From: an uncultured candidate division Zixibacteria bacterium
GTDB taxonomy: Bacteria; Zixibacteria; MSB-5A5; UBA10806; 4484-95
DNA length: 64,000 bases
NCBI GenBank assembly: GCA_963668625.2
Contig: CAXXKA010000001.1
Coordinates: 1-64,000, forward strand
Direction of reading: 5' to 3'
Part shown: positions 1-64,000 of the stretch, piece by piece
Layout: the number at the start of each line of letters is the position of its first letter
How positions within the stretch are numbered: the first letter of the stretch is position 1
Made by a program: the position numbers and the translations under genes
The notes under the pieces: generated by a model
Seen by the model: only the letters and a program-made list of their open reading frames with translations
Database searches by the model: none
What the model was told of the DNA's origin: nothing

Positions 1-18
1 TCCATAGCCGAGCGATAA

Positions 19-1287
19 ATGAATTATAAAGAAGTTCTCGAATACCTGCTTCAGCTCGAGATGTTCGGCATGAAGCTGGGACTGGATAATATCAATCGTA
101 TACTGAGTCAGTTGGGTAATCCTCAAAAAGCTTATCCCACTATACATGTCGCCGGCACTAATGGCAAAGGAAGCACTGCAGCGATCATGGAAAGCGTGCT
201 GGCCGCCTCCGGCCATCGTGTGGGATTGTATACCTCGCCGCATCTGGTAGATTTTCGTGAGCGTATACGTATCAACGGCAGGATGATAGATCAATCTTTC
301 GTAGCTGACTTTTTTACCGATATGAAGGATAAATTCGATGCGATTCAGCCGACATTTTTCGAGGCAACGACAGCGCTGGCGTTCGAGTATTTTAAATCGG
401 AAAAAGTGGATATCGGTATAATTGAGGTTGGGCTCGGCGGCAGATTCGATTCGACCAACGTGTTAAATCCCGTGGCTGCGGTCATAACCAATATCGATTA
501 CGAACACACCAAGCATCTGGGAAACGATCTTCATAAAATAGCATTCGAGAAAGCAGGGATTATCAAAAACGGCATTCCGGTAATTACCGCCGTTAAGAAC
601 CTCGAAGCCAGGCGCGTTATCCGGGAAATAACAAAAAAACATAAAGGTACTTTGATATCGGTTTTCGATGAAACTCAGTGGGTGATTCAGGATATAAACG
701 AGCGTAATACCGAGATGGATATCTTCACGCGTTCATCCAAGTACTATAATCTCAGGCTGTCACTGCCGGGTCGACATCAACTGGATAACTCGATCTGCGC
801 TATCGTTGCTGCGGAACAGGCCGAGAAAATAGGTATCAAGGTTACAAGCACCGGAGCGACTCTAGGTTTCAGGGATGTTAAATGGCCGGGCAGGCTGCAA
901 CGAATATCTAAAAATCCAGATATCATTCTCGATGTTGGACATAACCCGGCGGCTATGAAAACACTGCACACATATTTCGATGAGTTCTATAAGGGACGTT
1001 ACGTGATATCGGTTCTGGGAATACTTTCCGATAAGGATTCACATAAGATGCTTACCGATTTGAACCGTTTTTCCGATGTCATCATCCTGACCAAACCCAC
1101 CACCGAACGTGCCGCTGATCCAGAGATGCTGGCTCGTCAGGCTTCAATGGTTAGTAGCAATTTTCAGGTGATTCCTCATGTCCGCGACGCGGTTAACTCC
1201 GCCATAGAACACGCTAAACCCGATGATGTGGTGCTGATTACCGGCTCGCATTACACGGTAGGCGAGACTCTTTCACAGTTAAATTGA
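19..1287 (+). CDS. folC: Bifunctional folylpolyglutamate synthase/dihydrofolate synthase
   Basis: IHVAGTNGKGST P-loop, YTSPHL, EVGLGGRFDSTN, WPGR, D.GHNP and ITGS motifs. Confidence 0.96.
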   Translation: MNYKEVLEYLLQLEMFGMKLGLDNINRILSQLGNPQKAYPTIHVAGTNGKGSTAAIMESVLAASGHRVGLYTSPHLVDFRERIRINGRMIDQSFVADFFTDMKDKFDAIQPTFFEATTALAFEYFKSEKVDIGIIEVGLGGRFDSTNVLNPVAAVITNIDYEHTKHLGNDLHKIAFEKAGIIKNGIPVITAVKNLEARRVIREITKKHKGTLISVFDETQWVIQDINERNTEMDIFTRSSKYYNLRLSLPGRHQLDNSICAIVAAEQAEKIGIKVTSTGATLGFRDVKWPGRLQRISKNPDIILDVGHNPAAMKTLHTYFDEFYKGRYVISVLGILSDKDSHKMLTDLNRFSDVIILTKPTTERAADPEMLARQASMVSSNFQVIPHVRDAVNSAIEHAKPDDVVLITGSHYTVGETLSQLN

Positions 1288-1344
1288 ACGTGAACAACGG
1301 GAATAAAATCAACGTTATAATTGTATTCTATAACGGAGCGAATA

Positions 1345-3345
1345 GTGAAGAATTTTAAACTTGTCTCGAAATATAAACCCAGCGGCGATCAGCCACAGGC
1401 CATAGAAAAGCTGGTTGCCGGTATTAACGAGGGGCGCCGTTTCCAAACATTGCTGGGTGTTACCGGTTCGGGGAAAACATTTACCGTTGCCAACGTGATA
1501 GAAAAATTGAATAAACCGACATTGGTGATATCGCATAACAAAACCCTGGCCGCCCAGTTATTCGGCGAGCTAAAATCTTTCTTTCCAGAAAACGCGGTCG
1601 AGTTTTTCATAAGTTATTATGACTATTATCAGCCGGAGGCTTACATTCCGTCCTCGGATACGTATATCGAAAAAGATACCTCGATGAACGACGATATCGA
1701 TCGTTTGCGCTTACGCGCGACCTCATCGCTTTTAGAACGTAAGGATGTCATTATAGTCGCCTCTGTTTCGTGTATCTACGGTCTTGGTTCTCCCGATGAT
1801 TACAAGGAGATGATGGTTATACTCGAGGCAGGTAAAACACATCCGCGTGATGAGCTACTCCGCGAGCTTATCAAGATCCAATACAACCGCAATGATATCG
1901 AATTCGGTCGCGGCTCGTTTCGTGTCAGGGGTGATGTCGTAGAGGTGCACCCGGCTTATGATGATATCGGTGTCAGGATTGAGTATTTCGGTGATGAAAT
2001 AGAGAAGATCACCCGGGTTAATCTCGTGGATGGCCACGTACTCGAGCAGAAAGACCGTCACGCGATTTATCCGGCCCGTCATTTCGTAACCGAAAGATAT
2101 AATATCATGCGCGCGGTGAAGTTCATAGAGGAAGAGCTTGAGGACAGGTTAGAGCATTACCGTCGTAACAACCAGCTATTGGAAGCGCAAAGAATCGCCT
2201 CCCGTACCCGTTACGATCTGGAGATGCTCAAGGAGATCGGCTATTGTTCAGGTATCGAAAATTATGCCCGTCACCTGACAAACCGAGAACCCGGCGAAAA
2301 ACCCTATACGCTTTTCGATTTCTTTCCCGATGATTTTCTGCTTGTCGTAGACGAGTCCCATCAAACTTTACCGCAGGTGCGGGGAATGTACCGGGGCGAT
2401 CGCTCCCGTAAACAAACACTGGTAGAGTATGGTTTCCGTCTGCCCTCGGCGCTAGATAACAGACCTTACGTGTTCGAGGAGTTCGAGGCGAAAATCAAAC
2501 AGGCGATATTTATTTCAGCCACGCCATCGGAGTTCGAGATAGAGAAATCGGACGGCGAGGTGATCGAACAAATTATCAGGCCTACCGGCTTGATCGATCC
2601 GGTGATCGAGGTGCGTCCGCTTAACACACAGGTGGATGATCTTATAAAAGAGGTACGCGCCGCTACCGCCGCCAACTCGCGAATTCTGGTAACGACTTTG
2701 ACTAAACGTATGGCCGAGGACTTGACCGATTACATGGCTAATATCGGTATCAAGGTGCGTTACCTGCATTCGGAGATAGACGCCATAGACAGGGTAGAGA
2801 TACTACGCGACTTGCGCTTGAAAGAGTTCGATGTTCTGGTCGGTATTAACCTTCTGCGCGAGGGGCTGGATTTGCCGGAGGTTTCACTGGTGGCGATACT
2901 CGATGCCGACAAAGAGGGTTTTTTGCGTTCCGGTACGTCGCTGATCCAGACCGCCGGCAGGGCCGCGCGCAACAAGGCGGGCAAGGTGATTTTATACGCC
3001 GATAAAATTACCAATTCCATGCAGCGGGCTATTGATGAAACAGGTCGCCGTCGTAAAAAGCAGATCGAATATAACGAGCTGCACGGCATCGTACCGCAAA
3101 CTATCGTAAAAACAAGAGATGAGATATTAATGACAACATCTTTTGCCGATAGCAAAACAGCAGTTCCGGGAGAGCCGACTATCAAGCAGGAGCTGGATGC
3201 CATCTCCAAACTCGAGGTTGAGGATAAGCTGGCGAATCTCATGAAAATGATGAACAAGGCGGCTAAGATGCTCGAGTTCGAGAAGGCGGCGATGTTGCGG
3301 GATGAGATCGAGAAACTTAAACAATCGATAAGGAAGAAAAAATGA
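1345..3345 (+). CDS. uvrB: Excinuclease ABC subunit B
   Basis: [25 protein letters not shown] beta-hairpin, [28 protein letters not shown]-terminal UVR motif. GTG start at 1345 chosen because of GGAG RBS (ORF track starts at 1321). Confidence 0.97.
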
Positions 3346-4205
3346 AATGGCTTTATCTTATATTGGCGGGGATTACTTTACTGACTGCAGCTTGTGGCGA
3401 TGACAACCCGACCAGCAGTGTCGAGGGTACCGATTATGAGGCGATTACTAATGTGATTATTCTCGATAATTACAGGCTTTCGGAGATAACCGCTTTTCCC
3501 GAAACAGTGCCCGATACGGCCTCGTTTATAGCCAATCCGATTACCGATCAGCCGTTATACTGGCATGTTGTCGATTCGACGATCGAGCGTATCTCGACAA
3601 ATTACTCACCTGAACAGGTGCAAAGCCCGGTAGGTTTAGTCGATCAGGCAAATGTCGGCTATACTATAAAATGGTACGGAGTTTTTCATGCGCTGGCCTA
3701 TAACCAGTCTGCCGACAGTATCGAACGTTACGATAAAGAGTTCATGATTACCGGCTCGCGTTCGGCCATCGTCCAACGCTGGGGTAGATCTAATCTTCGC
3801 CGAGGCTGGCTTTTAACCTCCATTAGCGGGGCGACTATTGGCTCGGGGGGCGGGCAGCCGTTTTTACAGGATTTGAAATTCGAGTCATCCTCCAATGATG
3901 ATTCAACGTTCAGTTACACTATCTCCGATCTGGATGAACTGGTGCAGTTCAACGCCGGGGAGGGGATAGCGCTTTCCTACGAGATGCCATCGGAGGACGA
4001 CCTGGCTTATATATATATCCCTGTGGAAAATTACAGCTACGAGTTGGCCGAGCCGACCATCTCTGGGGATGGCTATCGGATCACGTTGAATATGCCAACG
4101 GCAAGCAGGATTTACGGACAGTTGAAATTCTATGTAGTCAACGCCGGCGATTTTGAGGATGATTACCGGGCTTCCGGCTTTTCCTATAGTTATAAAACGA
4201 GGTAA
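3342..4205 (+). CDS. Hypothetical lipoprotein
   Basis: Signal peptide with lipobox LTAAC; start overlaps the uvrB stop (ATGA). Confidence 0.75.
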
Positions 4206-4351
4206 ATCTCACTAATCGATACCTCAATTGATTTACATGTTTTACATCGCATGGACGTATTTATCTCGTAATATACATTTATCGATAATTTTGCTTTCCA
4301 AACAATCTTAACTCTTGATTTGCTGGAAATTACGCTTTATAATTACAAGCT

Positions 4352-5152
4352 ATGGACCTTCAAGGCAAAATCGAAAAATTCAATGTCCCAGAGATTTTTC
4401 AACTTATCTCTACCGGTAAACGGACAGGGACGCTGGGGATAATACGTAATAACCAGGCCACCATGTTCTATTTCCGGGATGGCCAGATTACTTACGCTTA
4501 TTCGCCGGCGGGTAAAAACAGGGTAGGCGAGAGGCTTCTGGATAAAGGTTTTATCGATGACAATGCACTCGATAACGCGCTGGAATTTCAGAAGAAAAAC
4601 AGCAAGAACAGAATCGGTAGAATCCTGATCGATAACAGAAAAATCAACGATCAGCAACTGGCTACCGTACTTACCGAGCAGATATCAGATATCGTATACA
4701 AAGTCATGAGCTGGGACAAAGGGCTATTCAAGTTCTACGATAATAATTTCCCCACTGATGAGGAAAACACGATCTCGCTGTCCACCGAAGGCCTCATTCT
4801 CGACGGCGCAAAGCGTGCCGATGAGTTGAACTGCCAGAGAAGCAAACTGCCGGAATATAACTCTATCCTTAGAATAAAAAAATGCTCCTCGAGAGTTGAC
4901 AAAGAGATCAAGCTGACCTCAGAGGAGTGGGATATCCTGGCCTCCTGTGATTCCAACCATACTATCGATGATATTATCAGCCAGACCGATGATGACGCCG
5001 AGTTGGTGCTGAAAACATTGAATAAGCTTTTAGAGAAGGAGCTTATCGAGCCGGTCAAAGCCGGATCACGAGGCAACGGTAATATAGCGCATGTTGAATT
5101 GCAAATAGATGTGCTGGCCGATCTATTGAATAAATTCCTCGATAAAGCCTGA
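4352..5152 (+). CDS. DUF4388 (PATAN-like) domain protein with MshEN-like motif and C-terminal wHTH
   Basis: N-terminus 'LQGKIEKFNVPEIFQLI..GKRTG.L', 'W.KG.F.F'; tandem RVGERLLDKGFI...LEFQ / RIGRILID...LTEQ motif. Confidence 0.8.
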   Translation: MDLQGKIEKFNVPEIFQLISTGKRTGTLGIIRNNQATMFYFRDGQITYAYSPAGKNRVGERLLDKGFIDDNALDNALEFQKKNSKNRIGRILIDNRKINDQQLATVLTEQISDIVYKVMSWDKGLFKFYDNNFPTDEENTISLSTEGLILDGAKRADELNCQRSKLPEYNSILRIKKCSSRVDKEIKLTSEEWDILASCDSNHTIDDIISQTDDDAELVLKTLNKLLEKELIEPVKAGSRGNGNIAHVELQIDVLADLLNKFLDKA

Positions 5153-5153
5153 T

Positions 5154-5882
5154 ATGACAGCCAATCAAGCCATAATATTAAACAAGCTGGATGATACCCT
5201 ATCGGAATTTCTTCGGGCCTACGCGGTAAAACGTCTTGACCGTATAACCACCGAAAAAAGGGTCGAACAACTTAGGGAGATAGCTTTCTCCAATAAGCCT
5301 CAATACAAGAACATGGATGATAGGCTGATAGAACTAGAGAAATGGTTCGAGCATTTTGCCGATGAAATCTCCCGCAAGGATTTAAGCAACGAATCGATAC
5401 AGCAGCTTTTCGATTGCATAAAGCAAATTGAGTTGATCGGCAGGGGAGGCAGTAACTCCTCCCGAGAGGACGATATTCTGTTTGACAGGAAACGATCGCT
5501 CAATGTCGCCAATATGGCCAATGCTTTCATGAGCCGTGTAACAGGCAATCCCCGAAAAACAGGGGTGAGCAAAGCGATGAAAATCGTGCGGCCGCCCGAG
5601 GAGGTAAATCTTCCCGAATCGAATGCGGCGAGCGGCGACACTGTGAAAGAGAAATTTATCGATAGCCTGGCTTATCAAAAAGAGGTTGTGGATAACTATA
5701 AAGACGATAAATATCATCTATTTTCGATAGTGGATAAACTATTAGATAAATTGGAGCATACTCCCGACATAAAAGCCTCCCACATGGCCGCAAGTATCCT
5801 TTATTTCATGAAACTAAACGGTTATATGACTGCGCCTTACGTTGAAAAGTTGAGAAAATTAAATAGGAACCGAAATGATTAA
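5154..5882 (+). CDS. Hypothetical protein
   Basis: 242-aa ORF starting 1 nt after the DUF4388 gene. Confidence 0.65.
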   Translation: MTANQAIILNKLDDTLSEFLRAYAVKRLDRITTEKRVEQLREIAFSNKPQYKNMDDRLIELEKWFEHFADEISRKDLSNESIQQLFDCIKQIELIGRGGSNSSREDDILFDRKRSLNVANMANAFMSRVTGNPRKTGVSKAMKIVRPPEEVNLPESNAASGDTVKEKFIDSLAYQKEVVDNYKDDKYHLFSIVDKLLDKLEHTPDIKASHMAASILYFMKLNGYMTAPYVEKLRKLNRNRND

Positions 5883-6051
5883 TGAACAGTTGAAAGAGTT
5901 TTACAATTTAATTGCGTTCGGCGAATTTGATAAGGCATTGGAATTGGCGGAAATTTCCGAGCTGTTTGGGGATGAGAGAGAACGGATCGTAATTCAAACC
6001 CTGAAACTAAAGAAAATTTTACAAAATTCTGATTGCCAAAAAGCTGTTTAA
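5875..6051 (+). CDS. Small hypothetical protein (58 aa, MINEQLKEFYNL...)
   Basis: Read manually (below ORF-track cut-off); ATG overlaps the preceding stop and has AGGA upstream. Confidence 0.45.
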   Translation: MINEQLKEFYNLIAFGEFDKALELAEISELFGDERERIVIQTLKLKKILQNSDCQKAV

Positions 6052-6084
6052 TGTTATATTAGCGCTGACAACTTTGGAGGTTCA

Positions 6085-6273
6085 ATGGCGAAAAGACAAG
6101 CATTTGCAGATAAGGCCAATAAGGTAAAGCATTCAGTCAACTGTCCTGTTTGCGGTTCGGTCATCACACCGACTCTGTTTTTAAATCCGACTAAGGCCTC
6201 GAACGGCGCCTACAAGTACAAAAAGCAGATGATAGATGTTTGCAAATGTAATCACAAAGAGTACTACGGTTAA
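6085..6273 (+). CDS. Small basic Zn-ribbon protein, DUF4295/bL38-like
   Basis: GGAGG RBS, MAKRQ start, CPVC...CKC, 'TKASNGAYKYKK' motif, own terminator. Confidence 0.7.
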   Translation: MAKRQAFADKANKVKHSVNCPVCGSVITPTLFLNPTKASNGAYKYKKQMIDVCKCNHKEYYG

Positions 6274-6297
6274 GCACATTAATTACGTAGGAAAGCC

Positions 6298-6330
6298 AAC
6301 CCTGTCGATACCCGGCGGGGTTTTTTATTT
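6298..6330 (+). terminator. Intrinsic terminator
   Basis: AACCCTGTCG-ATACC-CGGCGGGGTT stem followed by a T-run. Confidence 0.75.
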
Positions 6331-6339
6331 GTAATAAGC

Positions 6340-6810
6340 CTCATTATTCCAACGAAAATTGGAATCCAGGGGAGGGGGAGGTCGGTCAGGTTATGTCCCC
6401 GTCTCCCAGTCCCCAATACTGGATCCCCGATCGGAGTCGGGGATGACAGATTAATTTAAAAGAGCTAGGTAAGCTGATTTGTCATTTCTGCGGAGGGGAT
6501 TGTTGAAAAAGTCCGTTCCACGAGTCGTTGGGAATCCTTTCCCGGCGACATGCCGCATGAAATCAGGTGTCAGGAATGGATTCCTGACACCACCGTCATC
6601 CAACAAGGACTTTTTCAACAACCCCGGAAACAGGAATCCAGTATGGCCTTTTTTATCGTCGCAATAGGGTAGTGGTTTATAAAAAATACAAACGCCGCAC
6701 CGTAACACGGGCATCCTGCCCGTGTGGCAGACAGCTTGAATAACAATCGCTATACCGTAAGCCTGCCATCAGTATTGCCACATAGGCAAGATGCCGATAT
6801 TACGATGATT
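6340..6810. repeat. Cluster of REP/dRS3-like palindromic repeats
   Basis: ATTCCAACGAAAATTGGAATCCAG, CTGGATCCCCGATCGGAGTCGGGGATGAC, CACGGGCATCCTGCCCGTG and others; related copies at 9760 and 24534. Confidence 0.75.
6495..6625. mobile_element. MITE with IS1182/IS5-like terminal inverted repeats
   Basis: GGGGATTGTTGAAAAAGTCC ... GGACTTTTTCAACAACCCC, flanked by a GGA duplication; internal palindromes; no transposase. Confidence 0.7.
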
Positions 6811-7049
6811 AATTCTATGGCTGAGTCATTTAGAAAGGTGGCCAAAACCGCGGGGATTTTGACCTACTCGGCGATCCCTCAATCACCCCTTATATGTCTG
6901 CAATCCTTTACATTAAGCAGTCATTCTAAAATATTAATATACTTTACTTTATTATCAGACTTTGTGAAAAAAGTTACAAAAGTGGTTGCCTCATAATACC
7001 CCGAACCTTATATTATTTCAAAACTAGCTTTGTATGATTGGAGGTATTA

Positions 7050-7253
7050 ATGCCAAAGATAGAGGTGGACATCGTAAGGTGCAAAGGTTGTGAGCTTTGT
7101 GTCGTCGCGTGTCCTGAGGATGTATTAGCATTATCAAAAAACTTCGCGTCATCTGGTTACTATCCGGCTGAAATGGTCAATCCCGATGACTGCACCGGTT
7201 GCAAGATGTGCGCCTATGTTTGCCCTGATGTGGCTATAGAAGTCTGGAAGTGA
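7050..7253 (+). CDS. 2x[4Fe-4S] ferredoxin, delta subunit of 2-oxoacid:ferredoxin oxidoreductase
   Basis: CKGCELCVVACP and CTGCKMCAYVCP; GGAGG RBS. Confidence 0.92.
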   Translation: MPKIEVDIVRCKGCELCVVACPEDVLALSKNFASSGYYPAEMVNPDDCTGCKMCAYVCPDVAIEVWK

Positions 7254-7261
7254 GGTGGAAT

Positions 7262-8326
7262 ATGGCTGAAAAAACACTAATGAAAGGCAATGAGGCGTTA
7301 GCAGAGGGCGCGGTGAGAGCTGGATGTCGCTTTTTTGCCGGTTACCCTATTACGCCTCAAAACGAGGTTCCCGAATACATGTCCTGGAGACTGCCCGAAG
7401 TGGACGGTACGTTCATCCAGGCCGAAAGCGAAGTGGCCGCGATAAATATGCTCTACGGAGCATCCGCAGCCGGCTCCCGTACGATGACATCGTCATCGAG
7501 CCCCGGTATCTCCCTGAAACAGGAGGGGATATCCTATTGCGCCGGCGCTCGTTTACCGATTTTCTTCGCTAACGTAGTCAGGGGTGGCCCGGGACTGGGC
7601 AATATCGCTCCTGCACAGAGTGATTATTTCCAATCTACGCGAGGCGGTGGACACGGCGATTATCGTGTGTTCTGCATGGCCCCGTCGACTGTGACAGAGA
7701 TCGCTAATTTCCCGAGAATTTGCTACGAGGTCGCTTTCAAGTACAGAATTCCCTCGATGATTTTAGCTGACGGCCTTTTAGGTCAGATGATGGAGCCGGT
7801 CGAGTTCGATTTCGAACCGATCGATCCTAAAACCCTGGTCGAACCCGATTGGGCGTTGGGCGCAAAAACCGGTCGCGACAGGCGAGTGGTGCGTTCCTAC
7901 GATCTGGCCCCGGGCAAGATGGAGGAGTTCAATTTCGAGTTGGAGAGAGTACTGCAAGAGGTCGAGAAAAACGAGACCCGGGTAGAGGAAATTCAGACCG
8001 AGGATGCCGAATTGATCCTCACCGGTTATGGATCGGCTGCTCGTATTTGCAAAACGGCCGTTGGCATGGCTCGCAAAGAGGGCATGAAAGTAGGCCTGGT
8101 TCGTCCGATTACGGTCTGGCCTTTCCCCCGAAAATGCTTCAGCGACCTGGCTGATAAATGCAAGCAATTCCTCGTGGTGGAGATGTCCTTAGGTCAATAT
8201 ATCGAGGATGTCCAGCTTTCGGTTTTAGGTAAAGCGAAAATCGATCTTCATCAACGCCCCTCCGGCGGTATCCCTACTGCCGAGGAAATTTTCGAGTTGA
8301 TCAAGAAGTTGATGGGGAAAGCATGA
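7262..8326 (+). CDS. vorB: 2-oxoacid:ferredoxin oxidoreductase alpha subunit (VorB-like)
   Basis: KGNEA, GYPITPQ, QAESEVAA, TSSSSPGISLKQE, RGGPGLG motifs. Confidence 0.88.
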   Translation: MAEKTLMKGNEALAEGAVRAGCRFFAGYPITPQNEVPEYMSWRLPEVDGTFIQAESEVAAINMLYGASAAGSRTMTSSSSPGISLKQEGISYCAGARLPIFFANVVRGGPGLGNIAPAQSDYFQSTRGGGHGDYRVFCMAPSTVTEIANFPRICYEVAFKYRIPSMILADGLLGQMMEPVEFDFEPIDPKTLVEPDWALGAKTGRDRRVVRSYDLAPGKMEEFNFELERVLQEVEKNETRVEEIQTEDAELILTGYGSAARICKTAVGMARKEGMKVGLVRPITVWPFPRKCFSDLADKCKQFLVVEMSLGQYIEDVQLSVLGKAKIDLHQRPSGGIPTAEEIFELIKKLMGKA

Positions 8327-8373
8327 GATCATGTCTCAATAGAGGTAAGATTAAGAAATAATTGGAGATAGAA

Positions 8374-9141
8374 ATGAAGAAAGTATTCGAAAGAACGAAA
8401 GGCTTAACCGAACCGCCGATGCGGTACTGTCCTGGCTGCGGCCATGGTGTAGTACACAGGCTGGTCGGTGAGGTGCTCGTTGAGCTCGATCTCATCGATA
8501 AAGCCCTGGCGATTGCCCCTGTGGGCTGCTCGGTTTTCGCTGATGAGTACTTCAATTGCGATGCTATCCAGGGGCCGCACGGCCGTGGACCGGCTATCGC
8601 TACCGGACTTAAGAGAGTCAAACCCGAACTGGCGGTTTTCTCATATCAGGGAGATGGCGACCTGGCTTCGATCGGTATGGCCGAGACTATTCACGCCGCC
8701 AACCGCTCTGAAAATATTACGATCATATTTATCAATAACGCTATTTACGGTATGACCGGCGGCCAGATGGCTCCGACTACTCTTCTGGGTATGAAAGCTA
8801 CTACCTGCCCGGCAGGCCGTACGGTAGCAGCTAATGGTTATCCGTTCAAGATGTGTGAGCTTCTGCGGACATTACCCGGCGCAACCTATCTAGAGAGAAC
8901 TTCGGTTCATTATCCGGCCGGCGTTATCAAAACCAAGAAAGCTATCAAGAACGCTTTCACCTACCAGATGGAAGGTAAGGGTTTCTCCATGGTCGAGATT
9001 CTTTCCCAATGCCCGACCGACTGGGCCATGACTCCGCTTCAGGCCATTGAGCGCGTGGAGAAGGAGATGGTGCCGTACTTCCCGCTGGGCATATACAAGT
9101 CACCGAACCCGAAAGCTAAACTCATGCCGGTGGAATTGTAG
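8374..9141 (+). CDS. 2-oxoacid:ferredoxin oxidoreductase beta (TPP-binding) subunit
   Basis: YCPGCGHG, PVGC, HGRG, QGDGD...NNAIYGMTGGQ. Confidence 0.92.
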   Translation: MKKVFERTKGLTEPPMRYCPGCGHGVVHRLVGEVLVELDLIDKALAIAPVGCSVFADEYFNCDAIQGPHGRGPAIATGLKRVKPELAVFSYQGDGDLASIGMAETIHAANRSENITIIFINNAIYGMTGGQMAPTTLLGMKATTCPAGRTVAANGYPFKMCELLRTLPGATYLERTSVHYPAGVIKTKKAIKNAFTYQMEGKGFSMVEILSQCPTDWAMTPLQAIERVEKEMVPYFPLGIYKSPNPKAKLMPVEL

Positions 9142-9153
9142 GAGGTTGATGTT

Positions 9154-9690
9154 ATGTACCAAGGACTGATTATGGCAGGATTCGGCGGCCAGGGCGTTGT
9201 CTCAGGTGGTATCCTGATGGCTTATTCGGGTATGATGGATGACAAGCATGTCACGTTTTTCCCCAGCTACGGCGCGGAGATGCGTGGCGGCACCGCCAAT
9301 TGCTCGGTGGTTATCGCCTCCGATGAGATAGCCTCGCCGGTGGTTGCCTTTCCCGATTCTATTTTAGTAATGAACGAGCCCTCGCTTCTGAAATTCGAGC
9401 CGACTATCAAAGCGGGCGGCCTTCTGTTTTTAAATACCTCGCTGGTTGATTCGCGTTCCAAACGTGATGATATCGAGACAGTCGAGGTGCCGGCCAATAA
9501 AATCGCCGAGGAGCTTGGCAATCTCAAATGCGCCAACATGGTGATGGTCGGAGCGTACGCCGCCAAGACCGGCGCGTTCACGATAAAGACCGCGCAGGAG
9601 TCGATCACGGCTGTGTACAAACGCGCCAAAGGCCCGATTCTCGAGATGAACAAGAAAGCGATCGAGGCTGGCGCCGCGTTGATCAAGTAA
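9154..9690 (+). CDS. 2-oxoacid:ferredoxin oxidoreductase gamma subunit
   Basis: AGFGGQG, SYGAEMRGG, ANMVMVGA. Confidence 0.92.
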   Translation: MYQGLIMAGFGGQGVVSGGILMAYSGMMDDKHVTFFPSYGAEMRGGTANCSVVIASDEIASPVVAFPDSILVMNEPSLLKFEPTIKAGGLLFLNTSLVDSRSKRDDIETVEVPANKIAEELGNLKCANMVMVGAYAAKTGAFTIKTAQESITAVYKRAKGPILEMNKKAIEAGAALIK

Positions 9691-9697
9691 ATTAGTT

Positions 9698-9864
9698 GAT
9701 GTCGGGTCAGGCGACCCGACATCACTTGAGAATTGTCTGGCAGTGGGGAAACCCCACCCCTGGATCCCGGATCAAGTCCGGGATGACAGGATTTGGCTGG
9801 CAGGCGTCCCTGTTTGCTGCTTGATGAAAGATAAGCCGCGCAGGGGCACGGCATGCCGTGCCCT
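9698..9864. repeat. Cluster of three different REP-like palindromes
   Basis: GATGTCGGGTC-AGGC-GACCCGACATC (9698-9723), CTGGATCCCGGATCAAGTCCGGGATGAC (9760-9787), AGGGGCACGGCATGCCGTGCCCT (9842-9864). Confidence 0.75.
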
Positions 9865-9918
9865 GAGTTGGCAGCTCTGTTAAAATTACTCACTAAGTTC
9901 CTCTCACGAGGATACCCG

Positions 9919-9944
9919 GCGGGTCTTTATGATCCGCTTTTTTT
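9919..9944 (+). terminator. Intrinsic terminator after the OFOR operon
   Basis: GCGGGTC-TTTAT-GATCCGC followed by T7. Confidence 0.75.
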
Positions 9945-9980
9945 ATACTTAACACTTATTATTGAAATTTCAAATAAACA

Positions 9981-10010
9981 TTGACAATTGGATTAATTAC
10001 CTTATTATAG
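9981..10010 (+). promoter_or_regulatory. Sigma70-like promoter (duplicated at 13098)
   Basis: TTGACA followed at ~17 nt by TATTAT. Confidence 0.6.
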
Positions 10011-10222
10011 AAATGTATATCTGAATTATTGACATCATGATATTGGGGGAGTAGTATTTTGATAATGCGGAACTTATATAGGGTAAATATATCAAGGGTA
10101 TTTATCTTCCTTATAAAGAATCGGGGGGGGGGGAGAAGTCCACCTTGCTTTCAAATAAACATCGGTTTGTTTCAATAATTTAAATTCGTCAAAATTGATG
10201 TTAGATTTGAAAGGAAAAAATA

Positions 10223-10693
10223 ATGAATCGTTTTGGCATATTGGCAATTATGTTTTGCCTGATTATTATATTGGGGGCTGGTACAGTAAATGATATAAAA
10301 GCAGGGGATAAATGCTACAGTCACGTTACACTTCATTCTGATGATGATTATGGCGCGGTACTCGCGGAACAAACATATGATCCTTGTGATGCTAATGAAT
10401 ATACTATAAATTACCGCATAGAATTTAGCAGAACAGGTTCAACGAACCCCAGCACACAACTTGCAGTAAGAGTTATAGATTCAAGTACAATAACAAATTA
10501 TATGAATGTGCCGATTCTTGCATGGTCTTCCGATCCTGGAGAAGAGGATGTTGTTCTTACAGGTTCTGTTCAAAACTTCACCAATAGCAGTTCACACACT
10601 TTCCAGATTGTAAAAACAGCTGGAAGTTCCGGTGATTTTATAGATATTGATGCCGAGATTACTTACGTAGCTAATCAGGGGACACCGGATTAA
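10223..10693 (+). CDS. Secreted hypothetical protein, copy 1
   Basis: Signal peptide; paralog at 13337. Confidence 0.8.
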   Translation: MNRFGILAIMFCLIIILGAGTVNDIKAGDKCYSHVTLHSDDDYGAVLAEQTYDPCDANEYTINYRIEFSRTGSTNPSTQLAVRVIDSSTITNYMNVPILAWSSDPGEEDVVLTGSVQNFTNSSSHTFQIVKTAGSSGDFIDIDAEITYVANQGTPD

Positions 10694-10748
10694 TAGGATT
10701 TTTCAAAACCCCGGAGAATAATTTCTCCGGGGTATTTATGGAGTAGAT

Positions 10749-13058
10749 ATGATACGAACAGTTTTTATAGTAATGGCAATTCTTCAAATCTGCCTGATTA
10801 GCTCATTATTAGCTGATGAAAATCTATGGTCTACAAGCGGCCCTGCAGGAGCCACAGTTATGACTATTGAACCTAATTATCATCAAAATAATAGTGTTTA
10901 TATAGGGACGGTATCTAGTGGTTTATATAGAACATTTGATAACGGCGAAAGTTGGGACAATATAAGACATTGTTCTGAAGAGTATATGTATTTAAATATA
11001 CGAGATATAGCGATCCATCCAATAACTCCGGATACAGTTTTTGCTGCAACAACAAGAGGTTTGTATAAAAGCGCAGATAACTGCAGTACATGGAGCTATG
11101 CAAACCTGCCTTTAGAAGGTGAGCAGAATTTCGTGAAGTATCATCCCCTGCAGCCTGAGTTGATTTTCGCCGGTGGATGGATGATGTCATGGAAATCTTA
11201 TGACGGCGGAAATACCTGGGTTGAACTTGATGTTACCGGTCTAACGGGTATGATGGGACTGGAAATTCATCCGCTTAATCCTGATCTGATATTTTTAATC
11301 GGCGGTTCTTTCTCGCCCGGTCATGGAGTATGGCGAAGCAACGACAGGGGGATAACCTGGGAAAACATTCAACATAACATATCCCTGCAAGGATATCCCT
11401 CGGATATCGAATTGGATCCTTACGACACTAATATAGTGTACGTCTCTGTTTCCAACTATAGTGATAGTTCTTGCCCTAATCTCTACAAATCGTACGATTG
11501 CGGCGAAACGTGGACTGATATAAGCGTTGATTTTCTTATTTCATCAGATGTGGAAGCTTTAGAAATATCACCTCTCGATAACGATGTTCTATACGCCGGT
11601 ACTCTTGAGAACGGTGTTCTGCTCAGCGAGGATGCCGGGGAAAGCTGGCGAGAGATAAACGATGGTATGAGAACTTTGCATTTAGAATCTTTGGAGATTG
11701 ATACATCGACACTTGATATTTATGCCGGTACGGTCTATGACGGTATCTATAAAAAACATTTGGCTGAAGCTGAATGGAGAGATGTTAGTAATGATATCTA
11801 CAGCGGATATTTCAGAAGAATAGATGTCAGTCGTTTTAGCCCGGCGAAGGCTCTAGCGATTGGAGATAACGGTGTTTTTCAAACTGAAGACTATGGTACG
11901 ACATGGTCATATATAGATATAGAGATGCCCTCAGAGAGTATGTTGAAAGATGCAGAGTATGACAGATATCTTCCGAACCGCATCTATGCCAGTTCCAGTA
12001 CGGCGGCTCTTTTGCAACCAACAGATATGCAGAGGGGTTTTTATCGCTCGGACGATGGTGGTAACAGCTGGGATTATTTCACTGATGGCTTACCGAATGA
12101 GGAATACTTTTTTGAGATTACGGTATCGTATGAGAATGAAAATGATAGAAGAATATTTTTAACCACATATAAAGAAATATACTCCTCTGACGATGAGGGT
12201 GAGCACTGGGAATTACGCGATAGTGGTCTGCCGTTTGTTACAACTTACAGCATCGGCGATATTGAAGTAGCGCCATCCGATCCTAACACTATAGGGGTAG
12301 TTTACTATAGTCAAAATAAACTGTATTTATCGAAAGACCGAGGCGAAACCTGGTTTGAGTCTGGAGAGCTTCCCGAGGGAGGCGAAGGTTTGGGTATTGA
12401 TGAAATCGAATTTCATCCGGATGATCCTGACCATATCTATGCCAGTATTTATTTTAATGGCATATACGAATCGCTTGATGGCGGTGATACCTGGCAAAGT
12501 ATTATCAACGATTTGCCTTTGGACGGTTCTCTTAACGATGTTTCCAGTATAACCATAAATCCTTATAATCCGGATAATATATTCGTTTCATCTTTTAGGT
12601 ATGGAGTATATCAAAGCCATAACGGTGGACTGAATTGGGAATCGTTCAATGAGGGTATGGACACAACCGGCATTTTTAATGAGATGATGTTTGCTCCAGG
12701 GGACACCACGATTTTATACTTAGCGCGCGGTAATCGTTCCGTCTGGTCAATCACCCGCACCCCGGTTGGCATTGATGATAACGAAGTAACCCTCCCCACA
12801 CAATACAACCTTTCAGCTTACCCCAATCCGTTCAACGCCTCGACCAGTATCTCGTTTACGCTGCCGCATGATTCACAGGTGGCTCTCGAAATTTACGATG
12901 TCCTCGGCCGCAAGCTCGAAAGCCTTGTTGATGAGTACCTGCCTGCCGGTGTTCACTCCGTGCTATGGGAAGCGGGTGAGTATCCCTCGGGGATGTATTT
13001 CTATAAGCTGACTGCAGGGGAGCAGAGCGAGTCTCTTAAGATTACTTTGATTAAATAG
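10749..13058 (+). CDS. Secreted BNR/Asp-box (VPS10-like) beta-propeller protein with C-terminal secretion (T9SS-type) tail, copy 1
   Basis: Many S.DGG.TW Asp-boxes; C-terminal YPNPFNAST...IYDVLGR...SGMYFYKL...KITLIK. Confidence 0.9.
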   Translation: MIRTVFIVMAILQICLISSLLADENLWSTSGPAGATVMTIEPNYHQNNSVYIGTVSSGLYRTFDNGESWDNIRHCSEEYMYLNIRDIAIHPITPDTVFAATTRGLYKSADNCSTWSYANLPLEGEQNFVKYHPLQPELIFAGGWMMSWKSYDGGNTWVELDVTGLTGMMGLEIHPLNPDLIFLIGGSFSPGHGVWRSNDRGITWENIQHNISLQGYPSDIELDPYDTNIVYVSVSNYSDSSCPNLYKSYDCGETWTDISVDFLISSDVEALEISPLDNDVLYAGTLENGVLLSEDAGESWREINDGMRTLHLESLEIDTSTLDIYAGTVYDGIYKKHLAEAEWRDVSNDIYSGYFRRIDVSRFSPAKALAIGDNGVFQTEDYGTTWSYIDIEMPSESMLKDAEYDRYLPNRIYASSSTAALLQPTDMQRGFYRSDDGGNSWDYFTDGLPNEEYFFEITVSYENENDRRIFLTTYKEIYSSDDEGEHWELRDSGLPFVTTYSIGDIEVAPSDPNTIGVVYYSQNKLYLSKDRGETWFESGELPEGGEGLGIDEIEFHPDDPDHIYASIYFNGIYESLDGGDTWQSIINDLPLDGSLNDVSSITINPYNPDNIFVSSFRYGVYQSHNGGLNWESFNEGMDTTGIFNEMMFAPGDTTILYLARGNRSVWSITRTPVGIDDNEVTLPTQYNLSAYPNPFNASTSISFTLPHDSQVALEIYDVLGRKLESLVDEYLPAGVHSVLWEAGEYPSGMYFYKLTAGEQSESLKITLIK

Positions 13059-13336
13059 TGAGGTAATTTAGTTGCTTCCGGATATCTTAAATAAACATTG
13101 ACAATTGGATTAATTACCTTATTATAGAAATGTATATCTGAATTATTGACATCATGATATTGGGGGAGTAGTATTTTGATAATGCGGAATTTATATAGGG
13201 TAAATATATCAAGGGTATTTATCTTCCTTATAAAGAATTGGGGGGGTAGAAGTCCACCTTGCTTTCAAATAAACATCGGTTTGTTTCAATAATTTAAATT
13301 CGTCAAAATTGATGTTAGATTTGAAAGGAAAAAACA

Positions 13337-13807
13337 ATGAATCGTTTTGGCATATTGGCAATTATGTTTTGCCTGATTATTATATTGGGGGCTGGTACAG
13401 TAAATGATATAAAAGCGGGGGATAAATGCTACAGTCACGTTACACTTCATTCTGATGATGATTATGGCACGGTACTCGCGGAACGAACATATGATCCTTG
13501 TGATGCTAATGAATATACTATAAATTACCGCATAGAATTTAGCAGAACAGGTACAACAAATCCTTCGACAAAACTATGTATTAGAGTTATAGAGACAGGT
13601 TTAACAACTAGCTATATGGATGTAAGTGTTCTTTCTTGGAATTATCTTCCGGGAACACAAGATCATGTTCTTACAGGGTCTTTTGATAATTTCGGCACCA
13701 GCAGTTCGCATACTTTTCAGATTATTAAAGACTTAGGCAATTCTGGTGATTTATATGATATTGATGCTGAAATAACCTACGTGGCCAATCAGGGAACGCC
13801 ACATTAA
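13337..13807 (+). CDS. Secreted hypothetical protein, copy 2
   Basis: N-terminal half near-identical to 10223 and C-terminal half diverged. Confidence 0.8.
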   Translation: MNRFGILAIMFCLIIILGAGTVNDIKAGDKCYSHVTLHSDDDYGTVLAERTYDPCDANEYTINYRIEFSRTGTTNPSTKLCIRVIETGLTTSYMDVSVLSWNYLPGTQDHVLTGSFDNFGTSSSHTFQIIKDLGNSGDLYDIDAEITYVANQGTPH

Positions 13808-13862
13808 TAATTTTTTTTATTTCCCCGGAAATTAATTTTCCGGGGAAGTTTATGGAGCAATC

Positions 13863-16172
13863 ATGATTCGCTCATCATTTTTTATTCTGATAACCCTTAT
13901 ACTCGGCTTTAAAGGTATTCTAATAGCTGATGAAAATCTATGGTCTACAAACGGCCCTGCAGGAGCCACAGTTATAACTATTGAACCTAATTATCATTAT
14001 GATAATAGTGTTTATATAGGGACGATATCCAATGGCATATATCGAACATTCGATGGCGGAGGAAACTGGGATAATAGAAGACAAAATTCAGATGGGTATT
14101 CGTATTTTACGATGCGTGATATAGCGATCCATCCAATAACTCCGGATACAGTTTTTGCTGCTACGACAAGAGGTTTGTATAAAAGCGCAGATAACTGCAG
14201 TACATGGAGCTATGCAAACCTGCCTTTAGAAGGTGAGCAGAATTTCGTGAAGTATCATCCCCTGCAGCCTGAGTTGATTTTCGCCGGTGGATGGATGATG
14301 TCATGGAAATCTTATGACGGCGGAAATACCTGGGTTGAACTAGATGTTACCGGTCTAACGGGTATGATGGGACTGGAAATTCATCCGCTTAATCCTGATC
14401 TGATATTTTTAATCGGCGGTTCTTTCTCGCCCGGTCACGGAGTATGGCGAAGCAACGACAGGGGGATAACCTGGGAAAACATTCAACATAACATATCCCT
14501 GCAAGGATATCCCTCGGATATCGAATTGGATCCTTACGACACTAATATAGTGTACGTCTCTGTTTCCAACTATAGTGATAGTTCTTGCCCTAATCTCTAC
14601 AAATCGTACGATTGCGGCGAAACGTGGACTGATATAAGCGTTGATTTTCTTATTTCATCAGATGTGGAAGCTTTAGAAATATCACCTCTCGATAACGATG
14701 TTCTATACGCCGGTACTCTTGAGAACGGTGTTCTGCTCAGCGAGGATGCCGGGGAAAGCTGGCGAGAGATAAACGATGGTATGAGAACTTTGCATTTAGA
14801 ATCTTTGGAGATTGATACATCGACACTTGATATTTATGCCGGTACGGTCTATGACGGTATCTATAAAAAACATTTGGCTGAAGCTGAATGGAGAGATGTT
14901 AGTAATGATATCTACAGCGGATATTTCAGAAGGATAGATGTTAGCAGTTTTAATTCTGCGAAGGCCCTGGCAATTGGTGATAACGGGGTCTTTCAAACTG
15001 AGGATTATGGCGAGACCTGGTCATTCATTGATGTAGAAATGTCTCCCTTGAGTATGGTGAAAGACGCGGAATATGACAAATACCTTCCTGATAGGATTTA
15101 TGCCAGTTCCAGTACGGCGGCTCTTTTGCAACCAACAGATATGCAGAGGGGTTTTTATCGCTCGGATGATGGTGGTAACAGCTGGGATTATTTCACTGAT
15201 GGCTTACCGAATGAGGAATACTTTTTTGAGATTACGGTATCGTATGAGAATGAAAATGATAGAAGAATATTTTTAACCACTTATAAGGAAATATACTCCT
15301 CTGACGATGAGGGTGAGCACTGGGAATTACGCGATAGTGGTCTGCCGTTTGTTACAACTTACAGCATCGGCGATATTGAAGTAGCGCCATCCGATCCTAA
15401 CACTATAGGGGTAGTTTACTATAGTCAAAATAAACTGTATTTATCGAAAGACCGAGGCGAAACCTGGTTTGAGTCTGGAGAGCTTCCCGAGGGAGGCGTA
15501 GGTTTGGGTATTGATGAAATCGAATTTCATCCGGATGATCCTGACCATATCTATGCCAGTATTTATTTTAATGGCATATACGAATCGCTTGATGGCGGTG
15601 ATACCTGGCAAAGTATTGTCAACGATTTGCCTTTGGACGGTTCCTTTAACGATATTTCCAGTATAACCATAAATCCTTATAATCCGGATAATATATTCGT
15701 ATCATCTTTTGGATATGGCATCTACCAAAGCCACAATGGCGGTCGAAATTGGGAATCGTTCAATGAGGGTATGGACACAACCGGCATTTTTAATGAGATG
15801 ATGTTTGCTCCAGGGGACACCACGATTTTATACTTAGCGCGCGGTAATCGTTCCGTCTGGTCAATCACCCGCACCCCGGTTGGCATTGATGATAACGAAG
15901 TAACCCTCCCCACGCAACACAACCTCAGCGCCTATCCCAACCCATTCAACGCCTCCACCAGCATATCATTCATGCTGATCCAGCCCTCGCAGGTAACGCT
16001 GGATATCTATGATATCCTTGGCCGCCGGGCTGAGAGCCTTGTTGATGAGTACCTGCCTGCCGGTGTTCACTCCGTGCTATGGAAAGCGGGTGAGTATCCC
16101 TCTGGGATGTATTTCTATAAGCTGACTGCGGGAGAACATCGTGAATCGCGGAAGATTACGCTTATCAAGTAG
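13863..16172 (+). CDS. Secreted BNR/VPS10-like protein with secretion tail, copy 2
   Basis: 769 aa, same length and motifs as copy 1. Confidence 0.9.
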   Translation: MIRSSFFILITLILGFKGILIADENLWSTNGPAGATVITIEPNYHYDNSVYIGTISNGIYRTFDGGGNWDNRRQNSDGYSYFTMRDIAIHPITPDTVFAATTRGLYKSADNCSTWSYANLPLEGEQNFVKYHPLQPELIFAGGWMMSWKSYDGGNTWVELDVTGLTGMMGLEIHPLNPDLIFLIGGSFSPGHGVWRSNDRGITWENIQHNISLQGYPSDIELDPYDTNIVYVSVSNYSDSSCPNLYKSYDCGETWTDISVDFLISSDVEALEISPLDNDVLYAGTLENGVLLSEDAGESWREINDGMRTLHLESLEIDTSTLDIYAGTVYDGIYKKHLAEAEWRDVSNDIYSGYFRRIDVSSFNSAKALAIGDNGVFQTEDYGETWSFIDVEMSPLSMVKDAEYDKYLPDRIYASSSTAALLQPTDMQRGFYRSDDGGNSWDYFTDGLPNEEYFFEITVSYENENDRRIFLTTYKEIYSSDDEGEHWELRDSGLPFVTTYSIGDIEVAPSDPNTIGVVYYSQNKLYLSKDRGETWFESGELPEGGVGLGIDEIEFHPDDPDHIYASIYFNGIYESLDGGDTWQSIVNDLPLDGSFNDISSITINPYNPDNIFVSSFGYGIYQSHNGGRNWESFNEGMDTTGIFNEMMFAPGDTTILYLARGNRSVWSITRTPVGIDDNEVTLPTQHNLSAYPNPFNASTSISFMLIQPSQVTLDIYDILGRRAESLVDEYLPAGVHSVLWKAGEYPSGMYFYKLTAGEHRESRKITLIK

Positions 16173-16356
16173 CAGATTATCAATATCGTAGATAATGCCA
16201 TCTTATATTGATGCAAAAAAGACTTGACCTGTTTCGTGGAATCATATAGTTTAAAGTAATCATTTGATGGCCGCTTCAGAGGGTACAGAGAAACAAACAT
16301 CACGCTCAGTAAAATTTGATTTATGTTTGTCTGTATCGCAGAAAAGGAGGTTATTT

Positions 16357-18531
16357 ATGCTGAGAAAGCTAATGACAGGTTTATATCTTCTGTTTATTTT
16401 TCTCGTTTCAGCATCCACAGCTATTGCCCAGGGCGATAACTCTATCATGATCATAAACCAGTATTATCATAATTGGACCGGAGGCGTTGAGGATGTCTAT
16501 ATAGAGGGCGACCTGGCGTACCTTGCCTGTAGTAATGATGATGGGTTGAGGATAATCAATATCTCTGACCTGAATGCTGTTTATGATCTCGGTCAGTATC
16601 CGGTTACATGGGCGTTATCAATTACCGTAGCCGGAGATTACGCATACCTGGGTACACGCTCTGAGGGTTTCTATATTATTGATATTTCCGAACCTATCGA
16701 TCCTGTAGAGGTTTCGCATGTAGGCGGTTTCTACCAGGTATACGAGATAGAGGTGGATGGCAACACCGCTTTCGTGTGTCATGGTGATGGAGTAAGTATT
16801 TATGATATCAGCGATATTACGAATCCAACCGAACTCTGGGTTACGCCTGATGTCGATGAGGCTTGTGCTATCGAGATTCGTAATAATACTGCTTATGTCG
16901 GTTCCAACTATCCTGGGCTTATCGTAATGGATATCACCGATATTAGCTCTCCCCAGGTACTTTACACATATCAACCGTCAGGATATAATTTCGTAAACGG
17001 CCTGGATATAAAAGGCAACTATGCTTACCTGGCCTCGGGCTGGAATGGTTTCGAGGTGTTTGACCTGACTACTCATGAGGTTGTTGCCAGTATCGATTCG
17101 CTGGTCTGGGCTTTCCGTCTTGAGGTCGAGGGGGATTACGCCTATATGACCTACGGCGATCCCGACTGCCCGTTTGCCGTAATCGATATCACCGATCCGA
17201 CCTCTCCTCGAACGATGGGCATATACTATCCGCCCGAGGATCTGATTAATTTCATGATAGTCGAGGATCAGGCTTACATGGCCGATTACGCCCATGGGCT
17301 ACGTGTCGTGGATGTTTCCCTGCCAGAGGAACCGGTAGAGACACATGTTTACAGCCGCTATGGTCTTGATATGGATGTGGTCGTCAAAGGAGACTACGCT
17401 TATATCAAGGAGGATGTTAAATTCAAAATAATCGATATCTCCGATATGAGCAATCCTTTCGAAACGGGATACTATGAATTCGATTGGGGATATAACGATA
17501 TCCATATCGTTGGTGATATTGCGTATCTCTCCAAATGCAATTACGATTGCCTGTATTCTTTCGATATCTCCGACCCGTATAATCCCTCGGTAATAAGTAC
17601 CTATCGGGATGAGAGTAATGATGTTCATTACAGGATGAAACTGTACGGTAACTATGCTTATATAGTTGAAAACTCCGGTCTGGAGATAGTCGATATTTCC
17701 GATCCCGAGAATATGGTTTATGCCGGGCATTACGATGAATACATAGGCAACTCCCAGTTCGAGATATACGATCACTACCTGTTCCTATGCAGTAGCAGCA
17801 ATCAGGGGAATACCAGCGTGTTTGATTTAGCAGATCCGACCTCGCCACAGTATATCACCGGCTATGATCTCAGTTGGGGGTATTACGACTTGTGCGCGCT
17901 TGATGGTTACCTGTACGTGATCGAATCACAGGATATGTGGGTGTTCGATATATCGAACCTCGATCAATGGCAGCCGATTGCAAATTTATCTATTTTCGAT
18001 GATGGCAGGTATCTGACCGATATCGAAACCGACGGCGTTAATATTTACCTGACCGATGCTATCAACGGCCTGACAGTTTGCGATGTTTCCGATCCGTATA
18101 ACCCATTCAAGCTGGGGCAGGAAAATACACCGGGCAGCGCTGAGGGCCTTTATGCTCGCGATGGTATCGTCTTTATTGCCGACCAGAGTAATCTTGGTTT
18201 CTACGATTGCACGGGCATTACCGGTATAGAAGATGATATCCGGGCATTACCCGAATCGTTTACGCTGATTTCTAACTATCCCAATCCGTTCAACGCCTCC
18301 ACCAATATCTTGTTCGAGCTACCCACGCAGGCCAATGTTCAGTTAGATATCTACGATATACTGGGCAGGAAAGTGACCTCTCTGGCCGATCGTCAGTTCG
18401 AGGCCGGCAGCCACAGCATAAGCTGGAACGGCACGAGTTTTACGGGCCAGTCAGTAGCCTCGGGCAGGTACTATATCAAAGCCGTTTCGGATGGTCGTGT
18501 CGAGAGCTTGCCGGTGATGTTGCTTAAATAA
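16357..18531 (+). CDS. Secreted LVIVD-repeat beta-propeller protein with C-terminal secretion tail
   Basis: Repeated 'GDYAY...GL.I.DISDP..P' units; NYPNPFNAST tail; AGGAGG RBS before ATG 16357. Confidence 0.88.
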   Translation: MLRKLMTGLYLLFIFLVSASTAIAQGDNSIMIINQYYHNWTGGVEDVYIEGDLAYLACSNDDGLRIINISDLNAVYDLGQYPVTWALSITVAGDYAYLGTRSEGFYIIDISEPIDPVEVSHVGGFYQVYEIEVDGNTAFVCHGDGVSIYDISDITNPTELWVTPDVDEACAIEIRNNTAYVGSNYPGLIVMDITDISSPQVLYTYQPSGYNFVNGLDIKGNYAYLASGWNGFEVFDLTTHEVVASIDSLVWAFRLEVEGDYAYMTYGDPDCPFAVIDITDPTSPRTMGIYYPPEDLINFMIVEDQAYMADYAHGLRVVDVSLPEEPVETHVYSRYGLDMDVVVKGDYAYIKEDVKFKIIDISDMSNPFETGYYEFDWGYNDIHIVGDIAYLSKCNYDCLYSFDISDPYNPSVISTYRDESNDVHYRMKLYGNYAYIVENSGLEIVDISDPENMVYAGHYDEYIGNSQFEIYDHYLFLCSSSNQGNTSVFDLADPTSPQYITGYDLSWGYYDLCALDGYLYVIESQDMWVFDISNLDQWQPIANLSIFDDGRYLTDIETDGVNIYLTDAINGLTVCDVSDPYNPFKLGQENTPGSAEGLYARDGIVFIADQSNLGFYDCTGITGIEDDIRALPESFTLISNYPNPFNASTNILFELPTQANVQLDIYDILGRKVTSLADRQFEAGSHSISWNGTSFTGQSVASGRYYIKAVSDGRVESLPVMLLK

Positions 18532-18770
18532 AAATACCAATTTTCACAGAGAGTTTTATGATTGCAAAGGCGTTCGATCGAACGCCTTTACTATTATATT
18601 CCAAGTCTACCGGTAACAATTATAGTATTGACAACCAACTCAAAAAGATACTATGCTCTTGTGGGAATATTTAAGACTACTAATTTCATCTTTCCGAAAT
18701 TAGTACAAGAATCATTAACAATCGAATATGTTTTATCGATGCGCCACGAACTTAACGAGGAGGGGATAGC

Positions 18771-21251
18771 TTGAAATATGCTGCCATAATAATGATGATA
18801 TTAACACTGGCAAATGTATCGTTTGCCGATATAACTGATTTGATCTCGTTCAGATCATCTGAATTCGAGATAACCACCGAGCTTGCGCCCGACAGCAATT
18901 ACTACCATAAAGTCGAATGCAGTCTGGCCAATCAAACCCTGGCCGATAGCCCCGGACGACCCTGGCTTCCGGCAGTTAACTATGTCTACAGTTTGCCGCC
19001 GGGAATGAAAATCAGCGATGTTACTATTAACACGATCGAGAACGTGCTGTTGGAGGAGTTAGTCGAGCAGGTTTATCCCGGTCAGTACCCATTTGCCACC
19101 TGTATCGATTGTGATTGGCCGGATTTCGTGCCGCCCGATACCAGCCTTATTCTCGATGAACCACCGCTCGTATCGGTGATTAGCCCGGCAAGCTATGCCT
19201 GCGGTATGCCTGTTGGCGTGATTCAGGTAAGACCGATAAGCTACATCCGCGAATCGAACGCGCTGGTGCTAAATGAAAATATTTCGCTGACGATAAATAT
19301 CACTGCGAACGAGGAGCAGCCGCTGGAAGTTGTAAGCAGAAGTATCTACAGCCAGCAGGTGGCAGAAAGCTACCTTCACGGCATAGTACGCAACATCGCG
19401 GATATCGAAAATAATATGCCTGAAATACAAACGTTCGCTTATGATGATCCCAACGATCCGGAAAATATTCCTCCCGATTATATAGTGATTACCTCTCAAG
19501 CGCTATACGATGACGTGAGCCGGTTCGCAGAGTATAAACGTCAATCGGGACATCAGGTGGAGACAGCTGCCATCGAGGATATATATTCGATTTACACCGG
19601 CGCCGATAACCAGTCCCGAATCAGGGAATACCTTCGCCAGAAATATTCGGAGGGTACGCTGTACGCCGTATTTATCGGGGATGAGGATATCGTGCCGATG
19701 CGATATGCCTATTACTACAATTGGAACAACGGCGGCTTACCGGATATAGCCGATATGGTCCCCTGTGATATGTATTACGCTTGCCTGGATGGTACCTGGG
19801 ATGGTGATGGCGATGGGGTCTATGGTGAGCCCGATGATCATCCTGATCTGGCCGCCGATATATTCGTGGGGCGAATACCGGTAAACGATACCGGGCAGCT
19901 TGAAATCTGGCTCGATAAGCTCATGACATACGAGAATAATCCCGGCAACGGGGATCCGAGTTATTTGATGAATGTCGTGTTTTCGGCCGCCGACCAGTTA
20001 GCCGATGGAAGTCGGGATGAGTACATCGCCGAGAGTTTCGTATATAACCCGTATTTCGATGTCGATTACCTGACTTTCAGGGAATCGCCAAGTGGATATC
20101 ATCCAAACCCAAGCTCGCCTTACGGTCAGCAGCTCGTTGACTATTTCAATACCAATGGTGTTGGCTACTATTTTAGCCTAAATCATGGCAGCCCGGCCTG
20201 GTTTGCCCTTGCCAGCGCCGGAATAAATTGCGCTAACATGCCCTCGGAGGATTGCTGGCGCTCCGGTTTTACCACCGATCCGATCAGGGCGGAGTACCCT
20301 CCCGATTGGGGCTATATCGATGATATCGATTATGAATCGAACGGGCGCGTTTATGTTCATTCATCCATATCCTGTTATCTTGGCATGATGGATTGCCCGG
20401 AGGTGTTGCCCTGGAACTCAGATACGCTTTGCTATGCCGAATCGGATTTACTCATGCCCGGCGGCTCGGTTGCCGGTACGTATAATACCCGTCAGGGCTG
20501 GGTGTTTTCCTCCTCGGCACTAGAGCAAATGCGTGTGGAAATCCTGATGTCCGGTGTCGAGCGAAACCTGTTCGCTCCGGTGCACTATGCTATCAAGCCG
20601 TATTTCCCGAATAAACGAGATGTAGTATACTGCAATACATATTTCGGTGATCCGGGATTCGCTATTTACACCGAATCCCCGCGAACGTTCGAGGTTATAG
20701 CTCCCTCCGAACTTCAAATAGGCGGCTACGATATTTTCGTGCAGGTACTCGATAGCCAGAGCCGGTACGGGGAGGGGGATGTTCTGGTGACGCTTACGAA
20801 AGGCGATGAGCTATATCAACGCTCGTTAACCAACGCCTCAGGCTATGCCTACTTTGCCATAAACCCCGAAACGCCGGGGGAGATGAGTGTTACTTGTGTG
20901 AAACAAAACTATCTCAGGCACAGCCAGGTATTGGCTATCGAGCCGATCTGCGATATGGCCTCACCCGGAGATATCAACGGCGATGGCCAGGTTATCGGCT
21001 CGGATGTTTTATATGGCGTAAATTATTTTCGGGGAATCGGTAATCCTCCGGTATTGAAATGCTGGTGTCCTGATTACGAGCTTTATCATGCCGCGGATGT
21101 CAACGGTGACTGTCAGTTTATCGGTTCGGATATAACCTGCCTGGTAAATTATTTCCGCGGGATAACTACGCTTGCGGTTTGCCCGGGATGCTCGGAAAGT
21201 AGCCTGGCAGTGGAGGACAATGAAAACACGTCTGTTAGTTTCAAGCGCTAA
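18771..21251 (+). CDS. Gingipain-like C25 cysteine peptidase with propeptide and C-terminal dockerin-like EF-hand repeats
   Basis: PGRPWLP propeptide, DYIVIT, IGDED, D.YYA..DG.W, VGRIP, NHGS (His) and SISC (Cys) dyad, FGDP; GDINGDG..GSD and ADVNGDC..GSD repeats. Confidence 0.88.
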   Translation: MKYAAIIMMILTLANVSFADITDLISFRSSEFEITTELAPDSNYYHKVECSLANQTLADSPGRPWLPAVNYVYSLPPGMKISDVTINTIENVLLEELVEQVYPGQYPFATCIDCDWPDFVPPDTSLILDEPPLVSVISPASYACGMPVGVIQVRPISYIRESNALVLNENISLTINITANEEQPLEVVSRSIYSQQVAESYLHGIVRNIADIENNMPEIQTFAYDDPNDPENIPPDYIVITSQALYDDVSRFAEYKRQSGHQVETAAIEDIYSIYTGADNQSRIREYLRQKYSEGTLYAVFIGDEDIVPMRYAYYYNWNNGGLPDIADMVPCDMYYACLDGTWDGDGDGVYGEPDDHPDLAADIFVGRIPVNDTGQLEIWLDKLMTYENNPGNGDPSYLMNVVFSAADQLADGSRDEYIAESFVYNPYFDVDYLTFRESPSGYHPNPSSPYGQQLVDYFNTNGVGYYFSLNHGSPAWFALASAGINCANMPSEDCWRSGFTTDPIRAEYPPDWGYIDDIDYESNGRVYVHSSISCYLGMMDCPEVLPWNSDTLCYAESDLLMPGGSVAGTYNTRQGWVFSSSALEQMRVEILMSGVERNLFAPVHYAIKPYFPNKRDVVYCNTYFGDPGFAIYTESPRTFEVIAPSELQIGGYDIFVQVLDSQSRYGEGDVLVTLTKGDELYQRSLTNASGYAYFAINPETPGEMSVTCVKQNYLRHSQVLAIEPICDMASPGDINGDGQVIGSDVLYGVNYFRGIGNPPVLKCWCPDYELYHAADVNGDCQFIGSDITCLVNYFRGITTLAVCPGCSESSLAVEDNENTSVSFKR

Positions 21252-21260
21252 AGGAGATGT

Positions 21261-21623
21261 TTATTCGATCAGCGTAAAATAAAAAGCGACAAACTCGAAA
21301 CCGTCACCGGGATTAACGAAGAAATCGAGATGGTCCTCGCGAAACTCATCCGCGTTGTCGTTTGTCTCGCCTTGCCAGAGTTTCTCTGGAATATTGTTCC
21401 AGTCGCATAGCTCCATTGCAACCACTCTGATCGTACATCTGGGAGTTAACTTGCTATCGTAAACATCGTAATATTCGCCGACGACCAGGGGATCATCATA
21501 CTCGGTTTCGGATATATCAACCTCGCCGACATTCACTACACTGGCGGTTTTACGCCCCTCAATAATTTGTTCGACAAGCCTATCCGATACGAACTGGATT
21601 TTTCTTTTTACGAAATTACTCAT
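21261..21623 (-). CDS. ASCH domain protein
   Basis: 'IIEGRKTAS' G.KT motif and typical length. Confidence 0.7.
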   Translation of the reverse strand: MSNFVKRKIQFVSDRLVEQIIEGRKTASVVNVGEVDISETEYDDPLVVGEYYDVYDSKLTPRCTIRVVAMELCDWNNIPEKLWQGETNDNADEFREDHLDFFVNPGDGFEFVAFYFTLIE

Positions 21624-21875
21624 TTTATCAAACTTTCGATTAAATCATTGAATTTAATTTGTATTGCATAACATACGATATTAATTATAAAAAGTTGGAA
21701 AATAGCAGGCTTCATTTGCGGATAATCAATATTATATTTAGTAGCCGAGGAAGATGAAGTTAAAATATAATATTAAAGTTATGGTTAAGATAAACTGGTA
21801 TATCTTTAAACCGAATCAAACTCACACAGCAATAAAATGTCGTATGTAAGTGAATATGAAATTGGATTGTAGCTA

Positions 21876-22517
21876 CTAACTTTGCTTGACCGTACCGAAG
21901 CCGCGAGTCACCGATTTACCCAATCCTAAGAATTGAGGCAGCTCGAAATTGATATAGAACGAGCCGAAGAACCCAGCTATCTCGGTTTCTTTCTGGATGA
22001 TGAACTCATCCTTGGTATTTAGCGAGATATCCAGATTCATATCAACCGGAATCTTAAAATTACGCGAAATCGCCAGAACATTACTTTCGAGAATTGTCGA
22101 CAGGGCCGAGTTACGTTGCTTAGTATTGGTTTTAATATCCTTACCAATCTCGTTCTCTTTTACGGTTAACCAGGGGGTAAGGAATCTATACCTTATTTTT
22201 TCCTCGGTTGGTCCTAATTCAACTTTTTTCTCGATTATTCGACGTTCGGTAATTTTCCAGGGGCTAACCTCGTTAATTTCCTCAAGCTTATCGTATATGT
22301 TCCAGAGAGTATCACAGCCCTCATTTACCGCGACAATGAGGGGTGCGCCACGTATAACCTTATACTGTATCAACGGATACTTGCCACCCGAGGAGTTAAA
22401 ATCAGGTTGTTCCAGCATTTTCTGGTTTAACGCGGAAATCTGCAACGATAATGGAGAAGCTCCGAGACTAACTTCCCGGTCGGTTTTTAAAGTTAATAAC
22501 AGATAATCTACAAGCAC
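21876..22517 (-). CDS. cas6: Orphan Cas6b-like RAMP protein
   Basis: YPLIQYK, YRFLTPWL, F..NFELP.FLGLGKSVTRGFGTV glycine-rich loop. Confidence 0.82.
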   Translation of the reverse strand: MLVDYLLLTLKTDREVSLGASPLSLQISALNQKMLEQPDFNSSGGKYPLIQYKVIRGAPLIVAVNEGCDTLWNIYDKLEEINEVSPWKITERRIIEKKVELGPTEEKIRYRFLTPWLTVKENEIGKDIKTNTKQRNSALSTILESNVLAISRNFKIPVDMNLDISLNTKDEFIIQKETEIAGFFGSFYINFELPQFLGLGKSVTRGFGTVKQS

Positions 22518-22623
22518 AGCCCTATCCCTTGAAATTTATTGGCATTAGCCCAGCGATTTTATTATTATCTCAATATAAAGCTAAAGAAGTTGTTGTCAAC
22601 CTTTTTGTATAGGTTTGTAAGTA

Positions 22624-24504
22624 ATGAAAAATAAGACTTTTACCGATTTAGGTTTCAAATGCGGACTGGAGATACATCAGCAGCTACTTACCGAGCGTAA
22701 GCTGTTCTGCAATTGCCCGGCAGGCTATCGTAACGATAAGCCCGATGCCGAGATCATTCGCAGCATGCGGCCGACTCTATCCGAGCTGGGTGAGTATGAC
22801 GGTACTGCTTTGATGGAATTCAAAACGAAAAAGAAAGTGATATACCAGCTCTACCGGGATAACATGTGTACCTACGAGATGGATGATACGCCGCCGTTTC
22901 TGGTAAACCGTCAGGCCCTCGATATCGCTATCCAACTGGCGTTGCTGCTAAACTGCTCAATAGTCGATGAGCTTCACGTAGCTCGCAAGCAGTATCTCGA
23001 TGGTTCGATCCCGACCGGTTTCCAGCGCACCGCTATAGTCGGCGTGGGTGGCTGGGTACCGTACAAGGGCAGGAAGATCAGGATATCTCATACCTGTCTG
23101 GAGGAGGATGCCTGTCGCGAGGTCTCCGATGAGGGACATGTGATTACCTGGCGCACCGACAGACTGTCCATGCCGCTTATCGAGGTGATTACCGAACCGG
23201 ATATGATTAACCCGGATGAGGCTCGTGAGGTTAATGCCCTTATCGGGCGCGTGTTGAAATCCTCAGGATTGGTTCGTCGTGGTATCGGCAGCGTCCGTCA
23301 GGATGTCAATGTATCAATTACCGGCGGTACACGAGTCGAGATGAAAGGTATCTTGAAAACCGGTTATGTCGATAAGATGACTGCTATCGAGGCCTTGAGG
23401 CAGAGATGTTTATTGGATATTAAAGATGAGCTTAAAAAGCGTGGCTTGAAAAAAGAATCATTCGAGGTAGCAAAGAAAGATATGACCACAGTATTGGCTA
23501 ATTCGACTCTGTCATCGTTTATAAATAAAAATATCGATAAGGGTAAGCATATCGGTGCGGTTAAATTGCCAGGCTTTTACGGCTTGATGAGCAAAGAAAT
23601 CCAGCCCGGTCGTACTTTTGCCGATGAGTTTTCCGGCAGGGTGCGAGTTATCGCCTGTTTGGATGCGTTACCTAACCTGGCCGTATCGGATATCCCTTCG
23701 CTCGAGATAGATAAATCAGTCTGGAACAAGATACAGAAAGATATGGGATGCTCCGATAACGATGTAGTCGTTCTTATCTGGGGGCCGGAGGACGATATTA
23801 TCACGGCCATGAACGAGATTGAGATACGCGCTATTGATGCTTTCGATGGTGTGCCGAACGAAACTCGACAGCACTTGAAAGACTACACCACTACGTTCGA
23901 GCGAATTCTTCCCGGGGCCGATCGTATGTATCCCGACACCGATAGTCCTCCGGTGGAGATACCGGCCTGTACCGTTGAGGGATTCCAGCGCCTTCAACCC
24001 AAACGTTCCTACGAGTTCGAGGAGAAATGGGAAAGCCTCGGTGTGGAATCGACAATAGCAAGCCGAGTCGTTGTATCATCATTTAAAAATATGTTCGATC
24101 ACCTGGTGGAGATGCATCTGACTAACCCCACGCGTCTGTATATGATATTGATGAAAGCCTCCAAGCGAAACGATAAGCTGGAGAAGCTCGATTTCGATGA
24201 GGTTGCCGCTATTTTCGATTCGGATATAGGCCTGTCAATAACGGGGGAGGAGATAGTAAATCTCCTAGCCGAATCCGCCCGTGATACGCTTAAAGAGAAT
24301 TTCGAAAAACTTCTGGATAGCAAACGTTCTGTTTCCGAGGAGGAAATAGAACGGGCTGTAGAAGAAGTCATAAGTGGTCAGGATGGTGATAATTACCGTA
24401 GTGATGACGATAAGTTGAACTACCTTATCGGAAAAGTAATGGCTAAATTCAATAGCTCCGTGGATGGCGCTATGATAAAAGAGCTGGTTAAAGCAAAGAT
24501 ATAA
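22624..24504 (+). CDS. gatE: Glu-tRNA(Gln) amidotransferase subunit E (archaeal-type)
   Basis: GLEIHQQL, MRPTLSELGEYD.TAL, RKQYLDGSIPTGFQRT, LEEDACR, RGIGSVRQDVNVSI, AspRS-like insertion, GVPNETR, LPGADRMYPDTD. Confidence 0.9.
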   Translation: MKNKTFTDLGFKCGLEIHQQLLTERKLFCNCPAGYRNDKPDAEIIRSMRPTLSELGEYDGTALMEFKTKKKVIYQLYRDNMCTYEMDDTPPFLVNRQALDIAIQLALLLNCSIVDELHVARKQYLDGSIPTGFQRTAIVGVGGWVPYKGRKIRISHTCLEEDACREVSDEGHVITWRTDRLSMPLIEVITEPDMINPDEAREVNALIGRVLKSSGLVRRGIGSVRQDVNVSITGGTRVEMKGILKTGYVDKMTAIEALRQRCLLDIKDELKKRGLKKESFEVAKKDMTTVLANSTLSSFINKNIDKGKHIGAVKLPGFYGLMSKEIQPGRTFADEFSGRVRVIACLDALPNLAVSDIPSLEIDKSVWNKIQKDMGCSDNDVVVLIWGPEDDIITAMNEIEIRAIDAFDGVPNETRQHLKDYTTTFERILPGADRMYPDTDSPPVEIPACTVEGFQRLQPKRSYEFEEKWESLGVESTIASRVVVSSFKNMFDHLVEMHLTNPTRLYMILMKASKRNDKLEKLDFDEVAAIFDSDIGLSITGEEIVNLLAESARDTLKENFEKLLDSKRSVSEEEIERAVEEVISGQDGDNYRSDDDKLNYLIGKVMAKFNSSVDGAMIKELVKAKI

Positions 24505-24530
24505 GTTAAGCATATTTTTTCATTCACAAA

Positions 24531-24630
24531 CCTGTCATCCCGGACTCGATCCGGGATCCAGGGAGTGGGTGGAGCGGTGAATATTTTATTCATGCTTAAT
24601 TCCGGATCAAGTTTGGGATGCCGGCATGAC
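24531..24630. repeat. REP/dRS3-like palindrome doublet
   Basis: CCTGTCATCCCGGACTCGATCCGGGATCCAGGG is a near-exact reverse complement of 9758-9790; followed by a degenerate partner. Confidence 0.8.
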
Positions 24631-24725
24631 TTGATATATTTCATAATCCAGAATGTGATTAATGCGATTACTATATAAAAACGAATACTAGTGATATAAA
24701 CATATACAGGAATCAACAATTGCCG

Positions 24726-25538
24726 CTAAATCTTCCAGACCTCAGTCACCTGCTCCATCATTCGTTCCAGATAGCTTAACTTTAGCTGGCAATGCTTGTC
24801 GCAAAACGCCTCTGCTGGTTCGGGATGAGTCTCCAAGAAAATACCATCCACACCAACAGCAGCGGCGGCACGGGCAAGAGGTATGATGAATTCCGGCGAA
24901 CCTCCAGTGGAATCGCCCTCCGAGCCGGGTTTCTGTACCGAGTGCGTACTGTCATACACGACAGGGTAGCCGAGGTTTCTCATGACGATAAGCGATCGAA
25001 AATCTACCACCAGGTCGTGATAGCCGAAAGTCGTGCCGCGTTCGGTCAGCATGATTTTAACGCCACCGGCCTCCTCTGCTTTGCTGGCCGCCTCGCTCAT
25101 TCCCTCCGGTGACATGAACTGCCCTTTTTTGATATTAACAGCTTTGCCGGTTTTCGCGGCGGCTTTGATTAGCTCGGTTTGACGGCATAAGAAAGCAGGT
25201 ATCTGCAACACATCCGCGATATCGGCCGCCTCCTCGACCTCCTGGGTAGTGTGGATATCGGTCAGGATAGGCAAATTGAATTCGGCTTTGACCTGTTTTA
25301 ATATCTTTAATGCTTTACTGATTCCGATCGTCGAGAACGAATTAACCGAGGAGCGATTCGCTTTCATGTAAGAGGATTTGTAGATCACTTGAACTTTGAA
25401 TTTACTTGCGACTCTGACAATCTCTTCGGCCGCCTCGAATGCTATATCTTTCGATTCGACCACACAGGGGCCGGCAATTATGAACGGCTTGCCGCCACCT
25501 ATTTCAACGCCATTTACCGATATTTTCTTATTGGCCAT
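24726..25538 (-). CDS. kdsA: KDO8P synthase
   Basis: IAGPCVVES, KANRSS, QIPAFLCRQT, NIKKGQF, TERG, DSTHSVQ. Confidence 0.95.
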   Translation of the reverse strand: MANKKISVNGVEIGGGKPFIIAGPCVVESKDIAFEAAEEIVRVASKFKVQVIYKSSYMKANRSSVNSFSTIGISKALKILKQVKAEFNLPILTDIHTTQEVEEAADIADVLQIPAFLCRQTELIKAAAKTGKAVNIKKGQFMSPEGMSEAASKAEEAGGVKIMLTERGTTFGYHDLVVDFRSLIVMRNLGYPVVYDSTHSVQKPGSEGDSTGGSPEFIIPLARAAAAVGVDGIFLETHPEPAEAFCDKHCQLKLSYLERMMEQVTEVWKI

Positions 25539-25915
25539 GGTTTTTCCTCCGCGGATATGACTTGCCAGATCGATTTTCGCCCCTTTGATTTGAACGGCCG
25601 TTCCAGTCGTAGTTGAACGATAAAATCCTGAGTCTCGACCTCAACCATCCCGATAAACAAACCCTCACCACGAATAACGATGTTATCGTTTTCGATGAAG
25701 TACTTTTCGTATTTGGAATTCCCCATATACGCCAGAGCAACGGTTTTGATATCAGTCCAGAATAGCATATATCCCGAATCTACCTCGGTCTGGTATGCCA
25801 GTAATTCATCATCGGCGGGGTAAGGTAAATTAGTGTAATCGACCTCAGGTTTCTCCTTAGGCATACAGGAAAATATAGCTGACGCGATAATTATAAATAC
25901 TACTAATTTTCTCAT
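25514..25915 (-). CDS. Hypothetical lipoprotein
   Basis: Lipobox IFSC; overlaps both neighbours in the operon. Confidence 0.7.
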
Positions 25916-27588
25916 TCGTTCTTAGAAAGCTTTGATTCCGGTATTTTATCCGAGGAAATCTCGCGTTCCTTACGATATTTCAAAGCCGCCTCAACCAGGC
26001 CCTTGAACAACGGATGTGCCTCCATCGGCCGCGATTTCAACTCGGGATGGAACTGGCATCCGACAAAAAACGGATGGTTCGGCAGCTCGGCTATCTCCAC
26101 TAATTTCTCATCGGGAGATAAGCCGGAGAATACCATGCCTGCCTCCTCCAGAGTCTGACGGTATTCGTTGTTTACCTCGTAGCGGTGGCGATGTCTCTCG
26201 TTTATTTTAAGCTTGCCGTATAGTTTGCTTACGATCGTACCACGTTTGATATTGCAGGGATAAGCTCCCAACCTCATCGTACCGCCCATCTTGGTTATAT
26301 GACGTTGCTCATCCATGAGGTGAATGACCGGGTATTTGGTTTCCTGGTTGAACTCGTAAGAATTGGCGTTTTCCAGCTTGCAGATATTGCGGGCGTATTC
26401 GATTATCGCGCATTGCAGGCCGAGGCAGATACCGAAAAACGGCATTTTGTTCTCACGGCAATACTGGATGGCATCTATTTTACCCTCGACACCTCGTTCG
26501 CCGAAACCTCCCGGTATGAGTACGCCATCGACATTATCCAGATAATGCTCGGCGCCTTTCTCGACCAGGTCCTCTGAGGATATCCAGACTAACTCGACAT
26601 GGGTATCATTGGGTACGCCGGCATGAATGAACGATTCGGTGATAGACTTGTAAGCATCCTTGAGGTTGATATATTTTCCACAGATGGCTATCCTGACCGT
26701 ATGTATCGGCTTTTTGATCTTCTCGACTATCTTCCGCCATTCACCCAGATCGAGGTCTTTACATAGCAGTTTCAGATAATGCACGACCAGGTTATCGACC
26801 AGTTCAAGATGGAATAATATCGGCACCTCGTAAATAGTTTCGCAGTCGATATCCTGTATTACTGCCTCGGGGACTACATTGCAGAACATGCCGATTTTCT
26901 TTTTGATATCACGGGTAAGCTCGCGAGTAGTGCGACATATCAGTATATCGGGTTGTATACCGATTTCTCGCAGCATCTTGACCGAATGCTGGGTAGGCTT
27001 GGTCTTCAGCTCATCGGAGGTTTCCAGATAGGGAACGAGGGTAAGGTGAATATACAGCACGTTCTCTTTGCCGTGCTCTAATCCCATCTGACGGATAGCC
27101 TCCATGAATGGCATAGCCTCGATATCGCCGACAGTGCCGCCGATCTCGGTGATAATGATATCGACATCCTCGTTTTGACGGGCCAGGCGGGTGCAGCGAG
27201 ACATTATCTCATCGGTAATATGAGGGATAACCTGCACGGTTGCGCCCAGGTAGTCGCCCCGGCGCTCGCGCTGAATGACAGCATCATAGACCTGCCCGGA
27301 GGTGACATTGGAAAGCTGGTTCAGGTTAACATCAATGAAACGCTCGTAATGTCCCAGGTCCAGATCGGTTTCGGAACCATCATCAAGGACGAATACCTCG
27401 CCGTGCTGGAACGGATTCATCGTACCGGGATCGACATTAATATACGGATCGAACTTCTGAATCCTGACCTCGAGACCCCGGGATTTCAACAGCAGTCCGA
27501 TACTGGCCGCCGCGATGCCTTTGCCCAGCGAGGATGTCACACCGCCGGTGATGAAAATGAATTTCGTTTGTTTCCCTGATTTAGACAT
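25912..27588 (-). CDS. pyrG: CTP synthase
   Basis: [48 protein letters not shown]. Confidence 0.98.
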
Positions 27589-27592
27589 TACC

Positions 27593-28342
27593 TTACCCTA
27601 AACTTTCCAGAATCTGTTCGGCTTTGAACAAATCCTCCTGCGTGTCAATACCCGAAAATATCTGTGAGGCTATTACACAATATATATCATAACCACTTTC
27701 TAAAACTCTAAGTTGCTCGAGGCTCTCGATACGTTCGAGAACCGATTGGCCGAGTTTGACATAAGTTTGTAAAAACTCGGCAGTGAATCCGTAAATGCCA
27801 AAGTGACGGTAAATCGGGAGGGTACGAAGGCTTACCTCTTTATCTTTTTCGTTGAACCAGGGGATACGGGATCTCGAAAAATATAGCGCTCGACTATTTT
27901 TATCGAGTACTACTTTTACGATATTTGGGTTATTCAATTCCTCGTAACTCGATATCTTGCTACAGGCTGAACTCATCAACGCTTTGGGGTTATCGATAAG
28001 TACATTGGCTGTTTTCTCAATAACTATAGGCGATATTAATGGTTCATCCCCTTGAATATTTATATAGATATCCGCTTTGAAATCCTTTGCCACATGAGCC
28101 ACCCGCTCGCTGCCACAGGTAAAATTCCCGGTGGTCATCACGACATTGCCCTCGTTTTGCTCGATAGTATCATAGATGCGCTGATCATCGGTTGCAACTA
28201 CGACATCATCAAGTATAGTAGCTTTTTTCGCTTGATTATAGACCCTGACAATAATGGGTACTCCGCCCAGCAGGGCGAGGGGTTTGCCCGGAAACCTCTT
28301 AGAGGCGTATCTTGACGGGATTATTCCAATTACTTTCGGCAC
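27593..28342 (-). CDS. kdsB: 3-deoxy-manno-octulosonate cytidylyltransferase
   Basis: [38 protein letters not shown]. Confidence 0.95.
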
Positions 28343-28618
28343 GAGTAATTGTAATAAAAAGCTTTATGTCTGTCAACAGAAAAGCCGAAAGTGATGTTTT
28401 ATTGATTTTTAAGTTTATTCATCAAGAAATGCGCAGAATGGGTATGTATCGAAAGAGTGGGGCGGAACAGTCACACCAGTGCTGTCCGGGATTAAGCGAA
28501 ATTACTGCTTGTCAAATGCCAGTATGTGGACTGATAGGATATTCGTCCTTGCACTTGAAATGATGATTGGATTATTTCTATTGATTCTCGGACGATTGAT
28601 AATACAATATAGAATATT

Positions 28619-29425
28619 ATGATCGAGTCACTAAGTGGATTGATACAACTGGTAATAGGGCTGATTCTGGCCTCTTTAATGGCCGTAATATCATACTGGC
28701 TGAAAGCCCTGTCTTTATCGGGAGCTATCGGTACCTTGTTCGTGGGGACAATCATATTCGGTCTGGGAGGATGGATATTTGCGGTACCTCTTCTGGCGTT
28801 TTTTGTCAGCTCGATTATTCTATCTCATCTTAAAAGCGAAAAAAAGATTAAATCGCAGAGTTCGATCGAAAAAGCCGGTGCGCGGGATATCTATCAAGTT
28901 TTCGCTAATGGTGGAGTAGCCACCGCCTGCGTAATTATTGCTGTGTTAACCGATGACTCACGCTGGTTTTACATATATTTAGCCAGCCTCGGGGCCGCCA
29001 CCGCCGATACCTGGGCAACCGAGATCGGCACGCTTATATCCGGTAAGCCCAGATCGATCACGACATTCGAGCGAGTACCACCGGGGGAATCAGGTGGGAT
29101 CAGCATTCCCGGTACGATCGCTTCATTTTTGGGATCGGCCTTTACTGTTTGCTCGATTTTACCACTGGCTTATTACAGTTCTAACATGATATTTATTTTT
29201 TACGCGATCATTGCGGGATTTGTCGGTTCTATAGCTGATTCGATTTTAGGCGCTGCAGTACAGGGTGGCTATAAATGCAGTATTTGCGGTAATAGAACAG
29301 AAAGCCGGATACATTGCGACAAATCCACAACCAGGGTTAAAGGGCTGGTGTTTATCAACAATGATACAGTGAATGTATTTAGCAATTTCATAGCTGCGAG
29401 TGTGATATATCTACTAATGATATAA
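28619..29425 (+). CDS. DUF92 (TMEM19-like) membrane protein
   Basis: R...QVFANGG, ATADTWATEIG, PPGESGG.S..GT, DSILGA..Q, NNDTVN. Confidence 0.88.
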   Translation: MIESLSGLIQLVIGLILASLMAVISYWLKALSLSGAIGTLFVGTIIFGLGGWIFAVPLLAFFVSSIILSHLKSEKKIKSQSSIEKAGARDIYQVFANGGVATACVIIAVLTDDSRWFYIYLASLGAATADTWATEIGTLISGKPRSITTFERVPPGESGGISIPGTIASFLGSAFTVCSILPLAYYSSNMIFIFYAIIAGFVGSIADSILGAAVQGGYKCSICGNRTESRIHCDKSTTRVKGLVFINNDTVNVFSNFIAASVIYLLMI

Positions 29426-29665
29426 TCTTTTAGCCCTATGCCCGCGTATATATTGGCACTGATGCGGCGGGTGAGGGAGAGGGTATTTCATCAACAAACA
29501 GATTGCTACTTTGTAATTGTAAATATAAGATATTTCGATGGTAACTTCTCCGGTATAGTTGGACTGCCTGACCCGACTGATATGCCAGCTAACAATAGCT
29601 GACAGAAAAGGCGATAACCAGCCACGATTTCAGCCTAATTATCAATCAAGCCATTACGCAAGCAT

Positions 29666-29720
29666 CCGGTCTCTGATTATGGCGTGCCTCAGGATGTCGT
29701 ACCTTCCCTCCTGAGGTATT
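29666..29720. repeat. Dispersed palindromic repeat; inverted copy at 39210-39264
   Basis: GCCTCAGGATGTCGTACCTTCCCTCCTGAGGTAT vs ATACCTCAGGATGGAAGGTACGACATCCTGAGGC. Confidence 0.8.
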
Positions 29721-29970
29721 GGGAGGGGATTGATATATAGTTACGCCTTACATCACCATGATGACACGCTGACCATATGATTATATCGCAAAATGATTTT
29801 TATCAACGATTGCCGGAGGAATTAAATAATTGATCAAAACACAGGACATGAGTGAGAACATTATATGAAAAAATATTGAATCAAAGTACGAACTGCTTCG
29901 TAATATAATGTGATACCATTAGCTGCTCTATTTTAATTGAGATGATGATAATTAAAATGAGGACAATTTT

Positions 29971-31482
29971 ATGTTAAGCCGAGCCGCCATTCAAATCGTG
30001 TTATTAACCGGGCTATTGACAATCAGTTCTTTTAGCGCCGTGTTTGCAACTGATGCCAACCTCGAGGATGCCGATATTCGGGCGCTAAATATCTGCGAGG
30101 GAGTAGTACAGCTTTTTTCACGGATGCCTGATTCTATCTGGCAGGGCTACGATTTATCGGAGCAACCATTCATTTATTACAGGCCAGGAAAATGGGCGCT
30201 TCTGTTTAATTACCGGGGTAATCCCGAGGGATTCGGCCCATATCCCTCCAATTGGCCGGAAATATCTCGCTCGGTTCAATATTTCGGGGGACAATTCGGT
30301 AATTTAAGCGGACAGATTGGTTTCGATACGCGAGTTGATAGCCTGCTAATAGCCGCGATTCCTTTCAACGATCAACCGTTTAGTGTCGAGTTCGGCTTTC
30401 TCGCTCATGAGTGCTTCCATCAATACCAATATCGTAATTTCGGTGATATCCCCTGGCAGCGAGAGGAAAAATACCCAATGCTGGATCCGGAAAACACGAC
30501 CCTGGCCGTAATCGAAATAGAATTGTTGACCGAGGCGCTCAAATATTCGCTGGCCGACGATCATACCGAATGTACGGACATGTTATTGAAATTTCTGACA
30601 ATCAGGGAATTACGATGGGATAATGGCGGCGAGTACCTGGCGGCATACGAGCGGGGTAAGGAATTATCGGAGGGAACCGCAAAGTATGTCGAATATAAGT
30701 GCCTCACTTCGTACCCTCAGTTGAATTATCAATCGAGCCTGGCAGATTATTGTAAAAGTCTCTCTCGAAATATCCCGGCTATGACTTTTCAGGAGTATCT
30801 GATCAGTGATATGAGCTCCCGTCTGACCGATAATACGATTTCACCCGATAATATGCCTCGTAACAGGATATATGCGGTTGCCTGCGCCCAGACGTTTTTA
30901 CTCGATTATTTGGGTATTGACTGGCGGGCAAAAGCGGAGGCCGCCGGCGATGAGTTCGATTTTTGCGGTCTTTTGAAGCAGTATTTAAAAGCTAATGGTT
31001 TTGACTATCGAATGTCGGTATCCGAGCTTAAAAGAGAGTATCGGTATGATACTATACTGGCTAAAACGCTCGAACAGATAGAACAATACGAAAACGATTA
31101 TCGGAGAGCATGTGATAACTTCATGTCACAATCGGGGCTTCTTGTTAAGATTAGTTTAAAATCCAATGGCGTAAGGAGGTCCAGATCATCGATGGCCAAG
31201 AAATGGCTGGTTGATAAAGGTGAAATCGAACTTCGCGAAAATTACGGTATTTACTCCCTTGAAAGTAAAAAGCTGTTATTACAAATTAAAGACAATGGTA
31301 TAATCGAATACAATGATTGGGATAACCGGGTAAAGACAGTTACTTTTTTCATTCCACATATAAACTTGTTGCTTTTAGATGATGTTCAACTTGAATTGGG
31401 GGATAATCTCGATTCGAGTTTCGATCGGATCGAAATCGAAACCGATAATTTTATATTTCGATACGACAGCCCGGCAAACTAA
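29971..31482 (+). CDS. Secreted protein with HExxH metallopeptidase-like motif
   Basis: Signal peptide, AHECFHQYQ, downstream EGTA.YVE. Confidence 0.65.
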   Translation: MLSRAAIQIVLLTGLLTISSFSAVFATDANLEDADIRALNICEGVVQLFSRMPDSIWQGYDLSEQPFIYYRPGKWALLFNYRGNPEGFGPYPSNWPEISRSVQYFGGQFGNLSGQIGFDTRVDSLLIAAIPFNDQPFSVEFGFLAHECFHQYQYRNFGDIPWQREEKYPMLDPENTTLAVIEIELLTEALKYSLADDHTECTDMLLKFLTIRELRWDNGGEYLAAYERGKELSEGTAKYVEYKCLTSYPQLNYQSSLADYCKSLSRNIPAMTFQEYLISDMSSRLTDNTISPDNMPRNRIYAVACAQTFLLDYLGIDWRAKAEAAGDEFDFCGLLKQYLKANGFDYRMSVSELKREYRYDTILAKTLEQIEQYENDYRRACDNFMSQSGLLVKISLKSNGVRRSRSSMAKKWLVDKGEIELRENYGIYSLESKKLLLQIKDNGIIEYNDWDNRVKTVTFFIPHINLLLLDDVQLELGDNLDSSFDRIEIETDNFIFRYDSPAN

Positions 31483-31560
31483 TCAGTAATGGTAATAATT
31501 TAGCTATCGATCTAGTTAATTATTGATTATTGATAGTTCTTTCGGTATAATTTTAACGGT

Positions 31561-32046
31561 ATGAATGAAATCGAGATAAAAACTCTGGGGAACCGCTACC
31601 AGGCATGGGTCAATCAGATTCTGCTGGATGAATGGGGTTCGAATGAGATGGTTAGCCGCGGAGTCATTCACCAGGTTGATAAACTGCCGGGTTTCGTGGC
31701 TCTGGTCGATAGCCAACCCAACGGACTGATTACCTACAATATAGAGGGTGAGCAGTGTGAGATTGTCACTCTTAACAGTCTTCTACCGAGGCAGGGGGTA
31801 GGCCGCGGTTTGGTCAATGCCGTGCGCAATATCGCGCTTTCGAAAGGCTGTAAACGTATCTGGCTCATAACCACTAACGATAATACCTATGCGTTCAAAT
31901 TCTATCAAAAACTGAGATTTACCGTCGCCGCTTATCATCTTGGCGCTATCGAGGAATCGCGGAAACTAAAACCTGGCATACCCCACATAGGCCTGAACGG
32001 TATCCATATCCGCGATGAGATAGAACTTGAGATGGTACTTGAGTAG
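31561..32046 (+). CDS. GNAT family acetyltransferase
   Basis: RQGVGRGL motif A, ITTNDN..A..FYQK. Confidence 0.88.
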   Translation: MNEIEIKTLGNRYQAWVNQILLDEWGSNEMVSRGVIHQVDKLPGFVALVDSQPNGLITYNIEGEQCEIVTLNSLLPRQGVGRGLVNAVRNIALSKGCKRIWLITTNDNTYAFKFYQKLRFTVAAYHLGAIEESRKLKPGIPHIGLNGIHIRDEIELEMVLE

Positions 32047-32049
32047 ATA

Positions 32050-32535
32050 TCAGCTTACCGGCAGTTCAATATCTTTCCAGATATAAGATTTCTGCCCGTT
32101 CTCCTTTTCGAAGAACTCCAGTAGAATATTCCGGCACTCATCCCGCAGTACGCCGGCAATGATAGTCGTCTTGGCCTGCTTCAAATAATCGTATTTTGAA
32201 CCGGCGGCGCCGTTTACCAGGTCTATCTCGCCATATACCACGGTTTTTATTCCGTAGTGAATCATAGCCCCGGAACACATGGCGCAGGGTTCGAGTGTGG
32301 AAAATATGATAATGTCGGAAACATCGTAGCCGTTATCAAGATGCCGGGTCAAATCGTGAAGGCATTCCATTTCGGCGTGACGGGTGATATCGGTTAACTG
32401 GTTTCTACGGTTATGACCTCGGGCGATAATCTGACCATCCCGAACCGCTACAGCACCGATCGGCACCTCACCCTCGGCTAATCCCTGCTGGGCTTCACGA
32501 AGCGCCTCCTGCATAAAACGCTGGTATTCAGACAT
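32050..32535 (-). CDS. TadA-like nucleoside/tRNA adenosine deaminase
   Basis: GEVPIGAV, HAE, TLEPCAMC. Confidence 0.85.
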   Translation of the reverse strand: MSEYQRFMQEALREAQQGLAEGEVPIGAVAVRDGQIIARGHNRRNQLTDITRHAEMECLHDLTRHLDNGYDVSDIIIFSTLEPCAMCSGAMIHYGIKTVVYGEIDLVNGAAGSKYDYLKQAKTTIIAGVLRDECRNILLEFFEKENGQKSYIWKDIELPVS

Positions 32536-32626
32536 AATTTATCCTCGCTTTAAAATGATATATAATATTCCAAGCCCGATGGATAAAATTAGTGGCACAT
32601 GAGCCGAAAGTCAAGCAATTCCTGTT

Positions 32627-33121
32627 TCATTTTATGCTGACATTATACGCGGCAAGTTTATCTTTTACGTAAGAGGTGATGCGCATAGTATGAATCTTCA
32701 AATCATCCTCGAAAGCGAATGTGAATTCCCGGTATTCATCCTCGTATGATTTTACCACCTCGTAAGGTTTCGTCTCTATTTCCGCTTTTTCATAGTCAAG
32801 AATCGCCAGCAGTATTTCCTTATGGTTCATCTGCCCGTCCTGTATCATCTTGATATGAGAGTAGACACGTTCGAGATATGTCTTCAAAAGCTCGATTTTA
32901 AATCTACCGGGAGAATATCTTTTCATATTAGTGGAAACAAATGCGATTAACTGACCTATTTTTCTGGCATGATTGATTTCATCCGCTACCGCCTCAGCCC
33001 AGAAAAAGCGTTCTTCGGGATATTTTTCGGTTAATTCTTGATAAAAAGAGGCAAGGGCCAATTCACAATTTTGTATATGGTAGAGTTCCTCAATAATTTT
33101 TCGTTGGTCCGTTTGAAGCAT
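32627..33121 (-). CDS. Ferritin-like (rubrerythrin-type) hypothetical protein
   Basis: E...Y..L...FW...A.DE..H pattern; start uncertain (33121 or 33142). Confidence 0.55.
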   Translation of the reverse strand: MLQTDQRKIIEELYHIQNCELALASFYQELTEKYPEERFFWAEAVADEINHARKIGQLIAFVSTNMKRYSPGRFKIELLKTYLERVYSHIKMIQDGQMNHKEILLAILDYEKAEIETKPYEVVKSYEDEYREFTFAFEDDLKIHTMRITSYVKDKLAAYNVSIK

Positions 33122-33511
33122 ACAGTAATCCCAATCAATCAAAATTAAAATATAACAATTACCTTATTACTATATCGGAGTTAGAGCTTAACAATTAAGC
33201 GGATATGTATAAAATTTGAATATTGTCTGAAATGTAAATACTACAATTGTTGAAGCGCTTGCCTTTATATGATTTTTCCGAACGTAGAGGCATGAATAAT
33301 CTTTGCCAGGTACGAATCTCGGCTTTTCTTTAAAGTGATGATCAGCATTCAATGCTTGAATTGCCCGATCGCTAGCAGGCTGTAAGAGTATTGTTTTATA
33401 TTGATTGGCGCTCCACCAGAAATGGATTTTTCTTGCGAAAACTAAAGCTTTTATCTATGATTGTGCGTCGAAATTGTTTGAAAATTGAATCATTTTTACA
33501 GGAGCGTATAG

Positions 33512-35482
33512 ATGCCACAGAATCTGATTGAGAAGATAGCTCAGAAGTTCGCCGTTGGCCTTGGCAAGGATCATGTTGTCAGAAGCGGCGACTATTTATC
33601 CATACAGCCGGGGCATGTAATGACGCATGACAACACCGGTGCGGTTATACCTAAATTCGTCAGTATTGGGGCTTTCAAAATCGCCAACCCTCGTCAGGTA
33701 GTGTTCACCCTCGATCACAATGTGCAGGATACCGGGGAGGCTAATCTAAAGAAATATGCCAAGATAGAGGAATTCGCCAAGATGATGGATGTCGATTTCT
33801 ATCCGGCCGGACGAGGTATAGGACATCAGATTATGTGCGAGGAGGGCTACGCCTGGCCCGGCACGATGGCAGTGGCCTCCGACAGCCATTCCAACATGTA
33901 TGGCGGTTTGGGATGTCTGGGCACCCCGGTGGTGCGCACCGATGCCGCGGCTATCTGGGCGACCGGGCGTACCTGGTGGCAGGTTCCGCCGGTGGCAAAA
34001 GTCGAATTGACCGGTAAGCTTAAACCCGGCGTTACGGGCAAGGATGTCATAATAACGCTTTGCGGCTTTTTCAATAAGGATGAGGTTTTGAATCATACGC
34101 TGGAGTTTATCGGGGAGGGCGTAAGCCAGTTGCCGATCGATCAGCGTTTGACTATCGCTAATATGACCACCGAGTGGGGGGCGTTGGCCGGAGTTTTCCC
34201 TATTGATGATATCACATATGAATGGTTGACCCGTCGCGCGGAACTGATTACCAAACGCGGGTTGGCCGGCGTGCCCTCGGACACTGATGGCAAAGGCAAG
34301 CATCCCCGGATGAACGACGAGAGAATCGCCGAGCTAAAAGCCGAAAACTTAATGGCTGACAGCGATGCTTATTACGCCAAGGAGTTAACGCTCGACTTGA
34401 GCACGGTGCAGCCGCATGTATCCGGCCCGAATCATGTGAAGACTATGACCTCGGTTAAAGAGATGAGCGAGCGTAAGCTGCAAATACATAAAGCTTATCT
34501 TGTGTCTTGTGTAAACAGCCGCGTAGATGATCTAGCGCAGGCGGCCGCCCTTGTTAAGGGTAAGAAAGTCGCCGAGGGTGTGGAGTTCTATATCGCCGCC
34601 GCCAGTAACGAGGTACAGGCCGAAAGCGAGCGACGTGGTGACTGGCAGGTTCTGTTGGATTCCGGCGCGATTGCTTTGCCTCCGGGCTGTGGGCCGTGTA
34701 TTGGCCTGGGTAAGGGGCTTCTGAAGGATGGTGAGATAGGTATCTCGGCCACCAATCGCAATTTTAAAGGCCGCATGGGTTCGAAAAGCGCTGAGGCATA
34801 CCTGGCCTCACCGGCGGTCGTGGCTGCCTCAGCCGTTTCGGGGTATATCGACTACCCCGAACTCGAGGATACGATAAATGTCAATGCAACGATTTCAGAG
34901 AAAGCCAAACCCGCAAGCGAGGCGGTATCCGTTAACATCCTTGATGGATTCCCGGAGAGCGTGAGAGGCGAGTTGATTTTCTGCTATCAGGATAACCTGA
35001 ATACCGATGGTATCTATCCCGGTAAATACACTTACCAGGATGATTTCACGCCCGAGCAGCAAGCCTCGGTGGTGATGGAGAACTACGATCCTGAATTCAA
35101 AGATGTTGTCAATGAGGGTGATATAGTCGTAGGTGGATTCAATTTCGGCACCGGTAGCTCGCGCGAACAGGCCGCCACCTCGCTTAAGTATCGCGGTATC
35201 AGGATGGTGATCGCCGGTTCGTTCTCGCAGACATATAAGCGCAACGCCATAAATAACGGTTTTCTGGTAATAGAGGCGCCGGAACTGGTGAAAGATATGA
35301 AAGATAAATTCGGCGCGAACAAGCTGACAGTGAAATCCGGTATATTCGCCGAGGTGAATTTTAAAGAGGCGAAGCTTATCACCGAGGAGAAAGAGTACTC
35401 GCTAGGCGCGGTAGGCGAGGCCGCCCAGGAGCTGATTATAACCGGCGGGCTTGAGAGCTGGGTGAAAGAGAAGCTGAAATAG
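33512..35482 (+). CDS. lysF: Single-chain homoaconitase (aconitase family, fungal Lys4/LysF type)
   Basis: MTHDN, DH, GIGHQIMCEEG, SDSHSNMYG, SCVNSR, GCGPCIGLG, TNRNFKGRMG, fused swivel domain DNLNTDGIYPGKY / GSSREQA. Confidence 0.8.
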   Translation: MPQNLIEKIAQKFAVGLGKDHVVRSGDYLSIQPGHVMTHDNTGAVIPKFVSIGAFKIANPRQVVFTLDHNVQDTGEANLKKYAKIEEFAKMMDVDFYPAGRGIGHQIMCEEGYAWPGTMAVASDSHSNMYGGLGCLGTPVVRTDAAAIWATGRTWWQVPPVAKVELTGKLKPGVTGKDVIITLCGFFNKDEVLNHTLEFIGEGVSQLPIDQRLTIANMTTEWGALAGVFPIDDITYEWLTRRAELITKRGLAGVPSDTDGKGKHPRMNDERIAELKAENLMADSDAYYAKELTLDLSTVQPHVSGPNHVKTMTSVKEMSERKLQIHKAYLVSCVNSRVDDLAQAAALVKGKKVAEGVEFYIAAASNEVQAESERRGDWQVLLDSGAIALPPGCGPCIGLGKGLLKDGEIGISATNRNFKGRMGSKSAEAYLASPAVVAASAVSGYIDYPELEDTINVNATISEKAKPASEAVSVNILDGFPESVRGELIFCYQDNLNTDGIYPGKYTYQDDFTPEQQASVVMENYDPEFKDVVNEGDIVVGGFNFGTGSSREQAATSLKYRGIRMVIAGSFSQTYKRNAINNGFLVIEAPELVKDMKDKFGANKLTVKSGIFAEVNFKEAKLITEEKEYSLGAVGEAAQELIITGGLESWVKEKLK

Positions 35483-35489
35483 GTGACTT

Positions 35490-35694
35490 GCAGGGGCGTT
35501 CGATCGAGCGCCCTATCGTGTTTGGTGTGCGTCCTCGTACACCAACATTCAACGGCAGAATGGTTTCTGATTGGCAGGATGTTAGAAAGACTAATAAACA
35601 TTAGTGGTAGTTCCGCTGGCAGACGGGGACATCCGCCAGCCACAGTAGAGGGAGAGAAGGCACCGTGTTTGGTGTAGGTCCTCGTACACCAACA
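35490..35694. repeat. REP-like palindrome cluster
   Basis: CGTGTTTGGTGT(GC/AG)GTCCTCGTACACCAACA twice (35517, 35664), GCTGGCAGACGGGGACATCCGCCAGC, GGGGCGTTCGATCGAGCGCCC; same families at 37161-37243. Confidence 0.75.
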
Positions 35695-35779
35695 GGAATT
35701 AGCAGTACAGCTCGTGCTAAAACGATTCTTAACATAGGCAACATTAAATCAAATCAGAAAATAAAAAGGAAGAACACAG

Positions 35780-37147
35780 ATGGACAAATCATTCTCCCGT
35801 CAAATAGCGGAATTCTCGGTTAATCTGAAATACGAGGATATCCCGGATAACGTGGTTAACGAGGTTAAACGCTATCTCTACGATTCTGTCGGCTGCGCAT
35901 ACGGCGGCTACAAAACCAGGGATGTCAACATCCTGCGTGATATCTACAAGGAGATGGGCGGTACCGGCCAGGCCACGCTTTTCGGTTTCGGTGATAAAAT
36001 CCCGGCTGTTAACGCTACGCTGGTTAACTCTCTGATGATTCGCGCGCTGGATTTCAACGATATCTACTGGAAAGAGGATCCCTCGCATCCCTCCGATTTG
36101 ATCCCGGCCGCGCTCAACACCGCCGAAATGGTCGGCGCCGACATGAAGGAGGTCATCGTAGCAATCGTGCTGGCCTACGAGTTCGAGCAGCGACTGTGTG
36201 AGTTTGCCGTACCCGGAGTGCGGGAAAGGAAATGGCATCATGCGACATTGACACAGTTCGTCTCGCCGATTGTCGCCGGTAAAATACTCGGACTAAGTGT
36301 CGACCAGATGGTGCATGCTGTCGGTATCAACGGCTCGCATAACCACACGATCGGCTGCCCGACTGCCGGTAAGCTCACCATGATGAAGAACACTGTTGAT
36401 CCGATGGCGGTGCAGTCCGGCGTTTTCGCCGCGTTGATGGCGCAGAAAGGCTACTCCGGTACCGAGGCCGTGTTCGAGGGCAAAGAGGGGCTCATGGATG
36501 TTTTCGGTCCCGATTGGGATGAAAAGAAACTCTTAGGCGATCTTGGCAACCATTACAAGATTTTAGATTGCAGCATGAAAGCGTTTCCCACCGAGGCATT
36601 GACGCACACGCATATAACAGCCACGTTGAAAGCCGTAGTCGACAACGATATCAGTTCCGATCAGATCGAGCAGGTGACAGTTACCACGATCGCGCGCGCT
36701 TGCGATATCCTTTTCGATCAGCATAAGTACCGCCCCGAATCTCGTGAAACCGCCGATCACTCCTTGCCGTACTGTATAGCTGCGGCACTGGTCGATCACC
36801 AGATCACAACCCGGTCGTTCTCCGAGGAGAAGATGAAAGACAAACGTATCTGGGAGGTTATCGATAAGATCAAGGGCGAGGCCTCCGAGGAGTTCGAGAA
36901 GATGTTCCCGGCCAAGCAACCCTCGAAAGTAGTGGTGAAAACCAAAGATGGCAAAGAGTACTCGGAATATCTCGAGTATCCCAAGGGCGACCCGCGTGAG
37001 CCGATGGCAATCGAGGATATCGAGGCCAAGTTCAACGCGCTCTCGGCTGATTTGCTCAGTGGAGACCGTCAGAAAAAGATTAAGGACATGATTTTCGACT
37101 GCCAGGAAATGAAAGCGAATGATTTCATGGCCGCGCTGGTTGTGTAA
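35780..37147 (+). CDS. MmgE/PrpD family dehydratase
   Basis: RALDFND, HPSD, GKL..MK, VFEGKEG, ETADHSLPY, PKGDP. Confidence 0.9.
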   Translation: MDKSFSRQIAEFSVNLKYEDIPDNVVNEVKRYLYDSVGCAYGGYKTRDVNILRDIYKEMGGTGQATLFGFGDKIPAVNATLVNSLMIRALDFNDIYWKEDPSHPSDLIPAALNTAEMVGADMKEVIVAIVLAYEFEQRLCEFAVPGVRERKWHHATLTQFVSPIVAGKILGLSVDQMVHAVGINGSHNHTIGCPTAGKLTMMKNTVDPMAVQSGVFAALMAQKGYSGTEAVFEGKEGLMDVFGPDWDEKKLLGDLGNHYKILDCSMKAFPTEALTHTHITATLKAVVDNDISSDQIEQVTVTTIARACDILFDQHKYRPESRETADHSLPYCIAAALVDHQITTRSFSEEKMKDKRIWEVIDKIKGEASEEFEKMFPAKQPSKVVVKTKDGKEYSEYLEYPKGDPREPMAIEDIEAKFNALSADLLSGDRQKKIKDMIFDCQEMKANDFMAALVV

Positions 37148-37160
37148 ATACCAATCCAAC

Positions 37161-37243
37161 TCGTGTGGTTAGGGTACGTCCTCGTACCCCAACGTGTATG
37201 CCTGCAAACGAAAGCTGGCAGACTGGGACATCCGCCGGCCACA
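37161..37243. repeat. REP-like palindrome doublet
   Basis: GGTTAGGGTACGTCCTCGTACCCCAAC and GCTGGCAGACTGGGACATCCGCCGGCCACA, matching the 35517-35694 families. Confidence 0.7.
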
Positions 37244-37343
37244 AGTACGTATTAGAATGAGCGGAATAACATCCTGACGCGATTTATAAATAGTCCGCGT
37301 GATTGGAAGATTTCCTGATTACGTAGATACACAGCAAAGGAAC

Positions 37344-37859
37344 ATGCAATTGATAATCAGGCAAGAAAATGAAAATGATTACGACCGAATCTACGAACTG
37401 GTTAAAACAGCGTTCGAGACCGCCCGGGTTTCCAATGGCAAAGAGCAGGAGCTGGTTAACGAATTACGCGGCAGTGATAAATATATCCCAGAGCTGGCCC
37501 TGGTAGCTGAGGATAACAGCGGAATAATCGGTCATATCCTGATAACGAGGACTTTTATAGTTGAGGGCGACAACAAGTTCGAGGGGCTTTACCTGGCGCC
37601 GGTTTCGGTCAAGCTGGAAAATCGTAAACAGGGGGTTGGCTCGAGGCTGATAAAGGAGAGTTTCAGAATCGCTAAGGATATGGGATACTCATCGGTGTTC
37701 CTGGTTGGCTATCCAGCGTACTATCAGCGATTCGGTTTTAAATCTCTATCATCATTTGGAATAAAATACAAGCTTCCTATCCCCGAGGAAAACGCCCTGG
37801 GCTGCGAGTTAGTCCCCGATGCCTTAAGCGGCGTGAAAGGAACTATCGACAGCTTTTAG
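37344..37859 (+). CDS. GNAT family acetyltransferase (YhbS-like)
   Basis: LALVAE..GIIGHI, LAPVSV...RKQGVGSRL, VG.PAYYQRFGF. Confidence 0.88.
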   Translation: MQLIIRQENENDYDRIYELVKTAFETARVSNGKEQELVNELRGSDKYIPELALVAEDNSGIIGHILITRTFIVEGDNKFEGLYLAPVSVKLENRKQGVGSRLIKESFRIAKDMGYSSVFLVGYPAYYQRFGFKSLSSFGIKYKLPIPEENALGCELVPDALSGVKGTIDSF

Positions 37860-38039
37860 CTAAATGAAAATATTGTCAGGATGGCAGGTTCACTATCTTG
37901 ATGCTCCTGCGACCACTATATTTTTATCCCGATAGATATGCCTCTTAATCACGATTGCTATTTTCTACATTTATCATTATTATACCCAACCACTATTTTA
38001 TTTAGTAGCGATTATTGTAAGCAAAAAAGGATAACAACA

Positions 38040-38891
38040 GTGAAAAATAACGCTGGATCAAGTTTCAATAAAAATATTGCAATACTGGGTGGGGGCAATA
38101 TCGGTCAGGCTTTAGCCTCTGGATTCGTAGGCTCCGGGAAATATAAATCCTCGCAAATATATATTACCAGGCGGCAGTATAAATTACTGGCAGGTTACAA
38201 AAAGCGGGGATACGATGTTAGCGGTGATAATATCAAAGCCGTGGAATCGTGCAAGACCATAATTATAGCTGTTCAGCCGGGGCAATTAGTAAATTTGATT
38301 AAGTCTATCAGAGAGCATATTAAACCGGGCAAGCATATCGTGATGTCGGCGGTTACCGGTGTCGAGATCGAGAGTATCAAGAATTATTTCGAAAGCAAAG
38401 TCCCGGTGGTCAGGATTATGCCGAATACGGCCGTGGCTATCGGAGAATCCATGACCTGTATCGCCGCCGACGGAAATCGCAATTCCAAAGTTCTCGAGCA
38501 TACCCAGTCTATTTTGGATAACCTGGGGGAAACCGTGATAATCAAGGAGGAGCAAATGACCTCCGCCACGGCGTTATGTGCCTGCGGTGTGGCGTTTTTC
38601 CTGCGCTCGATCAGGGCCGCCTCTCAGGGCGGAATCCAGATTGGCTTTGCCGCCGAGGATGCTTTGAAGATGGCGGCACAAACCGCGCGCGGGGCGGCAT
38701 CCCTGCTACAGAGGCCCTCGATTCATCCCGAATCGGAAATCGATAAGGTTACAACTCCTAAAGGATGCACTATCGCGGGGCTTAATAGGATGGAGTTCGC
38801 CGGTTTTTCCTCGGCTATGATTCAGGGGTACGTAACCGCCGCCGAGATAGCCGATTCGTTGTTCAAGCAGAATAATAACTGTAACGAGTAG
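38040..38891 (+). CDS. proC: Pyrroline-5-carboxylate reductase
   Basis: ILGGGNIG, RIMPNTA, IDKVTTPKGCTIAGL. Confidence 0.93.
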   Translation: MKNNAGSSFNKNIAILGGGNIGQALASGFVGSGKYKSSQIYITRRQYKLLAGYKKRGYDVSGDNIKAVESCKTIIIAVQPGQLVNLIKSIREHIKPGKHIVMSAVTGVEIESIKNYFESKVPVVRIMPNTAVAIGESMTCIAADGNRNSKVLEHTQSILDNLGETVIIKEEQMTSATALCACGVAFFLRSIRAASQGGIQIGFAAEDALKMAAQTARGAASLLQRPSIHPESEIDKVTTPKGCTIAGLNRMEFAGFSSAMIQGYVTAAEIADSLFKQNNNCNE

Positions 38892-39138
38892 AAAATTAAA
38901 ACTACCAAGCAGGCCTGCGGCGATACTGATAGGCTCATCCTGAACCTGATATATCATAGTGGCATTTGATCGAATCGGATTACTCAGTGTTATTCGGCTG
39001 TTATTTTGAGTATAGCTTATATTGAATCATTCTTACCAATAAAGAATCACAAGTGTCCGGCGTATTTAAATAAATATTTCTGTTTAGCTAAGCATTACTA
39101 AAGAAAGAGATTTTTACGATAGAGTTATAGACTTTTCG

Positions 39139-39264
39139 TGTCAGGATGTCGCTTCGCTTTCATCCTGATACATGTACATACGTAAGTTGCGGCTATATAG
39201 TATCACCATTATACCTCAGGATGGAAGGTACGACATCCTGAGGCGCACTTTAACCAGAGATCGG
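39139..39264. repeat. GTCAGGATG...CATCCTGA palindrome doublet
   Basis: Two adjacent palindromes; the second is the inverted copy of 29666-29720. Confidence 0.7.
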
Positions 39265-39673
39265 ACACCAGTGAAAGAATATAAATAATTCTTGACACGA
39301 TAGCCCCGGCTATTATATAAAAACACGAATTTAGAATAACCCAACAACAGGTAGTACTCATTAGTATCGATTTCCTGAGCTTACGGATAGTTTATCGTAG
39401 TTGGCGAAGGTCGTTTGAAAGCATATTCCAGTTCGGTTAGGTAGTATGCGATAATCGCTTAAAAGGTAGGGCGAAAGAGAATTAAATCAAAACCGCCATA
39501 ACAAATCTCATCCGTGTTAGTGTTAAACAGCGGGGGCGGATCGGTTTCGACAATATCATAATTTCAACCCGTATATTATTTTCATCACGCTGAACACGCA
39601 TTAACCTCATAGGGAATTATAGTCGATTTGGAACATGGCATGTTATGAACCATTTATAAACTTAGGAGGTGCA

Positions 39674-40252
39674 ATGAAGAAATTCAGGACTATCTTCATG
39701 GCCGTTGTTGTCTTCCTGTTGGCATCATATGGACAATGCCCGAACATTCAGGATATCGGCCTGGTCGATTTGCCGGAGGTAGAACAGGAAAAAACCAACT
39801 GGTGCTGGGCGGCGTCCATGACCGCCGTTCTTGATGTCTATGGTACGACCGTTACGCAGTGTCAACTCGCCAATTGGCTTTTTTCTAGGAACGATTGCTG
39901 TAATGCCGGCGCTTGCAACAGCGGCACATCCCCCGAACAACAGCAGGATATACTGGATCATTGGGGATTAACCAGTACCCTGGTTTACAGCTCTCTTACC
40001 TGGAACCAGCTTAAAACGGAGATTAAAGCCGGTCGGCCGATCAGTATTGGTTTCAGCTGGTGTGGCGGAGGCGGCCATTCGCTGGTCATTTATGGTTTCA
40101 GCGAGGTTAAAAACGGCTCGGTGACTTACAACGTATCCTATATGGATCCCTGGTTTGGTGAAGGATACACTGTTGCCGAGTACGATTGGGTGGTTGGCGG
40201 CTGTCCCGGTGATCACGACTGGTATAGATCGATTTACAACATTCACGATTAA
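39674..40252 (+). CDS. Secreted papain-like cysteine protease (C39-like)
   Basis: Q..TNWCWAAS, GGGHSLVI.G, YMDPW; AGGAGG RBS. Confidence 0.85.
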   Translation: MKKFRTIFMAVVVFLLASYGQCPNIQDIGLVDLPEVEQEKTNWCWAASMTAVLDVYGTTVTQCQLANWLFSRNDCCNAGACNSGTSPEQQQDILDHWGLTSTLVYSSLTWNQLKTEIKAGRPISIGFSWCGGGGHSLVIYGFSEVKNGSVTYNVSYMDPWFGEGYTVAEYDWVVGGCPGDHDWYRSIYNIHD

Positions 40253-40269
40253 AGAGGGAGATAAAAGCT

Positions 40270-40956
40270 ATGAAAATAAAATATCTATCACTAACCATTG
40301 CCCTGACCATGTTTTTTACCTTGCTAACAGGCGCCGCATACAGTCAGGATGATGCGATGAAAGAAGCTGCTTTGAACCGATTAAGCCTGTGGCAGAAAAC
40401 GTTCACCGAACAACAGGCTAAGCAACTTGGTTTTGCCAGTCTGGATGATTTCAAAAAAGCCGAACTGGGAGAGCCGTTCAAGCTTTATACGATTACGCCT
40501 GATGCCATAACGGGCTTTCAGGAGGGGGCAGAGTTCGGAAGAATTATTACCGATACGGATTACTTTGTTTATCCGGTAATGACTGCCGGCAGTAATAAAG
40601 CGCTTTTGTGGGTGATGAAAAAAGAAGGGGCCTGGCATGTTGCTCGAATCGGCAGCGCTGATTTAGCGAAAACTATCCGCAAAGTAAAGAGTACTGTCGA
40701 AAGCGCGAAATCCGAGCGCGGGCTGGAAGGCGCTGCGCCGCCGAAATTCGTGAGGGTTTATCAATTGTATCTCGATTTTTTCTATATGAGCGGTTCACAG
40801 GGTGAGTATATCCTGCCGATGTACAATATTCCCAATCTGAATATCGAGGGTAACAAATTTTATAACCCGGCAGAATTTATTCCGCAACTGAAAGAGCAAT
40901 TGAAACTGAAAATGCCCGAGGAAAGAGAATCAAGCGAGAAAAATATCGAGGGCTAA
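40270..40956 (+). CDS. Secreted hypothetical protein co-transcribed with the protease
   Basis: Signal peptide, GGAG RBS, 17 nt after the protease. Confidence 0.7.
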   Translation: MKIKYLSLTIALTMFFTLLTGAAYSQDDAMKEAALNRLSLWQKTFTEQQAKQLGFASLDDFKKAELGEPFKLYTITPDAITGFQEGAEFGRIITDTDYFVYPVMTAGSNKALLWVMKKEGAWHVARIGSADLAKTIRKVKSTVESAKSERGLEGAAPPKFVRVYQLYLDFFYMSGSQGEYILPMYNIPNLNIEGNKFYNPAEFIPQLKEQLKLKMPEERESSEKNIEG

Positions 40957-41113
40957 AAAATCATGTAGAAAGGTTACCGATTCCGTGCTTTTACTTTTTG
41001 CGATATAGCTTGAGATTTTTGTTGCCGGTGTATATCTCCGTATAATAATATCAAGAGATGCTGTAAGGAATAATGTATTTTAATATGCGGGGATAGCCGC
41101 CGGCAACGTTGCT

Positions 41114-41653
41114 ATGAAATCAAAGATACTGGCCAGATCAAAAAGAGTACATATCCGCGTACCCTGTCAGGGGGATGTCTCGGAGTATATAGAGGAAGTT
41201 AATAAAAGCCGTAAATTCCTCTATCCCTGGATCGATATCAAAGCCGATAAGAGCTATTTCAGAAAATATCTCAAACGATTGAAATCTAATAATGAGGGGT
41301 ATTTCATTTGTTCTAATGATGATGACACGATTAAAGGAGTGGTCAATCTCAACGAGATCGTGTCGGGTATTTTCAGAAGCGCCTATCTCGGCTACTACAT
41401 TTTCGAGCCATACGCCGGGCAAGGTTACATGAGCGAGGGGATGCGGCTTGTAATCAATCATTCCTTCAAGAACCTCAAGCTTCACCGGCTGGAGGCTAAC
41501 ATACAGCCTGAAAACATCGATTCGATAAAGCTGGTTAAGCGATTGGGATTTGCTAAAGAAGGCTATTCACCGCGCTATCTTAAAATCGCGGGTAGATGGC
41601 GTGACCACGAACGCTGGGCGATTTTGAAAGAGAACTGGAAACCACGAGGTTGA
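41114..41653 (+). CDS. RimJ/RimL family GNAT acetyltransferase
   Basis: SAYLGY, GQGYMSEG, LHRLEANIQPEN..S, WRDHERWA. Confidence 0.9.
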   Translation: MKSKILARSKRVHIRVPCQGDVSEYIEEVNKSRKFLYPWIDIKADKSYFRKYLKRLKSNNEGYFICSNDDDTIKGVVNLNEIVSGIFRSAYLGYYIFEPYAGQGYMSEGMRLVINHSFKNLKLHRLEANIQPENIDSIKLVKRLGFAKEGYSPRYLKIAGRWRDHERWAILKENWKPRG

Positions 41654-41922
41654 ACGCAACATGCTCTCTCATTACGATGCGCTGTTTCGTGACGATGTCT
41701 CCGTTCAGCAGAATGTATTATCCTAATCCTGTCGGCTAGGCTCCAGGGCGGCGGGATTCTTGAAAAAGTCATCATTGATGTCATTGCGAGGTAGTGAAAC
41801 GGGCAATCCTAGTGTAGCATTAACCGGTTATTCCAACAACCCATAATTATCCCTTGAATTTTCCCCTCGCTGAGGTTAATATCATATTAAAGAATAAGGG
41901 CTTATTAAAGGGAGTATCAACA

Positions 41923-42417
41923 ATGAGAATATATTTAGTCCGTCATGGTCAGCCTAATTCCGCCGATATCGACCCGGCTAAAGGTTTATCCGAAAACGGT
42001 AGGGCCGAGATTACTCGTCTGGCCAATTCGATAAGGCATCTTAACATAAAGGTCGAAAATATTTATCACAGTAGTAAAACCCGCGCCTTACAAACCGCAA
42101 TGCTTTTGTCGAACGCGGTGAAATCCTCGGGAGGAGTAAGCCTTAAAGAGGGCATAACTCCTAATGATCCGGTCGAACCGATTGCCGCCGAGATAGAGGC
42201 CCTGGATCAGGATTTGATGATAGTCGGGCATCTGCCGTTCATGGGTCGTCTGGCCTCGATGCTTCTGATTAAGGATAATCACAAAAACCTGCTCGATTGG
42301 CACACCGGCAGTATGGCCTGTATAGAGTACGATGGTGGATCGTATATATTGCAATGGTTTATCAACCCGGATGTTGTAGTCGCCGATATTGCCGGGCAGT
42401 TCAAGTCTTATCATTGA
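41923..42417 (+). CDS. sixA: Phosphohistidine phosphatase SixA
   Basis: YLVRHG, SSKTRALQTA, MIVGHLPF. Confidence 0.85.
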   Translation: MRIYLVRHGQPNSADIDPAKGLSENGRAEITRLANSIRHLNIKVENIYHSSKTRALQTAMLLSNAVKSSGGVSLKEGITPNDPVEPIAAEIEALDQDLMIVGHLPFMGRLASMLLIKDNHKNLLDWHTGSMACIEYDGGSYILQWFINPDVVVADIAGQFKSYH

Positions 42418-42487
42418 GATATTACTCGCTTGACCGGGTAAGTATAAATAGTTACCATGATAATGAGATATATGTAAGGAGGAATGC

Positions 42488-42898
42488 GTGGTCTATGAAT
42501 TAAAAAAGATTGATCTTTGGAGCGCACTGAAAGTTTGTTTTTTGATCAGCCTTATTGGCGGAATAATCATTAGTATAATTTTCAGTATCTTTTTCATGAT
42601 TATTTTCGCAATTCCAGGCCAATTCGATAGATACGATTCATTCAGCGGGTCGGGATTAAATCCGGCCGCGTTCGGCGTTTTCGGAGGTATTATCATCGGT
42701 GTTCTCTATGGTTTTGCTTTCGTAGTAATAAACGGGATAATAACTCCCTTGATAACGGTACTTCTATATAACCTGGTAGCCGCTTGGGTAGGGGGGATCA
42801 AAATAAAACTGAACAAAATCGAAGAGGTAGCATACCCGGCTCAACCATCAACTGGGCAGATGCAGCAACCGGGAAATACTACAGGAGGAATCACTTAA
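42488..42898 (+). CDS. DUF3566-like membrane protein
   Basis: LKKIDLWSALKV...LYNLVAAWVGGIKI; AGGAGG RBS and GTG start. Confidence 0.7.
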   Translation: MVYELKKIDLWSALKVCFLISLIGGIIISIIFSIFFMIIFAIPGQFDRYDSFSGSGLNPAAFGVFGGIIIGVLYGFAFVVINGIITPLITVLLYNLVAAWVGGIKIKLNKIEEVAYPAQPSTGQMQQPGNTTGGIT

Positions 42899-42899
42899 A

Positions 42900-44348
42900 A
42901 TGTCTGATGTTCGTGTTCGTATCGCGCCATCACCCTCGGGCTACCTTCATATTGGTACGGCCAGAGCGGCGCTTTTCAACTGGCTGTTCGCCCGTCAAAA
43001 CGGCGGCAAGTTTCTTCTACGCATCGAGGATACGGATCAATCGAGATCATCGCAGGAGATGGTTGATGTTATAATAGAGAGTCTGAAATGGCTTGGGTTG
43101 GAATCGGATGAGCCGCCGGTTTTTCAATCGCAGCGGTTGGATATGTATAAAAAGTGCGCCGATCAGTTGCTGGAAAGCGGCCATGCTTACAGGTGTTTCT
43201 GTAATCCCGATGAGCTTAAAGCCAAACAAGAGGCCGCCCGGGCGGAGAAACGCAATCCGCGCTATGATAGAACCTGTATGAATCTTTCAGAAGCCGAGAT
43301 ACAGAATAACCTCGATGATGGTAAACCGTTCGCGATCAGGTTGAAACTTCCCGAGGGCGAGACGACTTTCAACGATTCGGTAGTAGGGGAGACCTCAAAA
43401 AAACACGAGGACCTCGATGATTTCATAATCTGCCGTCGCGATGGCCGGGCCGTATATAACCTGGCGGTTGTCGTGGATGACCATGAGATGGGAATCAGCC
43501 ATGTGATACGGGGTAACGATCATATCTCGAACACGTTCAAGCAGATTCTTATCTACAAGGCTTTAAATTACGAATTGCCACAGTTTGCGCATGTGCCGTT
43601 GATTCTCAATAAGGGCAAGTCCAAGATGTCCAAGCGGGATGGCGCGGCGGCGGTTACCGATTACGCCAAGCTGGGATATCTCAAGGAGGCGGTGGTTAAT
43701 TTCATCGCGCTTCTGGGGTGGTCGCCGGGGGATGACCGTGAGGTGATGAGTTTGCAGGAGATGATCGACTCGTTCGATCTTGGGCGTATCAATAAAGCCA
43801 ATGCTGTTTTCGATATGGACAAACTCACCTGGATGAATGGAGAGTATATCAGGAACACCGACACCTACAAGCTGGTCGATATGCTTCGTCCTTACCTGGT
43901 GGAACCCGGGCTGGTGACGCAGCTTTTTATCAACACTCGCTGGGATTTCATGATGAGTTTCGTGGATATGATGAAAGAACGATGCAAGCTTCTGACCGAT
44001 TTCGCCGAGCAGGGAAGTTATTTCTTTACTGATAAATTCGATTACGAGGAGAAGGGTGTTAAAAAGCATTTTGCGGCTCCCGAATCCAAAGATTTAATTA
44101 ACCAATGGGTTGATATCCTTAAGGGCATAGATTCCTGGAATAAGGATAATATCGAACAAGCTTTACGGGATTTATCCGATAAGTTGAAGGTAAAACCGGC
44201 CATGTTGATACATCCAACCAGGCTGGGAATATCCGGCACTACCAAAGGGCCATCACTTTTTGACATGATGGAGCTTTTGGGCAAGGATGCTTGTGTAAGC
44301 CGGATGTCAAGGGCTCTTGATTTTGTTAATACTTTGGAGGTTAAATAG
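42900..44348 (+). CDS. gltX: Glutamate--tRNA ligase
   Basis: RIAPSPSGYLHIG (HIGH), LRIEDTD, HVIRG.DH, KMSKR. Confidence 0.97.
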   Translation: MSDVRVRIAPSPSGYLHIGTARAALFNWLFARQNGGKFLLRIEDTDQSRSSQEMVDVIIESLKWLGLESDEPPVFQSQRLDMYKKCADQLLESGHAYRCFCNPDELKAKQEAARAEKRNPRYDRTCMNLSEAEIQNNLDDGKPFAIRLKLPEGETTFNDSVVGETSKKHEDLDDFIICRRDGRAVYNLAVVVDDHEMGISHVIRGNDHISNTFKQILIYKALNYELPQFAHVPLILNKGKSKMSKRDGAAAVTDYAKLGYLKEAVVNFIALLGWSPGDDREVMSLQEMIDSFDLGRINKANAVFDMDKLTWMNGEYIRNTDTYKLVDMLRPYLVEPGLVTQLFINTRWDFMMSFVDMMKERCKLLTDFAEQGSYFFTDKFDYEEKGVKKHFAAPESKDLINQWVDILKGIDSWNKDNIEQALRDLSDKLKVKPAMLIHPTRLGISGTTKGPSLFDMMELLGKDACVSRMSRALDFVNTLEVK

Positions 44349-44380
44349 TTAGGCGGATGATTAAAATCCTAAAAATCTGC

Positions 44381-44410
44381 TTGACTTTAGCGCAAATTTG
44401 ATTATTTAAT
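44381..44410 (+). promoter_or_regulatory. Sigma70-like promoter for hairpin RNA and tRNA-Gln
   Basis: TTGACT-N18-TTTAAT. Confidence 0.55.
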
Positions 44411-46000
44411 AGGTGAGTGTCTTTTGAAGGCCAGTTGCAGCGTATATCCCCCCCATTGAGTTGCATTGCCTGTCGGGAGACATTCTTCTACTCTCTGGGG
44501 TATCGTCCAATGGTAGGACAGCAGACTCTGGATCTGTTGATCGGGGTTCAAATCCTCGTACCCCAGCTTTGACTCGAAAGTGTGCCTTTCCGCCAAAATG
44601 TGGAAAGGCTTTTTGTATGTGGGATATAGAGTTCCGTGGAAAATAGTACAGTTCGAAAGTATAATATTCAGTAGTTTCCGCTGTTCATGCCTATTTTTAC
44701 CTAAGTATTTGGTATATGCATTGTTAGCGAGTTCTAAAATTTTTATACCTGTCTCAAAGTAATTCACGTCAGCATTATTATGAGCTTCCACTTTGCTGGC
44801 GATTTCGACTAATTCATTTTGCCATTCTAATGATTTTCGCTCCCAGAAGCTCTCAGATATCACTCCTGATAGTTTATCCTCATAAGCTTTATCAATAAGC
44901 CCCTGGATGTGCTTAGCACGCTTATTTAAAGTCTTTAGAGCTTTGTTGTGATAGTCAATTTTGTCTTTGTGGCTGTCCCTTAAAGCCTTCTTGATATCCG
45001 CAACCAGGTTGTCATCAATTTCTATTCTCTTTACAACATCAGCCAGCAGTTCAGCCAATTTTTCTTCCCGAATATAAGTATTTCCGCATTTTCCCTTGAA
45101 ACCGGTACAACGGTAATAAATATATTTGCCCTTTTTTAGTTCAGGTGTCATTGCGCAACCACACTTATCGCATTTTAATAGACCGGCAAAAGCAAAATTC
45201 CGTTTTGTCTCCTTGGGATGATTTGTCCCCTCAAGTACAGCCTGAACCTGATCAAAAAGCTTTTTAGTGATTATAGGCTGATGTTTACCCTGATATCGCT
45301 TGCCTTTCCAGAGTATTTCACCGTAGTAAATCGGATTTTGCAAAATCTTATGAATTCCAGATTTACTGATAAATGTAGTTTTATTTGTGCAGAATCCAGC
45401 TTCTCTGGCAACATCCATTAGCATTTGTAACGAATAATTGCCAGTTGCATATAATTCAAACAGCTTTCTAACCAGGGGAGCTTTGAGTTCATCGATATCG
45501 AGCAGATGCGTACTTTTATTAGATTTATAGCCAACCGGTGCTTTTGTCGGCCATTCGCCTTGAGCCGCTTTTTCGGTAAGTCCCTTTTTGACTTCCTCAG
45601 ATAGGTTGTCGATATAGTTTTTCGCCATTAGTACTTTGATACCATGCAGGAATTTCTCGGAAGAATGGGAGTTTTGCGAAATTATACAACCTTCTTTTAC
45701 AAAATGTATTTCAATGTTAAGTTCATCAAGAGTAATCCAGTCCCTGATATTTCGATATAGACGGTCAGTCTTTTCAGCCAAAACGATATTGCAGGTTTTA
45801 TTCGATTTGAGGAATTTGAGCATTTTATTAAAACCGGTTCGGCCAGTAGATTTAGCAGTCTCGATATCTTTAAATTCCTCAGCTAAAACAATACCTTTCT
45901 CTTGAGCGTAATTCCTCAAAAGCTTTAACTGAGAGGGGATAGAGAAACCTTCCTGCTCCTGCTCTTTTGATGATACTCTGGCGTAAATAACGGCTTTCAT
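44402..46000 (-). CDS. Large serine recombinase (integrase)
   Basis: YARVSS catalytic motif, DRLYR, APVGY, ILQNPIYYG, H.PII, FAGLLKCDKCG..YYRC..C Zn ribbon, coiled coil; last 54 aa antisense to tRNA and leader. Confidence 0.93.
   Translation of the reverse strand: MKAVIYARVSSKEQEQEGFSIPSQLKLLRNYAQEKGIVLAEEFKDIETAKSTGRTGFNKMLKFLKSNKTCNIVLAEKTDRLYRNIRDWITLDELNIEIHFVKEGCIISQNSHSSEKFLHGIKVLMAKNYIDNLSEEVKKGLTEKAAQGEWPTKAPVGYKSNKSTHLLDIDELKAPLVRKLFELYATGNYSLQMLMDVAREAGFCTNKTTFISKSGIHKILQNPIYYGEILWKGKRYQGKHQPIITKKLFDQVQAVLEGTNHPKETKRNFAFAGLLKCDKCGCAMTPELKKGKYIYYRCTGFKGKCGNTYIREEKLAELLADVVKRIEIDDNLVADIKKALRDSHKDKIDYHNKALKTLNKRAKHIQGLIDKAYEDKLSGVISESFWERKSLEWQNELVEIASKVEAHNNADVNYFETGIKILELANNAYTKYLGKNRHEQRKLLNIILSNCTIFHGTLYPTYKKPFHILAERHTFESKLGYEDLNPDQQIQSLLSYHWTIPQRVEECLPTGNATQWGGYTLQLAFKRHSPIK
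44415..44485 (+). ncRNA. Putative structured RNA (long G-U-rich hairpin) upstream of tRNA-Gln
   Basis: GAGTGTCTTTTGA/TCGGGAGACATTC, AGGC/GCCT and TGCAGC/GTTGCA stems; C7-containing loop. Confidence 0.5.
44496..44566 (+). tRNA. tRNA-Gln (anticodon CTG), no encoded CCA
   Basis: Cloverleaf TGGGGTA/TACCCCA, GTCC/GGAC, GCAGA-CTCTGGA-TCTGT, CGGGG-TTCAAAT-CCTCG. Confidence 0.95.
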
Positions 46001-46004
46001 CAGC

Positions 46005-46166
46005 TTACTTAATCCTCTTTTTATCGATATCTTTTATCACCAGGGTGCGTACGTATTCTTGAATACTTTTACCCTCAAGCGCGCTGATAGCTTTAAGCTG
46101 CTTTCGTTCATCATCTGTAAATCTGATATGAACCATCTTGTTTAAATTCCGTTTTCGATCTTTCAT
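46005..46166 (-). CDS. Ribbon-helix-helix DNA-binding protein (53 aa)
   Basis: MVHIRFTDDERKQLKAISALEGKSIQEYVR pattern; directly upstream of the integrase. Confidence 0.7.
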   Translation of the reverse strand: MKDRKRNLNKMVHIRFTDDERKQLKAISALEGKSIQEYVRTLVIKDIDKKRIK

Positions 46167-46338
46167 GATATATATATAACCACAATACATAAAGTTGTCA
46201 ATAATTAAAATCACCGTACATGGTTGGACATAGTTTTCTATATAGACTAATAAGAATTCTGCAAAGATAGAAAATATAATAAAAAACCTTGTCCAACTGT
46301 GTACTATGTCCCAATGGCAATGAATCAGCATTCCATCA

Positions 46339-48474
46339 TCAAGAGTCATTTAATGCTATTCCTCTATATGTTATCGGTTTAGTACCTGTTGTCTGTCGAT
46401 ATTTTGTTAAACCTCGCTCAATCAATAAGCGGCCAAATTGCGTGCTTGTTACAATCTTTTCGTTATTTGATTCAGCCCAAAATTTGTATTCACTATAGAG
46501 TTCTTTGGCTGTAACTTCCATTTTTAAACCTAAAATGCAACGTTCTTCAATAAATCCAGCTAAAATGTCCATTTCTGAACGATAAGAACTGGTAGCAACT
46601 AATACATCATCGGGCGGTTTAAATCCTTCTTTTTGCCACATTAAACATCCCTCAATAGCCCAATTTAATATTGCTGGGAGTTCTTTTTTTAGCTTTTGAA
46701 ATAATTCTTTATCAACAAGGTGATCGGGAATAGTGAATCTGAATGGGATCAATCTAATTCTTCTCCAAATTGCATCATCAGTACCTCTAATAACAGGTTT
46801 GTGGTTCGTGCTAAGCCACACTTTGCAAACTGGATTAAACTCAAAGAATTCGCCATGTAAAAACCGTGCTGTAATTCTATCACCTCCGGTTATTTGTTTT
46901 ATAAATGCTTCAGACAAATATCTTCCCTGATCCGTCTCTGATGCCGATACAAGTCTAATCCCATGCAATCGTGCGACATCGTTTGGAATACCTTGATTAT
47001 TTTTAACTAATAAAGTATCTGTTGGAGTTTGAGATGCATAGTCTCCTAATAATGACATAATTATATTTAAAAATGTAGATTTTCCATTATTACCTTCTCC
47101 AAATAAAATAAAAAAGCACTGTTCCGAAATACTTGCTGTCATAGAGTATCCAACAGCTTTTTGTAAAAAACCGATTAACTTATTATTATCCTGTAAAATT
47201 GTAGATAAAAAGTCATTCCAGAGGTTGCTTTTTAAGTTGGGGGTGAACTCGATTTGACTTATTTTGGAGAGCATCTTTGTTCGTTCATGCTGAAGAAGAT
47301 TACCGGACTTTAAATCTATTATACCATTTGCACAATTAAATAAGAAAGGTTCTTTATCAAACTTTTGCTGAGTAACTGGCTGCAATGCTTTGGCTTCTTC
47401 TAACATACCCGATATATGACTGTGTGACTGGAAAGATAGAGATTTTTTCTTCATTTTTTGTCGATATTCTTCATCGCTAATTTTAGTTGATTCTGTCAAT
47501 AGCAATTCAGCTATAGAATGAGCATAAGTTCTGATTTTCTTTGCATCGTCTTTAAACCATCTTTTTCCATCCCATATAAACCATTTCCCATTGTCAGTAC
47601 AATATAGGATGTCTTTTCCGAAAAGATGACTTAACCTTTTAGCATTCCCCAAATCAGACAAGTCAAAAATCTGCTCATCAGTTTGTGATTCCGGGAAATT
47701 AGGTTTCGGCGGATAATTGCAAACGCTTTTAGCAATTCGCCTCAAATCGCGATCATCCTTCGGTGGCGAGCAATTGCTATTTAAACTTTGTAGTGAAATA
47801 TAAATATCTTCCTCACCTAATCCTTTTGATCTAAGTTTGCCTGCTTCGGATGTTAGCCAATTATCGCGACGGCCTTTCAAAATTATTCCTTTCTTATTAT
47901 CATCATGCCGTTTCGAGCTTTTTAACAATTGTTCAAGCTCAGATGGAAGCATAGCAATACTCACATCCTGGGGATGATTATCTTTTTGCCAAACATATTT
48001 CCCCCCATTCGGGTGAATACTACCAGGCAAAGCTACGTAGCCATTTGAACGAACGTCAATGCCTGTTGGTAATTTACCGGTGGAATTACTTGGCTTGAAA
48101 TTACTGGGACGTTTGAAATAAATATGTTTACCACCCGTAGGTGTGTTACTTATAACAGTATTACTATACTCAATATTTAATTCCGCGCATAATATCTGCC
48201 AGGCTTTAACACCATCAATACCGTTTTTTACATCCAGGTCAAATACTACTAATCCAGTTTTTTTGCAATCTAATCCCCAATTCGCATTTGGATACATCTT
48301 ATGCCATCGTTTTATTTGCTCAGGATCATTTGTTGAATTTTTAAATCCTTTCTTTGTTAAAGGTGTTTTTTCGCCAGGATTTAGAGGGAATATAAACCCT
48401 CCCCATTTGATAAATTGCAAAAGTGTATCCAGAGTGATTGTCTGGGCTTTATTATCTTTTGTCAGAGTTTTCAT
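46339..48474 (-). CDS. Bifunctional Prim-Pol primase fused to D5/P4-type SF3 helicase
   Basis: IFPL..K.P, NWG, VFDLD, TPTGGKHIYF, GIDVR...YV.LPGS.HP; PriCT-like 'GRRDN.L'; SDLGNA D5_N; GEGNNGKST, KQITGGD, TNHKP, DAIWRR. Start 48474 preferred over 48573. Confidence 0.9.
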   Translation of the reverse strand: MKTLTKDNKAQTITLDTLLQFIKWGGFIFPLNPGEKTPLTKKGFKNSTNDPEQIKRWHKMYPNANWGLDCKKTGLVVFDLDVKNGIDGVKAWQILCAELNIEYSNTVISNTPTGGKHIYFKRPSNFKPSNSTGKLPTGIDVRSNGYVALPGSIHPNGGKYVWQKDNHPQDVSIAMLPSELEQLLKSSKRHDDNKKGIILKGRRDNWLTSEAGKLRSKGLGEEDIYISLQSLNSNCSPPKDDRDLRRIAKSVCNYPPKPNFPESQTDEQIFDLSDLGNAKRLSHLFGKDILYCTDNGKWFIWDGKRWFKDDAKKIRTYAHSIAELLLTESTKISDEEYRQKMKKKSLSFQSHSHISGMLEEAKALQPVTQQKFDKEPFLFNCANGIIDLKSGNLLQHERTKMLSKISQIEFTPNLKSNLWNDFLSTILQDNNKLIGFLQKAVGYSMTASISEQCFFILFGEGNNGKSTFLNIIMSLLGDYASQTPTDTLLVKNNQGIPNDVARLHGIRLVSASETDQGRYLSEAFIKQITGGDRITARFLHGEFFEFNPVCKVWLSTNHKPVIRGTDDAIWRRIRLIPFRFTIPDHLVDKELFQKLKKELPAILNWAIEGCLMWQKEGFKPPDDVLVATSSYRSEMDILAGFIEERCILGLKMEVTAKELYSEYKFWAESNNEKIVTSTQFGRLLIERGLTKYRQTTGTKPITYRGIALNDS

Positions 48475-48593
48475 GATCAAACCCTTGTTTTTTATTCTCC
48501 GATTCATCCTGATCCCATTCATGTAGCAAGTCGAAAAAAGCGCAGATATTATCTCGCGATTCTTTATCCGCAAGGATTATGGATTCTGGTTGA

Positions 48594-48863
48594 TTAATAA
48601 CTGTTTTTTCCATCCTGCACCTGATCGACTTTATATCTCAATTCCCGGAAAGCCTGGGAATAACTTCGAGGCTCCACAAGAGCATTACCGGCTATAAAAT
48701 TATCGATTTCTGTTTTAGCTTGTTCAGCGGAAAAGTGGAAAATGCCGAACCGTCCCGACCGCTCAACTTTTAGTAAATCAATCCCCCTGGCAGTTAGATA
48801 AGCGGCTAATTGAAGATTGTCTGTTTGGAAAACATGCCCATTATTATTCTCTACTTTACTCAT
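48594..48863 (-). CDS. DUF5659-like small protein
   Basis: FQTDNLQLAAYL..G..L...F.F...VEP..Y...R.L pattern. Confidence 0.6.
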   Translation of the reverse strand: MSKVENNNGHVFQTDNLQLAAYLTARGIDLLKVERSGRFGIFHFSAEQAKTEIDNFIAGNALVEPRSYSQAFRELRYKVDQVQDGKNSY

Positions 48864-48977
48864 GCAATATATTTAACGCTAAGCCACGCTATTAATCAAA
48901 CCAGTAAAAGTGATTTTACGTATAAAACAAATGTAATTATACTTCTTGTAACTTATTGTAATATAATGGAATATACG

Positions 48978-50144
48978 TTAAGGTGACTTTGATAAAATAT
49001 CTTTAATTGTTATTGCCGCAAGACCATGTTTTTTGGCAAGCTTATTATAAATCCAAGTATCTGTCTTACCATTTTGATGGTACTTTTTATATTCAGCATG
49101 GATTTTGGTATTTCTTTCTTTCGTTGTTTTGCTTTGTCCTTTTCTACTGGATTCGCTTTTTTTTCGGGCCGCTTTCCGCTTGACTATGATATCTCGCATA
49201 TTTACCGGCAATCTATTTAATGCTTCCATCAAATCAATAGAGTATTGATAACCGTGGAAACCCTCAATCTCTTTATCCCAAGTATATCTAAATTTCTCTG
49301 GAAGTTTACCAATATCTAAACTGAAGTATTCTCGTTCAAAATCGTCCTTTATTACTCTAATTTTGCTATTGATATTTTCTGCATCGGCTAATCCAATAGG
49401 CACATTGGAGTTAAAATCAAAATCTACTCTTGATAAATTTCTAATAACAGATTTTGATTTATCAATAATGAAATCTATATCAGCTTCAGGATTATTTTTA
49501 AGTTCGCTGCTGATTTTTAGAAGAATGAAAAACGATAAAGGGTCTAAATAAGTCGAATACAATTCAGCACTATTACTAATGCCAATATTATATAGTAATT
49601 TAAAGAATCTATAAGTGTATTTATCTATTAGTATTTCTAAATTCATTATATTATCATATTCGCCAAATTCCTCATAATAAGCTATTCTGTGGATTAAGAA
49701 ATTTATTAAATTTTCTAATTGTGTTTTTATCTTGTTTTGCAATATTGCTAAAGAATCTTCATCGGGCTTAACGGTCAATACTGATTTTGGCAACACAAAA
49801 TCCCTAAACCGGTTTAAGTATTTTTCATTGTAGATAGCTGCGATATCAGAAACACATTTCTCAGCCCATTCATTAATTTCATCGAATAATATTTCAAGCT
49901 GTTTGAGTGTGTATGCTTTTGGGTGAAATTGATCGATAGTCGATTTTTTTACATACTTGTTGCTAATAATGGTATAGCGAAGACCGCGATCCCTATATGC
50001 AATATAAAGCGGGTGTTGTGGTTTCTCAAACTTCGTTAATTTTTTTGATAATATCTTTATCCCATCGGACAGATGATCCTTCAATAATGAGATATTATCC
50101 GGATTGATGGCTAATATTTTATGTTGTTTAGGCTGTTTTTCCAT
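48978..50144 (-). CDS. Hypothetical protein with C-terminal HTH-like segment
   Basis: 388-aa ORF; ERN..I..EY...LAKKHGL...TIKDIL at C-terminus. Confidence 0.6.
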   Translation of the reverse strand: MEKQPKQHKILAINPDNISLLKDHLSDGIKILSKKLTKFEKPQHPLYIAYRDRGLRYTIISNKYVKKSTIDQFHPKAYTLKQLEILFDEINEWAEKCVSDIAAIYNEKYLNRFRDFVLPKSVLTVKPDEDSLAILQNKIKTQLENLINFLIHRIAYYEEFGEYDNIMNLEILIDKYTYRFFKLLYNIGISNSAELYSTYLDPLSFFILLKISSELKNNPEADIDFIIDKSKSVIRNLSRVDFDFNSNVPIGLADAENINSKIRVIKDDFEREYFSLDIGKLPEKFRYTWDKEIEGFHGYQYSIDLMEALNRLPVNMRDIIVKRKAARKKSESSRKGQSKTTKERNTKIHAEYKKYHQNGKTDTWIYNKLAKKHGLAAITIKDILSKSP

Positions 50145-50328
50145 TGAGCAATGTCTTTACTTTTCTATTCAATCAGGTACTATTCTGGCTTTTATTTAAC
50201 ATCAAGAATTAATAATGTCAACTATCATCTGTATTCGAGTGGCTTGTTTAACCTGATTTCCCGCTTGCCATCTTAGACTATAGCTCCTATATTAACATCT
50301 ACGCATATTTAACCAGTTCGGGGGTCGA

Positions 50329-53094
50329 ATGCCAGCTAAGAAAAAAAGACCAGCTAAAAAGGCTGCTACTAAAAAAGCGGCGAGAAAAAAAACTACCAAG
50401 AAAACTACTCAAACAAAATCGTATCGACATAATGATAAAGAATCATTGATCCGGCCAGAAATCGGTACTTTGACTCATTTTAAGAAGCTTAAAAAGCCTG
50501 TCACTTATCGGTATGATAAGTCGCTCGACCCGGAGATGTCTTGGGATATCAATGCAGATCGGGAATATGCTGAAGCCCTGATCGAGAAAATCCGCAAAGC
50601 AGAATCCATAGAGGAAGCTAAAAAAGCCGCCGAAGAATTAAAACGCATGTCTCAGCCGTTTCTAAATTGGGCTGGTAAAGCCGAAAAAAATCAATTTTCT
50701 GTGCCGACTTTGCCTTTATTTGTGCATGAGAGGCTTTCTACTCAAGCTATACTGGAAACCCTCAAGGGGCATAAAAGAAATCATCAGATAGAAATGCTGT
50801 TCTCCGATCCCCAACTTGATATGACAGACCGGATCACCAAAGCCTATGAGCATAAGGATAAATGGGTAAACCGGATGATTCTGGGGGATTCGCTATTAGT
50901 GATGAATTCCCTTTTGCAGTATGAGTCAATGGCTGGCAAAGTACAGATGATTTATATGGATCCCCCTTATGGCGTGAAATTTGGATCAAACTTTCAACCA
51001 TTCATCAGGAAAAAGGAAGTAAAGCATAATGAGGATAGGGATTTCACGCGTGAGCCAGAAATGGTTCAAGCCTATAGGGATACTTGGGAGCTTGGCCTTC
51101 ATAGTTATTTAACGTACATTCGGGATAGGATGCAAATTTGCAAAGAATTGCTTCATCCAAGCGGGTCAATCTTTGTACAGATTAGCGATGAAAATGTGCA
51201 TCATGTAAGAGAATTGATGGATGAAGTATTTGGAGCGGATAATTTTTGCGGTATTATTCAATTTGCCAAAACAAGCGGTCTTTTTAGCACATTGTTATAT
51301 CAAGTTTGCGATTATATTCTTTGGTATAGCCCTGATAAGAGTCGAGTTAAATATAATCAATTATATTCTGATAAAATAGCAGGTGAAATTGGGGCATCCA
51401 AATATTCACGAATTGAATTATCTGATGGAACTCGAAGAAGTTTGACTTCGGACGAGAAAGAAGGTTCCGTAGCAATACCGGAAGATGCAAGATTTTGGGT
51501 AGATGACAACTTAACAAGCCAAGGTAATCCTTTATTGGAGTTTGAATATAATGGCAAAATGTATAAAGGCACTTATAAGACGAATCCTGATGGAATGACT
51601 AAATTGGCAAAAGCGAATCGTCTATATGAAGCAAAAGGAACGTTAAGGTTTGTCCGATATCTTGATGATTTCCCTGTAGTTCCATTAAATACGGCTTGGA
51701 TGGATATAGGAGGAATACAAAGCAGATCAGCCCCCAAAATCTATGCCGTACAGACCAGCACGGTGGCCATTCAACGTTGTATGCTTATGACTACTAACCC
51801 TGGCGATCTTGTTCTTGACCCTACTTGCGGAAGCGGTACGACTGCCTATGTGGGGGAGCAATGGGGGCGTAGATGGATTACTATTGATACCAGCCGGGTG
51901 CCTTTAGCTTTAGTAAGGCAAAGGCTATTATCAGCAACATTCTCATATTATGAATTACTCGATGACAATTACGGTATCGGTGGCGGTTTCAAATATGAGC
52001 GAAAGCGGAATCAAAAAGGCGAAGAAGTTGGCGGAATCGTACCCCATGTTACATTAAAAAGCATCGCACAGAATGAATCTCTTAAAGAAGAAGTTATAGT
52101 TGATCGACCAAATATCACATCTGACATCACCAGAGTATCTGGGCCGTTTGTATTTGAAGCGACAATACCTACTCCTATTGAAATTGGTAAGGTTGACAAG
52201 CAATCTGAATACCCAGAGTCAGGTGAGATTGTCGATTACAAAACCAGAATGCTCGAAACATTGAAAAAAGTAGCGACTCTACGAATAGGCAATAATTCTA
52301 TCGTTTTCCGTTATATTAAATCTCCTGCTAAATCTCTGTCAATACATGCTGTAGCTGAACAGGTTGAAAAATCGCTGGAAGATTTAGGAGAAGATGCAGC
52401 AATACAAAAGTCTTTGTCTACCAAAGCTGGAAAGTCGGTAGCATTTGTCTTCGGTCCGGAAAACGGCGCGGTGACTGATAAGCTTGTTTATGAAGCTGCC
52501 CGTGAAGCTCATGGTCGTAACTTTAAGCATCTATATGTAATTGGTTTCGCAATACAAGATGCTGCTACAAAGCTGATATCGCAGGCGGAAACTATTCTTG
52601 ATATACCGGTATCATATGTTTCGGCTTCGATGGATTTACAAATGGGTGATCTTCTCAAAGACCAGCGTTCAAGCCAGATTTTTGCCGTAACAGGTATGCC
52701 TGATGTCCGTCTAACCAAACTGAAAATGAAAAGCGATGAAGGCGAAATATTGTATCAGGTTGAATTGTTAGGATTAGATACTTTTGACCCGATTACTATG
52801 GAAACACTTCATTTAAGCGGCGACGACGTCCCAGCCTGGTTTCTTGATTGCGATTATAATGAATTAGCATTTTGCGTGAATCAAGCATTTTTCCCTCGAA
52901 CAACGGCCTGGGATAATTTGAAGAAAAGCCTTAAGGGAGAATATGATGATTCTGTATGGGATCATCTTGCCGGAGCCATTAGCGAACCATTCCCTGCCGG
53001 TGAGGATAAAAAAATAGCGGTCAAAGTGATTGATGATCGGGGAAATGAGCTTATGATAGTCAAAGAACTAAAAGACGCGGCTAACGAGAAATGA
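50329..53094 (+). CDS. Type III-like R-M adenine DNA methyltransferase (Mod)
   Basis: IYMDPPYG (motif IV), DPTCGSGTT (motif I), C-terminal IAVKVIDDRGNE. Confidence 0.9.
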   Translation: MPAKKKRPAKKAATKKAARKKTTKKTTQTKSYRHNDKESLIRPEIGTLTHFKKLKKPVTYRYDKSLDPEMSWDINADREYAEALIEKIRKAESIEEAKKAAEELKRMSQPFLNWAGKAEKNQFSVPTLPLFVHERLSTQAILETLKGHKRNHQIEMLFSDPQLDMTDRITKAYEHKDKWVNRMILGDSLLVMNSLLQYESMAGKVQMIYMDPPYGVKFGSNFQPFIRKKEVKHNEDRDFTREPEMVQAYRDTWELGLHSYLTYIRDRMQICKELLHPSGSIFVQISDENVHHVRELMDEVFGADNFCGIIQFAKTSGLFSTLLYQVCDYILWYSPDKSRVKYNQLYSDKIAGEIGASKYSRIELSDGTRRSLTSDEKEGSVAIPEDARFWVDDNLTSQGNPLLEFEYNGKMYKGTYKTNPDGMTKLAKANRLYEAKGTLRFVRYLDDFPVVPLNTAWMDIGGIQSRSAPKIYAVQTSTVAIQRCMLMTTNPGDLVLDPTCGSGTTAYVGEQWGRRWITIDTSRVPLALVRQRLLSATFSYYELLDDNYGIGGGFKYERKRNQKGEEVGGIVPHVTLKSIAQNESLKEEVIVDRPNITSDITRVSGPFVFEATIPTPIEIGKVDKQSEYPESGEIVDYKTRMLETLKKVATLRIGNNSIVFRYIKSPAKSLSIHAVAEQVEKSLEDLGEDAAIQKSLSTKAGKSVAFVFGPENGAVTDKLVYEAAREAHGRNFKHLYVIGFAIQDAATKLISQAETILDIPVSYVSASMDLQMGDLLKDQRSSQIFAVTGMPDVRLTKLKMKSDEGEILYQVELLGLDTFDPITMETLHLSGDDVPAWFLDCDYNELAFCVNQAFFPRTTAWDNLKKSLKGEYDDSVWDHLAGAISEPFPAGEDKKIAVKVIDDRGNELMIVKELKDAANEK

Positions 53095-56054
53095 CTCAAT
53101 TTAATGAAGTAGATCAACCTATTATTTGCTCTCCCTTTGAGGTTCCCAAGTTTCACTGGTATATTGAGGAAGGCAAGCCTTGTCAGAAAATTGAGAGTAG
53201 GCGACCAGCTATTTATTACTATCGCCCACCCGGCAAAGGAACTGGTAGCGGTGAAGCGGCCGAAATTGGTGAAGCAATAGAGCTTAAGCTCGTTAATGAG
53301 ATTAGAGAACGGGTAAGGATATGGCGCGAAAACGGCTATCCCGGAATAGGCAGAGTTACCTTTGAGCTTTTGCAATATTGGAAAAGGGAAGGCCGTCAAA
53401 AGCAATTCTTTTTCTGCCAAATGGAAGCAGTTGAAACAATTATATTCCTTATCGAGGGCCGCTCAGATTTAAAGCAAGGGCTTGAAATACCTCAAGAAGA
53501 ATTGCCTGAGAATACTCGTTGGCCTGAAGGAAAGTCCGGGAACGAGTATAAAGGTTTTATTCGATATGCCTTAAAGATGGCTACCGGTACAGGCAAGACA
53601 ATGGTAATGGGATTGGTAGCCGCCTGGTCTATCCTCAATAAAGTAAACGATAAATCTGATAGTAGATTTTCGGATGTTGTGCTTGTGGTTTGTCCCAACA
53701 TAACGATACGCGGAAGGCTTGGCGAACTTGATCCCAATGCTGGGGAAGCCAGTATTTATCGTATATGGGACATTGTACCCCGGCATTTGATGGATAATCT
53801 TCGGAATGGAAAAGTAATCATCACTAATTGGCATGTCCTTGAGCCAAAGGATGGCAATCAAGTAGGGGGAACACCAGCAAAGGTAGTGAATCGGGGGCAA
53901 GAATCTGATTCGGCATTCGTTAGGCGTGTCTTAGGCAGATCAATAAGCAATAAGCAAAATATTATTGTTTTCAATGATGAAGCTCATCATGCATATAGAT
54001 TGATTCAGGAATACCCCGATGAGTGGGACGATATGTCCAGAGAAGAAAAAAACGAATGGGCTGAAACTAATAAAGAAGCAACGGTATGGATAAACGGCCT
54101 TGATAAAATTAATCGGGCCATGAATATCAATTTCTGCCTTGATCTTTCGGCAACGCCTTATTATCTAAATCGTACTGGCAATGAAGCTAATAGACCTTTC
54201 CCCTGGGTAATAACCGATTTCAGCCTTGTCGATGCTATAGAAAGTGGCCTCGTAAAAATCCCACAATTACCTGTACGCGATACGACCGGCGAAGATATTC
54301 CAGCATACTTTAATGTTTGGCGTTGGATTTTGCCAAAATTAACGCCAAAGGAAAAGGGCGGTAAAAAATCAATACCTAAGCCAGAAGCAATTCTTAAATG
54401 GGCGCATATGCCGATTGCCCAGCTTATGGGTTTATGGTTAGAAGTATATAGGGAATGGCAGAAGCAATCCGATGTACACGAAACTCCTCCAGTTTTTATA
54501 ATTGTTTGCCGTAATATTAAGCTTGCTCAAGTAATCTTTGACTGGATTGCAAATGATATCTGCCCTACTGGTATACCATCTCTTGGTATTAACGAGCTTC
54601 GCAATCAAGATGGACAGATAAATACAATCAGGGTTGATTCAAAAGTGGTTCAAGATACCGATCTGGAAGGGTCAAAAGACCTTGAAAATAAAAAGATGCG
54701 ATTTACTTTAGACACTATCGGCAAAACAGAATGGCCGAATAACCAAGTCCCCCAAGCTTGGAATGAAATAGCTGAAGCGTTAAATCTTTCAGTTACTATT
54801 CCACCTGGACGAGATATCCGTTGTGTCGTTAGCGTTTCAATGCTTACGGAAGGTTGGGACTGTAGGACTGTTACGCACATAGTTGGTCTTAGGCCGTTCA
54901 TGTCCCAGCTACTTTGTGAACAAGTAGTGGGCAGGGGATTACGTAGAACTGTTTATGATACGAATGAAAATGGTTTGCTTGCCGAAGAAATTTCTAAAAT
55001 TTATGGTGTACCTTTTGAGATAATACCTTACAAAACAAATCCTCAAGGGCCGGTTTCGTCACCACCCAAGATAAATCATATAAAAGCTATATCTCCCGAA
55101 AAAGACAAATTTGAGATCAAATTTCCGAGAATAGATGGTTATTCATTCGCTATAAAAAATCGCGTAAATGTCAAATGGGATGATATACCTTCACTTACCT
55201 TAGACCCTTCCAGAATACCACCTGAAGTCGAGCTAAAGGGTATTAATATTAATAACCAAGGCAAAATGTCCTTGACCGGACCTGGTAAAATCAATGAAGC
55301 CAGTTTGAAAGAATGGCGCGATAATACCCGCTTGCAAAAAGAGATTTTCGGGATGGCGAGATCGTTGACAAGAGATTATTGCAATATGCCAGGGTGCGAA
55401 GTCCCGGCACAATCGCTATTCCCCCAGATGTTAAATATCATTGATCGTTTTTTGAAAGAAAAGATTACTATACCGGAAGGGCAGGACGTTAAAGACGTAT
55501 TCCTTTCTCCGTATTATGGCTGGGCAGTAGAGATATTGACGCAGGCAATCCATCCCGATGCTGATAGCGGAGAGGTGCCGGAAATGCCGGTTTATGAAAA
55601 AAATAGACCTGCTGGTTCAACCTTTGATGTAGATATGTGGACAAGCAGGCCAGTACGTGAAATAATAAAATCCCATTTAAATTATGTTGTAGCTGATACC
55701 AAAAAATGGGAGCAATCAGTAGCATACTACCTTGATAGAAATAAAAGCGTAGAAGCTTTTGTAAAAAATTCAGGTTTAGGTTTTGCTATTCCATATGTAT
55801 ATAACGGCCAGCCACATGATTACATCCCCGACTTTTTAGTAAGTTTACGATACAAAGATGATTCTGCCGGTACTTTGGTTCTTGAAACCAAAGGATACGA
55901 TCCCTTAAAAGAAATAAAAGAACATGCTGCCAAACGCTGGGTTGATGCCGTCAATGCGGAAGGCAGTTATGGCAAGTGGCAATATGCAATAGTTACCGAT
56001 CCGGTAAAAACGAATGAAATTATACGTGGTTGTGTAGAGGGGTATATTAGCTGA
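53091..56054 (+). CDS. Type III-like restriction subunit (SF2 helicase + PD-(D/E)XK nuclease)
   Basis: KMATGTGKT, DEAHH, LSATP, MLTEGWD, QVVGRGLR, YIPDF...LETKG. Confidence 0.9.
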   Translation: MTQFNEVDQPIICSPFEVPKFHWYIEEGKPCQKIESRRPAIYYYRPPGKGTGSGEAAEIGEAIELKLVNEIRERVRIWRENGYPGIGRVTFELLQYWKREGRQKQFFFCQMEAVETIIFLIEGRSDLKQGLEIPQEELPENTRWPEGKSGNEYKGFIRYALKMATGTGKTMVMGLVAAWSILNKVNDKSDSRFSDVVLVVCPNITIRGRLGELDPNAGEASIYRIWDIVPRHLMDNLRNGKVIITNWHVLEPKDGNQVGGTPAKVVNRGQESDSAFVRRVLGRSISNKQNIIVFNDEAHHAYRLIQEYPDEWDDMSREEKNEWAETNKEATVWINGLDKINRAMNINFCLDLSATPYYLNRTGNEANRPFPWVITDFSLVDAIESGLVKIPQLPVRDTTGEDIPAYFNVWRWILPKLTPKEKGGKKSIPKPEAILKWAHMPIAQLMGLWLEVYREWQKQSDVHETPPVFIIVCRNIKLAQVIFDWIANDICPTGIPSLGINELRNQDGQINTIRVDSKVVQDTDLEGSKDLENKKMRFTLDTIGKTEWPNNQVPQAWNEIAEALNLSVTIPPGRDIRCVVSVSMLTEGWDCRTVTHIVGLRPFMSQLLCEQVVGRGLRRTVYDTNENGLLAEEISKIYGVPFEIIPYKTNPQGPVSSPPKINHIKAISPEKDKFEIKFPRIDGYSFAIKNRVNVKWDDIPSLTLDPSRIPPEVELKGININNQGKMSLTGPGKINEASLKEWRDNTRLQKEIFGMARSLTRDYCNMPGCEVPAQSLFPQMLNIIDRFLKEKITIPEGQDVKDVFLSPYYGWAVEILTQAIHPDADSGEVPEMPVYEKNRPAGSTFDVDMWTSRPVREIIKSHLNYVVADTKKWEQSVAYYLDRNKSVEAFVKNSGLGFAIPYVYNGQPHDYIPDFLVSLRYKDDSAGTLVLETKGYDPLKEIKEHAAKRWVDAVNAEGSYGKWQYAIVTDPVKTNEIIRGCVEGYIS

Positions 56055-56117
56055 TTTGGTAATCTGGAATAATAATACTTGATTTTTTGTGAGTTTAGTA
56101 TATAGAGAATTGATGAA

Positions 56118-56498
56118 ATGCAAGAAATCTATAGTAAATTTGGGAATCTTGCGCAAATGGCAGCTCAGCGATTACATGTTAAAAGCGCATTAAATCCAAT
56201 ATTGTGGCTATGCGGTATTGCATCCCCAGTTTGCTTTGTATTCGCATATCTTTTCTATGATGTAAAAAACATTTTATATTTATTAATTATCGCTGGAATA
56301 TCACCAATTGCTGTTGCTTGTATTGCTTACCTTGGATTCGCAATATTTAAACCTGATAAGCTGCAATCAGAGGATTATCAGATTAGATCAAAAACTCTCC
56401 AGTTAATTCAGCAGAAAGGTGGGAAAATTAAAATGCCGCCTACTCCATTAGAATTGATAGCTAATCCAAGTACTAAGAATAATGATATCAAAAGATAG
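56118..56498 (+). CDS. Two-TM membrane protein
   Basis: SALNPILW, two hydrophobic helices, PDKLQSEDYQI. Confidence 0.7.
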   Translation: MQEIYSKFGNLAQMAAQRLHVKSALNPILWLCGIASPVCFVFAYLFYDVKNILYLLIIAGISPIAVACIAYLGFAIFKPDKLQSEDYQIRSKTLQLIQQKGGKIKMPPTPLELIANPSTKNNDIKR

Positions 56499-56501
56499 AC
56501 G

Positions 56502-56936
56502 ATGATGAAACCATACTTATTAATATTCAGGGATTTAAATTATTCGGAAAATGATATAAAGCAATATCTTGACACATTAAGTGAGATATTAGATTGGTAC
56601 GCTTATTTTCAAAATTCTATATTTATTATATCAGAGTCCAATTCGGATATTCTTGCAGAAAAAATTTGTAAAAAGTTCAAGTCTTTAGATTTCCTCATAA
56701 CTGAAATACCAATGAACAACAACCAAGGAATGCTCACTAAAGATTTATGGCAATTTATAAACAACCCTGAGCAGCAAATAGAATTTAAAGCTAAGTTTAT
56801 AGAGAGTTCAAAGGATCGCTCTTTAACAGATGATTCAAAAACAGATAATGACATTGTAAATGATTTAAAATGGTTCGATATTAAAAGTACATTATCTGAA
56901 TTAATGAAGAAATTCAAAAATAAAGCAAATAAATAA
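56502..56936 (+). CDS. Hypothetical protein coupled to the 2TM gene
   Basis: Starts 3 nt after the previous stop; beta-alpha pattern, 'QGMLTKDLWQFIN'. Confidence 0.65.
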   Translation: MMKPYLLIFRDLNYSENDIKQYLDTLSEILDWYAYFQNSIFIISESNSDILAEKICKKFKSLDFLITEIPMNNNQGMLTKDLWQFINNPEQQIEFKAKFIESSKDRSLTDDSKTDNDIVNDLKWFDIKSTLSELMKKFKNKANK

Positions 56937-56966
56937 TCATTAGGAATAAAATGAATTAATATTTCA

Positions 56967-57770
56967 TTATTTTACTATTTTTGCTAAAAGTCTTCTCAGA
57001 AATTCAATTAATGTTTTGAAGGGACTGGTTTTTTGATTAGCCGGATGAGTATCTTTGTCTATTACGGTTGGTTTCTGAGCAATTGAAAAAGCACGGTCAT
57101 TCCAAATAGAAGTATAGTCATTAGCTCTTTCTTCCAAATTTTCAGGATTATTATATACTGCCTTATCTTCCTTCAGGCAGACATTGACAGATGAAGGATA
57201 GAGAATTTCATCATAAATTTTAGCCAAATCCTCAAGAGTTGGCTTGAATTCGACTATTGCGATTTTATTATCAGAATAATATTGGCGTGTATATTCTTCT
57301 ATTTCATGAGTTGCTATAATTTCAATAACAGCGTGAACGGTATCATCTTTTCTATATAGCGATAAATCAGGACGATATTGGCCAACATTCTTTTCTATTT
57401 CAACATTGGCTACTTTCTTTAAAAGATTACCTCTATGCGTATCAAGACATTGACTACAATTCCATTCAATTAATAATTCTGATTTTGTATCAGTTAATAG
57501 ATTTGCTTTAATTCGATTATATAACATTGTCTTATATGCATTATGAAGAGCAGATTCTAATGAACAATTAGTTATATCATGACCTGGTTTATGGGCAAAA
57601 TGATGAATCCTAATTTTCCCCATCTTGGGAATCATAGGTTTTCCACAGCCCCAGCAAAAATATTTAACTGAGCGTTTTGCTTCTGAGATAATTATTAATT
57701 CACCATGCTTATTTTTAGCAAAAGGATATAGTAAATTATCGTTTGTCTTTTCCCTATTTATTGAATTCAT
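56967..57770 (-). CDS. CoiA-like Zn-finger/PD-(D/E)XK nuclease
   Basis: YFCWGCG...HHFAH..C..ESALH; RPDL...IEIIATH. Confidence 0.75.
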   Translation of the reverse strand: MNSINREKTNDNLLYPFAKNKHGELIIISEAKRSVKYFCWGCGKPMIPKMGKIRIHHFAHKPGHDITNCSLESALHNAYKTMLYNRIKANLLTDTKSELLIEWNCSQCLDTHRGNLLKKVANVEIEKNVGQYRPDLSLYRKDDTVHAVIEIIATHEIEEYTRQYYSDNKIAIVEFKPTLEDLAKIYDEILYPSSVNVCLKEDKAVYNNPENLEERANDYTSIWNDRAFSIAQKPTVIDKDTHPANQKTSPFKTLIEFLRRLLAKIVK

Positions 57771-58384
57771 AAGATTACAAGGAATTTAGTACTACAAATA
57801 TCGCAAATCTATTAGACCTAAATATGCAGATGAAAGAAGTGAGAGTCAAGAAACTGTTGAACTTAGATTATTAAAGGCAAGTTATGTTTGCTTTATTTGT
57901 TCATATACAATATCAGTATGCCTCTATTGATTATTCGGGGTGTATGTCATCCTTTACATATTGAAAAATATCGTACGTAATCACACGCGGTTATATCTCA
58001 TCAAGGCGGCACCCCCCTGTTGGTCGTCCCAGGGGTAGGGGGTGGTGCTTTGATAGAAAACTTGAAAATTTTCATACGATCTTAACGCCTTATATCCTTA
58101 GTAATGACTTTGTAATTTCCCCATCCCCCAGGGCGGTAGTGCCGATTCTCAAATATAAATTATTTATTTGCCGGTTGTTTGATGTCATTTTACCTTAATC
58201 TTGACTTAGTATTCCCTTGTTTGAGCTTTATTTATTCTATGTTTATAGTCAATTTCTGTAAATATAATTGCTGTTAATCCGCTGATACTGAATCTCATTG
58301 CCATATTAACTCAATGCAATTAAACATGTTGTAAAATAATTCAAAAAAATACTTGCTTTTATTAAATAATATCCGATATTGAAA

Positions 58385-58408
58385 GTGTAAGACGTGTAAG
58401 AAGTGTAA
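58385..58408 (+). promoter_or_regulatory. Three GTGTAA direct repeats (9-bp period), putative operator
   Basis: GTGTAA at 58385, 58394 and 58403, just after a TTGCTT promoter-like sequence. Confidence 0.5.
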
Positions 58409-58442
58409 TACTTAAACACAACCTCTAAACAAGGAGAATGAA

Positions 58443-58772
58443 ATGAGGACACCAGAACAAAAACAACAATGGTTTGAAAACCGCAAGCAAGATACCAAAA
58501 CGGTATTAAACCGCTTGCCCGATGATGTTAGATCTTATGCCTATGTAGTGGGCGTTTGGGTATGGATTGAATTTGTTGAAAAGCCAGACCGTATGATATT
58601 AGATGCTATTAAGGATATTGGCTTTTCATGGAATAACAAGCGCAAGGTCTGGCAACATCCTTGCGGGTACTTTCGCCCAGGTTCAACCGATGATCCGAGG
58701 GCAAGGTATGGAGCTATTCCGCTTGATAACATTAAACTTGATGAAAACAAGCAACAAATTAACGCCAATTAA
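58443..58772 (+). CDS. Hypothetical protein
   Basis: AAGGAG RBS; W-rich 'VGVWVWI...GFSWNNKRKVWQH'. Confidence 0.75.
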   Translation: MRTPEQKQQWFENRKQDTKTVLNRLPDDVRSYAYVVGVWVWIEFVEKPDRMILDAIKDIGFSWNNKRKVWQHPCGYFRPGSTDDPRARYGAIPLDNIKLDENKQQINAN

Positions 58773-58782
58773 GGAGTAAACA

Positions 58783-59427
58783 ATGTGCAAATTAGCTGAA
58801 AAATACCGGCCAAGGTCATTAAATGAGATTATCGGCCAGGATAAAGTTACTCAAAATATCGACCGGTTAAATCATTCGACCGGTCTGGGCGGACGTGCTT
58901 ATTGGATAACCGGACAAAGCGGAACCGGCAAAAGCTCTATTGCTTTGATTATTGCCGATATTGTAGCAGGCTCAAAGTTTACTACAATCGAAACAACCGG
59001 CAGAGAATTAACAATCAATTTCATCAAGGATTTAGCCTTAAGATGGCGTTCTAAGCCACTGTATGGAACCGGCCATGCTTTGATTGTAAACGAATCTCAT
59101 GGCTTATCTAAGCCGGTTATTGAGAAGTTTTTAGACGTGCTTGAAAACTTGCCCGATTATGTAGTTATCGTTTTTACAACTACTAATGATGGCAATGATC
59201 TATTTGAGGAGCAGTTAGATAGTTCCCCGTTTGCCAGTAGATGCCTATCGATCAGCTTAACAAGCAGGGGATTATGCGAACCGTTTGCCAATAGAGCTAA
59301 ACAGATTGCCGAAATTGAGGGCTTAGATGGCAAGCCTATTGATGCCTATATCAAACTGGCTAAAACGTGCCGTAACAACCTTAGACAAATGTTATCGCAA
59401 ATTGAAATTGGCTATATGCTGGGATAA
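58783..59427 (+). CDS. Clamp-loader-clade AAA+ ATPase (short)
   Basis: [36 protein letters not shown]. Confidence 0.82.
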
Positions 59428-59440
59428 GCAAGAGGTAAAC

Positions 59441-59845
59441 ATGGCAGAATTAAACAATAAAAACATATTTGAGGATACTGAGATAATCAGTAGTTACTCA
59501 AGATCACAAGCTATTGAGGATGGTATCTTAATCGATATATCTGAGTTAGCTAAACAAGCTGGCTTTAAATTCCCTGTAGCGGTTACTTGCGGTTTATGGT
59601 CTGAGGTTTTGGAACCTGATAAAACCAGTAAAGCCATCGGCCAGGATATAACCGGTAGAATCTGGGATACTCTTATCATTTTGCGCTTAGCAATCAGACA
59701 TACGGACAATACCGATTTAATCTATTTCAATCCCCTATACGTATTTAACGGCAAAAAGCCAATTGCCCGTAAACTTAAAGCGGTTTGTTCCCCTGGGGAT
59801 GATTTAGAACCGGTTATTACAATCATGCTACCGAATGAGGATTAA
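59441..59845 (+). CDS. DUF6573-like protein
   Basis: IISSYSRSQAIEDG.LID...AGFKFPVAVT...GRIWD...PGDD.EPVITIMLPNED; GAGG RBS. Confidence 0.7.
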   Translation: MAELNNKNIFEDTEIISSYSRSQAIEDGILIDISELAKQAGFKFPVAVTCGLWSEVLEPDKTSKAIGQDITGRIWDTLIILRLAIRHTDNTDLIYFNPLYVFNGKKPIARKLKAVCSPGDDLEPVITIMLPNED

Positions 59846-59878
59846 GTTAATCCTGATTGAATTGATCTTTTAAAACCG

Positions 59879-60041
59879 AATAATAAGCAGAGGGATAGGT
59901 AATAATAACGATTATCAAACTACAACTATAATGCCTATGTCAAATATGACTTTGCCAATAATAAAAAGCGGGATGCCGGTTGTGGCCAGCACCCCTTGCA
60001 AAAAGTCACCGGTCTAATGGCAAACCCTCTGCTTGATTATT
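59879..60041 (-). ncRNA. Putative multi-stem structured RNA
   Basis: Closing AAGCAGAGGG/CCCTCTGCTT stem plus internal stems whose mismatches are G-U on the minus strand. Confidence 0.45.
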
Positions 60042-60089
60042 CATAACAACCTATCGGCTAAAAAGCAATAGGTTTCGGAGCTAAATAGA

Positions 60090-60773
60090 ATGTTAAATCA
60101 AAAGATAAAAGCGGTCGGATACTGTAGGGTATCAACCGATGAACAAGCCCAGGACGGTCTATCCCTGGATTATCAGCAAAGCCGAATCAGGGCTTATGCC
60201 GAGTCCCAGGACTGGCAATTAATCGGCTTTTATATCGATGCCGGTTATTCGGGCAAGGATACCAACCGGCCAGAGTTTCAACGGATGATAACCGATCTGG
60301 AATCTGGCAAGGCTAATATCCTGATTGTCCTCAAGCTCGACAGAATCACCCGTAAACAGCGCGATTTATTGAATCTGCTTGAGGGCATACTGGAGCCATC
60401 AGGAATAGGCTTTAAAAGCGTTCAGGAGCCGTTTGACACGTCTACCGGTATGGGTAAGGCATTTATAGGCATGGTTTCAGTTTTCGCCCAGCTTGAGGGA
60501 GATATGATATCCGAACGCACAACCAGCATATTGAGAAACAAGCAAAAAAACGGTGAATGGGTTGGCCGAATCCCCTACGGTTTTCGGGTAAAAGATGGAA
60601 AGTTAGTAGAGGATATAGAGCAAATGGAGGTGATAAAACAAATCAAACGATTAAAGAGCAAAGGTATGACAGTCAGGCAAATAGCAAACCGGTTTCCCTT
60701 ATCGATTGCGACCATAAGCCGCTTGACTTCTACCCACCTGAATAGATATAAATCTAAGTATCTAAAGGGATAG
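60090..60773 (+). CDS. Small serine recombinase (resolvase/invertase family) with C-terminal HTH
   Basis: GYCRVSTDEQ, D.G.SG...RPEF, KLDRITR, FAQLE...ISERT. Confidence 0.9.
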   Translation: MLNQKIKAVGYCRVSTDEQAQDGLSLDYQQSRIRAYAESQDWQLIGFYIDAGYSGKDTNRPEFQRMITDLESGKANILIVLKLDRITRKQRDLLNLLEGILEPSGIGFKSVQEPFDTSTGMGKAFIGMVSVFAQLEGDMISERTTSILRNKQKNGEWVGRIPYGFRVKDGKLVEDIEQMEVIKQIKRLKSKGMTVRQIANRFPLSIATISRLTSTHLNRYKSKYLKG

Positions 60774-60785
60774 GGGAGAAGCTCA

Positions 60786-60811
60786 GTTTCATAACCGACC
60801 GGTTTTGAAAC
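60786..60811. other. Candidate serine-recombinase crossover site (12-2-12)
   Basis: GTTTCATAACCG-AC-CGGTTTTGAAAC, 12 nt after the recombinase stop. Confidence 0.45.
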
Positions 60812-60872
60812 AAAGCCAGCGATTCTAAGGGAAATCTGATAACAAGTTATTTAAAATAGAAAGAGTTTAAGG

Positions 60873-61079
60873 ATGCCGAAAAAAGATCAAAAATCAAGTG
60901 CAGAAAAGCGTATACCAGATGGTTTCATGAGAAAGACCTATGTTGTAAAAAAAGACCTGGTAGAGAAAGTCGAACGCTATGCATATTGGGGCAGGCTAAA
61001 AATCCAGGATGTAGTAAACAACGCCTTAAAAGAATACCTAAAAGATAAAAACACCAGGCCAATACCGGATAAAAAATAA
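60873..61079 (+). CDS. CopG/RHH-like DNA-binding protein
   Basis: RKTYVVKKDLVEKV..YAYW....IQDVVNNALKEYL. Confidence 0.7.
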   Translation: MPKKDQKSSAEKRIPDGFMRKTYVVKKDLVEKVERYAYWGRLKIQDVVNNALKEYLKDKNTRPIPDKK

Positions 61080-61228
61080 TAATTTAAATGGATTTAACAG
61101 GTTTGTAGTAGTAGATTATTTTGAATGTTATACATTTTCTTTTAAATATTTCTTATCTATAATATTTTATAAAGAAATCTTGTAGAAGTACGTGAAGAAT
61201 ATAAGGATTGAATATTTAGAATAAATTG

Positions 61229-61621
61229 CTATGGTTCAAAAACTTGAAATTTATCAGTATTGTTTTCGGAATAATCTTTACCTATTTTTTCAGAAATAAT
61301 CTCCCAACCTACTTTGCCATATTTCAATTTACCACGTAATACTGTTGATATAAAGATTCCAACTATTGTTTTGTTTTGAACATCTACTGCATATATTAGT
61401 CTATACCCCTCATTTCCACCTATATATATTTTGAAAATCATACCAGGAAAAAATTCATTATTATCTATTTTTATTCTCCCACCAGCATTAAGAGGATCAG
61501 CTAAGCATTTCTCGATTTGTTTTAGAAAAGATTTATTATGCTTACTACCAGCAATAGTTTTAAATGATTCATAATTTTCTATAAAACTGTCATGGGCTAA
61601 GAATTTGTAGGAATCAGCCAA
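61229..61621 (-). CDS. RelE/ParE-like toxin
   Basis: L..DP..G...IFKIYIGG..GYRLIY.VD pattern; overlaps the upstream gene. Confidence 0.55.
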   Translation of the reverse strand: MADSYKFLAHDSFIENYESFKTIAGSKHNKSFLKQIEKCLADPLNAGGRIKIDNNEFFPGMIFKIYIGGNEGYRLIYAVDVQNKTIVGIFISTVLRGKLKYGKVGWEIISEKIGKDYSENNTDKFQVFEP

Positions 61622-62237
61622 TCTTATAAGTCCGTTTTACTTTTGATACATCGAACTTTGTTTTATGAATTATATTGCAGATCAATCCCATAGCTGACAT
61701 AAAATTAGGATTCAGTATCAAGTCTAAATTTTCGCATTCATTATCATCAAGATCAGGTATTTCTAACATTTCGGGGACATTCTCATCAAAGAATACAGTT
61801 TCCCCTTTAATTGCTCCAAGTTCTTCGATTTCTTTGTATGCAATTTTGATTATCTCATCTAATCCAAGATATCCGATTTCATCAATAGCTTTTTCAGTAT
61901 TTGCTATTAATGAAGCAAATTGAACATTATCTATAATATTCTGAAAATCGTCAATCTTAATAAATTGCGAAATTTCATAATGATTACCAGTCCCGCAATC
62001 TAATGGAACTGCTTTTAAATACCCCATTGATAATAATTGCTCAAGAATAAAGAATAGATCAAAACTGAATTGACCGTGATTATAGTATTGGAATTTAAAA
62101 GGTTTAATATCTGAATTTTTCAATGCTTCGTACATCGATTTTTGAAGCCTGGTACTTCCGTATACCCCATCTTTAAATTTGCTTATAAAATATAGGGTGT
62201 ATAACCTTTTAAATGTTTCTTTTTCTATCTTACCCAT
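61614..62237 (-). CDS. Panacea/SocA (DUF4065/YwgA)-like antitoxin
   Basis: G.TRLQKSMY...F.YYNHG.FS.DL...LE.L...G. Confidence 0.55.
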   Translation of the reverse strand: MGKIEKETFKRLYTLYFISKFKDGVYGSTRLQKSMYEALKNSDIKPFKFQYYNHGQFSFDLFFILEQLLSMGYLKAVPLDCGTGNHYEISQFIKIDDFQNIIDNVQFASLIANTEKAIDEIGYLGLDEIIKIAYKEIEELGAIKGETVFFDENVPEMLEIPDLDDNECENLDLILNPNFMSAMGLICNIIHKTKFDVSKVKRTYKIG

Positions 62238-62695
62238 TTTGCTACCTACCTTTGCTATTATATCATATCGGTAAAATTTAGCAAGTTATTTCGATATTTA
62301 TTACTGCACACATGCACAGTATATAACGTATAGTTTATCGGCTTTGTTTCTATTAACTATTCTGCCTTTCTCAAATCGATTCAATAAAAGTGTAATTTTG
62401 ATGTCAGCTGGCGTTACGAACAAGTTTTGGTATATAGAAAATATTGTAAATCTATTAGAAAAACTTGAATAAATAATATTGACATCCCTCAACAATATGT
62501 TAACTTATTAATGTCGTTTTGGACAATTCGCAGGAATATAGTCATATAGGAGGTTGGATGGCGTAAGCGTGTAGCCCCTTTTAGGCCTTGTTTCTCTTTC
62601 AGTTTAGGTTACCGGGGCTCTCTCCTTGAGGAGCTTTATGGCTCTTCAAGGGAGAAGCCCGACTGCTAACTTAAACCTGAAAGGAGGTGAGGCTT

Positions 62696-62827
62696 ATGAG
62701 TAAGGTTAACGAGAAGCCCGAAAAAGGCATGATCGAGATATTCTGTCGTTACATCACACGTAATGGCAAAAGGATATACCCGAAAAATGCCAAACTCTTT
62801 CACTTCTTCGTAAAAGAGAAGAAGTAG
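62696..62827 (+). CDS. 43-aa basic peptide in a highly structured mRNA
   Basis: AAGGAGGT RBS; MSKVNEKPEKGMIEIFCRYITRNGKRIYPKNAKLFHFFVKEKK (below ORF-track cut-off). Confidence 0.7.
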   Translation: MSKVNEKPEKGMIEIFCRYITRNGKRIYPKNAKLFHFFVKEKK

Positions 62828-62911
62828 TGAGATAGGGCAGACGCCTCCACCTCCTTAGAATCGCAATAATTTTCAGTTTTCAAAAAACCAACCAAGAAAG
62901 GTGGTATCCTA

Positions 62912-63214
62912 ATGAGTAACGAAAAACTACAATTTAACGAACTATCAATAATGCTTTTGCCAGACAAACATGGTATCTACTTCCTTTTTGATAGGGAAGA
63001 GATTATCTATATTGGTCGAGCACATGGAACCGGTGTTTCTATTCCATCTCGCTTAACCGATCACTTAAAGGGCAAAGATGGGGATTGTACTAAAAACGCT
63101 TCGCATTTTGCATATGAAGTATGCTCCGACCCAGTAAATAAAGAAAAAGAATTGTTAGCTACGTTTAAATTACAAACCGGTGAATTACCTCGCTGTAATG
63201 AACGAATAGGCTGA
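62912..63214 (+). CDS. Small GIY-YIG nuclease-family protein
   Basis: GIYFL...IYIGRA...SRL.DH...E...P.CN. Confidence 0.8.
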   Translation: MSNEKLQFNELSIMLLPDKHGIYFLFDREEIIYIGRAHGTGVSIPSRLTDHLKGKDGDCTKNASHFAYEVCSDPVNKEKELLATFKLQTGELPRCNERIG

Positions 63215-63217
63215 GTT

Positions 63218-63433
63218 TCAACCACTTTTCGGCCTCCCACAAAATCCTATAAAACTTGTCCCTGCTCCGGCTTCCTTACCTGTGCTATCAAAAATGAAAT
63301 CCCTGTTTTTATTAGGAATATCACCATATATTCTAAACCGCATTCGATTATCTGAATCTATATAGAATTCAAATACCAGTTCGGAAACCGGGTCGTCAAT
63401 AATTTGCGGTTGTATAGACCATTTTTTAGCCAA
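63218..63433 (-). CDS. Hypothetical protein
   Basis: GAGGAAGG RBS, TTG start. Confidence 0.5.
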   Translation of the reverse strand: MAKKWSIQPQIIDDPVSELVFEFYIDSDNRMRFRIYGDIPNKNRDFIFDSTGKEAGAGTSFIGFCGRPKSG

Positions 63434-63515
63434 AATTAAAATCCTTCCTCAAACTGACCCATACCGAAATTTCTAATACATTTTCTTTTTATAGATTGCA
63501 TTGTATTCTTAACGG

Positions 63516-63932
63516 TTACCTTCCAAACATCATTTCGTATAACCCCCAAGCTCTTCTACTATTCCCACCAGTAAACTGCTTAAACCATCTATGGGTACTC
63601 CCATTATGCTCTTTCTGTGATCTGTAAGTAAGATTGTAGCATTTCCTGCAGGCGAATTTAGTATCACCAGGGCGATTCCATAATTTTGCATATTTCTTTC
63701 GGCAGTAGGGACAAAGAAACCAGTGGCGATATCCGCCGAATTGTGTCATGGTTTTAACCATATGCACCCATTGATTTGGACAAGTTGGCCTGCCTGTATC
63801 ATCACAAAAACTGACATTAATTATTGGTGCTACCTTCGAATCCCAGATTATCTTTTTTATCTTGGGATCAAAGGTTGAAAGCTCATCACATTCTTCAACC
63901 ATCAACCGATCTGACCAAGGTTCTCTACCCAT
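63516..63932 (-). CDS. Zn-finger hypothetical protein typical of mobile elements
   Basis: GG.RHWFLCP.C...FACRKCYNL.Y.SQ. Confidence 0.65.
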   Translation of the reverse strand: MGREPWSDRLMVEECDELSTFDPKIKKIIWDSKVAPIINVSFCDDTGRPTCPNQWVHMVKTMTQFGGYRHWFLCPYCRKKYAKLWNRPGDTKFACRKCYNLTYRSQKEHNGSTHRWFKQFTGGNSRRAWGLYEMMFGR

Positions 63933-64000
63933 TCAAACCCCCTGAGTTTTTCCGAAATCATGTAAAAAAATTCAAGTCCAATCAGGATTAAAAATCTATG

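Follow-up and report, generated by a model that had tools for sequence, protein, structure and literature searches.

An uncultured bacterium of the candidate division Zixibacteria encodes both subunits of GatDE, a Glu-tRNA(Gln) amidotransferase that has been termed an "archaeal signature protein" (PMC2330236) and is said to occur "exclusively in archaea" (PMC2811023). The gatE gene lies in the window, the 64,000-nucleotide stretch of DNA analysed here, and gatD lies elsewhere in the same genome. The explanation that best covers the observations, and that is on balance probable, is that this genome carries an intact bacterial-type GatDE, likely of archaeal derivation, that amidates Glu-tRNA(Gln) beside GlnRS and GatCAB. 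Full-text literature searches, covering few subscription journals, found no paper on a bacterial GatDE.

The gatE open reading frame (626 amino acids, ATG start, no internal stops) encodes, judged from its sequence, a true GatE and not a GatB. A preliminary sequence-only reading of this DNA had described a full-length gatE with GatE-specific features, and the four motifs it relied on are all in the translation (RPTLSELGEYD, DGSIPTGFQRT, RRGIGSVRQDVNVSI, and PGADRMYPDTD). The model scores and the GatB/GatE tree that it proposed as checks bear the description out. The protein passes both NCBIfam GatE equivalogs (NF003107, 540 bits vs. a cut-off of 456; TIGR00134, 469.7 bits vs. 319.55) and fails all six GatB models (56.6-155.8 bits vs. 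cut-offs of 314.8-680), and it falls inside GatE in a tree whose GatE and GatB sequences are split by a 100/100 branch. In a PDB sequence search, the protein matches the GatE chains of P. abyssi (1zq1_C, E 2.1e-105) and M. thermautotrophicus (2d6f_C, E 3.7e-98) over their full length; matches to GatB chains are confined to residues ~93-272 (E 1e-12 to 1e-24).

The domain order is likewise that of GatE: a cradle with an AspRS-like insertion, then a helical region and a YqeY-like tail. The Pfam GatB_N domain spans residues 12-448 and is interrupted by the GAD insertion, with GatB_Yqey forming the tail (see table). The Mg2+ site is kept as His18, Glu160, and Glu187, counted by hand on an alignment with M. 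thermautotrophicus GatE, in which the role of His15, Glu157, and Glu184 has been described (PMC2330236). Among 34 aligned bacterial-type GatE proteins, the E-E-D and P-L-x-E positions never vary, and the His is retained in at least 90%. In GatB a 3-10 turn reads the tRNA's first base pair, and in GatE a short charged loop replaces this turn (PMC2811023). By alignment, the loop of the window protein has the archaeal-GatE length and keeps its basic residues (V-R-R-G vs. V-K-R-G), and bacterial-type GatE proteins carry clade-specific substitutions within it. The YqeY-like tail, which in archaeal GatDE binds the D-loop, has diverged. Its G..A.G motif is found in none of 26 bacterial-type GatE proteins, the window protein included, vs. 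15 of 44 archaeal-type proteins. This GXXAXGX motif stands where GatB has a Lys-rich motif and has been linked to tRNA discrimination (PMC2811023), so its absence may mean that substrate choice has changed; as a mark of GatE it is weak, not being universal among archaeal GatE either.

Table. Genes and GatE elements discussed in the text (window positions unless a contig is named)
Feature	Position	Strand	Basis
gatE, Glu-tRNA(Gln) amidotransferase subunit E (kinase/transamidase and tRNA-binding subunit)	22624..24504	+	model cut-offs, full-length alignment
His18 codon, counterpart of His15 in M. thermautotrophicus GatE (Mg2+ site)	22675..22677	+	alignment
Stretch with Glu160 (LEEDA) and Glu187 (PLIEV), counterparts of Glu157 and Glu184 in M. 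thermautotrophicus (Mg2+ site)	23101..23184	+	alignment
Short basic loop G-L-V-R-R-G-I-G-S-V-R-Q-D, replaces GatB 3-10 turn	23257..23301	+	alignment
GAD (AspRS-like) insertion, residues 300-395, GatE-specific vs. GatB	23521..23808	+	PF02938, 30.8 bits (cut-off 23.4)
YqeY-like tail, residues 538-626, diverged, without G..A.G	24235..24501	+	PF02637, 32.6 bits
gltX, bacterial-type, only GluRS gene found in the genome	42900..44348	+	TIGR00464, 565 bits
tRNA-Gln(CUG), U1-A72, G73, presumed substrate once Glu-mischarged	44496..44567	+	acceptor stem UGGGGUA/UACCCCA
uvrB	1321..3345		
kdsA	24726..25538	-	
pyrG	25912..27588	-	
kdsB	27593..28342	-	
gatD (genome G000, contig C8)	472882..474084	-	506 bits (cut-off 324)
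gatB (contig C10)	219384..220805		559 bits

The partner subunit is a canonical GatD. Its gene is unlinked to gatE and has no internal stops, and the protein comprises GatD_N, Asparaginase, and Asparaginase_C domains, has the Thr/Thr-Asp/Lys site, and aligns to the P. abyssi subunit (1zq1_A, E 4.3e-116) with its TGGTIAS, HGTDT, and RKMH stretches matched. The nearest named homologues are from Zixibacteria, and the bacterial-type GatDE lineage is present in about two thirds of the genomes sampled from this phylum: in the 151-genome sample, gatE scores above its cut-off in 96 genomes and gatD in 103. Of the 104 genomes with at least one of the two genes, 98 have both. They are adjacent in many genomes (e.g., contig C4 of G044, 198886-200757 and 200876-202078), and in three genomes (G077, G132, and G031) gltX, glnS, gatE, and gatD lie within ~10-16 kb of one contig, a clustering that ties GatDE to Glu/Gln-tRNA metabolism. 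Calditrichia, KSB1, Aminicenantes, Krumholzibacteria, and WOR-3 also supply named homologues.

The tRNA-Gln that this enzyme would meet is of the bacterial type. The genome has two tRNA-Gln genes, each U1-A72, and inspection by eye of its 46 tRNA genes finds an A1-U72 acceptor stem in tRNA-Trp only. Throughout the 30 phylum genomes examined, 17 of which have both gatD and gatE, tRNA-Gln(CUG) is U1-A72 with G73. Archaeal GatDE is described as reading A1-U72 tRNA-Gln (PMC2330236, PMC9499178) and bacterial GatCAB as reading the U1-A72 pair of tRNA-Gln and tRNA-Asn (PMC2330236); that bacterial-type GatDE would accept U1-A72 tRNA-Gln is assumed here. In the window, tRNA-Gln(CUG) begins 148 nt past the end of gltX. 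The same synteny is found in G006, G012, and G015, genomes without any amidotransferase, so the adjacency is uninformative about the pathway. Where T. thermophilus GluRS has Arg358, a mark of a discriminating enzyme, the window GluRS has Arg too. This Arg recurs in all 101 phylum GluRS sequences compared (100 regions from 99 genomes plus the window, gltX being matched in 148 genomes), including 23 from genomes without GlnRS. Because the GluRS of genomes without GlnRS must be non-discriminating, the Arg358 rule is uninformative in this phylum and was dropped as a test of discrimination. Glu-tRNA(Gln) would come from the window GluRS, provided that this enzyme is non-discriminating.

The data establish that GatE is genuine and intact, which partner it has, how it is distributed, which clade is its neighbour on the tree, and which type of tRNA-Gln is present; what the enzyme does, on which substrate, and to what physiological end is proposed here by homology. 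The most likely reading is that GatDE would be a working Glu-tRNA(Gln) amidotransferase operating in parallel to GlnRS. A GatD dimer with two GatE subunits would bind Glu-tRNA(Gln), the U1-A72, G73 tRNA-Gln having been mischarged by the single bacterial GluRS. GatE would phosphorylate the gamma-carboxyl of the tRNA-attached Glu at the Mg2+ site, GatD, an asparaginase-type enzyme, would free ammonia from Gln or Asn, and GatE would then amidate the phosphorylated intermediate to give Gln-tRNA(Gln). GatDE would be neither the only nor the main route, since GlnRS and, in this genome, GatCAB would run in parallel; it may offer a second route or remove Glu-tRNA(Gln). GatCAB is reported to relieve the toxicity that a non-discriminating GluRS causes when expressed in laboratory E. 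coli.

The gene inventory makes GatDE dispensable on paper. The contig that bears gatE also has a complete glnS (767.9 bits), gatA adjoins gatB, and gatC is also encoded. Across the phylum, all 98 GatDE genomes also have GlnRS (90) or GatB (8), GatDE is the sole Gln-tRNA route in none of the 151 genomes, and 47 have neither subunit. GatB is kept in all 24 genomes that lack GlnRS, which suggests that GatDE may be unable to supply Gln-tRNA alone, the evidence being weak in that these 24 genomes come from few lineages. AsnRS is present in all 151 genomes, so a need for GatDE in making Asn-tRNA was rejected; the genome itself encodes asnS and an asnB-type gene (526.7 bits). Neither a bacterial- nor an archaeal-type aspS was found in the assembly. 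The gene is present in 20 of 20 relatives, and its absence is read as an assembly gap; a candidate archaeal-type AspRS (C1:195199-196509) proved to be LysRS.

Conservation of an enzyme that is always redundant with GlnRS or GatCAB also invites the reading that bacterial-type GatDE has left bulk Gln-tRNA(Gln) synthesis for another substrate or a special situation. Candidates would be Asp-tRNA(Asn) in tRNA-dependent asparagine synthesis, a single tRNA-Gln isoacceptor, Asn donating the amide in certain nitrogen regimes, or an aminoacyl-tRNA with a role outside translation. The clade-specific substitutions in the first-base-pair loop fit such a change, as does the tRNA-Asn of this genome, which by eye is also U1-A72. 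However, with AsnRS universal in the sample and an asnB-type gene here, neither Asn-tRNA nor asparagine requires GatDE, and a clash between the GatE insertion domain and AspRS has been predicted for a transamidosome (PMC2330236). The catalytic site is unchanged, and the clustering of gatE and gatD with gltX and glnS in three genomes also speaks against a new task. Repurposing is an unlikely account. We know of no alternative substrate of GatDE.

Where the bacterial enzyme came from is addressed by the phylogeny. In an unrooted tree, bacterial-type GatE forms a clade (100/100) whose sister is the GatE of Heimdall-type Asgard archaea (98/97), and this relation recurs in a 75-row quick tree (SH-aLRT 98) and with FastTree (87). 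The Heimdall-type proteins (P0271, P0277, P0280, and P0294, named by NCBI as Heimdallarchaeota or Asgard group) share ~41-42% identity with the window protein, as judged from the representative P0152. Asgard GatE keeps the archaeal loop signature and mostly keeps G..A.G, whereas bacterial-type GatE does not. With Heimdall-type Asgard GatE as nearest relatives, an old transfer from an archaeon to a bacterium appears the likeliest origin of bacterial-type GatDE, although the rooting is uncertain: a tree constrained to unite all 25 archaeal-type rows in one clade, so that the GatB root falls on the bacterial stem, is worse by 6.3 lnL units and is not rejected by the AU test (p-AU 0.311). That small cost leaves some room for vertical inheritance, in which GatDE would be a relic predating the split of bacteria and archaea and surviving in a handful of bacterial phyla. 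In its favour, bacterial-type GatE makes up a deep, diverse clade (43 of 127 full-length representatives at 50% identity, FastTree), and a review reports phylogenetics suggesting that GatDE was present in LUCA (PMC9499178). Yet the clade attaches beside one archaeal group, placing the root on the bacterial stem would turn that group into the first archaeal lineage to branch off, and the distribution in bacteria is patchy, being limited to a few, mostly uncultivated phyla and missing altogether from nearly a third of the Zixibacteria sample. Such an origin is improbable.

Far less probable is the view offered by the sequence-only reading, that Gln-tRNA is made chiefly by a GatDE adapted to bacterial tRNA identity or that GatE works with a glutaminase other than GatD. 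Its observations were sound: GatE is genuine, no gatD lies beside it, and the U1-A72 acceptor stem of the tRNA-Gln right behind gltX reads as reported. The genome search that it called for nevertheless returned gatD, gatCAB, and glnS, all three, and this inventory contradicts both halves of the view. The lineage does not depend on a GatDE route, with a complete glnS and gatA, gatB, and gatC encoded and no sole-route genome in the phylum; nor is another glutaminase called for, given a canonical gatD that accompanies gatE so regularly. A complete GlnRS or GatCAB combined with a lack of transamidation activity had been named as grounds for giving the view up, and of this pair the gene part is, as far as sequence goes, what the genome presents.

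The surroundings of gatE are bacterial, as the same reading had stated. In addition to uvrB, the gene has kdsA, pyrG, and kdsB on one side and a Cas6b-like gene on the other, with an unremarkable local GC of 0.41-0.52. In a check for a CRISPR array near the Cas6b-like gene, Tandem Repeats Finder (minimum score 80) reports no repeats in the whole window. A chimera with archaeal DNA, which the sequence-only reading had raised against itself, is not what the assembly looks like: the gatE contig is 676,581 bp long, GC is even across all 10 contigs (0.445-0.458), 20 of 41 relatives have a gatE that clears the model cut-off, and some of the phylum genomes that bear it are single-contig assemblies (G013, G064, G074, G120, and G152). 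Every full-length gatE match in the 151-genome sample has an open frame. Synonymous sites of gatE are saturated (pS ~0.75) with pN at 0.18-0.33, and the dN/dS of 0.067 comes from the sole computable pair, most pairs being saturated at synonymous sites. Between this genome (G000) and G004, protein identity is 55.7% for GatE, 51.2% for GatB, and 66.4% for GluRS. That gatE is archaeal contamination, a binning chimera, or a decaying, functionless remnant, as an assembly of metagenome type, with 10 contigs, an estimated contamination of 1.11%, and no aspS, might make one suspect, is contradicted by the large contig with its bacterial neighbours and ordinary GC, by the 96 phylum genomes with gatE, and by intact frames, retained catalytic residues, and a dN/dS far below 1, and has next to no probability.

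Compared with archaeal GatDE, known from M. thermautotrophicus in complex with tRNA-Gln (2D6F) and from P. abyssi (1ZQ1), the Zixibacteria enzyme has the same subunits, domain order, Mg2+-site residues, and short basic loop, and aligns over its full length (E 1e-98 to 1e-116). In contrast to the archaeal systems, it resides in a bacterium, every tRNA-Gln gene available to it is U1-A72 rather than A1-U72, and its partner synthetase is a bacterial-type GluRS. GlnRS, which a review states to be absent from all archaea (PMC9499178), coexists with it here. The tail without G..A.G, the clade-specific loop substitutions, and the unlinked gatD and gatE are further differences. Bacterial GatCAB, also encoded in this genome, performs the same reaction overall, its GatB being paralogous to GatE; its glutaminase, however, is the amidase GatA with GatC, as opposed to the asparaginase-like GatD, and GatB is described as having the 3-10 turn and the Lys-rich tail motif and as being without the AspRS-like insertion (PMC2811023). 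Thermus thermophilus, Deinococcus radiodurans, and Pseudomonas aeruginosa resemble this genome in combining an amidotransferase with GlnRS and a single GluRS, but their amidotransferase is GatCAB, not GatDE (PMC3927822). In those three species GluRS is discriminating, and indirect glutaminylation is accordingly described as defunct (PMC3927822).

A more far-reaching interpretation, offered tentatively and held to be possible rather than probable, is that these proteins form a distinct, selected bacterial lineage of GatDE that is spread over several uncultivated phyla, arose through gene exchange of bacteria with Asgard archaea long ago, and fills a non-redundant role. Because GatDE is never the sole route in the phylum, a retained function would have to be something other than bulk Gln-tRNA supply. 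Such a role could possibly lie in clearing Glu-tRNA(Gln) made by an imperfect GluRS, or in amidation specific to an isoacceptor or a condition (e.g., with Asn as donor); possibly, too, remodelled tRNA-recognition elements would admit a new aminoacyl-tRNA substrate.

The presumed exclusivity of GatDE to archaea underlies models of the entry of Gln into the genetic code and of why archaea never adopted GlnRS, as well as models of the co-evolution of tRNA-Gln and its amidotransferases. A conserved bacterial GatDE, if it works, would be a natural experiment in which the enzyme is set among U1-A72 tRNA-Gln, a bacterial GluRS, and GlnRS. It lets one ask whether the first base pair is recognized by its identity or merely by its weakness, and whether an incompatibility of GatDE with GlnRS really exists. 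It also raises the question of what selection keeps a seemingly redundant amidotransferase, and its tie to Asgard archaea contributes a further data point on how genes move between the domains.

The window's gatE gene encodes a full-length GatE, as the sequence-only reading had claimed, and the GatE-specific motifs quoted there are all present in the translation. The product scores above the cut-off of both GatE models (equivalog model NF003107, 540 bits, cut-off 456; TIGR00134, 469.7 bits, cut-off 319.55) and below the cut-off of each of the six GatB models (56.6-155.8 bits; cut-offs, 314.8-680). According to Pfam, residues 300-395 form a GAD (AspRS-like) insertion that interrupts the GatB/GatE catalytic domain, and a YqeY-like tail is also found. 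Compared with PDB sequences, the protein can be aligned over its full length to the GatE chains of P. abyssi (1zq1_C, E 2.1e-105) and of M. thermautotrophicus (2d6f_C, E 3.7e-98); for GatB chains, the match is confined to its core (residues ~93-272). PMC2330236 reports that mutation of the M. thermautotrophicus Mg2+ ligands His15, Glu157, and Glu184 kills the enzyme. These residues align with His18, Glu160, and Glu187 of the window protein, and all three ligands are conserved across 34 bacterial-type GatE sequences (alignment A1). The neighboring genes (uvrB, kdsA, kdsB, and pyrG) are bacterial, as first read.

The partner gene, gatD, is encoded elsewhere in the window's own genome (G000), a 4.30-Mb assembly of 10 contigs with 95.9% completeness, 1.11% contamination, and a GC content of 0.445-0.458 on each contig. 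The GatD protein comprises GatD_N, Asparaginase, and Asparaginase_C domains, aligns with 1zq1_A (E 4.3e-116), and retains the asparaginase Thr, Thr-Asp, and Lys stretches. A transposase fragment adjoins gatD in G000; gatE and gatD are not linked in the family to which the window belongs. Because this canonical partner is present, GatE can be explained without invoking another glutaminase, and the earlier suggestion of a different one is unsupported. Searching the genome for gatD, gatCAB, and glnS recovered all of them; with asnS also encoded, no known route to Gln-tRNA or Asn-tRNA is missing, and GatDE is redundant on paper. No asnA was found in the G000 assembly. Neither a bacterial nor an archaeal type of aspartyl-tRNA synthetase was found in the whole assembly, AsnRS and LysRS being the only class IIb enzymes found; since aspS is present in 20/20 relatives, its absence from G000 is most likely an assembly gap.

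Genes and features of the window, of G000, and of related genomes (C, contig)
Feature	Location	Strand	Details
Peptidase_C25 (gingipain-family) gene	window 18771-21251	+	826 aa
ASCH-domain gene	window 21261-21623	-	
Cas6b-like gene	window 21876-22517	-	Cas6b_N 88.5 bits, Cas6b_C 41.8 bits
gatE	window 22624-24504	+	uninterrupted ORF, 626 codons
gltX	window 42900-44348		single copy in G000, bacterial type; then tRNA-Gln(CUG)
Large serine recombinase ORF	window 44402-46000	-	
tRNA-Gln(CUG)	window 44496-44567		only tRNA in window
P4-family primase	window 46339-48573	-	
glnS	G000 C1:89094-90668		767.9 bits; contig shared with gatE
gatD	G000 C8:472882-474084	-	506 bits, cut-off 324
gatC	G000 C8		71.3 bits
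tRNA-Glu(CUC)	G000 C8:565850-565925	+	
gatA, gatB	G000 C10, adjacent		571 and 559 bits
asnS	G000		587 bits
asnB-type gene	G000		526.7 bits
gatE, gatD	G044:C4 198886-200757, 200876-202078		
gltX/glnS/gatE/gatD cluster	G077:C39:5267-16324		
gltX/glnS/gatE/gatD cluster	G132:C28:11712-21564		
gltX/glnS/gatE/gatD cluster	G031:C34:17930-33844		
gltX, two copies	G013 C1:1515383-1517004, C1:2815047-2816665		

Of the 41 genomes of the nearest relatives, 20 have a gatE scoring above the model cut-off. Across 151 genomes drawn evenly from the phylum (G000 among them), matches were found for gatE in 99 (at E<=1e-60; 96 over cut-off), gatD in 103, gatB in 89, glnS in 127 (126 over cut-off), asnS in 151 (148 over cut-off), and gltX in 148. 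By combination, 48 genomes encode GatDE, GatB, and GlnRS; 42 GatDE and GlnRS; 17 GlnRS only; 16 GatB only; 14 GatB and GlnRS; 8 GatDE and GatB; and 6 a single gatD or gatE, always with GlnRS. GlnRS or GatB occurs in 151/151 genomes, GatB in 24/24 of those without GlnRS, and GatDE without either in 0/151, so that GatDE is always accompanied by one of them; the genomes are related to each other and the GlnRS-less ones come from few lineages, making this co-occurrence a pattern rather than a statistic. The pattern argues against GatDE as the main route, and with glnS and gatCAB in G000 as well, the earlier proposal of a lineage relying on GatDE for Gln-tRNA finds no support. In many genomes (e.g., G044), gatD comes immediately after gatE. 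One family has three genomes (G031, G077, and G132) in which gltX, glnS, gatE, and gatD lie on one contig within ~10-16 kb, glnS being divergent from gatE and <1.1 kb away in G077 and G132. This clustering ties GatDE to Glu- and Gln-tRNA metabolism.

Contamination or a pseudogene is excluded for practical purposes: gatE recurs in the phylum, the reading frames of full-length gatE and gatD matches are intact (save a few single stops in gatD of draft genomes), and dN/dS is 0.067 for the one computable gatE pair of the window's family. Four gatE genes of that family have pS ~0.74-0.82 (saturated) and pN 0.18-0.33. Identity between G000 and G004 is 55.7% for GatE, 51.2% for GatB, and 66.4% for GluRS; the divergence of GatE is close to that of GatB and somewhat greater than that of GluRS, with no sign of decay. 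GatDE is a trait of the phylum, not an artefact. In three papers, GatDE is called an archaeal signature protein (PMC2330236, 2008), is stated to occur exclusively in archaea (PMC2811023, 2009), and is described as now only found in archaea (PMC9499178, 2022). A full-text literature search found no paper on bacterial GatDE, and in MAGs these proteins already carry the name GatE through NCBI automatic annotation; as far as searched, the bacterial genes are in databases yet undiscussed in print.

The closest homologues with a named source organism are Zixibacteria proteins (P0012, P0020, P0030, P0070, and P0073); one close homologue is labeled WOR-3 and one MAG "uncultured Ignavibacteria." All organism labels are the submitters' own and may be wrong. 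When 1.84 billion 50%-identity representatives were searched, 608 proteins were returned at E<=1e-30. A FastTree phylogeny built from 127 full-length representatives and named sequences puts the query in a 43-row clade (support 99) whose sister is P0152, a protein with close relatives named Heimdallarchaeota or Asgard group. A profile from A1, the non-Zixibacteria part of the clade, matches named Calditrichia, KSB1, Aminicenantes (two), Krumholzibacteria, "Clostridiales bacterium," and "bacterium": 7 organism names among 120 matches listed, none of the names being archaeal. A GatE cluster in the ESM Atlas has 79% bacterial members. In IQ-TREE analyses (LG+C20, PMSF), a quick 75-row tree places the bacterial-type clade as sister to a Heimdall-type clade (SH-aLRT 98), and a careful 44-row tree recovers each clade at 100/100 and their union at 98/97; the outgroups (five and four GatB, respectively) all come from this one phylum and root the trees weakly. 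The phylogenetic neighbor of bacterial-type GatE is this Heimdall-type group. Transfer from an Asgard-like archaeon is favored and likely, given that the bacterial clade joins the tree next to a single specific archaeal group. Bacterial-type GatE may instead be an ancient sister lineage, as a tree forced to keep the 25 archaeal-type rows in one group is 6.3 lnL units worse and passes the AU test (p-AU 0.311). One GatE inside the bacterial-type clade, with the bacterial loop signature, is labeled "Thermoplasmata archaeon" (P0371, on a 5,156,303-bp contig) and reflects either a wrong label or a second transfer.

A U1-A72 tRNA-Gln does lie directly behind gltX, as described from the sequence; in tRNA-Gln(CUG), the acceptor stem is UGGGGUA/UACCCCA with G73. 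G000 has 46 tRNA genes, and its two tRNA-Gln (CUG and UUG) are both U1-A72/G73. The same tRNA-Gln(CUG) type is found in 30/30 genomes with fetched loci (17 with both GatDE subunits, 2 with one, and 11 with neither). The gltX-tRNA-Gln(CUG) synteny, judged by eye from coordinates, recurs in at least 10 other genomes, among them G006, G012, and G015; these three lack any amidotransferase, and the synteny was therefore rejected as a mark of the indirect pathway. In single-contig G013, tRNA-Gln(CUG) follows each of two gltX copies. Replacing Arg358 of T. thermophilus GluRS with Gln makes the enzyme non-discriminating (PMC2978374). The window GluRS aligns an Arg at this position, as do 101/101 GluRS sequences examined; because 23 of them come from genomes without GlnRS, the residue was rejected as a predictor of specificity in this phylum. 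GlnRS-less G044, G045, and G059 (genus g30) and G052, G057, G061, and G075 (genus g34), from different families, have in common a clearly divergent GluRS type (gltX loci L074-L079 and L063) with the lowest model scores (~464-473 bits) and altered sequence around the Arg358 position, which may be separately acquired or specialized. By eye, G000 tRNA-Glu(CUC) appears to have a G1-U72 wobble, with A73 and a CCA end encoded in the gene; in tRNA-Glu(UUC), the first pair is G1-C72. Weakness of that pair in a tRNA-Glu could bear on its rejection by amidotransferases.

The serine recombinase ORF, with a 3' end that overlaps the tRNA-Gln(CUG) coordinates, and the primase gene lie just past this tRNA gene; window 44402-48573 is probably an integrated mobile element with the tRNA-Gln gene as attachment site. 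The Cas6b-like gene is divergently upstream of gatE and adjoins the ASCH-domain gene; with no repeat array detected by Tandem Repeats Finder across the whole window, the gene resembles an orphan cas6. Just upstream of the gatE region, the Peptidase_C25 protein has a C-terminus that by eye resembles paired dockerin-type calcium-binding repeats.

The 3-10 turn region of GatB adjoins the tRNA's first base pair, according to PMC2811023. The loop replacing it is alike in length and basic character in bacterial-type and archaeal GatE; the archaeal form is V-K-R-G-L-G-T-I-R-Q-D-L, whereas the bacterial type carries clade-specific substitutions (V-R-R-G-I-G-S-V-R-Q-D-V or V-R-T-G-I-G-A-A-R-Q-D-V). A G..A.G motif in the tail occurs in 15/44 archaeal-type rows and 0/26 bacterial-type rows, and the tail has diverged further in the Zixibacteria branch. 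These changes fit adaptation to bacterial tRNA or altered specificity, and they prove neither. The analysis shows what the protein is, which partner it has, how it is distributed, and which group is its phylogenetic neighbor. The persistent redundancy of GatDE is the unexplained part and leaves room for a specialized or changed function, which we consider rather unlikely. For activity, substrate, and role, we infer with moderate confidence, as the most likely reading, that a working GatDE would amidate bacterial-type Glu-tRNA(Gln) beside GlnRS and, in G000, GatCAB.
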